Source: Rhodobacter capsulatus SB 1003 | GTDB taxonomy: Bacteria; Pseudomonadota; Alphaproteobacteria; Rhodobacterales; Rhodobacteraceae | DNA: 32,000 nucleotides | NCBI RefSeq assembly: GCF_000021865.1 | Contig: NC_014034.1 | Location: 1,710,001-1,742,000 of the forward strand | Reading direction: 5' to 3' | Shown here: piece after piece, positions 1 through 32,000 of the stretch | Layout: the number at the start of each line of letters is the position of its first letter | How positions within the stretch are numbered: position 1 is the first letter of the stretch | Notes under the pieces: model-generated | Databases searched by the model: none | What the model saw: only the letters and a program-made list of their open reading frames with translations | What the model was told of the DNA's origin: nothing | Made by a program: the position numbers and the translations under genes

Positions 1-128
1 CGCGGCATTTCCAGTGCCAGCTTTGTCCCGCCCGCAGGCGGCTTCGCGCTCATGTGACCTTGGGGCTCTGGACGGCGGCTGCCCCATGCGTCACCCTGCG
101 CGGGCCTCGGGGGAGGATGGAGAGACAC

Positions 129-446
129 ATGACGACACGGTTCATCGCCTTGGCGGGCCTTGCCGCCGCAATCACCGCCCTTGCGGGCTGCAACGATCCG
201 GGCTTTCGCGGTGTGCCCGAGGTGCGCATCGCCAGCGCGGCCGAGGTGACGCAATGCCGCCTGACCAGCACGATCACCAATGAACCCGGGCTTTACGGCC
301 CCGTGGTCGGGCGCGAGGCGGAACGCTATGCCCGCAACAAGATCCTCGACATGGCCAAGGGCGACGGCGCCAATACCGTCGTCTTCGATCCGGTGATGCC
401 GGGCGAGCCGGTCTATCTGCTGACCGCCAAGGCCTATCGCTGCTGA
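129..446 (+). CDS. small lipoprotein of unknown function
   Basis: ATG 129 follows GGGAGGA (109-115). The N-terminus MTTRFIALAGLAAAITALAGC is a classical lipoprotein signal with lipobox LAGC. The part of the track ORF upstream of 129 (from 54) has no signal-peptide logic. Confidence 0.7.
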   Translation: MTTRFIALAGLAAAITALAGCNDPGFRGVPEVRIASAAEVTQCRLTSTITNEPGLYGPVVGREAERYARNKILDMAKGDGANTVVFDPVMPGEPVYLLTAKAYRC

Positions 447-508
447 TCCGCTCACGGATTCTTTACGCTGCATTGCAGAAAATGCAGGGCGGGGTTTCGG
501 CAAACGTT

Positions 509-537
509 CTTGTCGGGTCCCCGCCCGCTGCCTATAT
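509..537 (+). promoter_or_regulatory. candidate RpoH (sigma-32)-type promoter: CTTG-N18-CCTATAT
   Basis: CTTG at 509-512, an 18-nt spacer, CCTATAT at 531-537, 45 nt upstream of ATG 583. The same TTG-N18-CCTAT[A/C]T layout recurs upstream of erpA (20972-21000, minus strand). Confidence 0.35.
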
Positions 538-582
538 CCCGGCTCAGGGAGGAAACATTCTGCACCCTGTCAGGAGGTTTCC

Positions 583-819
583 ATGAGTTATGTCGAACTG
601 TTCGAAGCGCCCGCCAAGACCCCGGTCAAGGGCATGGCGGCGCGTCTGTCGCGGCTTCCTGCGGCCCTGGGCGAGGGGCTGGTGGAGGTGCTGGAAACCG
701 GCGCGCGTCTGCGCGAGGTGACCCGTCTGCGGGCGATGTCGGATGCCGAACTGGCGCTGCATCACATCACCCGCGACGAGATCGTGCCGCACGTCTTCCG
801 CGACCGTTACTGCTACTGA
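583..819 (+). CDS. small DUF1127-like protein (78 aa)
   Basis: AGGAGG (572-577) lies 5 nt before ATG 583. The C-terminal LRAMSDAELALHHITRDEI resembles the DUF1127 signature L..LSD.EL.DIGI.R..I. A GC hairpin (832-840/852-860) follows the stop. Confidence 0.65.
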   Translation: MSYVELFEAPAKTPVKGMAARLSRLPAALGEGLVEVLETGARLREVTRLRAMSDAELALHHITRDEIVPHVFRDRYCY

Positions 820-928
820 GACGGCCGGAGAGGCCGCCGCGGCTTTTGCCTGCGGCGGCCCATCCTCTTGCGCCGGACGCCCGCGCGGCCGATAGTGAGC
901 CCGTCGAACTATGCTGAAGGAGCGGGCG

Positions 929-1258
929 ATGTCGCAAGAAACCCTGACCGAAGTGCGCGGTGATCTGGTTCTGGCGGCGCTTTGCGTGGGACAGTTCCGG
1001 GCGCCCTGCCAGATCGAGGCGGAACGGCTGCTGGTGCGCGCCGACGAGTCGCTGATGCAGGCGCTGCGGGCGCTGGGTCTGGAGATTGCCGCGGTTTTCG
1101 AGGTCTTCACCCCGGCGCCGATGTTCGCGCCCGACGAGCTGATCCTGGATCAGGTGGCGCGGGGCATCATCCGCCGTCAGGTCACCACCCATGTCTTCCG
1201 GCCGCATGACGACGAAAGCGCCGAGGAAGACGGCGATTCCGTGGCTGCGGCGGTCTGA
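929..1258 (+). CDS. hypothetical protein (109 aa, acidic C-terminus)
   Basis: GAAGGAG (916-922) lies 6 nt before ATG 929; the track ORF starts at 911. No family recognised. The call rests on the RBS, the length and G/C-rich third codon positions. Confidence 0.55.
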   Translation: MSQETLTEVRGDLVLAALCVGQFRAPCQIEAERLLVRADESLMQALRALGLEIAAVFEVFTPAPMFAPDELILDQVARGIIRRQVTTHVFRPHDDESAEEDGDSVAAAV

Positions 1259-1297
1259 TCCGCCGCGCCGCCCCGCGCCCAACCCGGGGCCTGTTGC

Positions 1298-2263
1298 TCA
1301 GGCGGCGGTGCCGCCGGTCGCGGGCTCGGGCCGGGCGGATTTTCCCAGCTGATCTTCCAGCACCACCAGCCGGTTGCGGAACCGTGGCCAGCCCAGCCGC
1401 CGCACCACGTTGCGGCACAGCATCGCCTCCAGCCCGGGGCGGCCCGAGCTGTTCAGATAGCCCGCCAGCCGGCGCAGATAGCGCATCGCATTGCGCCGCC
1501 CGCGCCACAGCTTCCAGAACGCCGTGGCGGTGAAGGTGCCCGCGCAGGCCTGCGCCAGCATCGGTTCCAGCGCGTCGATCTCGGCCAGGGCGGTTTCGGG
1601 CGTGCTGCCCAGATTGCGGCAGGGCAGCAGCGTCACATGCGGCCGCGCCATCAGCGCGGCGTGCATCGCATCGGGGCCGATCAGCGGATCATAGATCACA
1701 TGCACCGCCCCGGCGCCGTCGAGCATGTCGGGGGCAAAGCCGTAACGGTCGGTGAAATTCTGCCGCCGCCGCCGCCGGAAGCGGTCGTCCCAGGCGGTCA
1801 GCCGCGCCTCGAGCGTCGCCTGCGGCGCCAGCGTGATCACCGTCGCCCCCGGCGCCGCGACCGAGAAGGCCGCCGCCGCATAGCCGCAACTGCCCGCGCC
1901 GTAAAACACCACGCGGTCGAAATCCTCGAAAAACGCCTCGTCCACGAGGCGGTCGACATAGGCATAGACGGCCGGATCGCGAAACCAGCTTTCGTCATGG
2001 GCGATCAGCGTCAGGCTGGAATGACCGCCCGCCTCGGCTAGGGTGAAGCCAAGCGGCAGCTGATCTTCGGAGCGGGCGCGGATCGCGGCGCGGATCTCGA
2101 AACTGACCAGAAGCACCGGGCCGCGGTCGGCAAAAAGCACCGAATGCTCTGCGCCAAGCGGTTCCCAATAGCCCTCAAGCTCGCCCAGTTCCTCGATGTG
2201 GCGCAGCCAGTCGCTGTCGTTCAGATCGCGCATCGTGCTGGTTTCCAACTTTCCCCCGTCCAT
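1298..2263 (-). CDS. conserved hypothetical protein (321 aa), last gene of the glycosyltransferase operon
   Basis: ATG 2263 is preceded by GGGAGA at a 6-nt spacing. A long ORF with normal amino-acid composition. It has a Rossmann/alpha-beta-like strand-loop VVFYGAGSCGYAAAAF. No named family recognised. Confidence 0.8.
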   Translation of the reverse strand: MDGGKLETSTMRDLNDSDWLRHIEELGELEGYWEPLGAEHSVLFADRGPVLLVSFEIRAAIRARSEDQLPLGFTLAEAGGHSSLTLIAHDESWFRDPAVYAYVDRLVDEAFFEDFDRVVFYGAGSCGYAAAAFSVAAPGATVITLAPQATLEARLTAWDDRFRRRRRQNFTDRYGFAPDMLDGAGAVHVIYDPLIGPDAMHAALMARPHVTLLPCRNLGSTPETALAEIDALEPMLAQACAGTFTATAFWKLWRGRRNAMRYLRRLAGYLNSSGRPGLEAMLCRNVVRRLGWPRFRNRLVVLEDQLGKSARPEPATGGTAA

Positions 2264-2419
2264 CGCCGCTCTCCCGCTTTTGTGCGGAAGTCTGCCTGAA
2301 CAGGGTTAATCTATCATTCCCGCCGCCTGCCGGAAATGCGCGGCAGGCAAGAAAATAGCTTGGATTGTCGGGAAGGCGGCGCCAATCCGGCGAAAGGCGG
2401 GCCAGTGTTTCCTCCGCGG

Positions 2420-3469
2420 TTACGCCCGCGGCTTTCGGGCCGCGGCGGCCAGACCCAGCGCCTGCATCCGCGCGGCCAGCGCGGGCGGCAAGGGCTGCGA
2501 GGGCGGGGTCAGCATCAGCCGCCCGAAAAGCGCGCGGAACGGCTCCTCTGCCATCAGCCTTGCAAAGCGTTCGTGCCGCCAGGCCACGCCCGCGCGGTGC
2601 AGCCGGTCGATCTCGGCATCAGCGCGCAGCTGCGCCAGCCCCGCTGCCGTGGCGGCGGCATAGCGGGACATCGAGCGATCCTCGACATCGCAGAAATTGC
2701 GCTCGACCCAATAGCTCAGATCGAAGGTCGAGGCGTCCCGATTGGCCCTGCCGCGGTCGCATTTGAGCACGTAGCTCTGCATCGCCCCCAGCGCGTAATG
2801 GTTGAGCTGCACCAGCTGCCAGGGGTTTTCGCCCAGGGGCGTGAACAGCCGCCCGCTGCGGTAGGCCTCGGGCAGGGCCCGGCCGCTGCCATCGACCCAG
2901 ACCGTCTGCGCGATCCGGTCGGGGTCGGGGGCGCGGGGGCGGTGCACGCCCAGCTTGCGATAGGCGCCATCGTTGCGAAACAGCGTCTTGATCAGGCTTG
3001 CCCGCCAGGGCCAGGTCATGCCCGGGGGGGCGGCGCGGGTGAATTGCGCGCTCACCGGCGCGTCGATGAAATCGACCACCCCCGCATTGCCGAACAGCCG
3101 CCAGGTCAGCGCGATCGCTGTCGCCTGCGGGCGCGCGGCCAGCAGCGCCGCCAGCGTGCCGTCGCCCGCATGGATGTTGACGAATTCGTCGATGTCGAGG
3201 ACCAGAACCCAGTCGGCGGCGCGCATCAACGGGTGCTTGTCGGCCGCCTTCAGCGCCGCCCATTGCGGCCCCTCGCGCCAGGGGCCGGGGTTGCGGATAT
3301 GGGTCAGCGCGCCCAAAGCCTGCAGCCGGTCCAGAAGCGCATCGGTGCCGTCGCTGCAATCGTTGGAAAAGACAAGGAAATCGGTGAACCCCACGGCGCG
3401 GTGATGGGCCAGCCATTCCAGCAGGAAGGCCGCCTCGTTCTTCACCGTCAGAATGGCCAGCGCCCGCAT
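2420..3469 (-). CDS. family-2 glycosyltransferase (Glyco_tranf_2_4-like)
   Basis: 349 aa. LAILTVKNEAAFLLEWLAHHRAVGFTDFLVFSNDCSDGTD plus the DxD motif LVLDIDEFV are typical of this GT fold. Its ATG overlaps the upstream stop (ATGA, 3467-3471). Confidence 0.9.
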   Translation of the reverse strand: MRALAILTVKNEAAFLLEWLAHHRAVGFTDFLVFSNDCSDGTDALLDRLQALGALTHIRNPGPWREGPQWAALKAADKHPLMRAADWVLVLDIDEFVNIHAGDGTLAALLAARPQATAIALTWRLFGNAGVVDFIDAPVSAQFTRAAPPGMTWPWRASLIKTLFRNDGAYRKLGVHRPRAPDPDRIAQTVWVDGSGRALPEAYRSGRLFTPLGENPWQLVQLNHYALGAMQSYVLKCDRGRANRDASTFDLSYWVERNFCDVEDRSMSRYAAATAAGLAQLRADAEIDRLHRAGVAWRHERFARLMAEEPFRALFGRLMLTPPSQPLPPALAARMQALGLAAAARKPRA

Positions 3470-5859
3470 CAGTGGTTCGCCTCGCCCTCGTGGTCCACGG
3501 TGAAGAAGAAATCAGCCGGCAGGTCGCGCAGGTGCAGATCCTCCGGGATCACCCCCGGACCGGCGTTGAACACGGCCGAGCCGAAGACATGGAGAATGCG
3601 GGACAGCTTCTCGAACCGGTCCGAACAAAGTTCGGCGTAGAAATTCGCGTAAGCCTCGGTCGCGCGCAATTCCGCGATCTTTGCCCGATGCGCCGCGACG
3701 GAATGCTCATGCGCGGCGCGGATCTCGGGATCGGCCATGAGCCGGTCGAACTCCGCCCGCGCGCGCGGGATCATCCGCTGGATCGAGCGATCCTCGACCG
3801 CGTTGTGATTCATCCGGAACCAGTAGTTCAGCCCCTGATCGCGGTCGACATGGTTCACCCGGCCACGGTCGCGCTTGACCAGAAAGCTCTCGGCCGAGCG
3901 CACGGCGTAGTGATTGAGCTGCACCCAGTCATAGCCGTAAGTGCTTGATGTCGAACGCCAGCCGTTGCGATACATCTCGCGCGGCATCGGCTTGCCCGAG
4001 CCGTTCAGCCACTGCACCTGATCCCACAGATCGGGCAAAAGCCCCTTCGGCCGGTGCACGCCGAGCTTTTTATAGATGTCGATGTTGCGAAACAGCGTCT
4101 TGAAGCCCCAGGCCTGATGCGGCTTGCGCACGATCTCGGGGGCGCAGGTGGTGAATTGCTCGAGCAGGAAGCGGTCTTCGTAGTCATGCACGTCCGAGTT
4201 GCCGAAAAGCCGCCAGGTCAGGGCGATCATGTTCGCCGTGCCCATCGCCTCATACAAAGCGCGAAGCGTGCCGTCGCCGATCTTCACATCGATGAATTCA
4301 TCGACATCCATGCAGATCGCCCAGCCGCAATTCTGAATGAGCGGCTCGCTCTCGGCGCTTTCAAGGGCGGCATGCTGGGGCGGCATGTCCATGCTGCGAA
4401 ACGGGTTGTCGCGGTGCTGGCAGATGCCCTTGCGTTGCAGCAGCTCCAGCATCGTGTCGGTGCCGTCGGTGCAGTCATTGGTGTAGATCAGGAAATCATC
4501 GACGCCGATGGCGCGGTGATAGGCGATCCATTCGAGGATGAAGGGCCCTTCGTTCTTCATCGTGGTGACGATGCAGGTGCGGCCCGCTTCCGTTGCCCGC
4601 ACCGGCGCGGGGCGCGGTTTCGAGACCGGCGGGCGGATCGGTTTCGCCCCCCAGATCCCGGTCGCCACCTGCAAGAGTTCCGGGTCTTCGATGAGCGAGG
4701 TTTTCGGCGCCAGTTCCGAGGCCGCCCGCCCCGGCACCCGCAGCCCCATCGCGCGCCAGAACGGGATCAGGCTGGCCGGATCGGGTTTCGTATAGGCGAT
4801 GCGCAGCAGCCGCCAGGTCGCATCAAGCCCGACCTTGCCCGGCGCCACCCCCCAGCGGGCAATGCCGCGCGTCGCGTCGAACTGACGGCAGAGGTGATCG
4901 GAAAACCGCGCTTCGGCCCCCGCCCGCACCCGCCAGGGATAGATCCGCCGCCCCACCAGCGTCACCATGCCCGAGGGCGCAGCCAGACAGCGGTCAAAGG
5001 CCGAGGGCGTGCCCGCGGGGCGCGGCTGCAAAAGGTCGGTCACGTCCAGCTGCAGCACGACACGCGCCCGGGCCAGAAAGCGCCATTTCGCCAGTTCAAG
5101 CACGATCCCCTGACCGAGTGGCGCCCGCCAGGGATCGTTCGGCGGAACCTCCATCCGGTCCTTGCCCGGCGCGTCGGGGGCGTGGAACGGGTGGTTTTCC
5201 GGCCCGTGATCGGGCTTGCCCAAGGGGGTGTCCGAAGACAGCACCACGACCGTCATCGCCCGGTCCCGCCCCGCCAATTCGCGCGCGATCGCCGCAGCCA
5301 GAGCCGGGCCGTGCAGGGCGTCGCTGTCGGGGGGCGAGCGGTCAAGGATCAGCGCAGCTTCGGCCCCGTGCTGGTCGTGATGCCAGACCAGCCAATCGGC
5401 AATGGTCAGCGCGCTTTCTTCGAGCCGTTGCGCGAAAAGACAGAATTTGCCCGCGAAAAGATCTGTTTCGGCCGCGGCGGGGGTGATTTCGACCGGCACC
5501 ACAGCGCCTTGCGGCGGCGTGACCGGGGCAGGGGCGTCGTCATCGCTGTCCGGCTTCAGCGGGCGGATCGCCTCGGGGCAAAGGCCAAGCCGCAGCGGCC
5601 CCTCGGGCGCGGCGCGGCCATGCACCATCACGCCGCCCGCCACCTCGCGCCGGTCGATCACCTCGAACCCGCCCGCGGGCGGATCGGTGGCGATCTGCCC
5701 GGCAAAGGCGGGATGGGCAAAGAAAAGCCGCAGCGTGCGGCCGGGGCGGCCGTTGCGGACCTCGGGCCAGATCACGGCATCAAGCAGCCGCAGCCCCGCG
5801 GGCCCCTGCGCAAAGCTTTGCCCCTGCATCTGCCGTGCGACGACCGTCGATCCGTTCAT
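3469..5859 (-). CDS. two-domain glycosyltransferase: degenerate N-terminal GT-like domain plus intact C-terminal Glyco_tranf_2_4-like domain
   Basis: Start chosen at ATG 5859, with GGGGG 6 nt upstream; the track ORF runs on to 6057 through Arg/Gly-rich sequence. 796 aa. The C-terminal half (CIVTTMKNEGPFILEWIAYHRAIGVDDFLIYTNDCTDGTD, ICMDVDEFI) is a paralog of the downstream GT. Confidence 0.85.
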   Translation of the reverse strand: MNGSTVVARQMQGQSFAQGPAGLRLLDAVIWPEVRNGRPGRTLRLFFAHPAFAGQIATDPPAGGFEVIDRREVAGGVMVHGRAAPEGPLRLGLCPEAIRPLKPDSDDDAPAPVTPPQGAVVPVEITPAAAETDLFAGKFCLFAQRLEESALTIADWLVWHHDQHGAEAALILDRSPPDSDALHGPALAAAIARELAGRDRAMTVVVLSSDTPLGKPDHGPENHPFHAPDAPGKDRMEVPPNDPWRAPLGQGIVLELAKWRFLARARVVLQLDVTDLLQPRPAGTPSAFDRCLAAPSGMVTLVGRRIYPWRVRAGAEARFSDHLCRQFDATRGIARWGVAPGKVGLDATWRLLRIAYTKPDPASLIPFWRAMGLRVPGRAASELAPKTSLIEDPELLQVATGIWGAKPIRPPVSKPRPAPVRATEAGRTCIVTTMKNEGPFILEWIAYHRAIGVDDFLIYTNDCTDGTDTMLELLQRKGICQHRDNPFRSMDMPPQHAALESAESEPLIQNCGWAICMDVDEFIDVKIGDGTLRALYEAMGTANMIALTWRLFGNSDVHDYEDRFLLEQFTTCAPEIVRKPHQAWGFKTLFRNIDIYKKLGVHRPKGLLPDLWDQVQWLNGSGKPMPREMYRNGWRSTSSTYGYDWVQLNHYAVRSAESFLVKRDRGRVNHVDRDQGLNYWFRMNHNAVEDRSIQRMIPRARAEFDRLMADPEIRAAHEHSVAAHRAKIAELRATEAYANFYAELCSDRFEKLSRILHVFGSAVFNAGPGVIPEDLHLRDLPADFFFTVDHEGEANH

Positions 5860-6050
5860 GCTGCCCCCGTTTTGACCAGTCCTAGCAGGGCCCCGGCCCG
5901 CTTTCAAACGGGCGCTGGTCTGCGGGGTGATTGTTTCGCCTGTGGTGACAGTGGCGGCGGATCGTTGCCGGGTCCGCTGCCCGGAAATTGCCCGAAATCC
6001 GCTGCGAAATCGGCCAAAGCCCGTGATGACTGGGGCCGGGGGCGCTATCC

Positions 6051-6078
6051 TTGCCAAGCCGGTGATTGCGGATAGAAT
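6051..6078 (+). promoter_or_regulatory. candidate sigma-70 promoter TTGCCA-N16-TAGAAT
   Basis: TTGCCA at 6051-6056, a 16-nt spacer, TAGAAT at 6073-6078. It is followed by AAGGAAAAGGG and ATG 6105, inside the 245-bp divergent intergenic region. Confidence 0.35.
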
Positions 6079-6104
6079 GCCCGGGCAAGGAAAAGGGTGT
6101 GCAG

Positions 6105-6875
6105 ATGGACGAGCAAGACGGCAAGGTGGGGCTGCGCCGCAACCCCGGTCAGAAATACAGCCTGTTTCTGGACGAGCTGCACAGCCGGATGGTGTTCGAC
6201 TGGTACATGGAAATCGGCTGCCGCGCCGGGCGCAGCTTTGCCCCGGTGACGGGCAAGACCATCGCCGTCGATCCCTTTTTCAAGGCGGAAACGAACATCA
6301 TCGGCGCCAAGCCGCAACTGCTGATCTTTCAGCAGACGAGCGACGATTTCTTCGCCTCGGGGATGCTCGAGCGGATGGGGATCAAGCTGTCGCTCTCGTT
6401 CCTCGACGGGATGCATCTTTTTGAATATCTGCTGCGCGATTTCATGAATACCGAGGCGGTCTCGAACCCCGATGGCGTGATCGCGCTGCATGACTGCCTG
6501 CCCTTCAACCAGCGCATGCTGACCCGCGATCTGCAGAACCTGCCGAAGGGGCCCTGGACGGGCGATGTGTGGAAGCTGATCCCGATCTTGCGCAAATACC
6601 GCCCCGATCTGCAGCTGACGGTGCTGAACTGCCGCCCGACCGGGCTGGTGTTCGTGTCGAACCTCGATCCGAAAAACACCGTGCTGCGCGACAATTACGA
6701 CGCGATCCTGGCGGAATGGACCTCGATCGATCTGGTGCCCTATGGCGTCGGGCGCTTCTACGACTGTTTCGAAAGCGTCGATGCCGAGACCTTTGCCGCC
6801 GCCGATTACCCGATCTTCGCGAAGATCCGGCAGGCCCCCGCGACGATCCGCAAGCCCACCAAGGTCACGAAATAA
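6105..6875 (+). CDS. class I SAM-dependent methyltransferase-fold protein (Methyltransf_24-like)
   Basis: 256 aa from ATG 6105, with the RBS AAGGAAAAGGG upstream. It carries a motif-I-like YMEIGCRAGRS plus FLDGMHLFEYLLRDF and WTGDVWK, as in glycan-cluster methyltransferase-fold proteins. Confidence 0.75.
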   Translation: MDEQDGKVGLRRNPGQKYSLFLDELHSRMVFDWYMEIGCRAGRSFAPVTGKTIAVDPFFKAETNIIGAKPQLLIFQQTSDDFFASGMLERMGIKLSLSFLDGMHLFEYLLRDFMNTEAVSNPDGVIALHDCLPFNQRMLTRDLQNLPKGPWTGDVWKLIPILRKYRPDLQLTVLNCRPTGLVFVSNLDPKNTVLRDNYDAILAEWTSIDLVPYGVGRFYDCFESVDAETFAAADYPIFAKIRQAPATIRKPTKVTK

Positions 6876-6889
6876 CCCCGGAGGCAGCG

Positions 6890-8200
6890 ATGTCGGCACG
6901 CGAAGACGATCCCTCCCGCGCCCCGGAGCCGCAGGGCGGCTGGTCCACCAGGATCGTCTGCGTGCCCGATGCGCTGGTCGTGCCCGCAACCGTGCCCGAC
7001 ATGGTGCAGCCGATGGGCATCTATGATGCCGAGGGCGCCTATGTGCGCGAAGGGGTGCTCTGGCGTGGCCGCCGCCTGATGGTCGAACCCGAGATCCGCC
7101 CCGAGCCGGTGGCGGATCTGCCCGGGCGCTGGATCTGGGGCGGCATCCTGCTCAATCACTTCGGGCATTTTCTGGTCGAAAGCACGCCGCGGCTTTGGGC
7201 GCTGGACGCGGTCGAGGGGGCGGTCGACGGCCTGATCTTCACCGTCAAGCGCGAGACGATCGAGGAAGCGGGAGAGCTGAGGCTGCAGCCGTTCCAGCGG
7301 CTCTTCTTCGATCTTCTGGGCATCGACCTGCCGATCCGCATCCTGTCGCAGCCGACCCGGGTCGCGCGGCTGGAGGTGCCCGGGCAGGGCTTCGGTCTGG
7401 GCGCGATCGCCGCCGGGACGGCGCCGTTCCGGGCCTTTTTCGAGACCCGCTTTGCCCGCAACATCGCCCCGCAGGGCGCGGAAAAGCTTTATATTTCCCG
7501 CTCGGCGCTCGGGCCTGCGCGCGGCGGCGTGCTCGGCGAGGACCGGATCGAGGCGGCGCTCTCGGCGGCGGGCTACGAGATTTTCCACCCGCAAAAACAC
7601 AGCCTGCAATCGCAGATCGCGCATTACAAGGCGGCGCGGCAGGTGGTGGCGCTCGATGGTTCGGCGCTGCACATGGTGGCGATGGTGGGGCGGCGCGATC
7701 AGCAGGTGGCGATGATCCGGCGCCGGGTGTCCGACGTGTCGGACAGCATCGTGACGCATCTGACCGCCTTCACCGGGCGGGCGCCGCAGGTGATCGACGT
7801 GATCGAACAGGACTGGGTGCGCTCCGACCGCAAGCGGGCGGACCGGCATTCGGTGGGCCAGCTCGATCTGCCCGCGCTCGGCCGGGCGCTGGTGGCGGGC
7901 GGTTTCCTGCCCGAAGGCGCCGGGATCGCGGCGATGACCGAGGCCGAGATCCACGCCGCGGTGCATGTTTTCGAGGATGCGCTGAGCGGCAAGCTGAGCT
8001 TCGAGCCGCTGGCCCGCGGGGCGCAGCGCGTGCTGCCCGAGGCCGGGCCGGTGGTGCGGCGGCGCAAGGACAAGCCGGGGGCTGCGCCCGGCCAGGAAGG
8101 CAAGCTCAAGGGCGAGGACCGGCGCGCGGCGCGGATGGCGCGGCGGGCCGAAAGGACCGAACGGCGCGAAAAACGCGCGGCGGCCCGGCCCGAGGGCTGA
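6890..8200 (+). CDS. GT61/DUF563 family glycosyltransferase with Arg/Glu-rich C-terminal tail
   Basis: ATG 6890 follows CCGGAGG (6878-6884) and lies 14 nt after the upstream stop. WGGILLNHFGHFLVESTPRLWAL is the DUF563 signature. 436 aa. Confidence 0.85.
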   Translation: MSAREDDPSRAPEPQGGWSTRIVCVPDALVVPATVPDMVQPMGIYDAEGAYVREGVLWRGRRLMVEPEIRPEPVADLPGRWIWGGILLNHFGHFLVESTPRLWALDAVEGAVDGLIFTVKRETIEEAGELRLQPFQRLFFDLLGIDLPIRILSQPTRVARLEVPGQGFGLGAIAAGTAPFRAFFETRFARNIAPQGAEKLYISRSALGPARGGVLGEDRIEAALSAAGYEIFHPQKHSLQSQIAHYKAARQVVALDGSALHMVAMVGRRDQQVAMIRRRVSDVSDSIVTHLTAFTGRAPQVIDVIEQDWVRSDRKRADRHSVGQLDLPALGRALVAGGFLPEGAGIAAMTEAEIHAAVHVFEDALSGKLSFEPLARGAQRVLPEAGPVVRRRKDKPGAAPGQEGKLKGEDRRAARMARRAERTERREKRAAARPEG

Positions 8201-8215
8201 GACCGCCGCGGCCCT

Positions 8216-9292
8216 TCACTTGCCGCGCGCGGCCCGGCGGGCTTCGCGGGCGGCCTTGCGTTCCTGCCGGTCGGCGCGGCGGGCGGCGCGGTCTTCGGCG
8301 CTTTCCCCTGCGGGCAATTCCACGGCGGGCTCTGCCGCCGCCGCGCCCAGATGCGCGCGGGTAAAGACCGCCATCACCTGTGCCACCGCAGCTTCGCGCA
8401 CCGAGCGCAGGTTCGGCTCGAACCAGCCCGCCCCGGCCCGGACCGACGTCACCAGCTCATAGGAGGGGAAATAATCCACCTCCGGGTGATCGTCCTGCAT
8501 CTCGCCCGCCACCGCGCGCAGCACGGATTTCGACAGCACCGTAGCGGGCAGCACATGCGCCTGCGACGCCGTCGCGGTCAGCGGCACCGGCGAGACGGTC
8601 AACAGCACCCGCAGCGCCGGGTTGAGCGCCCGGAGCCGCGCCAGCGCCGCTTCCAGATCGGCCTTGACCTCGGAGACACGGAAATTCGCAAACGCGTGGA
8701 TTTCGGGGTCGTAGCGGCCCGCGATCGTGCCGGGCGCGGTGGCATAGACCTGACCCGAGGGCTTGTGCAGCCAGGCCTCGGTCAGGCCCAGGGTGAAGAT
8801 GAAGACATCGGCCTGCGTGAAGACTTCACGCACCTTTTCAAGGTGTTGCGCGCGGGCGGCCCGGACCGCTTCGGCGCTTTCAAACCCGCCCGGTTCGATG
8901 TTCGGGCGCAAAGCGTCGTAAAACCGGCCGTCCTTTTCCCAGATCGCGTCGAAATCGCGGGGGCTGCCCCAGGCTTCCTCGAGCAGCTGGCGCAGCTGGC
9001 GGGTGGTGTAAAGGTTGCCATACCGGGCCGAATACATGTCATAGCCGTGGCTTGGCCCGTCTTCGGCGGCGATGCCCGCGGGGCGCGGCTCGGCATCGAG
9101 CACGTTGAAGCCGTTCCTGCGCAGGGCCCGGCCGACATGCTGGGCAAAGCAGGACCCGGCGGTGACGATGCGGTCGCCTTTCGTCAGCTCCCAGCGCGGC
9201 CGGTAAAGATCGGGCGGCGGATAGGCGGCCTCGGCGAGGCCAGTGCGCCAGAAGGCGCGGGCGTCAATGCCTTGATAGGGCGAGCGGGTCAT
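8216..9292 (-). CDS. GSCFA family protein (SGNH-like fold) with Arg/Glu-rich C-terminal tail
   Basis: 358 aa. It contains the eponymous motif TAGSCFAQH near the N-terminus. Its ATG overlaps the upstream stop (ATGA, 9289-9292). Confidence 0.9.
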   Translation of the reverse strand: MTRSPYQGIDARAFWRTGLAEAAYPPPDLYRPRWELTKGDRIVTAGSCFAQHVGRALRRNGFNVLDAEPRPAGIAAEDGPSHGYDMYSARYGNLYTTRQLRQLLEEAWGSPRDFDAIWEKDGRFYDALRPNIEPGGFESAEAVRAARAQHLEKVREVFTQADVFIFTLGLTEAWLHKPSGQVYATAPGTIAGRYDPEIHAFANFRVSEVKADLEAALARLRALNPALRVLLTVSPVPLTATASQAHVLPATVLSKSVLRAVAGEMQDDHPEVDYFPSYELVTSVRAGAGWFEPNLRSVREAAVAQVMAVFTRAHLGAAAAEPAVELPAGESAEDRAARRADRQERKAAREARRAARGK

Positions 9293-10101
9293 GCGGACAC
9301 TCCTTTGCGGCAGTAGGCCGCGGCGAGGGCGGGCTGGAGCGCGTCCCAGCAGGCCAGCCCGAAATCGGCGTTCATATGCGAGGCATCGGTGCCGCCGCCT
9401 TCGCCGGAAATCAGCCGCGAGGCCTCCTTGTTATAGGCGCCGCGGGTGGTGATGCCATCGGCCACGGTCTGCGGCGGCTGGGCGATGAACTGCGCCTGCG
9501 GGGCCAGCGCCGCGCCGACCGCGGTTTCGAACATCTGCCCCAGCGCCGGGCCGTCGCCCGCGGTGATCGCCGCATCCCAGCCGTAATCCGAGGTGCCCTC
9601 GGGCGCCTGCCGGGCCCAGTCGGCCCAATGCGGTTCGGCCAGCGCCAGCACGGGCCTGTCCGTCGCCTCTGCGATCGTGCGGGCATGTTCCACCAGCTGC
9701 GTCGTGCCGTAGCGCTCGGTCAGAAACGCCGCGGCAAAGGCCGGATGCACCAGCGTCTTGCCCGCAGTGCCGGCAAGCCCGACCCAGGCGTGGCTTTTGT
9801 AAAACCGCAAGATCCGCTTGGAGGAGACGTTCAGCCCCACCAGCACGAAAGCGTCGAAGCGGGACAGCTCGATCCGGTCATAGCCGCCCGAAAGCTGGCG
9901 GAAATGGCTGGCGATCTTTGGCCGCGTCGGCACCAGCGCCGTGCCCTGCAGCGCCACATGGCGCATCCCGTCCGAGGGCGCGCCGAAGAAGACCGGCTCG
10001 ACCGCCTCCCAGCCCGGGACATTGTCGGCGATCAGCCGGTCCCAGCCCAGTTTCAGCGCCGCAATATGGGAATTGCCGATCACGCACAGCCGCAGCGTCA
10101 T
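9289..10101 (-). CDS. SGNH-hydrolase-like protein
   Basis: Start at ATG 10101 (MTLRLCVIGNSH), which overlaps the upstream stop (ATGA, 10098-10101). It has a block-I-like VIGNSH and a block-V-like DASH (DxxH) near the C-terminus. 270 aa. Confidence 0.7.
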   Translation of the reverse strand: MTLRLCVIGNSHIAALKLGWDRLIADNVPGWEAVEPVFFGAPSDGMRHVALQGTALVPTRPKIASHFRQLSGGYDRIELSRFDAFVLVGLNVSSKRILRFYKSHAWVGLAGTAGKTLVHPAFAAAFLTERYGTTQLVEHARTIAEATDRPVLALAEPHWADWARQAPEGTSDYGWDAAITAGDGPALGQMFETAVGAALAPQAQFIAQPPQTVADGITTRGAYNKEASRLISGEGGGTDASHMNADFGLACWDALQPALAAAYCRKGVSA

Positions 10102-11105
10102 TTCGAGAACGCCTCCAGCAATTCGTCTTCGCACATCACTTTCGCGGTCTTGCCCCGGGCCTCGGCCCTTGCCTTGCGCCGGGCCCGCCGCTCGGGGTCC
10201 TTTGCCCGGCGCTTGCGGTCGGTCGCGGCATCGGGGGTATCGGCGTCGGGGGCGGCGCCCGCGACCAGATCGAGCAGATCGGCGCCGCCGCAGAGCCGCA
10301 CGACGAGCGAGGCCAGACGGTCGGGATCGGCGTCGTCGCCCGGGGCCAGCAGCCGCCCCACCAGCGCATCGAGCACCGGATCATGCCGCACCTGCGCCGT
10401 GCCGCGCGCCCAGTCGGCGGCACGGGCGGCCAGAAGCGCATGGCTCGCCCGGGTCTCGGCGCGCGCGCCGGGCGGGGCGGGCAGCACGATCAGGCAAAGC
10501 CGCAGCGCCGGGTTGAGCGCCTGCAGCCCCGCCCACAGCCGGGCAAAACCGGCGTCCAGATCCCGGGCGGTGGTGCGGGCCTCGGGCCAGTCGGGGGCAA
10601 GGAGGGCGGCGGGCGGGCGGGGAAAGACCTGCCCGCCATCCGGATCGGCCAGCAGCGCGGGCGTGCCAAGCGGCAGCACCAGCGTTTCGGCCTCCGCCAG
10701 CAGCCGCGCCAGCGCCCTCAGATGCGCCTGCCGATAGGCGGTGGCGGTGGCAAGATCGGGCAGGCCCGCCGGATCGACCTCGGGGCGGGCGGCATCGACC
10801 AGCGTGCCGTCGGGCTGCGGCCAGAACACCGGCTGCGCTTCGCCCCGCGCCGCCGCGATCAGCTGCGCGATCAGCCGCACATCGCCCAAAGCCCCGGCCC
10901 GCGCCGAGGCAAGCCCGTAGTGAAACTGCGCCAGAAGCGCCGCCGAGGCCTGTTTCGGCCCGGGTTCGGCATCGTCCAGCCGCGCGCCGCCGCGGCGCAG
11001 GGCCTGCGAAAAGGCCGGATCGCCGCCCAGAACCGTCAGCCGGACCGCGCCTTGCGGCACGGGCGGGGCGGGATCGGTGTCGGCCCTTGTCGTCTCGTCG
11101 CTCAT
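10098..11105 (-). CDS. degenerate GSCFA paralog lacking the GSCFA motif, with Arg/Lys-rich C-terminal tail
   Basis: 335 aa. ATG 11105 follows GGAAGGAAGG. LQALNPALRLCLIVLPAP aligns with LRALNPALRVLLTVSPVP of the GSCFA protein, and the two tails align (DR..R....ER.A...AR..ARGK). Confidence 0.7.
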   Translation of the reverse strand: MSDETTRADTDPAPPVPQGAVRLTVLGGDPAFSQALRRGGARLDDAEPGPKQASAALLAQFHYGLASARAGALGDVRLIAQLIAAARGEAQPVFWPQPDGTLVDAARPEVDPAGLPDLATATAYRQAHLRALARLLAEAETLVLPLGTPALLADPDGGQVFPRPPAALLAPDWPEARTTARDLDAGFARLWAGLQALNPALRLCLIVLPAPPGARAETRASHALLAARAADWARGTAQVRHDPVLDALVGRLLAPGDDADPDRLASLVVRLCGGADLLDLVAGAAPDADTPDAATDRKRRAKDPERRARRKARAEARGKTAKVMCEDELLEAFSK

Positions 11106-11344
11106 TCTGTCCTGCCTTCCTTCCGGCGCAGATTAGGCGCCGCGCCCGCAGTTTGAAAGCCAATCATGGACATTTGAGGGCAGTCCGGAGGTTTGCCTGC
11201 GGGGTTTTGCCTGCGGGCGCGGCGTGCGGGGACGGCGTGCGGGGACGGGGGCTGCCGGGGCTGCCGCCAAAATGTCGCACCGGGCTCGGCGGGCGGGTTG
11301 ACCTATGTCAAAGTGGATCGGGCCGTCCAGCCGCTAGAAGAGGC

Positions 11345-11470
11345 GCATCAGGTTCCCGATCTCCCTGAAACGGCGCAAGCCAGCGGAACCTGAAACAGAA
11401 CCCGGACGTTCTCCCTCGTCGGGTTCCAAATAACGCGCTGCGGGCCTCCCTCCCGCAGCGCTTTATTTTT
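11345..11470 (+). ncRNA. candidate trans-acting sRNA with three CU-rich (anti-SD-like) hairpin loops
   Basis: Stem-loops at 11349-11392, 11398-11426 and 11435-11461 each expose CUCCCU and are followed by TTTATTTTT. There is no credible ORF in the 445-bp gap. The 5' end is not defined because no clear promoter was found. Confidence 0.45.
11435..11470 (+). terminator. Rho-independent terminator (10-bp GC stem, loop CCTCCCT, T-tract)
   Basis: GCGCTGCGGG (11435-11444) pairs with CCCGCAGCGC (11452-11461), followed by TTTATTTTT (11462-11470). Confidence 0.75.
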
Positions 11471-11550
11471 GGCCGGTCGCCTTGGGGATTTCGCCTCGGC
11501 TGCGCCGAGGCGACCCGCCGGGCTGCGCCCCCGGACCCCCCCCGAAGATC

Positions 11551-12138
11551 TCAGATCACCTTGACCTGCGTGCCGACCGGGCAGAGCGGATAAAGTTCCT
11601 CGACCTGGGCATTGAACAGTCCGATGCAGCCCGAAGAGCTTTTGCGGCCGATCTTGCGGGTGTCATGGGTGCCGTGGATGATATAGGCGGGCCAGTCGAG
11701 ATACATCGCCCGGGTGCCCAGCGGATTGTCGGGGCCGGGCGGCATCGGGCGCAGGCTGGGATCGGCGGCGATCATCGAGGCGGTCGGCGTCCAGCTCGGG
11801 TTTTCGCGCTTGCGCACGATCTCGGTATAGCCGGTGCGGGTCAGCTCGGGGCTTTTCGGCACCGAGGTCGGGTAGATGCGATAATCCGCCCCCTCGGCCG
11901 CCCAGTAATGCAGCGCCTTCGAGACCGTGTCGGCGATCAGCGTCACCCGGTCGAGCCGGTCGAAATGCGCGCGCCAGTCGATCTGGCGGAAGCCCGAGAT
12001 ATTGGCGCGCGTCGGCGGCGCCACGATCGCGGGCTGGGCCGCCATCGGCACGTCTTGCGTATTCGCCCGCAGCAGCGAGGGCGCGAAAAGCGCGACGGTG
12101 CCCGAACCGAGCAGCAGACGACGGGTAAGACGGGGCAT
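11551..12138 (-). CDS. L,D-transpeptidase (YkuD domain), Tat/Sec-exported
   Basis: 195 aa. AGGAGG lies 5 nt before ATG 12138. N-terminal RRLLLGSG signal. Catalytic signature HGTHDTRKIGRKSSSGCIG (H..S.GC). Confidence 0.9.
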   Translation of the reverse strand: MPRLTRRLLLGSGTVALFAPSLLRANTQDVPMAAQPAIVAPPTRANISGFRQIDWRAHFDRLDRVTLIADTVSKALHYWAAEGADYRIYPTSVPKSPELTRTGYTEIVRKRENPSWTPTASMIAADPSLRPMPPGPDNPLGTRAMYLDWPAYIIHGTHDTRKIGRKSSSGCIGLFNAQVEELYPLCPVGTQVKVI

Positions 12139-12206
12139 CCGGACCTCCTGAAACAGCGTATTGCGGATGCATCATTCGCGCTCCGCGCCGCGGGGTCCAG
12201 TCAACT

Positions 12207-12228
12207 CCTGTCACGAGGCAGTGACAGG
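12207..12228. promoter_or_regulatory. perfect palindrome CCTGTCAC-N6-GTGACAGG upstream of the L,D-transpeptidase gene
   Basis: 8-bp arms at 12207-12214 and 12221-12228. It lies about 70-90 nt upstream of ATG 12138 on the minus strand. Confidence 0.4.
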
Positions 12229-12271
12229 ATGGGCGGTGACAGGGGGAGCCGTGACAGCAGGGGGGACAGCA
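12221..12271. repeat. four degenerate ~15-bp direct repeats GTGACAG-N-GGGG
   Basis: GTGACAG at 12221, 12235 and 12251, and GGACAGC at 12265, each followed by a G-run. They lie between the infC terminator and the ldt promoter region. Confidence 0.5.
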
Positions 12272-12294
12272 AAAGGCCCTCCGCAGGGAGGGCC
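12271..12294 (-). terminator. Rho-independent terminator of infC
   Basis: The minus strand reads GGCCCTCC-CTGC-GGAGGGCC followed by TTTT (plus-strand AAAA at 12271-12274), 26 nt after the infC stop. Confidence 0.7.
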
Positions 12295-12319
12295 CTTGTC
12301 GTGGCAGGGATCGCGGCGC

Positions 12320-12859
12320 TTATTTCGGCGCGATCATCATCACCATCTGGCGGCCTTCGAGCTTCGGCATCGATTCGACCTTGCCGGCATCGCCGACATC
12401 GCCCACGACCCGGTTCAGCAGCTCCATGCCAAGCTGCTGGTGCGCCATCTCGCGGCCGCGGAAGCGCAGCGTGACCTTGACCTTGTCGCCTTCCTCCAGG
12501 AATTTCATCACCGAGCGCATCTTGACCTCGTAGTCATGCGTGTCGGTGCCCGGACGGAACTTGATTTCCTTGATCTCGATGACCTTCTGCTTCTTGCGGG
12601 CCTCGGCCTCTTTCTTCTGCTGTTCGTATTTGAACTTGCCGAAGTCCATGATCTTGCAGACCGGCGGAACGGCGGTGGGCGAGATTTCCACGAGATCGAG
12701 CCCGGCCTCTTCGGCCATCTGCATCGCACGGGCGGGGGTGACCACGCCGACGTTTTCCCCATCCGCCCCGATCAGGCGGATTTCAGGCGCGCGGATGCGG
12801 TCGTTGATCCGGGGGCCGGTCTCGCGTTGCGGCGGGGCATTGTGCGGTCTGCGGGCTAT
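12320..12859 (-). CDS. infC: translation initiation factor IF-3, non-canonical ATA start
   Basis: The track ORF (12320..12745) begins inside the protein. The frame stays open upstream and reads [40 protein letters not shown], the conserved IF-3 N-domain start. ATA at 12857-12859 follows AAAGGAT. 179 aa. Confidence 0.9.
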
Positions 12860-13068
12860 GGCTGTGATCCTTTTGTGGTGCGCGGTTGGCGCGCAAAATA
12901 GGGGCAGGGGCCTTGTCTTTCAACCGGATTCCGCAGCCGGTTCGGCGGGAATCGGCTTGTGCTTCGAAAAAGGCGGCAATGCGACACGTTTCCTTATTCC
13001 CAAGTGCAGGCGATAGTTGGAATTGTTGATCGTTCCCATGAGAATCCCAACATGAAAAGGGGGGAAGA

Positions 13069-14052
13069 ATGACCGAAGTGAAATGGAAAGACCTGCCGCA
13101 AAATGCCAAGGCGACGCTTGGCATCATCGGCGGGGGGATCCTGCTGGCTCTGATCCTTGGCTTGATGTCGCCGGGTCGCACCGTGGTCACCGTGCCCGTT
13201 GATGAACTGCCGCCGGGTGTCCCGGCAACCCCGGCCGCCGCCGCCGCCGCTCCGGCTGCGGAAGCTGCCCCGGCCGCTGAGGCCCCGGCTGTCGAAGCTC
13301 CGGCCGCCGAGGCCCCGGCTGCGGAAGCTGCCCCGGCCGCTGAAGCCCCGGCTGCGGAAGCCGCTCCGGCTGTCGAAGCCCCGGCCGCTGAAGCTGCCCC
13401 GGCTGCGGAAGCTGCCCCGGCTGCGGAAGCTGCCCCGGCTGCGGAAGCTCCGGCCGCTGAAGCCCCGGCTGCGGAAGCTGCTCCGGCTGTCGAAGCTCCG
13501 GCCGCTGAAGCCCCGGCTGCGGAAGCTGCCCCGGCTGTCGAAGCTCCGGCCGCTGAAGCCCCGGCTGCGGAAGCTGCCCCGGCTGTCGAAGCTCCGGCCG
13601 CTGAAGCCCCGGCTGCGGAAGCTGCTCCGGCTGTCGAAGCTCCGGCCGCTGAAGCCCCGGCTGCGGAAGCTGCCCCGGCTGTCGAAGCTCCGGCCGCTGA
13701 AGCCCCGGCTGCGGAAGCTGCTCCGGCTGTCGAAGCTCCGGCCGCTGAAGCCCCGGCTGCGGAAGCCGCTCCGGCTGTCGAAGCTCCGGCCGCTGAAGCC
13801 CCGGCTGCGGAAGCCGCTCCGGCTGTCGAAGCTCCGGCCGCTGAAGCCCCGGCTGCGGAAGCTGCTCCGGCTGTCGAAGCTCCGGCCGCTGAAGCCCCGG
13901 CTGCGGAAGCTGCTCCGGCTGTCGAAGCTGCTCCGGTTGATCCGGTTGCCGCCGCGCTGGCCGCTGCCGAAGCTGCGAAACTCGCCGCCGAAGCCGCGAC
14001 CGCTGCCGCCGCCGCTGCCGAAGCTGCCGCCGCTGCCGCTGCCGCGAAATAA
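13069..14052 (+). CDS. membrane-anchored Ala/Pro/Glu repeat protein (APAAEAPAAEAAPAVE)n
   Basis: GGGGGGAAG RBS before ATG 13069. One N-terminal TM helix (LGIIGGGILLALILGLM). A strong terminator lies 24 nt after the stop. All differences between repeat units are synonymous only in this frame. Confidence 0.75.
   Translation: MTEVKWKDLPQNAKATLGIIGGGILLALILGLMSPGRTVVTVPVDELPPGVPATPAAAAAAPAAEAAPAAEAPAVEAPAAEAPAAEAAPAAEAPAAEAAPAVEAPAAEAAPAAEAAPAAEAAPAAEAPAAEAPAAEAAPAVEAPAAEAPAAEAAPAVEAPAAEAPAAEAAPAVEAPAAEAPAAEAAPAVEAPAAEAPAAEAAPAVEAPAAEAPAAEAAPAVEAPAAEAPAAEAAPAVEAPAAEAPAAEAAPAVEAPAAEAPAAEAAPAVEAPAAEAPAAEAAPAVEAAPVDPVAAALAAAEAAKLAAEAATAAAAAAEAAAAAAAAK
13447..13926 (+). repeat. tandem array of ten 48-bp units (in-frame, coding)
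   Basis: The unit is GCTCCGGCCGCTGAAGCCCCGGCTGCGGAAGCTGC[C/T]CCGGCTGTCGAA, with boundaries every 48 nt from 13447. Less regular related repeats span 13246-13446. Confidence 0.95.
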
Positions 14053-14075
14053 GCGCCGCAGGCCTGACATCGACA

Positions 14076-14107
14076 AACGCCGCCCTTCGGGGCGGCGTTT
14101 TCTTTTG
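14076..14107 (+). terminator. Rho-independent terminator of the repeat-protein gene
   Basis: AACGCCGCCC-TTCG-GGGCGGCGTT followed by TTCTTTTGG. Confidence 0.8.
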
Positions 14108-14122
14108 GTCCTCCGCCGCGCC

Positions 14123-14152
14123 AAAGAAAAAGGCCGCCCCGAAGGACGGCCC
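14123..14152 (-). terminator. Rho-independent terminator of fpr
   Basis: The minus strand reads GGGCCGTCC-TTCG-GGGCGGCC followed by TTTTTCTTTGG, 20 nt after the fpr stop. Confidence 0.75.
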
Positions 14153-14172
14153 GTTTCGAAATGCCGGAAGGC

Positions 14173-15063
14173 TCAGATGCCTTCGCCGACGAAGGCCTTT
14201 TCCACCACGAATTCGCGCGGCTCGGAATTGGCGCCCTCGCGCAGGCCGTAGCTTTCCAGAACCTTCATCACATCGACGTTGAAGGCAAGCGAGCCGCAGA
14301 CCATCGCCCGGTCGGTTTCCGGGTTCATCGGCGTGATCCCCAGATCCTCGAACACCTTGCCCGAGGCGAGGTTGTCGGTGATCCGGCCCATGTGATGGAA
14401 CTCTTCGCGCGTGGTGGTCGGGTAGTATTTCAGCTTGCCCTCGACCAGCTCGCCGATCAGCGGGTCCTCTTGCAGCGCCTCGACCAGCTGGCGGCCGTAT
14501 TCCAGCTCGGCCACCGTGCGGCAGGTGTGCATCATGATGACTTCGTCGAATTTCTCATAGGCCTCGGGCTCGCGCATCAGCGAGGCGAAAGGCGCAATCC
14601 CGGTGCCGGTGGCCAGGAACCACAGCCGTTTGCCGGGCAGAAGCGCGTCGATCACCAGCGTGCCGACGGGTTTCGGGCGCAAGATGATCTGCTCGCCCAC
14701 CTTGATGTGCTGCAGACGCGAGGTCAGCGGGCCATCGGGCACCTTGATCGAGTAGAATTCGAGCTCTTCGTCCCAGGCGGGCGAGGCGATCGAATAGGCG
14801 CGCATGATCGGCTTGCCGTTGTCATCCAGCAGCCCGATCATCACGAATTCGCCCGAGCGGAAGCGCAGCGTCTGCGGACGCGTGACGCGGAACGAAAACA
14901 GCGTGTCGGTCCAGTGCCGGACAGAGGTCACCGTCTGCGCATCGGGCAGGACTTTCGCGGGGGCAATCGGCGTGGTCTCGTTCACGGTCGTCTCGTCTTT
15001 GAGGCCCGAAGGGGCGATGAAGAAGCGCCGCACCGGCGCATGCGAAGGCGCGGCAGGAAACAT
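14173..15063 (-). CDS. fpr: ferredoxin--NADP(+) reductase (bacterial subclass I FPR)
   Basis: RAYSIAS (FAD binding), FLATGTGIAPF (NADP binding) and the C-terminal ...EKAFVGEGI are typical of Azotobacter/Rhodobacter-type FPR. The start is uncertain: TTG 15072, ATG 15063 (used here, no RBS) or GTG 14985. Confidence 0.9.
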   Translation of the reverse strand: MFPAAPSHAPVRRFFIAPSGLKDETTVNETTPIAPAKVLPDAQTVTSVRHWTDTLFSFRVTRPQTLRFRSGEFVMIGLLDDNGKPIMRAYSIASPAWDEELEFYSIKVPDGPLTSRLQHIKVGEQIILRPKPVGTLVIDALLPGKRLWFLATGTGIAPFASLMREPEAYEKFDEVIMMHTCRTVAELEYGRQLVEALQEDPLIGELVEGKLKYYPTTTREEFHHMGRITDNLASGKVFEDLGITPMNPETDRAMVCGSLAFNVDVMKVLESYGLREGANSEPREFVVEKAFVGEGI

Positions 15064-15075
15064 GCGCCGCAATTA

Positions 15076-15119
15076 CCACAAAAGGCGGCGGCGTGCCATG
15101 ACTATGGGCAGATGCCGCC
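15076..15119 (-). terminator. candidate terminator at the end of the cys operon
   Basis: On the minus strand, GGCGGC...TGCCCAT-AGTC-ATGGCA...GCCGCC forms an interrupted hairpin followed by TTTTGTGG, 23 nt after the DUF934 stop. Confidence 0.45.
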
Positions 15120-15141
15120 TGCGACCTTTCGCGTCAAGCGA

Positions 15142-15528
15142 TCACGCTGTCGCAACCGAGCCGAACAGCCGCGCGCGATAGTCATGCGCCTGCCAGTCGG
15201 CGCGGGCGAGCCACTGCGCCTCGCCCTGCCGGGCGGCCAGATCTTCGGGGATCTCCACCTCGTCAAAGCCGGACCGCCGCGCCATGCCGTATTGATCGGC
15301 GATGATCGGCCCGCTGGCGCGCAGCCGCCCCGTATAGCCCGCGTCGCGGATCAGCCGGCCAAGGGTGAAGCCGCGCCCGTCCGAAAAGCTGGGGAAAAGC
15401 ACCTTGACGAGCTCTGCCCCCGCGATCAACCCGGCCAGCGCCTCGGGGGCGGTGGTGGGGGGAACCTCGACGGCCACCCCGGTGAAATCCTCGGGCGCAA
15501 AGCCCGTATCGCGCACGATCACGCTCAT
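15142..15528 (-). CDS. DUF934 protein associated with sulfite reduction
   Basis: Start at ATG 15528 (MSVIVRDTGF...), overlapping the cysH stop (ATGA, 15525-15528). 128 aa. FPSFSDGRGFTLGRLIR is the DUF934 core. Confidence 0.8.
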   Translation of the reverse strand: MSVIVRDTGFAPEDFTGVAVEVPPTTAPEALAGLIAGAELVKVLFPSFSDGRGFTLGRLIRDAGYTGRLRASGPIIADQYGMARRSGFDEVEIPEDLAARQGEAQWLARADWQAHDYRARLFGSVATA

Positions 15529-16289
15529 GCCACCTTGTCCTTGTCGCTGCCTTCGGTTGCGTCCTCGGCCGGTTTGACCCGCACCATCTTGCCGCCGATG
15601 AAATGGATGCCGCATTCGGTCTTTTGCGAGCCGCGCCAACGGCCTGCGCGCGGATCTTCGCCCGGTTTCACCGGCGAGGTGCAGGGCGCGCAACCGATCG
15701 AGGGATAGCCCTTGGCCACCAGCGGATGCCGGGGCAGGCGGTTTTGCACCATGTATTCTTCCAGATCCTCGCGCCCCCAATGCGCCAGCGGATTGATCTT
15801 CATCCGGTTGGGGGTTTCGACTTCAAAGAAATCGATCTCGGCCCGGGTCGCGCCCTGATAACGCTTGCGCCCGGTGATCCAGGCGTCAAAACCCGCAAGC
15901 GCGGTTTCCAGCGGCACGGTCTTGCGCAGATTGCAGCAGGCATCGGTGTTGAACTGATAAAGCGTGCCGTCGGGGTCATCCAGCGCCAGCGCGGCCTTGG
16001 TCGCGCGGATGGTGCGAATCTCCGACAGGCCCAGTTTCGAGGCGACCTCCTGCTGATAGGCGAGCGTTTCCGGAAACAGCATCATCGTGTCGACGAAAAG
16101 CACCGGCGTCGCCGGGGCGATCAAGGAGACCATGTGCAAAAGCACGACCGATTCCGCGCCGAACGAGCTGACCATCGCCACCCGCCCGGTGTCGGGATCG
16201 GCCAGCGCCTTTTCCATCACCGAAATGGCGGCGTGATGCCGGTAGCGCTCGTTCAGCCCCGCAACGCGGGGGCCGATGTCAGGCAGCAT
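15525..16289 (-). CDS. cysH: assimilatory adenylyl-sulfate (APS)/PAPS reductase, Fe-S type
   Basis: Start at ATG 16289, with GAGG 6 nt upstream and an 11-nt overlap with cysI. PAPS_reduct core SFGAESVVLLH, Cys pairs DACCNLRK and GCAPCTS, and the C-terminal ECGIH motif. Confidence 0.9.
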   Translation of the reverse strand: MLPDIGPRVAGLNERYRHHAAISVMEKALADPDTGRVAMVSSFGAESVVLLHMVSLIAPATPVLFVDTMMLFPETLAYQQEVASKLGLSEIRTIRATKAALALDDPDGTLYQFNTDACCNLRKTVPLETALAGFDAWITGRKRYQGATRAEIDFFEVETPNRMKINPLAHWGREDLEEYMVQNRLPRHPLVAKGYPSIGCAPCTSPVKPGEDPRAGRWRGSQKTECGIHFIGGKMVRVKPAEDATEGSDKDKVA

Positions 16290-17940
16290 CTTGGGCCTCG
16301 TCATAAAGCGCGGCGCGGAAGGGCTCGCGGCCAAGCCGGTGCAGCGCGGCAAGGAAGGTTTCGCCCTCCGAAAGCCGAAGCGTCAGATAGGCACGCACCA
16401 GCCGCTCGATCGCCGGGACAACCGCGTCATAGGCAAAGCCCGGCCCCATCTTTTCGCCGATCGCGGCTTCGGGGCCCTCGGCACCGCCAAGGGTGATCTG
16501 GTAATTCTCGGCCCCGGCGCGATCAAGCCCAAGGATGCCGATGGCGCCCAGATGGTGATGACCGCAGGCATTGATGCAGCCAGAGATTTTCAGAGGCAGC
16601 GGCCCGATGGTTTCGACCAGCCCCAGCGTCTCGAAATGCTGCGCGATCTCTTGCGCGAGCGGGATCGAGCGGGCGGTGGCCAGCGCGCAGTAATCCATCC
16701 CCGGGCAGGCGATCATGTCGGAAATCAGCCCGACATTCGCCGCCGCCAGCCCGACCTTGCGCAGCGCGGCATGAAGGGCGGGCAGATCGGCGCGCGCGAC
16801 ATGGGGCAGAACGATGTTCTGCATGTGGGAAATCCGCAGCTCGCCGTAGCCATGCAGATCGGCCAGATCGGCAACGGCCCGCATCTGCGCCGCCGAGACA
16901 TCGCCCGGTTCCTCGCCCGGGGTCTTGACCGAGATCGTCACCACCGCATGATCGGGGCGCTTGTGATCGGTGACCGAGTGCTTGACCCAGGCCGCGAAAG
17001 CCGGGTCGGTGACCTGCGCCGCGGCAAAGGGGGCGGGGTCTTTCGCGACCAGATCGGGCAGGGCGAAATGCGGGGTGATTTCCGCCAGAAGCGCCTGATC
17101 GGCGCCGGTGAATTGCGGGCGGATACGCTCGAATTCCTGCTCTACCAGATCGCGGAAGGGCTCGATCCCGGTCTCGAAGACGGTGATCTTGATCCGCGCC
17201 TTGTATTTGTTGTCGCGCCGCCCGATCAGGTTGTAGGCGGCCAGGATCGCCTCCAGATAGGGCAGCAGATCGGCTTTCGGAAGGAAATCGCGCAGCTCGG
17301 GCGCCAGCATCGGCGTGCGCCCCAGCCCGCCGCCCACCAGCACGCGAAAGCCGGTTTCGCCCCCGCGCTGGATCAGTTGCAGCCCGACATCATGGGCGCG
17401 GATCGCGGCGCGGTCCTCCGGGCTGCCGGTGATCGCGATCTTGAACTTGCGCGGCAGGAACTGGAATTCGGCATGATCCGAGGACCATTGCCGGATCAGC
17501 TCCGCATAGGGGCGGGGGTCTTCGATTTCATCCGCGGCGGCCCCGGCAAAGGCGTCGGTCGTGACGTTGCGGATGCAATTGCCCGAGGTCTGGATCGCAT
17601 GCAGCCCGTCATCGGCGAGCCGCTCCAGAATGTCGGGCGTGTCGGTCAGCTTGATCCAGTTGAACTGGATGTTCTGGCGGGTGGTGAAATGGCCATAGCC
17701 GCGGTCGAACCGGTCGGCCACATCGGCGAGCGCCCGCATCTGGTTCGACGAGAGCGTGCCATAGGGGATGGCGACGCGCAGCATGTAGGCATGCAGCTGC
17801 AGATAAAGCCCGTTCATCAGCCGCAGCGGGCGGAATTCCTCCTCGGTCAGGCTGCCGTCCAGCCGTCGCGCCACCTGATCGCGAAACTGCGCCACGCGGT
17901 TGCGCACGAAGGCTTCGTCGAAGTCGGAATATTCATACAT
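16279..17940 (-). CDS. cysI: sulfite reductase hemoprotein (siroheme/4Fe-4S)
   Basis: 553 aa with duplicated nitrite/sulfite reductase ferredoxin-like halves. Cluster/siroheme Cys motifs TSGNCIRN and ACPGMDYC...GCINACGHHH. Confidence 0.95.
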   Translation of the reverse strand: MYEYSDFDEAFVRNRVAQFRDQVARRLDGSLTEEEFRPLRLMNGLYLQLHAYMLRVAIPYGTLSSNQMRALADVADRFDRGYGHFTTRQNIQFNWIKLTDTPDILERLADDGLHAIQTSGNCIRNVTTDAFAGAAADEIEDPRPYAELIRQWSSDHAEFQFLPRKFKIAITGSPEDRAAIRAHDVGLQLIQRGGETGFRVLVGGGLGRTPMLAPELRDFLPKADLLPYLEAILAAYNLIGRRDNKYKARIKITVFETGIEPFRDLVEQEFERIRPQFTGADQALLAEITPHFALPDLVAKDPAPFAAAQVTDPAFAAWVKHSVTDHKRPDHAVVTISVKTPGEEPGDVSAAQMRAVADLADLHGYGELRISHMQNIVLPHVARADLPALHAALRKVGLAAANVGLISDMIACPGMDYCALATARSIPLAQEIAQHFETLGLVETIGPLPLKISGCINACGHHHLGAIGILGLDRAGAENYQITLGGAEGPEAAIGEKMGPGFAYDAVVPAIERLVRAYLTLRLSEGETFLAALHRLGREPFRAALYDEAQDAA

Positions 17941-18247
17941 GTGCGGCGTCCTTGGCGGCGGCTTCTTTCGTCGGGCGGATCGAGGGGCCTTTGGCGCGGA
18001 ACTGCTCGCGCAGCGCCACCGGCACCGGGCCCTGCGGTCCTTGCGTCACATCCACCAGATAGACGCCCACCGCAACCGTCGTGTGACCCATCGCGGAAAG
18101 CAGGCGCAGCTGCGCCTCGGCCTCGTCGGTCAGCACTTCGGCTTCTGCAATGTCACGCACCCAGGTCTCGGCGGCCGAGAAATAGACGACGTGACCGGCG
18201 CGCAGATCATTGGCGCTGACGACTTTCGGAACGAAGGAACGACTCAT
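17933..18247 (-). CDS. DUF2849 protein (sulfite-reductase-linked)
   Basis: Start at ATG 18247, overlapping the cobA stop (ATGA, 18244-18247). Its stop overlaps the cysI start by 8 nt. 104 aa, VVSANDLRAGHVVYF... Confidence 0.75.
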   Translation of the reverse strand: MSRSFVPKVVSANDLRAGHVVYFSAAETWVRDIAEAEVLTDEAEAQLRLLSAMGHTTVAVGVYLVDVTQGPQGPVPVALREQFRAKGPSIRPTKEAAAKDAAHV

Positions 18248-19035
18248 ATCACGGCCTCGAGCGATTGGGCGGCGGCCGCGCGCGGGGCGAGACCGAACAG
18301 GATGACGGCGGGACCTTCCAGACGCGCGGCGGCGGCGGGCAGATCGGCCAGGGTGGTGGCGATCACGCGCTCCTCGGCGCGGGAAACATTTTCTACGAGC
18401 GTGACCGGCGTCGTGGCAAGGGCGCCGTGCATCATCAACCGCCCTTGCAGGAACCTTGCGGCCTTCTTGCCCATGTAGATCGCGGCAACGGCGCCCGGAC
18501 GGGCAAGGCCCGCCCAATCCGCCTCGGCGAAACCGGCGACGTCATGGCCGGTGATCAGGCGCAGCTCGCGGTTGCGGCCGCGCTCGGTCAGGCTTTGCCC
18601 AAGGCCTGCCGCGGCGGCCGAGGCGGCGGTGATCCCGGGCAGGACGGTGAAGCCGATCCCGGCAGCTTCAAGCGCGTCCAGTTCCTCGCCCAGACGGCCG
18701 AAGACGCCCGGATCGCCGGATTTCAGCCGCAGCACATTGCGCCCGGCCTGCGCAAAGCCCAGCATCAGCGCGATGATCTCCTCCTGCGGCATATGGGCGC
18801 CAAAGCCGGTCTTGCCGGTCTCGATCACCTCCGCCTGCGGTCCGGCCAGCGCCAGCACCTCGGCCGAGACCAGCCGGTCATGCAAGATCACATCGGCCGC
18901 AGCCAGCGCCCGCGCCACCGCCAGCGTCAGATGATCCGCACAGCCCGGACCGGCCCCTGCCAGGGTGACATGGCCAGTGCGATGGTCCGTGCGGCGGGGG
19001 GCTTGGGTCTCGGAGGTGCGAAGGATCTGGGTCAT
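18244..19035 (-). CDS. cobA: uroporphyrinogen-III C-methyltransferase (siroheme branch)
   Basis: AAGGAG lies 6 nt before ATG 19035. VTLAGAGPGCADHLTL, LKSGDPGVFGR and VLPGITAASAAAA are SUMT signatures. 263 aa with no CysG N-terminal dehydrogenase domain. Confidence 0.9.
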   Translation of the reverse strand: MTQILRTSETQAPRRTDHRTGHVTLAGAGPGCADHLTLAVARALAAADVILHDRLVSAEVLALAGPQAEVIETGKTGFGAHMPQEEIIALMLGFAQAGRNVLRLKSGDPGVFGRLGEELDALEAAGIGFTVLPGITAASAAAAGLGQSLTERGRNRELRLITGHDVAGFAEADWAGLARPGAVAAIYMGKKAARFLQGRLMMHGALATTPVTLVENVSRAEERVIATTLADLPAAAARLEGPAVILFGLAPRAAAAQSLEAVI

Positions 19036-19164
19036 GGTGGTCTCCTTTCGCGCAATATAGGAAATTTTTCCCCGTGAGCGCCATGCCCCCTTGCGAATAA
19101 GGAACTTCGTTTTCTATCCTGGCTCCGACAGAGGATATTTCCTGCAAAACGGGGGAAAAGGCGA

Positions 19165-19626
19165 ATGGCGGTCCGGTTGGACGAGATGGATCGGAAGATC
19201 CTGTTTCAGATGCAGGAAGACGCGAGCCAGTCGCTCGACGAGATCGCGCGCAAGGTGGGCTCGTCGAAGACCCCGGTGTGGAACCGGATCCGCAAGATGA
19301 AGGATCTGGGCGTGATCGGGCGGCAGACGGTGCTGCTCGACGCCGAGGCGCTGGGGCTGGAGGCCTGTTTCTTCGTGCTGATCCGGACCTCGGAACACGA
19401 AGCCGACTGGCAGCGCCGGTTTCTGGCGACGCTGCGCGCGCGCCCCGAGGTGCTGGAAGCGCATCGGCTGGCGGGCGATATCGACTATATCCTGAAGGTG
19501 CGGGTGAAGAACGCGCGCGCCTATGATCTGTTTTATCAGGCGCTGATCTCCGAGGTGAAGATCTACAACGTCACAGCACTTCTGAGCATGGAAGAGATCA
19601 AGTCGACGACGATTCTGCCGGTGTGA
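19165..19626 (+). CDS. lrp: Lrp/AsnC family transcriptional regulator
   Basis: 153 aa. It has an N-terminal HTH (LDEMDRKILFQMQEDASQSLDEIARKVGSSKTPVWNRIRKM) and an AsnC-type ligand domain. It is divergent from the cys operon. Confidence 0.9.
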   Translation: MAVRLDEMDRKILFQMQEDASQSLDEIARKVGSSKTPVWNRIRKMKDLGVIGRQTVLLDAEALGLEACFFVLIRTSEHEADWQRRFLATLRARPEVLEAHRLAGDIDYILKVRVKNARAYDLFYQALISEVKIYNVTALLSMEEIKSTTILPV

Positions 19627-19632
19627 CCCGGT

Positions 19633-19769
19633 CGGGCCGGGCAGGGGGGCGCTGCCCCCTCTGGCCTCGCGGCCATTCACCCCCCGGGATATTTGGAGCA
19701 AGATGAAAAACAACCGGAGCTGATTTCATCTTGCTCCAAATATCCCGGGGGTCTGGGGGCAGCGCCCCC
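19633..19769. repeat. composite palindromic intergenic element, copy A
   Basis: Perfect 28-bp arms at 19681-19708 and 19724-19751 with a 15-nt loop. Outer GGGGGGCGCTGCCCCC (19644-19659) and GGGGGCAGCGCCCCC (19755-19769). Confidence 0.9.
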
Positions 19770-19778
19770 AGCCTCGCC

Positions 19779-20522
19779 TCAGGCCGCGTCGAGCGCGCTC
19801 AGGATCGCGCCGAAATCGGCGGCCTTGAGCGAAGCGCCGCCCACCAGCGCGCCATCGACATTCGAGGTGGCAAAGATCTCGGTCGCGTTCGAGGGTTTCA
19901 CCGAGCCGCCGTAAAGAAGCCGCATGCCTTCGCCCTCGGCGCCGAAGCGCGCGACCAGTTCCGCGCGCAGGAAATCATGCACTTCGGCGATCTGTTCCAG
20001 CGTCGGCGTGCGGCCGGTGCCGATCGCCCAGACGGGTTCGTAGGCGATGACAGTATTCGCCGCGGTGGCGCCGTCCGGAACCGAGCCCGCCAGCTGCGCG
20101 CCGACCAGTGCCAGCGTCTCGCCCGCATCGCGCTGCGCTTCGGTCTCGCCAACGCAGATCACCGCGACCAGACCCGCGGCGCGGGCAGCGGTGGCCTTGG
20201 CGCAAACCATCTCCGAGCTTTCGCCATGATCGGCGCGGCGTTCGGAATGGCCGAGGATCACATGGGAGGCGCCGCAATCGGCCAGCATTTCGGCCGCGAT
20301 GTCACCGGTATGCGCGCCCGCGGCCTTCATGTGGCAATCCTGCCCGCCGACCGCGATCCTGCCCGCCGCCGTCGCCACCATCGCCGCGACCAGCGTCGCG
20401 GGCGGGCACAGCAGAACTTCGGATTTCGGATCGGGATGCGCCGCGATCAGCGCCGCCACTTCGGCCAAGCTTGCCTTGGTGCCGTTCATCTTCCAGTTGC
20501 CCGCGGCCAATTTTCTGCGCAT
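19779..20522 (-). CDS. tpiA: triosephosphate isomerase
   Basis: 247 aa with [17 protein letters not shown] and [11 protein letters not shown] signatures. Confidence 0.95.
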
Positions 20523-20591
20523 TCCTGCCTCCTTGCCAAAGTCGGGCGCAGATTAGGCAGGCGCGCGGCCCGTGCAAGCAAGAAATGGGCC

Positions 20592-20951
20592 TCAGCCCGC
20601 GGGCGCGTCGCGGAACTTCACCGATTCGCCGCAGCCGCAGCTTTCGACCACATTCGGGTTGCGGAACTTGAAGCCCGATTCGAGCATCGTTTCCTCGTAG
20701 TCGATTTCGGTGCCCAGCAGGAACATCTGGGCCAGCGGCGCGATCAGCACGCGGGCCGGGCCTTCCTCGACGACGATATCCATCGGATCGGCCTCGGAGG
20801 CGATTTCCATCGTGTATTCCATGCCCGCACAGCCGCCCTTCTTGACGCCGATGCGGAACCCGGCGGCGCCTTCGCGCGCCATCAGCTCGGCGATCTGGGC
20901 GACGGCCGCGGGGGTCAGGGTGACGGGGGGCTTGCCGGGGAGTGCGAACAT
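20592..20951 (-). CDS. erpA: iron-sulfur cluster insertion protein (HesB/IscA/ErpA family)
   Basis: Start at ATG 20951 after AAGGAG; the track ORF extends to 21155 into the upstream gene. 119 aa with GGCAGMEY and the C-terminal CGCGESV motif. Confidence 0.9.
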   Translation of the reverse strand: MFALPGKPPVTLTPAAVAQIAELMAREGAAGFRIGVKKGGCAGMEYTMEIASEADPMDIVVEEGPARVLIAPLAQMFLLGTEIDYEETMLESGFKFRNPNVVESCGCGESVKFRDAPAG

Positions 20952-20971
20952 GGGGGGCTCCTTTCGCCTCA

Positions 20972-21000
20972 AGATAGGCGTGCGGGGGCGGTCCGGCAAG
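20972..21000 (-). promoter_or_regulatory. candidate RpoH-type promoter CTTG-N18-CCTATCT upstream of erpA
   Basis: On the minus strand: CTTG (21000-20997), an 18-nt spacer, CCTATCT (20978-20972), 20 nt before ATG 20951. Same geometry as 509-537. Confidence 0.35.
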
Positions 21001-21021
21001 CGGCCGGGCCGCCCGGAGAGA

Positions 21022-22095
21022 TCAGGGCAGGGCGGGATAGTCGGTGTAGCCCTCGGCGCCGCCGCCATACATCTGCGCCAGCCGCAGCGGGTTCCATTCG
21101 GCGTTCCGTTCCAGCCGCGCCACCAGATCGGGGTTGGCGATGAAGGGCTTGCCAAAGGCCACCGCGTCGGCCGTGCCCGTTGTCACCGCGGCCAGCGCGC
21201 TGTCACGATCGTAGCCGTTATTGGCGACATAGGGCGCGCGGATCGCCTCGCGCAGCGCTTCCAGCTCGCCCGCGGGCCAGTCGCGCGGGCCACCGGTCTG
21301 ACCCTCGACCATATGGACAAAGGCCAGCGGCCGGTCGTTCAGCGCGGCGATGGCGGCGCCGAAGAGCGCGGGCGTGTCGCTGTCGAGGCCGATATTGTTG
21401 GCGTTCGAGAAGGGCGAGAGCCGCACGCCGACCCGCCCCGGGCCCCAGACCGCGACGCAGGCATCGACGGCGCCCAAAAGGAAGCGGATGCGGTTTTCGA
21501 CCGGGCCGCCCCAGCCGTCGCTGCGCTTGTTCGACGTGTCACGCAGGAACTGGTCGATCAGATAGCCGTTCGCGCCATGCACCTCGACCCCGTCGAAGCC
21601 CGCCTGTTTCGCCAGCTGCGCCGCATGGCCGTAATCGAGGAAGGTGCGTTCGATGTCTTCCTCGGTCATCTCGCGCGGCATGCCCGTTTCGACGAAGCCC
21701 TTGCCGTCAAAGGTTTTCGAAGCCGCCGACAGCGCCGAGGGGGCGACCGGCGTCAGCCCCTCGATGATCGTCTCATGCGAGACGCGCCCGACATGCCAAA
21801 GCTGGATCACGATCTTGCCGCCTTCGGCATGCACCGCGTCGGTGACCCGGGCCCAGGCCGCCGCCTGCGCCTCGCTGTGGATGCCCGGCGTCCAGGCATA
21901 GCCCTGCCCGACAGGCGAGATCTGCGCGCCCTCGGTGACGATCAGCCCGGCGGTCGCGCGCTGGCGGTAATATTCCACCGTCAGATCGGTGGGCATCCGG
22001 TCGGGGGCGCGGTTGCGGGTGAGCGGCGCCATCACGACGCGGTTGGCGATGGAAATTTCCCCGAGATGGCCGGGGGAAAACAGGGTGTCGGTCAT
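21022..22095 (-). CDS. NADH:flavin oxidoreductase / alkene reductase (Old Yellow Enzyme family)
   Basis: 357 aa. GGAGGG RBS. VMAPLTRNRA, GLIVTEGAQISP, LWHVGRVSH and GFDGVEVHGANGYLIDQF are OYE/NemA-type motifs. Confidence 0.9.
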   Translation of the reverse strand: MTDTLFSPGHLGEISIANRVVMAPLTRNRAPDRMPTDLTVEYYRQRATAGLIVTEGAQISPVGQGYAWTPGIHSEAQAAAWARVTDAVHAEGGKIVIQLWHVGRVSHETIIEGLTPVAPSALSAASKTFDGKGFVETGMPREMTEEDIERTFLDYGHAAQLAKQAGFDGVEVHGANGYLIDQFLRDTSNKRSDGWGGPVENRIRFLLGAVDACVAVWGPGRVGVRLSPFSNANNIGLDSDTPALFGAAIAALNDRPLAFVHMVEGQTGGPRDWPAGELEALREAIRAPYVANNGYDRDSALAAVTTGTADAVAFGKPFIANPDLVARLERNAEWNPLRLAQMYGGGAEGYTDYPALP

Positions 22096-22210
22096 CTGAC
22101 CCTCCGTTCAAGAAGACCCCCACCGTAAAGGATCGGCGCAAGGGGACAAGGGCGCTGCCGCACAGGGGGGCCGTCCGCTCCGCACAGCCCGGCGTGCCGC
22201 CCCCGCAAGC

Positions 22211-22576
22211 TCACATGAAGCCGAGTTCGAGCCGGGCCTCGTCCGACATCATGTCCATGCCCCAGGCCGGGTCGAAGGTCATCTCGATCTCGCAGCGCTG
22301 CACGCCTTCGACCGCCTCGACTGCGTCTTGCAGCCATTGCGGCATCTCGCCCGCCACCGGGCAGCCCGGGGCGGTCAGCGTCATGGTGATGGCGACGACG
22401 CCGTCCTCGCCGATCCGGATCGTGTAGATCAGACCCAGATCGAAGATGTTGACCGGAATTTCCGGGTCGAAGACGGTGCGGCAGGCCTCGACCACCGAGG
22501 CGTAAAGCGGGTGCTCGATATCGGACGGGGCAATCAGAGGGGCCCCTTCGGGGAGCGCGTGTTCGGTGCTGGTCAT
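22211..22576 (-). CDS. SUF-type Fe-S assembly protein SufT-like (DUF59/MIP18)
   Basis: 121 aa. DPEIPVNIFDLGLIY and TLTAPGCPVAG are DUF59 signatures. Confidence 0.85.
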   Translation of the reverse strand: MTSTEHALPEGAPLIAPSDIEHPLYASVVEACRTVFDPEIPVNIFDLGLIYTIRIGEDGVVAITMTLTAPGCPVAGEMPQWLQDAVEAVEGVQRCEIEMTFDPAWGMDMMSDEARLELGFM

Positions 22577-22718
22577 GACTCTCTCGGGCTATTTCCTAGA
22601 GTTTATATAGGGTATCGGGGGGAGAGGTAAAGGCCGTCGGTGCGGGGCGGAAAGCCGCGTGCCAAGCAGGGTTTCGCCGCGGCGGGGCCGCGGCGACCGG
22701 GCGGGCGGGGCCCCCGCA

Positions 22719-22890
22719 CCCCCGGCGTATTTGCGCCAAGAAGAAACAAGCGGGACCAGGCCCCCCTGCAGCCGCATGCCGTCCGCGTCAACAGGCAAGG
22801 GCCCCGCTTTTCCTAGGCAAAATACGCCCTTCTTTCTTTTCGGGGGGGCGGGGGGTGAAGCCCCCCGTCCGCCTCGGGCTTGCCCGAGGC
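22719..22890. repeat. diverged relative (copy D) of the palindromic element family
   Basis: CCCCCGGCGTATTTGCGCCAAGAAGAAACAAGCGGGACC (22719-22757) pairs imperfectly with GGCCCCGCTTTTCCTAGGCAAAATACGCC (22800-22828). The head resembles the CCCCCGGGATATTTGGAGCAAGATGAAA core. GC mini-hairpins at 22850-22866 and 22871-22890. Confidence 0.4.
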
Positions 22891-22978
22891 GAAAGCTTCC
22901 CCCCGTGAAAACCTTGCCTGCGCGCGTCGCTTTCCCTTTCGGCCCGGCGCTGCTAAACGCGCGCCAAAGGAGCGCCCG

Positions 22979-24106
22979 ATGACCCAGTTCAGCTTCACCC
23001 TCTCCGCCACCGACGGCGCCGCCCGCACCGGCGTCATCCACACCCCGCGCGGCGAGATCCGCACCCCCGCCTTCATGCCTGTCGGCACTGCCGCCACGGT
23101 CAAGGCGATGCTGCCCGAAAGCGTGCGCGCCACCGGCGCCGACATCCTTTTGGGCAACACCTATCACCTGATGCTGCGCCCCACGGCCGAGCGCATCGCG
23201 CGGCTGGGCGGGTTGCACAAGTTCATGAACTGGGAGCGCCCGATCCTGACCGACTCGGGCGGGTTTCAGGTGATGAGCCTTGCTTCCGTGCGCAAGCTGA
23301 CCGAGGAGGGCGTGACCTTTTCCAGCCATATCGACGGCTCGAAACACCATCTGTCGCCCGAACGCTCGATGGAGATCCAGAAGCTTCTGGGCTCGGACAT
23401 CGTCATGGCCTTTGACGAATGCCCGGCGCTGCCCGCCGATGACGCGACGGTGGCGAAATCGATGCGGCTCTCGATGCGATGGGCGCAACGCTCGCGTGAT
23501 GCCTTCGGCGACCGGCCCGGCCATGCGCTGTTCGGCATCATGCAGGGCGGTGTCACCCGCGATCTGCGCGAGGAATCGGCCACGAAACTGAAAGAGATCG
23601 GCTTTGACGGCTATGCGATCGGCGGCCTCGCCGTGGGCGAGGGGCAGGAGGCGATGTTCTCGGTCCTCGATTACGCGCCCGGCTTCCTGCCCGCGGACAA
23701 GCCGCGCTATCTGATGGGCGTGGGCAAGCCCGACGACATCGTTGGCGCGGTCGCGCGCGGCATCGACATGATGGATTGCGTGCTGCCCTCGCGCTCCGGC
23801 CGGACCGGGCAGGCCTGGACCCGGCGCGGCCAGATCAACATCAAGAACGCCCGCCACATGGACGATCCGCGCCCGCTGGACGAAGCCTGCAGCTGCCCGG
23901 CCTGCCGCAATTACTCCCGCGCCTATCTGCACCATGTCTTCAAGGCGCAGGAGATGATCTCGGGCATGCTCCTGACCTGGCACAACCTGCATTACTATCA
24001 GGATCTTATGGCAGGCCTGCGCGCGGCGATCGCGGCGGGGCAGCTTTCGGCCTTCGTCGCAGACTTCCATGCCCAGCGCGCGGCGGGGGATATCGACCCG
24101 CTCTAA
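22979..24106 (+). CDS. tgt: queuine tRNA-ribosyltransferase
   Basis: Start at ATG 22979 after AAAGGAG. 375 aa with [24 protein letters not shown] and the zinc motif CSCPAC...H. Confidence 0.95.
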
Positions 24107-24747
24107 TGCCCGGCGATCAGGATGACGGCGGCATAATGCGTTGCGGCCGCCGCGATCACATGGCCATGCCAGATCGCGCGGGAAAACGGCATCCGCTTGA
24201 GCTTGTAGAACACCGTGCCCAGCAGATAGACCGCGCCGCCGATGCCCAGCAGGATCAGCACGGCGAGCGGCAGCCGCTCGATCAGCGGCCAGATCGCGAC
24301 CAGACCCAGAAGCCCCATCACAAGGTAAAGCAGGAACCCGGCCTTCTCGGCGGCATGAAAGAAGCCCAGCTTCATCACCATGCCGATCAAGGCCAGCGTC
24401 CAGATCGTTACGGTCAGCGCGATGCCCACCTTGCCACCCAGCCCGATCAGCGCCATCGGCGTGTAGGTGCCCGCAATCAAAAGATAAATCGCCGCATGAT
24501 CGAAGCGGCGCAGCACCGCGCGGGCGGGCGCGTAAAGCGTCAGGTTGTAGCCCGCCGAAAACCCGAAAGAGGCGATCAGCCCGACCGCATAGACGACCAG
24601 CGGCCAGATCTTCGGCCCAAGCCCCGCCATCGCCGCCCAGACCATCAGCGCCGAAACCGCGGCCACGGCAAAGGTGACGCCCAGCACATGCATCACGCCA
24701 TCGGCGAAATGCTCGCGGAACGAATGGGCCAGCTCATGTCGTGTCAT
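24103..24747 (-). CDS. hemolysin III / PAQR family membrane protein
   Basis: Start at ATG 24747, with GGAGG 6 nt upstream; the track ORF runs on through palindromic element B. 214 aa, 7 TM helices, motifs [14 protein letters not shown] and [12 protein letters not shown]. Confidence 0.9.
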
Positions 24748-24819
24748 CGAAACCTCCGGGGAATGGCGCATCCTAGCAGCCGGGGCGGGCAAGCCAAAGG
24801 CTGACGCTGCGTCAGCCGA

Positions 24820-24939
24820 CGGGCCGGGCAGGGGGGCGCTGCCCCCGTCCTGCGGACTCCCCCCGGGATATTTATGGCAAGATGAAACTGCGGCCTTCAT
24901 CTTGCCATAAATATCCCGGGGTGCGGGGCAGAGCCCCGC
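24820..24939. repeat. composite palindromic intergenic element, copy B
   Basis: Perfect 26-bp arms at 24861-24886 and 24896-24921 with a 9-nt loop. The left 27 nt (24820-24846) are identical to copy A (19633-19659). The right outer hairpin is GCGGGGCAGAGCCCCGC. Confidence 0.9.
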
Positions 24940-25623
24940 TCAACCGAAGATGACAAGATCCGCGGCCCGGTTTTCGCTGATGAGCAAGCGCCCGTTCGGC
25001 AGGTCGTTTTCCTCGGTCCGGCGCGTGGCTTCCGCCAGCGGCAGATCGGACCAGCGCGCCATCAGGCGGCGGCGCAGTTCGGCCTCGGGCACGGCCAGCC
25101 GGATCGACAGATCGAAAAGCGGCGCCAGATCGCGCCAGCCCGGGCGGGTGAGGAGCAGGTAATTGCCCTCGACCAGGATCACCTGCGCCGTGGCGGGGAT
25201 CACCGCGCCCGCAGGCACGACGGCATCGGCTGTGCGATCGAAGCCGGGCACCGGGCAATCTTTGGTGGCGGTCCTGACCTGCGCCAGGCAGGCGGCAAGG
25301 CCCGCGACATCGAAAGTGTCGGGGTTGCCCTTGACCGCGCGCAGGCCCCGCGCATCCAGCCAGTCATTGTCGCGATGAAACCCGTCCATCGGCAGGATCG
25401 CGGCGCGGCCGGGGCTGCGGGCGTTCAACTGCGCCGCCAGCTCCGCCGCCAGATGCGACTTGCCCGAGCCGGGCGCGCCCACCAGCGCCACCAGCACGCG
25501 GTCTTCGCCCAACTGCCCGATGTGACCGGCCAGATCGGCGCGGTCCACCCGCAGCTCGGAGCCCATGAAGGCGCCGACATCGCCCATCGGGCCGTTGGAA
25601 TCGCCCAGCCAGAATTCCGCCAT
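24940..25623 (-). CDS. P-loop nucleoside/nucleotide kinase family protein (uridine kinase/PRK-like)
   Basis: Start at ATG 25623, a 1-nt overlap with the upstream stop (TGATG). 227 aa. Walker A is GAPGSGKS. The substrate is not assignable from sequence. Confidence 0.75.
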   Translation of the reverse strand: MAEFWLGDSNGPMGDVGAFMGSELRVDRADLAGHIGQLGEDRVLVALVGAPGSGKSHLAAELAAQLNARSPGRAAILPMDGFHRDNDWLDARGLRAVKGNPDTFDVAGLAACLAQVRTATKDCPVPGFDRTADAVVPAGAVIPATAQVILVEGNYLLLTRPGWRDLAPLFDLSIRLAVPEAELRRRLMARWSDLPLAEATRRTEENDLPNGRLLISENRAADLVIFG

Positions 25624-26240
25624 CAGCCCATCGCCGCGACAAGACGGCCCAGCGCCGCCACCGGGTCTTCGGCGGTCCAGATTTCCTCGCCCACGGCGAA
25701 GAAATCGGTGACCGGGGCGAAGTCGCGCACCAGATCCTCGGTCAGCGCGCCCTCGGCGACGACCGGAACCTCGATCACCTCGGACCACCACTGGAAGAGG
25801 TCGCGCTCGGCCCGGGCGCCGGTGCCAAGGCCGGTTTCGCCCACCGGACCGAAGCAGACGTAATCCGCCCCGGCCTCGCCCGCGGTCATGCCGTCATGCT
25901 GCGAGGCGGCGCAAAAGGCGCCGACGATCGCATCCTGGCCCAGCTCCTTGCGGGCATAGCGCACGGTGCGGGCGCCATCGGTCAGATGCACGCCGTCAAG
26001 CCCGTGCCGTTCCACCAGCGCGATGTGGTTCTCGATCACCAGCGCGACATCGAATTCATGCGCCACCTGACGCACCGCATCGGCCGCGCGCATCACCTTG
26101 TCCTCGTCCTTCGTCGCCAGACCGAGACGGATGCAGGCCACCTCCTGCGCGCCGAGAACCCTGGCCAGAAGCTGCGGGAAAACGTCCAGATCGAAGCTGG
26201 GCGGGGTGGCCAGATAAAGCTGCGGGCGATCCTCGGACAT
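25623..26240 (-). CDS. thiamine-phosphate synthase-like (TMP-TENI fold) protein
   Basis: 205 aa. AAGGAG lies 5 nt before ATG 26240. LYLATP, GLDGVHL and GADYVCFGPV resemble ThiE/TenI. The canonical substrate-binding residues were not all recognised. Confidence 0.65.
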   Translation of the reverse strand: MSEDRPQLYLATPPSFDLDVFPQLLARVLGAQEVACIRLGLATKDEDKVMRAADAVRQVAHEFDVALVIENHIALVERHGLDGVHLTDGARTVRYARKELGQDAIVGAFCAASQHDGMTAGEAGADYVCFGPVGETGLGTGARAERDLFQWWSEVIEVPVVAEGALTEDLVRDFAPVTDFFAVGEEIWTAEDPVAALGRLVAAMG

Positions 26241-26321
26241 GACGGCTCCTTTCGGGTTTCGCGCCTTCTAGCGCAGGCGGCCCCGCCTTGCCAGCGGCTT
26301 TGCGCTTCTGTATCGGGGGGC

Positions 26322-27059
26322 ATGACTTCGCATCCGACCCCCGTCTTCATCCTGATCCGTCCGCAGATGGGCGAGAATATCGGTGCCGCCGCCCGGGCGA
26401 TGCTGAATTTTGCGCTCTCGACGCTGCGGCTGGTTGATCCGCGCGACGGCTGGCCGAACCCGAAGGCGGTGGCCATGGCCTCGGGCGCGGCGGGCAAGGT
26501 GCTCGATCATGCTGGGGTCTTTCCCACCACGGCCGAGGCGATTGCCGATTGCGATTTCGTCTTTGCCACCACCGCGCGCGGGCGCGAGCTGACAAAGCCC
26601 ATTTACACCCCCGAAGCCGCGATGGCCGAGGCGCGGGCGCGGATCGCCGCCGGGCAGCGGGTGGGGGTGATGTTCGGCCCCGAGCGCACCGGGCTGGAAA
26701 ATGACGACATCATCCGCGCGAATGCGATCATCACCGTGCCGGTGAACCCCGAGTTCTTCTCGCTCAATCTGGCGCAGGCGGTGCTGCTGACGGCCTACGA
26801 ATTCGCCCGTCAGGGCAGCGAGGCCCCGGCGATCGACCCCGGTCTGGCGGGGGCCGAGATGGCCAATGCGCTCGAAATCGAGAAGCTGGGCGATCATTAC
26901 GAGGAGCGGCTGGATCAGGCCGGGTTCTTCTTTCCCGCGGGCAAGGCGCCGATGATGAAGCGCAATCTGCGCAACATGTGGAGCCGGTTCGGCCTGACGC
27001 GGGCGGATGTGCAGACGCTGCACGGGATGTTGCGGCAGCTTTTGCGCCAGCGGGATTGA
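26322..27059 (+). CDS. SpoU/TrmH-family RNA 2'-O-methyltransferase, TrmJ-like
   Basis: Start at ATG 26322 after GGGGGG. 245 aa with ENIGAAARAM, FATTARGR, MFGPERTGL and LNLAQAV motifs. Confidence 0.85.
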   Translation: MTSHPTPVFILIRPQMGENIGAAARAMLNFALSTLRLVDPRDGWPNPKAVAMASGAAGKVLDHAGVFPTTAEAIADCDFVFATTARGRELTKPIYTPEAAMAEARARIAAGQRVGVMFGPERTGLENDDIIRANAIITVPVNPEFFSLNLAQAVLLTAYEFARQGSEAPAIDPGLAGAEMANALEIEKLGDHYEERLDQAGFFFPAGKAPMMKRNLRNMWSRFGLTRADVQTLHGMLRQLLRQRD

Positions 27060-27334
27060 GGTCGACGGATCTGACCGAGGCCATCGCCGAGGTCACGCGC
27101 GACATTGGCCCCATGACCGCCGGGGGCCCAAAGGCCCTCGGCCAGCGCCCGCCCCGCCCATGGCGGGCGCTTCTCGCCCGCCGGGGCAGGCGCCGGCCTC
27201 TGTTGCGCTTGATCGAAACGGTCTTGCCATGGCCGTTGCGCAGCGGGCGGGAAACGCGGATCGCGTTTCCTGATCCGCCCGACCCACGCAAGGGCAGACT
27301 TGCGCCGCCCGCGCGCGCCCGTCATCCTGCGCCG

Positions 27335-28084
27335 ATGCGACACTTTCTGATGCGATCGCTTCTGGCGCTGGGGCTGGGCGGCCTGCTGGGCCTTGTGGCG
27401 CTGCTCGCGCTCCTGCCCGCGCCGCGCGCCGCCCTTTGTCCCGGCTGTTTCGGGCTGGTGCGCGCGACCGACACGCTCTGGGTCGAGGCGGCGATGCCCG
27501 CCCCCGACCGGCTGCGCCTGATCGCCCAGATCGCCGCGGCGAAGGCGCAGGTGGCCCGGGCCCTCGGCCCGACCCGGGGCCGGTTGCGCCTTCTGGCCTG
27601 CCAGACCGCCGCCTGCGATCGCCGTCTGGGCGGGCGGGGGGCGGCCGCGGTGACCTATTCCTTTGGCCCCGTTGCCGTCGTGCGTCTCTCGCCGCGCGGG
27701 CTTTCGACGACGATCCTGACGCATGAGCTGACCCATGTCGCGCTGCATGCCCGGATGGGCCCCGTCGGGCAGCTGGCCGACCGCCTGCCCGCCTGGGCCG
27801 ACGAGGGGCTGGCGGTGATCGTCTCGGACGATCCGCGCTATCTGGCCCCGGGGTCCGGCCTGCGGCGCTGCCGCAAGACCCCGCGTCCCGTGCTGCCCGA
27901 AACCGCCCGCGACTGGCTGCATCTGGCCGCGCAAGAGCGCGACATTTACGCCGAAGCGGCCTGTGCCATGCTGGGCTGGATGGCGGAAAATGACGGCTGG
28001 ACGGGGGTTTGGGCGGTGATCGAGGGCAGGCGCACGCTTCATCCGCCCGCCAATCCCCTTGCCCCCGCCCGTGCCGCGCCCTAG
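27335..28084 (+). CDS. exported putative zinc-metalloprotease-like protein (HExxH)
   Basis: Start at ATG 27335 gives the signal peptide MRHFLMRSLLALGLGGLLGLVALLALLPAPRAA, followed by CPGC. It has a THELTHV (HExxH) motif. No RBS was seen, so the start is uncertain. 249 aa. Confidence 0.6.
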   Translation: MRHFLMRSLLALGLGGLLGLVALLALLPAPRAALCPGCFGLVRATDTLWVEAAMPAPDRLRLIAQIAAAKAQVARALGPTRGRLRLLACQTAACDRRLGGRGAAAVTYSFGPVAVVRLSPRGLSTTILTHELTHVALHARMGPVGQLADRLPAWADEGLAVIVSDDPRYLAPGSGLRRCRKTPRPVLPETARDWLHLAAQERDIYAEAACAMLGWMAENDGWTGVWAVIEGRRTLHPPANPLAPARAAP

Positions 28085-28112
28085 TGTCGCGCCAAAGCGA
28101 CAGGAGGCCCGC

Positions 28113-29297
28113 ATGGGGATGAAACCCGCCAAGAACCGCTCGCGCGCGATCTTCGAGGAGGTGGGCGTCGAGACCCCGAAACAGATGCCCGTGGCGCCGA
28201 AAGGCGGCATGATCGACGCGCGGCCGAAAGGCGCGCGCAAGGCGCTGCTGGTCTGGATGGTCTCGCTGATCGTGCTGGCCGTGCTGCAGCTGGGGCTGGA
28301 TGCGACGCCGGGCTTCGGCATTGCGGAACTCGATCTGCTGCAGCCCTACACGGGCTTGGCGCTTTTCGCGGTCTGGGCGCTGGGGGCGCTGGGTCTTGCC
28401 CTCAGCCGCCGCCTGCCGCCGGGCTGGGGGCTGCGCGTCGCCGGTCTGGGGCTGGGCTGCCTGCTGCTCGCGGCCTCGGACCCGGCGCCGATCGCCAAGC
28501 TTTCCAAGGCCTTGGCGCCCGAACCCGCGGCCGCGGTGCTGCCGCAGACGGGCGCGCTGCCGCCGCTGCAGCTTTTGCCCGCAACGCCGCCGACGCCCGC
28601 GCCCGTGGCGGCCCCCCCGACCCCGCAGGAACGGGTGGCGCAGGCCGCCGATCTGGTCACGGCACAGATCGACCGGGCGCAGACGACCCTTGGCGCCGCG
28701 CCCTTCGCCACGCTGCGCCTCGGCCTCGCCTTTGCGCTTCTGGGCTTTGCCTTCTGGTATGCGCTCTTGGCTGCCCGGACCGAGGCGGCGCTGATCGCGG
28801 CCCGGCGTCAGGCGGAACCGGGGCTGGTCGGGCTGGCGACGGGGCTGATGCATCTGAGCTTCCTGCAGCTGCTGGTGGGCGGGCTGGTGACCGGGATTGG
28901 CGCGGGGGCGGTCTTCACCGACTGGCCGTTGATGGGCGGCGTCTGGCTGCCGCCCGACATGCTTTCGCTTGAACCGATCTGGCGCAATGCGCTGGAAAAT
29001 CAGGCGCTTTTGCAGTTCAGCCACCGGGCGCTCGGCTATCTGCTGCTGGCTCTTGCGGCTTTTGCGCTGATCCGCTCGCGCCGGTCGGTGCATGCGGTGA
29101 CCCGCATGGCCTTTGGTCTGGCGGCGATCTGGGTGCTTTTGCAAGCCGTTCTGGGCGTCGTCACGCTGCTGCATGGCGATCCGCTGGCGCTGCGGCTGGC
29201 GCATCTGGGCGGGGCGCTGGTGCTCTGGCTCTTTCTCATCCGCGCGCGCTTCCTCGCGCGCTATCCGCGCGTGCAATCGATCCGGGGGATCAAATGA
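28113..29297 (+). CDS. COX15/CtaA (heme A synthase) homolog with atypical N-terminal half
   Basis: AGGAGG (28102-28107) lies before ATG 28113. 394 aa with about 8 TM helices. The C-terminal half matches COX15 (FTDWPLMGG, ALLQFSHR, LAHLGGA). The N-terminal half lacks the expected His and TRLT-SGLS motifs and carries a Pro-rich insert. Confidence 0.7.
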   Translation: MGMKPAKNRSRAIFEEVGVETPKQMPVAPKGGMIDARPKGARKALLVWMVSLIVLAVLQLGLDATPGFGIAELDLLQPYTGLALFAVWALGALGLALSRRLPPGWGLRVAGLGLGCLLLAASDPAPIAKLSKALAPEPAAAVLPQTGALPPLQLLPATPPTPAPVAAPPTPQERVAQAADLVTAQIDRAQTTLGAAPFATLRLGLAFALLGFAFWYALLAARTEAALIAARRQAEPGLVGLATGLMHLSFLQLLVGGLVTGIGAGAVFTDWPLMGGVWLPPDMLSLEPIWRNALENQALLQFSHRALGYLLLALAAFALIRSRRSVHAVTRMAFGLAAIWVLLQAVLGVVTLLHGDPLALRLAHLGGALVLWLFLIRARFLARYPRVQSIRGIK

Positions 29298-30763
29298 CAG
29301 CTCTGGCCGACCTGAAAGCCTACCTTCGCGAAACCGAGGCGCTGACCTGTGTGGCCGAGCGTCTGGGCTGGGATCAGGAAACGATGATGCCGCGCGGCGC
29401 CGCCGAGCAGCGGGCCGAGGAACTGGCGGCGATGGAATCGGTGCTGCATGCGCGGCGCACCGATCCGCGGCTGGAGGACTGGCTGGCCCGGGCCGAGGCG
29501 ACGACCGAGGCCGAGGCCCGGCTGCTTGACCTGGCCGGGCGCAATTACAACCGCGCGACGCGGATCCCGGCGCGGCTCGCCACGGAACTGGCCCGCCTCA
29601 CCTCGCTCGCCCAGGGCGTCTGGGCCGAGGCCCGCGCGGCCGAGGCCCCGGCCGCCTTCCTGCCGACGCTCGCGCAGATGGTGGCGCTGAAGCGCGAGGA
29701 GGCCGCCTGCCTGTCGGAAGGCGATCTTTACGATGCGCTGCTCGATGATTACGAACCCGGCGCGACGCATCGCGTGCTTGGCGCGATGTTCGACCGGATG
29801 CGCCCGCGTCTGGTCAGCCTGCGCGAAAAGGTGCTGGGGGCCGCGCATCAGCCGCCCGCGCTTGACCATGTCTTCCCCGAGGCGACGCAGCTGCGCATCG
29901 CGCGGATCTGCGCCTCGGCCTTCGGATATGACTGGACTCTGGGGCGGCTCGATCTGGTGGTGCATCCGTTCTGCTCGGGCTCGGGGCGGGATGTGCGCAT
30001 CACCACGCGGGTCTGCGAAAGCGATCCGTTCAACTGCCTGTATTCCACCATCCACGAGGTCGGCCATGCCTGCTACGAACAGGGGATCGCGGCGGAGCAT
30101 GCGCTGACGCCGCTTGGTCGCGGCGTTTCGATGGGGGTGCATGAAAGCCAGAGCCGGATCTATGAAAACCAGCTTGGCCGCTCGGCGCCCTTCACCGGCT
30201 GGCTCTATCAACGGATGGTCGATGCCTTTGGCGATTTCGGCGTCGCGGACGCGCAGGCCTTCCATGCGGTGGTGAACCGGGTCAACCCGGGCTTTATCCG
30301 CACGGAAGCGGACGAGCTGCATTACAACCTGCATGTGATGCTGCGCTTCGATCTGGAACGGCAGCTGATCACCGGCAAGCTCGAGGTCGCGGATCTGGAA
30401 GCGGCCTGGAATGTCCGGTTCCTGGCCGATTTCGGCGTCGCGGTCGAGAAACCCTCGCAGGGCTTCCTGCAGGATGTGCATTGGGCGGGCGGGCTTTTTG
30501 GCTATTTCCCGACCTATACGCTGGGCAATGTCTATGCGGGCTGCCTGAACCGGGCGATGCGCGCGGCAGTGCCCGGGATCGACGCGGCGCTGGCCGAGGG
30601 CTCGGCGAAACCCGCCACCGACTGGCTGCGCGAAAACCTGCAACGCCATGGCGGGCTGCGCCCCCCGCGCGAGACGATCGTGACCGCCTGCGGGTTCGAG
30701 CCGACGGAAGAACCGCTTCTGGACTATCTCGAAAGCAAATACGCCGCGATCTACCGGCTTTGA
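29294..30763 (+). CDS. carboxypeptidase Taq-type (M32) metallopeptidase
   Basis: 489 aa with HPF, HEVGHACYEQG (HExxH), GVHESQSR and IRTEADELHY signatures. Its ATG overlaps the upstream stop (ATGA, 29294-29297). Confidence 0.95.
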   Translation: MTALADLKAYLRETEALTCVAERLGWDQETMMPRGAAEQRAEELAAMESVLHARRTDPRLEDWLARAEATTEAEARLLDLAGRNYNRATRIPARLATELARLTSLAQGVWAEARAAEAPAAFLPTLAQMVALKREEAACLSEGDLYDALLDDYEPGATHRVLGAMFDRMRPRLVSLREKVLGAAHQPPALDHVFPEATQLRIARICASAFGYDWTLGRLDLVVHPFCSGSGRDVRITTRVCESDPFNCLYSTIHEVGHACYEQGIAAEHALTPLGRGVSMGVHESQSRIYENQLGRSAPFTGWLYQRMVDAFGDFGVADAQAFHAVVNRVNPGFIRTEADELHYNLHVMLRFDLERQLITGKLEVADLEAAWNVRFLADFGVAVEKPSQGFLQDVHWAGGLFGYFPTYTLGNVYAGCLNRAMRAAVPGIDAALAEGSAKPATDWLRENLQRHGGLRPPRETIVTACGFEPTEEPLLDYLESKYAAIYRL

Positions 30764-30767
30764 GGGC

Positions 30768-30898
30768 GAGGGGCGCTGCCCCCCGCGAGGCGATGCCTCG
30801 GCCCCCCGGGATATTTCGAGCAAGATGAAAGGCATCCGGTTTCATCTTGCTTCAAATACCTCGGGGGGAGTCCCGCAGGGACGGGGGGCAGCGCCCCC
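30768..30898. repeat. composite palindromic intergenic element, copy C (opposite orientation to copy B)
   Basis: Imperfect 29-bp arms at 30802-30830 and 30840-30868 with a 9-nt loop. Outer GGGGCGCTGCCCCCC (30770-30784) and GGGGGGCAGCGCCCCC (30883-30898). The spacer AGTCCCGCAGGGAC is the reverse complement of the copy B spacer. Confidence 0.85.
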
Positions 30899-32000
30899 TA
30901 CGCCATTGACGTGAAGCGGTTCACCGGCGTCTCGATCACGCTTTTTGACGGCGGCGTCTGGGCGAAGCGCTCGGCCAGGGTCAGGGGTCCCGCGGTGATG
31001 CGGAAGTAATCATAGGCACCGGGGCGGTCGAAGGCGCACAGATACTGGAAATGCAACCGGAAGAAGCGCCAGCGCAATTGCTTCCAGCGCGCGGGCGAGA
31101 GGGTTTGCGTGAAGGCGGCCGACAGGATCAGCGGCTGGTGTTGATCGGCGGGGCCGACGCCCGAGACCTTGACCGGATCGCACAGCGCAAAGGCGCAGCC
31201 GTCGCCCGGGGCGGTGACATCGACCCAGGTCAGTTCGGTCCGTGCGCACAGATAGGCCAGATCGCCGCGCAGCCGTTTCGCCTTTGGCAGGAAGCTGACC
31301 ATCGGCACGACATGGCCCAGCGACAGGAAACCCAGCCGCGGCCCCGTTGCGGGCACCCGGCCCGCGCGGATCAGATCGGCCAGAACCGAGATCGCCAGAT
31401 GCGCGCCCGAGGAATGGCCGACCACCAGCACCTCGTCCCAATCCTCGGTCAGCGCCTGCGCGATCGTGTCGCCAAAGGCGGCCATCCGGGTTTCCAGCGC
31501 CGCCGGATTGGCGCCGCCCCAGCGCGCGGTAAAGGCGTAATCATGCATCAGGTAATAGGCGTAAAACCTGCCGTCGTGCTTGCGAAACCAGCGCAGCACC
31601 GCCCAGGTCACCCCGGCGCAGAGCGCAAGGCCAAGCCCCCAATCAAAGCGGAAATCGGGCAGCGGCCAGAGGATCAGCCCGGCCAGCGCCGCCCCCGCGC
31701 CAAGGCCCGCCAGCGCCTGCAGGATCAGCGCCACGATCGGGTAAAGCGCCGCGATCACCGGCCCCTTGCGCAGCCGCATCAGCCGAAAGAGCGCGCCTGA
31801 GCCGATATAGGCCCAGGCGGTGCGCAGAAGCTGCAGATAGGTCGCGGGGATCGAGGCCGCCATGCTGTCGCGCACGATCTCGGCCCAGATCAGCACCTCG
31901 ACATCGGTCTCGACCGGCTGCCCGTCCTGGGTCGCGCTGACATGCCAGCCATAGGGGCCGCCCGCGCGCTTGGGCGCCAGCGCCAGCGCATAGCCCGAGA
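30898..32000 (-). CDS. membrane-associated alpha/beta-hydrolase-like protein (GHSSG nucleophile elbow), 5'-partial at window edge
   Basis: The track ORF starts at a GTG (31896), but the frame stays open with no stop up to position 31998, so the gene probably begins beyond the window. It has TM segments (PVIAALYPIVALILQALAGLGAGAALAGLILW) and VVGHSSGAH. Confidence 0.7.
   Translation of the reverse strand, partial: SGYALALAPKRAGGPYGWHVSATQDGQPVETDVEVLIWAEIVRDSMAASIPATYLQLLRTAWAYIGSGALFRLMRLRKGPVIAALYPIVALILQALAGLGAGAALAGLILWPLPDFRFDWGLGLALCAGVTWAVLRWFRKHDGRFYAYYLMHDYAFTARWGGANPAALETRMAAFGDTIAQALTEDWDEVLVVGHSSGAHLAISVLADLIRAGRVPATGPRLGFLSLGHVVPMVSFLPKAKRLRGDLAYLCARTELTWVDVTAPGDGCAFALCDPVKVSGVGPADQHQPLILSAAFTQTLSPARWKQLRWRFFRLHFQYLCAFDRPGAYDYFRITAGPLTLAERFAQTPPSKSVIETPVNRFTSMA

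Follow-up and report, generated by a model that had tools for sequence, protein, structure and literature searches.

A palindromic element between lrp and tpiA of Rhodobacter capsulatus and the intergenic repeat of the Rhodobacterales to which it belongs

In the stretch of Rhodobacter capsulatus SB 1003 DNA analysed here (32,000 nt, hereafter the window) the genes lrp (Pfam AsnC/Lrp; + strand, ORF end at 19626) and tpiA (Pfam TIM; - strand, ORF end at 19779) converge, and the spacer between them is taken up by a palindromic structure, element A, that leaves only 6 nt to the end of lrp and 9 nt to that of tpiA. An earlier note, made from the letters alone, had described a perfect 28-bp stem with a 15-nt loop, flanked by mirrored G5-N5-C5 mini-hairpins and filling nearly the whole gap, and in each of these respects the description is accurate. 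The arms (19681-19708 and 19724-19751) form a 28-nt inverted repeat that is 100% complementary, with 15 nt between them, and outside it GGGGGCGCTGCCCCC (19645-19659) and its counterpart at 19755-19769 are likewise 100% complementary to one another, each being also self-complementary. The folding energy of the whole element is -107 kcal/mol as RNA (z = -11.0) and -64 kcal/mol as DNA (z = -11.2), and the outer mini-hairpins pair mutually in the minimum-energy fold, so that the 137 nt make up a single long palindrome with a side branch. The AT-rich core in GC-rich DNA to which the note also drew attention is borne out by a G+C content of 39% in the core as against 67.8% for the whole window.

Three further copies had been claimed, two similar (B and C) and one diverged (D), and all are found where they had been placed (Table 1). 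A search of the window with the 22-nt core, allowing up to 3 mismatches, gave six matches, these being both arms of A, B and C, when none was expected from 100 shuffles, and a profile search returned the same six arms together with a weak match at D, with nothing in positions 1-19000. Element B follows the stop codon (24940) of a gene of the nucleoside kinase family and precedes trhA, both genes being on the - strand; the arms of element C carry different core variants, GGGA and GAGG; and element D is kept in all strains examined. The gene trhA (hemolysin III/PAQR family; 24103-24900, - strand) is shadowed by a + strand ORF of 342 aa (23776-24804) that has no family match, and its longest ORF extends into element B, the true start lying near 24747. 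It was also observed that these palindromic repeats break assemblies, several R. capsulatus draft or short-read contigs breaking off inside D (L253-L257, at contig starts) or inside C (L265-L269, at contig ends).

Table 1. Coordinates of the repeat elements of the window and make-up of the 5' modules found in the repeat family.
Feature	Position	Strand	Description
Element A	19633-19769	.	head-to-head doublet occupying the convergent lrp (+) / tpiA (-) spacer
A left unit	19644-19708	+	long-form alpha unit; layout shared with Pararhodobacter, Gemmobacter, Lutimaribacter and others
A left unit, hp1	19644-19659	+	GGGGGGCGCTGCCCCC
A left unit, hp2	19663-19674	+	GGCC-tcgc-GGCC
A left unit, C-run	19680-19685	+	
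A left unit, core	19686-19708	+	GGGATATTTGGAGCAAGATGAAA
A spacer/loop between units	19709-19723	.	15 nt; 40 nt in strains L122, L123 and L125
A right unit	19724-19769	-	short form; core 19724-19746, G-run 19747-19751, hp1 19755-19769
Element B	24820-24939	.	doublet between two - strand genes (tandem junction)
B left unit		+	hp1 24831-24846, hp2 24847-24857, core 24865-24887
B right unit		-	core 24895-24917, hp1 24923-24939
Element C	30768-30898	.	doublet; M32 carboxypeptidase gene (+, ends 30763) / - strand gene ending 30898; convergent
C left unit			hp1 30770-30784, hp2 30785-30802, core 30808-30830
C right unit			core 30840-30862, hp2 30870-30882, hp1 30883-30898
Element D	22704-22867	.	degenerate, rearranged doublet; divergent tgt / FeS-assembly-gene spacer
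D, core variant	22723-22746		GGCGTATTTGCGCCAAGAAGAAAC
D, remnant	22816-22867	-	
Alpha module			hp1 GGGGGCGCTGCCCCC, with or without a second hairpin hp2, then (T)CCCCCCGG
Beta module			CCGGGGGTTTCACACCCCCGG + ACCCCCGTGG
Gamma module			GCGAGGGGC..GCCCCTCGC + GCTCCCCGG
Delta module			12-nt mini-hairpin GCCTCCGGCGGG; C-G, T-A and G-C covariation at one pair
Epsilon module			T-rich lead; sometimes fused with a canonical hairpin+T7 terminator

The repeat is widespread within one bacterial order. A scan of one genome per species with the pattern TATTTNNNGCAAGATGAA gave at least 120 stretches, and among the matches listed about 90 are G+C-rich and come from the Rhodobacterales, in which more than 20 named genera, again among the matches listed, carry the repeat (e.g. 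Rhodobacter, Roseovarius, Thalassovita, Gemmobacter, Pararhodobacter, Lutimaribacter, Roseinatronobacter, Jhaorihella, Phaeobacter, Shimia and Defluviimonas); one MAG with a Sphingomonadales label, also among these matches, carries it too. BLAST searches placed it on plasmids or chromids of Paracoccus denitrificans, P. pantotrophus, Ruegeria, Tritonibacter, Gemmobacter and Loktanella, and the syntenic locus of R. capsulatus DSM 1710 bears the same repeat. A phage or GTA origin was considered and rejected, a scan of viral contigs having given mostly chance matches and about ten host-like GC-rich contigs. Some of the IMG/VR contigs classed as viral that bear bona fide units (L157, L137, L162) look host-like and are G+C-rich, and one unit on such contigs lies just upstream of an ORF starting MAFHEIRFP, a start that we take to be typical of the GTA structural cluster.

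The repeated unit is asymmetric and 32-90 nt long, and consists of a near-invariant, A+T-rich core of 23 nt (consensus GRRTATTT-NN-GGCAAGATGAAR) with a sharp 3' edge, preceded by one or two GC mini-hairpins. In an alignment of 110 units, among the matches listed, the series G-R-R-TATTT-NN-G-GCAAGATGAA-R is near-invariant, which is partly forced since the selecting pattern itself fixes TATTT and GCAAGATGAA; it holds also for the copies in the window and for the profile matches. Directly past GATGAA-R the information content of the same 110 units, among the matches listed, drops to background. The invariant part of the unit is the unpaired core, GRRTATTTNNGGCAAGATGAAR. Each of the 5'-module sub-families (Table 1) recurs in several genera and several occur together in one genome, and modules of 50-90 nt have been copied along with the core, down to specific hp1 loops, spacers and an ATTCA linker. 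The stems of the small GC hairpins in the modules covary or are free to vary: of 29 long-form units 26 have a perfect hairpin at hp2, in which 28 different sequences occur, with a mean folding energy of -7.9 kcal/mol compared to -2.8 kcal/mol for shuffles, and two pairs just outside the stem formed by the G and C runs of hp1 covary through several pair types (41 of 66 paired, about 26 expected). Two other readings of the core were rejected. On inspection it contains no properly spaced promoter hexamers of the sigma-70, sigma-54 or RpoH type on either strand, and a promoter scan found nothing at the elements; a coding or leader-peptide role is not indicated either, the invariant ATG being the start of no more downstream ORFs (3 of 35) than chance would give.

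An important consideration is whether the palindrome or its half is the basic entity. Head-to-head partners within 150 nt, with up to 3 mismatches, were sought for those 110 units among the matches listed that have enough flank, and were found for 19 (~17%), so that ~83% are single; a tail-to-tail partner, with the cores at the outer ends, was found for 2 of the 110 (loci L113 and L022), and a tandem copy for at most 1. The sequence opposite a single unit matches a partner no better than background, and single units are therefore not decayed doublets. The 'composite palindromic element' of the earlier note is a dimer, and the entity that is repeated is an asymmetric half-unit that mostly stands alone without the remnant of a partner. 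The head-to-head counts make the doublet a specific, favoured arrangement, yet a minority form. Several doublets combine unlike 5' modules, L108 for instance pairing delta with gamma, and the two arms agree at positions -3/-1 in 94% of cases as against 51% expected, although this covariation could partly reflect genome-wide homogenisation rather than selection for pairing.

Genes around the units were called with a codon-usage caller trained on the loci and checked against Pfam and NCBIfam on the window, where it rightly preferred trhA over the shadow ORF. Among the matches listed, only 1 of 122 units is intragenic. The unit usually occupies the entire spacer, with its GATGAA end 0-20 nt from the next stop or start codon. 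A tie to convergent gene ends does not hold for the family: the contexts of 86 single units, among the matches listed, were tandem and co-oriented in 35 cases, tandem and anti-oriented in 24, convergent in 19 and divergent in 8, and element B itself sits in a tandem junction. Divergent spacers are depleted and convergent ones somewhat enriched, and no strict orientation was found for any 5'-module class among these matches. Within operons, units lie 7-20 nt upstream of start codons in either orientation, as at the pdxA-rsmA junction. At locus L042 (2769-3668) truA lies between two outward-facing epsilon units, one on each side. A sequence shared by a Roseovarius locus (L027, ~4200-4320) and a Pseudophaeobacter locus (L043, ~2600-2740), CTTCACCTTGCGCGGTCATCGGCTC..CAGCCTGTACCGC, lies ~60 nt past a unit; Rfam gave no match for it, and it could be where a gene on the reverse strand ends.

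A bidirectional terminator or 3'-end stabiliser headed the roles offered in the earlier note. On this rival reading the repeat would be a dedicated RNA-level signal under selection in the transcript, acting as a bidirectional terminator independent of a U-tract, as a 3'-end stabiliser or processing site, or as both, in which single units would supply a hairpin with an RNase E-like GU|AUUU site and doublets an RNase III substrate. The doublets are indeed extremely stable (-86 to -107 kcal/mol, z = -7 to -11), their stem is maintained by compensatory changes, A and C occupy convergent spacers and convergent contexts are over-represented, the mini-hairpin of the delta module abuts UAUUU, and a canonical hairpin+T7 terminator stands immediately before some units or is merged with them (L095, L183). 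However, the 83% of units that are single, among the matches listed, fold no better than shuffles (z = -0.5 to -1.9), tandem contexts, among the same matches, show no strict orientation to transcription, and a hairpin terminator has no need of a 23-nt invariant unpaired sequence. The units share with intrinsic terminators a GC-rich hairpin near a U-containing stretch (UAUUU) and a frequent position after stop codons, but in most of them the U-rich stretch is 11-16 nt from hp1, and they occur in both orientations, not tied to the upstream gene, and also before start codons, only a minority of epsilon units following a hairpin+T7. The doublets have no U-tract at all: no T-run follows the hairpins of A, B or C, and a terminator scan called none of the three. 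Classical intrinsic terminators are nevertheless used by R. capsulatus, as is apparent from back-to-back canonical hairpin+T-run terminators between convergent genes at 14075-14152 of the window. A terminator-like hairpin, GGCTGACGCAGCGTCAGCC followed by TTTGG (24799-24817, - strand), kept in all strains, lies directly downstream of B and upstream of trhA, and in three strains another such hairpin lies inside the loop of A. The predominance of single units and the insertions inside operons in two orientations argue against a dedicated terminator, and the dedicated bidirectional role is unlikely; a selected RNA-level signal in the wider sense is possible but improbable. Any effect on mRNA 3' ends is probably secondary and not the reason for the family's existence, but by analogy with REP and Correia elements it is plausible that doublets affect mRNA as exonuclease barriers, as RNase III substrates or by insulating convergent genes.

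The sites at which units have been gained differ between lineages, and both orientations are represented. The pdxA-rsmA junction is without a unit in L025, in which the two genes overlap (ATGA), has a forward unit in Rhodobacter maris (L039) and a reverse unit in Pararhodobacter (L069). A canonical terminator (14131-14152, - strand) follows the ferredoxin-NADP-reductase-like gene in the window, and its place is taken by a unit in a Rhodobacter MAG (L034). Variation is also marked within the species. Element A is present in all of nine R. capsulatus strains and is highly variable, whilst Lrp is identical (the assemblies encoding identical Lrp are of the AYPY, AYQA and FNAY accession series, presumably R. 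capsulatus), and both A and B are hypervariable between strains with nearly identical flanks. An additional hp2 on the right side of A, absent from the window copy, is present or absent by strain. In L122, L123 and L125 (~3040-3090) the 40-nt loop of A contains AAAAGGGCG...CGCCCTTTGTC, an A-tract, a GC hairpin and a T-tract, the shape of a canonical bidirectional terminator, which SB1003-type strains lack; this suggests an older terminator lying between the units and lost by later deletion. Three independent paired changes have occurred in the arms of A (GGGA/TCCC to GAGG/CCTC, GATGAA/TTCATC to GATAAA/TTTATC, and also to GGTGAA/TTCACC), and RNAalifold found 6 pairs with double compensatory change over the 9 strains. 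In strain FNAY01 the GGGA/TCCC to GAGG/CCTC switch has taken place in element B as well, all four arms of A and B having GAGG where SB1003-type strains have GGGA. The favoured core variant of a genome is AG, GA or GG, and the -2/-1 variant is common to 83% of non-partner unit pairs within a locus or genome compared to 39% between them. This genome-specific concerted evolution implies ongoing copying or conversion among the copies. A, B and D were present in every R. capsulatus strain examined, and for C the strains examined all had the same 136-nt spacer, so that no strain-level empty site was found for any of the four and actual movement was not caught.

A further rival reading is an ordinary MITE, derived from a known IS family. 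The core would then be a terminal inverted repeat and the single units solo ends, and the parent, an IS of the Rhodobacterales, would end in TTCATCTTGCC...AAATAC with flanking duplications. The core has a sharp edge at GATGAAR, like that of a transposon terminus, and it lies outermost in the tail-to-tail pairs at two loci, but in 19 of 21 paired cases, among the matches listed, the cores face inward and the outer ends are variable hairpins. Target-site duplications of the IS/MITE kind, which the earlier note had proposed as a check, were looked for and not detected: the upstream recurrence of 4-7-mers that stand after the core is no higher than that of control k-mers, there being no strain-level empty sites for comparison. 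No transposase-like gene recurs near the units in 91 loci or stands beside the window elements, the recurrent neighbour families in those loci being ABC ATPases, SDRs, acyl-CoA dehydrogenases, response regulators, thiolases and permeases, and the 880-nt interval between the outward-facing units of L042, considered as a possible autonomous element, is truA. An ordinary MITE is thus highly improbable. A CRISPR array, already discounted in the note for its spacing, was likewise rejected, since copies lie 2-6 kb apart, run in inverted orientation inside each element and have no direct tandem copy within 250 nt.

The note had also stated that U-tract, GTAG head and linked transposase are all missing, as was found at the elements and among the neighbouring genes, and had not recognised the repeat as a named element; that it is a genuine repeat family is supported. 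In agreement with this, no match to Rfam 15 reached the gathering score in the window or five related loci (ranked by E-value, element A drew only generic miRNA-precursor hairpins, below threshold). No description of the repeat was found in the searchable literature, a coverage outside which most subscription journals lie, and such a family is not mentioned in the text of a paper on R. capsulatus sRNAs.

A number of known repeats nevertheless resemble it. Like the REP/BIME and REPIN elements of E. coli and Pseudomonas, it is high-copy, extragenic, hairpin-forming and a mosaic of modules, it occurs in singles and inverted doublets together, the doublet hairpin being held by compensatory change, and it has no target-site duplication and is often found at 3' ends and between the genes of operons. 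It differs from them in lacking a GTAG head, which in REP elements adjoins an imperfect palindrome of 20-40 nt (none was seen next to hp1 or the core in 110 units, among the matches listed); moreover, the conserved part here is a 23-nt unpaired A+T-rich tail and not a palindrome, and it is conserved throughout an order and not within a species or genus. As to RAYT, the Y1 HUH transposase whose gene such repeats typically flank, a tblastn search with E. coli RayT gave no homologue on Rhodobacterales replicons in the PLSDB plasmid collection. RIME1 and RIME2 of Rhizobium and the ERIC/IRU sequences of enterobacteria are described as whole imperfect palindromes. By their descriptions these too are intergenic repeats assembled from palindromes, ~100-130 bp in length, RIME in Alphaproteobacteria and ERIC throughout a family, with cross-genus conservation and no linked transposase, whereas in the present repeat the asymmetric half-unit is the commoner form. 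The Correia elements, which are MITEs of Neisseria, are also transcribed palindromic repeats, and their long hairpins are RNase III substrates that alter mRNA stability, a likely RNA-level consequence for the doublets described here, but they have outer terminal inverted repeats and TA duplications, neither of which was seen.

The explanation preferred here, with a probability of roughly 0.5, is that A, B and C are dimers, arranged head to head, of a short repeat that is non-coding, non-autonomous and specific to the Rhodobacterales, an intergenic mosaic repeat like REP/BIME/REPIN, RIME and ERIC; on the best reading the family is new and the kind of repeat, REP/BIME/RIME-like, is already known. 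Among the roles suggested at the outset a non-autonomous mobile element therefore fits best. Copies would be made by a copy-and-paste or conversion process, which may be driven by a trans-acting, sequence-specific factor recognising the core. Hairpin folding in single-stranded DNA (or RNA) could be part of the copying or could be needed for the element to be tolerated, and selection would restrict the survivors to intergenic DNA, mostly away from promoters. A transcribed doublet would form a perfect hairpin of at least 28 bp that should block 3' exonucleases and serve as an RNase III substrate, and in this way could shape mRNA 3' ends.

Conservation of the core throughout an order is unusual for REP-type elements, which are usually species- or genus-specific, and a binding site with a host function would fit it equally well. 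The repeat is most unusual in its lineage 'dialects' and in the length and order-wide invariance of an unpaired, sharp-edged core, both of which point to a conserved sequence-specific partner. The core might be no transposon end but the recognition word of a host DNA-binding system that is itself conserved. Such a word would have spread through biased conversion or molecular drive, and could be a site for gyrase or a nucleoid-associated protein, as in the BIMEs of E. coli, or else a signal of the DUS/USS type, tied to DNA uptake or recombination in these GTA-producing bacteria. An order-wide core with genome-specific dialects of one or two bases, many copies per genome, tolerance of both orientations and the failure to find a transposase or target duplication are all consistent with this, as are inverted pairs downstream of genes, an arrangement in which the DUS of Neisseria and the USS of Haemophilus also occur. 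The likeness to DUS/USS extends to family- or order-wide conservation, lineage dialects, hundreds of copies and the lack of a transposase, but those are words of 9-12 nt, common inside genes and without co-copied hairpin modules, whereas the present units are almost never inside genes and whole modules of 50-90 nt have been copied with the core, which indicates copy-paste of units and not drift by point mutation towards a word. Packaging and uptake by RcGTA reportedly show no sequence specificity, and no uptake receptor linked to such a signal is known in the Rhodobacterales. A host recognition word of this kind is therefore distinctly doubtful.

The preferred reading of a REP-like mosaic repeat leaves a place for a partner protein. 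It is a tentative and rather unlikely suggestion that the core is the recognition site of a protein conserved across the order, either a domesticated HUH or other DNA enzyme, in a partnership like that of REPIN and RAYT, or a factor associated with DNA uptake, recombination or GTA. Were it correct, the AG/GA/GG dialects would reflect co-evolution or drive between the core-recognising protein and its several hundred sites, and a REPIN-RAYT-like partnership would be the first described in the Alphaproteobacteria; discovery of the partner would test whether REPIN-like partnerships of host and element exist outside the Gamma- and Betaproteobacteria. The Rhodobacterales include model phototrophs (Rhodobacter capsulatus), denitrifiers (Paracoccus) and abundant marine roseobacters, and a repeat with tens to hundreds of copies per genome, filling short spacers and entering operons, affects annotation and the prediction of transcript ends and operons. 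It also affects genome assembly and may influence mRNA stability, and its units are hypervariable markers among strains that are otherwise near-identical.

Follow-up and report, generated by a model that had tools for sequence, protein, structure and literature searches.

An intergenic palindromic repeat family with a freely varying box in the stem, in Rhodobacter capsulatus and its relatives

The Correia (NEMIS) and ERIC/IRU sequences are MITE-like imperfect palindromes of 100-150 bp that are intergenic, often located at gene 3' ends, predicted to form a long RNA hairpin when co-transcribed, and polymorphic in presence or absence between strains. The REP, BIME and REPIN sequences of E. coli, Pseudomonas and Stenotrophomonas, known together with the RAYT (TnpAREP) transposases, Y1 (HUH) enzymes encoded in the same genome and frequently beside the repeats, are short multi-copy extragenic repeats that form mosaics of palindromic units and linker motifs. 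They occur as inverted doublets foldable into a long hairpin and as singlets, comprise lineage-specific subfamilies and persist vertically over long times; a BIME joins two inverse units by a variable linker. In REPINs the doublet prevails and is the better conserved form, singlets being its decayed remains. Compensatory-looking changes across the hairpin were reported to be common in REPINs (PMC3116915), and a mismatch in the stem of E. coli REPs can be a required feature, not a defect (PMC8266576). Quasipalindrome correction by template switching is a mutational process in which a single event creates exactly mirrored multi-base changes and arms become homogeneous with no need of selection (PMC8794818; PMC7202029; PMC8604942), so that inverted repeats acquire apparent compensatory changes (PMC8794818; PMC7202029).

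We analysed a palindromic element, copy B, at positions 24820-24939 of a stretch of 32,000 nt of R. capsulatus SB 1003 DNA, hereafter the window. The element and the spacer sequence next to it are made of the following parts.

24799-24817, minus strand: conserved palindrome GGCTGACGCAGCGTCAGCC followed by TTTGG, upstream of the HlyIII gene; ancestral spacer, outside the repeat
24820-24846, plus strand: left outer module of copy B, CGGGCCGGGCA and then the G-run/C-run hairpin GGGGGGCGCTGCCCCC at 24831-24846
24847-24859, plus strand: second small hairpin GTCCTGCGGAC of copy B, followed by TC; its stem sequence varies among copies
24860-24886, plus strand: left arm of copy B, starting with the C-run; H1 GGGATATTT at 24865-24873, box ATGG at 24874-24877, H2 CAAGATGAA at 24878-24886
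24887-24895, unstranded: loop ACTGCGGCC of copy B, locus-specific
24896-24921, minus strand: right arm of copy B; TTCATCTTG at 24896-24904, box CCAT at 24905-24908, AAATATCCC at 24909-24917, then GGGG
24922-24939, minus strand: right outer module of copy B, hairpin GCGGGGC-AGA-GCCCCGC, abutting the stop codon at 24940

The arms at 24861-24886 and 24896-24921 form a 26-nt inverted repeat, 100% complementary, around a loop of 9 nt, as a sequence-only reading of the window had described. That reading was also right in placing the element at a gene 3' end, as the right edge touches the stop codon of a P-loop/kinase-like ORF at 24940 and the left edge lies 73 nt from the start of an HlyIII-family gene at 24747, and in stating that the 27 nt of the left module are identical to those of another copy in the window, copy A (24820-24846 and 19633-19659, respectively). 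The second small hairpin, on the other hand, is represented by GGCCTCGCGGCC in copy A, CGAGGCGATGCCTCG in copy C and TGGCGCGCAGCGCCA in a Paenirhodobacter (L247), and the left and right outer modules of copy B are of different type. The arm pattern matches the window seven times against 0.01 expected, and the predicted folds of the 120 nt of copy B are 7.6-9.4 standard deviations better than those of shuffled sequences (z = -7.6 on the plus strand and -9.4 on the minus strand). Chance occurrence of the element is therefore excluded, and the modelling agrees with the earlier suggestion that it could form a strong hairpin or cruciform.

About 13 nt at the left edge of copy B (GGCCGGGCAGGGG, 24822-24834) are present too in related species without the arms, and the adjoining palindrome CTGACGCAGCGTCAG, found in species with and without the element, is ancestral spacer sequence and no part of the repeat. 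The loop of copy B is kept between R. capsulatus strains (GGCCGCAG/GGCCGCAA), and other loci have different loops.

The other copies in the window are the following.

19633-19775, unstranded: copy A; arms 19681-19708 and 19724-19751, a perfect inverted repeat of 28 nt, box GGAG/CTCC
22707-22866, unstranded: decayed head-to-head copy of a sister family, GGCGTATTT-N4-CAAGAAGAA; loop of about 60 nt, GC hairpins on the flanks
30766-30898, unstranded: copy C; arms 30802-30830 and 30840-30868, 86% complementary (core arms 30808-30829 and 30841-30862)

Copy A sits between the convergent genes of an AsnC-type regulator and tpiA, and copy C between the convergent genes of an M32 carboxypeptidase and of a 404-aa product; every copy of the repeat in the window fills a spacer at a gene 3' end. 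The outer hairpins of copy A are complementary to one another, as are those of copy C, which makes the full 133-143 nt a composite palindrome. In perfectly symmetric copies the symmetry ends at the C-run/G-run, and the outer modules differ beyond it. The right arm of copy C is the flank variant AAATACCTC (the GAGGTATTT variant), and its box, CGAG versus CTTC, is uncompensated. Intact pairs of the sister family are found in L154, L155 and L203.

Between copies A and B, the boxes GGAG/CTCC and ATGG/CCAT do differ at three positions, each mirrored on the partner arm. The sequence-only reading had taken these differences as three compensated substitutions, and had proposed that base pairing, not primary sequence, is kept in the box while the flanking arm sequence is invariant. 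These proposals were confronted with a larger set of copies and with orthologous alleles.

The repeat family is intergenic and spread through R. capsulatus and the Rhodobacteraceae/Paracoccaceae. A scan of one genome per species with the pattern GGGATATTTNNNNCAAGATGAA, for which one arm match was sufficient, placed the arm at no fewer than 120 loci (at least 120) in species-representative genomes, nearly all Rhodobacteraceae/Paracoccaceae; the genera with the arm, among the matches listed, are Paracoccus, Gemmobacter, Cypionkella, Tabrizicola, Rhodobacter, Phaeovulum, Roseovarius, Thioclava and others. A metagenome scan that prescribed one arm plus the inner 9 nt of its partner, and left both boxes free, yielded 87 loci with the arm motif. 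Every scan of a collection demanded the consensus arm, and these counts under-represent genomes in which other arm variants prevail. The HlyIII, TpiA and M32 peptidase proteins of the window are found with identical sequence and in the same gene order in R. capsulatus assemblies, and the interior of the element is a frequent end point of short-read contigs, as expected for a multi-copy repeat.

Among the matches listed in the genome scan, 133 of 173 arms have no nearby inverted partner, and the pairs are head-to-head in 20 cases and tail-to-tail in 5. Many single arms have the perfect consensus and abut coding sequence. The sequence upstream of an arm is of three types: GCCTCCGGCG only; a G5C-loop-GC5 hairpin, a short linker and a C-run; or the same hairpin, a second small hairpin with a copy-specific stem, and a C-run. 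The G5C-loop-GC5 hairpin precedes the arm in 140 units of other genomes, with the loop GCT in 91 of them. The basic unit consists of an optional G5C-loop-GC5 hairpin, an optional small variable hairpin, a C-run and the 22-nt arm GGGATATTT-NNN-S-CAAGATGAA. The loops of head-to-head pairs measure 6-41 nt, with lengths concentrated at 9-11 and 17-20 nt, and each is unique to its locus. Single arms were assigned by crude gene calls to tandem-sense (20), tandem-antisense (22), convergent (17) and divergent (5) contexts. Single units thus occur in either orientation, with no strand bias relative to the flanking genes, and are rare between divergent genes.

The family is apparently undescribed so far. 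The searchable literature, queried for the arm sequence, for Rhodobacter REP and for interspersed repeats of Rhodobacter or Paracoccus, returned no prior description, and the 11 partial matches to the repeat in a plasmid collection carry no annotation. Rfam 15 gives no match to the element at the gathering score and, at a relaxed E-value, only sub-threshold look-alikes of eukaryotic miRNA precursors, and a known RNA family was accordingly rejected. An intrinsic terminator, which has a GC-rich stem with a U-tract directly after it, was rejected as well: the stems are followed by G/C-rich sequence with no U-tract, and a terminator scan of 19400-31100 lists no element.

Correia and ERIC elements resemble the Rhodobacter repeat as composite palindromes, here of about 120-145 nt, which lie in spacers and often at gene 3' ends, have a long RNA hairpin as their predicted fold on co-transcription, and are present in some strains but absent from others. 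They differ from it in that no terminal inverted repeats and target-site duplication are definable for the Rhodobacter repeat, which is built of separable units that also occur alone and bears a hypervariable box in the middle of the stem. The REP/BIME/REPIN sequences are closer in their multi-copy extragenic mosaics, their foldable inverted doublets next to singlets, their lineage-specific subfamilies and vertical persistence, and their inverse units with a variable linker, found here as head-to-head pairs with unique loops and also as tail-to-tail pairs. However, the conserved 22-nt arm of the Rhodobacter family is not itself a palindrome and is more conserved than the hairpin units. The GTAG of REPs stands before the GC hairpin in only 5 of 140 units, so that an identity of these hairpins with GTAG-type REPs is unsupported, and an A precedes the G-run in 94 of the 140. 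Doublets dominate in SBW25 (PMC3116915), whereas singlets outnumber doublets here (133 of 173 arms, among the matches listed). Finally, no trans-acting partner protein was identified: a tblastn search with the E. coli RAYT (TnpAREP; query sequence checked against 4ER8) found no RAYT in 1.99 Mb of fetched loci, with nothing better than E = 0.02.

The short variable tetranucleotide beside conserved hairpins also recalls the guide tetranucleotides and subterminal hairpins of the IS200/IS605 elements. Unlike in these, the box does not correlate with a flanking 4-mer, and no Y1 transposase was seen in the 1.99 Mb of fetched loci. A role of the box as a guide of IS608 type was rejected: for 126 single arms, none of the 4-mers in the 70 nt upstream and the 56 nt downstream has a correlation with the box above the shuffled maximum. 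Likewise, two arm pairs with a spacing of about 2.1 kb (L039, L070) were considered as borders of an IS, but the enclosed ORF sets are dissimilar and made of ordinary-looking genes.

The larger copy set speaks against pairing in the box. Among the matches listed in the genome scan, pairs outside the window have complementary boxes in 2 cases of 17 and non-complementary ones in 15; for metagenome pairs in which all 18 flank positions are perfect on both arms, the figures are 13 and 37 of 50. An alignment of 96 distinct head-to-head elements has 51, 49 and 33 of them unpaired at box columns 1, 2 and 3, respectively; pairing reaches 97.6% in the outer helix (GGGATATTT) and 99.3% in the inner one (CAAGATGAA), two values partly built in by the search patterns. 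Column 4 pairs in 94 of the 96 (G-C in 50, C-G in 42). Co-variation of the four-base box across copies is thus true for column 4, and columns 1-3 mostly lack it. Position 4, a G or a C, marks the lineage or subfamily, whereas positions 1-3 are free to vary and usually form an unpaired internal loop of the hairpin. Of the earlier proposal, the free primary sequence of the box stood and the kept pairing did not. What is conserved in the box is thus not its pairing; selection for pairing may act in a subset of copies but cannot be general.

The difference between copies A and B can be placed within this variation. Among the contigs of one metagenome sample, ERZ1645187, is one that shares synteny with the window and is about 82% identical to it. 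The commonest boxes in this sample are GGAG (10 of 48 arms) and ATGG (7 of 48 arms), and it contains GGAG/GGAG elements, ATGG/ATGG elements and, three times, GGAG/ATGG elements. Since both boxes are the commonest and also co-occur in one element, copies A and B differ by two common paralogous box alleles and not by compensation in place.

Symmetric boxes nevertheless exceed random expectation. Identical boxes were observed 13 times against 3.5 expected among all perfect-flank pairs, and 6 times against 1.9 within ERZ1645187 (P=0.006); the rare boxes CTGG, TGGG, TCGG and GCAG are among those matched with themselves. The distribution is bimodal, as box matches of 3/3, 2/3, 1/3 and 0/3 were observed 13, 7, 13 and 17 times for 3.5, 12.1, 20.7 and 13.7 expected. 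The 50 perfect-flank pairs hold no excess of pairs one step from box identity, which disfavours both a gradual decay from perfect palindromes and a gradual compensation. Identical boxes are associated with perfect flanks (13/50 vs 1/24, P=0.028) and with a slightly longer outward symmetric tract (median 5 vs 1 nt, P=0.04). Pairs with a symmetric box are a discrete minority class. At two loci, L165 (ATCGTTGAA/TTCAACGAT) and L195 (AGAGAGGAT/ATCCTCTCT), subfamilies with different inner halves are still self-complementary.

Orthologous regions of 20 kb were compared in ten R. capsulatus strains, which comprise a window-like clade (L234-237, L239 and L240, 0-3% apart), a clade II (L238, L241 and L243) at about 7% from it, and L242 alone; the resulting allele counts are few and phylogenetically non-independent. 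At copy B, the window-like clade has ATGG/CCAT. The allele of L242 (L242/L215) has GTGG/CCAC and GATAAA/TTTATC, that is two mirrored differences from the window and zero unmirrored ones, with a different loop. Clade II has GAGGTATTT-GCAG / CCCG-AAATACCTC, in which the flank changes are mirrored (GAGGT/ACCTC) and the boxes are not, three of their positions being unpaired. The three substitutions of copy B were therefore wrongly seen as all compensated: the boxes are two common paralogous alleles, and the orthologous GCAG/CCCG does not pair.

Copy A has at least four alleles among the strains, namely GGAG/GGAG, GGAG/CGGG with a 41-nt loop, GAGGT-TGAG / GAGGT-GTGG, and GCAC or GCGC against GTCC with CAAGGTGAA on both arms; they represent changes at one locus, because short loops are homologous between alleles. 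Copy C has five alleles, none of them with a complementary box, and is missing in L240, where one GC hairpin is retained and the junction shows CCCT microhomology only. Overall, complementary boxes are present in 3 of 12 strain alleles of copies A, B and C. Nor is the flanking arm sequence invariant, contrary to what copies A and B had suggested: the variants GAGGTATTT, CAAGATAAA and CAAGGTGAA exist, usually mirrored on both arms, and copy C itself carries one of them on its right arm. The arm variants GAGGTATTT, CAAGATAAA and the C-type CAAGGTGAA, as well as the box CGGG, recur at different loci, whereas loops stay locus-specific. There is turnover of elements, and different loci share arm variants. 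L241 had suggested that a strain can switch its arm variant in concert across the genome, but L238 of the same clade contradicts this, and inter-strain recombination explains the pattern equally.

Outside R. capsulatus, the AsnC-tpiA spacer of L190, with flanking DNA about 82% identical, keeps both arms at 18/18 positions with the boxes TCAG/GGGG, a single case of two-arm conservation at an orthologous locus. In the kinase-HlyIII spacer, a Paenirhodobacter (L247) has a full pair with a decayed right arm, another relative (L248) has a single unit with a decayed inner half, and R. aestuarii and Rhodobacter sp. TJ_12 (L245, L246) have only the GC hairpin and CCCCTGCCCGGCC. This decay of the arms at locus B in other species (the right arm of L247, and L248) counts against a conservation of the arm halves. 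A MITE would have terminal inverted repeats at its two ends, a target-site duplication, empty sites in relatives and an autonomous IS that shares its ends. No clear target duplication or clean empty site was found at the copy C junction of L240 or at locus B in the species without arms.

Several explanations can be weighed for the symmetric copies. The hairpin itself may have been selected, either as a DNA cruciform or as RNA that acts in termination, in RNase III cleavage or as a block to decay in the 3' UTR, with the whole stem kept paired, box included, through true compensatory substitutions. Such selection would account for predicted hairpins of -82 to -114 kcal/mol (z -7.6 to -11.6), for the location of all three copies at gene 3' ends, for the over-representation of complementary boxes, for the mirrored changes in the allele of L242 and for the self-complementary inner halves of L165 and L195, and it has a parallel in the compensatory changes reported to be common in REPIN spacers (PMC3116915). 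We consider it quite improbable, however, as box positions 1-3 are unpaired in roughly one half, one half and one third of the 96 elements, and non-identical boxes look unrelated instead of one step from pairing. Three quarters of the arms, among the matches listed, are partnerless, single units show no strand bias relative to their flanking genes, no U-tract follows the stem, the terminator scan misses the elements and no Rfam family matches them. Moreover, mirrored changes of the arms are equally expected if one protein has both arms as sites. A very improbable explanation is that of chance, by which copies A and B each joined two independently acquired arms with the same common box allele: identical boxes reach 3-4 times the random expectation, within one sample too (P=0.006) and with rare boxes included, and two of the three window copies are homotypic, which is unlikely at an expected rate of roughly 8%. 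This is despite the top rank of GGAG and ATGG in ERZ1645187 (10 and 7 of 48 arms), the resemblance of most head-to-head pairs to random combinations, and the unlike left and right outer modules of copies A and B.

Alternatively, the head-to-head palindrome would be born perfect, as a REPIN- or MITE-like replicative unit made or moved via a folded single-strand intermediate, single arms and heterotypic boxes then resulting from one-arm replacement, decay or deletion. The precedent of the REPINs (PMC3116915), the discrete class of symmetric elements tied to perfect arms, the deletions that leave one GC hairpin (L240; L245, L246) and the clustering of loop lengths at 9-11 and 17-20 nt all point in this direction. 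Yet every locus has a loop of its own, which means that what is copied between sites is not the entire palindrome. Left and right outer modules are unlike each other even where a copy is perfect, there are more singles than pairs, many singles directly adjoin coding sequence so that a decayed partner would not fit, and pairs one mismatch from identity are not in excess; this origin thus appears unlikely.

With moderate confidence, we favour the view that copy B is a member of a modular interspersed palindromic repeat family, a mosaic of REP/BIME/REPIN type, with arm halves that serve as a protein site and symmetric boxes produced by arm-to-arm copying. The two 9-nt arm halves are kept as primary sequence. 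We infer that a protein acting in trans, be it a host DNA-binding protein or a transposase/recombinase, would recognise the arm as a bipartite site, with the box as an uncontacted spacer between the halves. Arms would be exchanged or overwritten between copies, and spread and homogenisation would proceed through that protein or through inter-copy exchange. The discrete minority of elements whose two arms share one box, copies A and B among them, would then result from the copying of one arm from the other, the likely route being template switching or short-tract conversion inside the quasipalindrome, and not stepwise selection for pairing. The discrete class of perfectly symmetric boxes fits quasipalindrome correction, which introduces mirrored multi-base changes in one event. 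As a mutational process, this correction differs from an element family, and its frequent by-product, an inversion of the spacer, is not demonstrable here: the loop inversion between alleles, a hallmark of template switching, scores 3 inverted versus 0 direct on 11 nt, which is too weak. Beside this, the excess of symmetric boxes and the mirrored changes of L242 are also expected from selection for pairing in a subset of copies.

These results call for caution, as mirrored-base differences between two paralogous palindromes are no evidence of compensatory evolution. A census of copies and orthologous comparisons decide, and here they reveal a free spacer box together with symmetrised copies that form a discrete class. 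Photosynthesis, nitrogen fixation and gene transfer agents are all studied in R. capsulatus as a model organism. The repeat family fills 3' intergenic spacers, breaks short-read assemblies and creates hyper-polymorphic strain alleles that can be mistaken for selected RNA structures.

It is conceivable, though we hold it only tentatively, that the 22-nt arm is the bipartite site of a protein conserved across Rhodobacteraceae, which would be either a chromosome-organising factor or a domesticated transposase/recombinase and would both preserve and rewrite, in situ, hundreds of sites between genes. If true, this would explain the perfect arm halves despite a flanking divergence of about 18% and the reappearance of the same arm variants at different loci within a strain lineage. 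The box in the middle of the stem would then be a deliberately unpaired internal loop, and the family and its protein would form a host-repeat partnership similar to that of REPINs and RAYTs, but of a new type.

In many copies of the interspersed palindromic repeat, a second small hairpin lies between the outer G5C-loop-GC5 hairpin (GC hairpin) and the arm. The stem sequence of this second hairpin varies among copies, its self-complementarity is always kept, and the frame around it is conserved (TCT ... ATTCA, or G ... TC). Examples in the window, together with two other palindromic features, are the following:

19662-19673, second small hairpin
24847-24857, second small hairpin
30787-30801, second small hairpin
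22707-22866, decayed head-to-head copy of a sister family, with arm pattern GGCGTATTT-N4-CAAGAAGAA
24799-24817 (-), palindrome GGCTGACGCAGCGTCAGCC, then TTTGG, upstream of the HlyIII/TrhA gene

The second hairpin is also found in the spacer of L247, a Paenirhodobacter locus with a full pair. In the decayed sister-family copy the loop spans about 60 nt and each end bears a GC hairpin; this copy occupies the divergent spacer between an FeS-assembly gene and tgt. Three of the loci collected elsewhere (L154, L155 and L203) carry the sister family as intact pairs.

The palindrome GGCTGACGCAGCGTCAGCC is kept in R. lacus, R. aestuarii and Rhodobacter sp. TJ_12, more loosely in Paenirhodobacter, and its conservation is independent of the presence or absence of the repeat; it may serve as an operator or terminator. 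In a relative, the stretch between HlyIII and tgt (locus L248, 2140-2315) contains a unit of about 75 nt (GCATGTTGCTCAAAAGTGGGAACCGGTTTTGAGCTTC.CGAACATGCGAAATCA) twice in direct orientation; this unit is a repeat distinct from the arm-bearing family.

The repeat finder mostly returned the DNA tandem repeats (families D1-D3) of an ORF of 327 aa at 13069-14052 (+), in which an N-terminal hydrophobic segment precedes a tandem array of about 13 48-nt repeats encoding (EAPAAEAPAAEAAPAV)n. Directly 3' of this ORF (14070-14159) lies a pair of hairpins, placed back to back and carrying A/T runs (AAACGCCGCCCTTCGGGGCGGCGTTTTC... / ...GGCCGCCCCGAAGGACGGCC); together they form an imperfect inverted repeat of 39 nt and look like a bidirectional terminator pair. 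Several collinear direct repeats (72-80% identity) link 2670-3448 with 3782-4563, and their constant spacing of about 1112 nt suggests two paralogous genes in tandem.

Logan short-read contigs with the tpiA or M32 peptidase gene (L222, L223, L229-L233) end inside or just past the repeat, and the terminal arm of L231 is chimeric-looking; the repeat family breaks assemblies.

R. capsulatus CP198951.1 is without copy C at the orthologue of 30763-30898 (L240, 3962-3984), where the two convergent genes are separated by a single leftover GC hairpin and the junction shows CCCT microhomology; the locus is a deletion or an empty site. At the copy A orthologue of L237 and L239 (about 15014-15098), the inter-arm loop is 41 nt long and holds a terminator-like hairpin, AAAGGGCGACCGATCCGGGCGCCCTTTT, which suggests that, between convergent genes, arms can lie on either side of a terminator that was already there.
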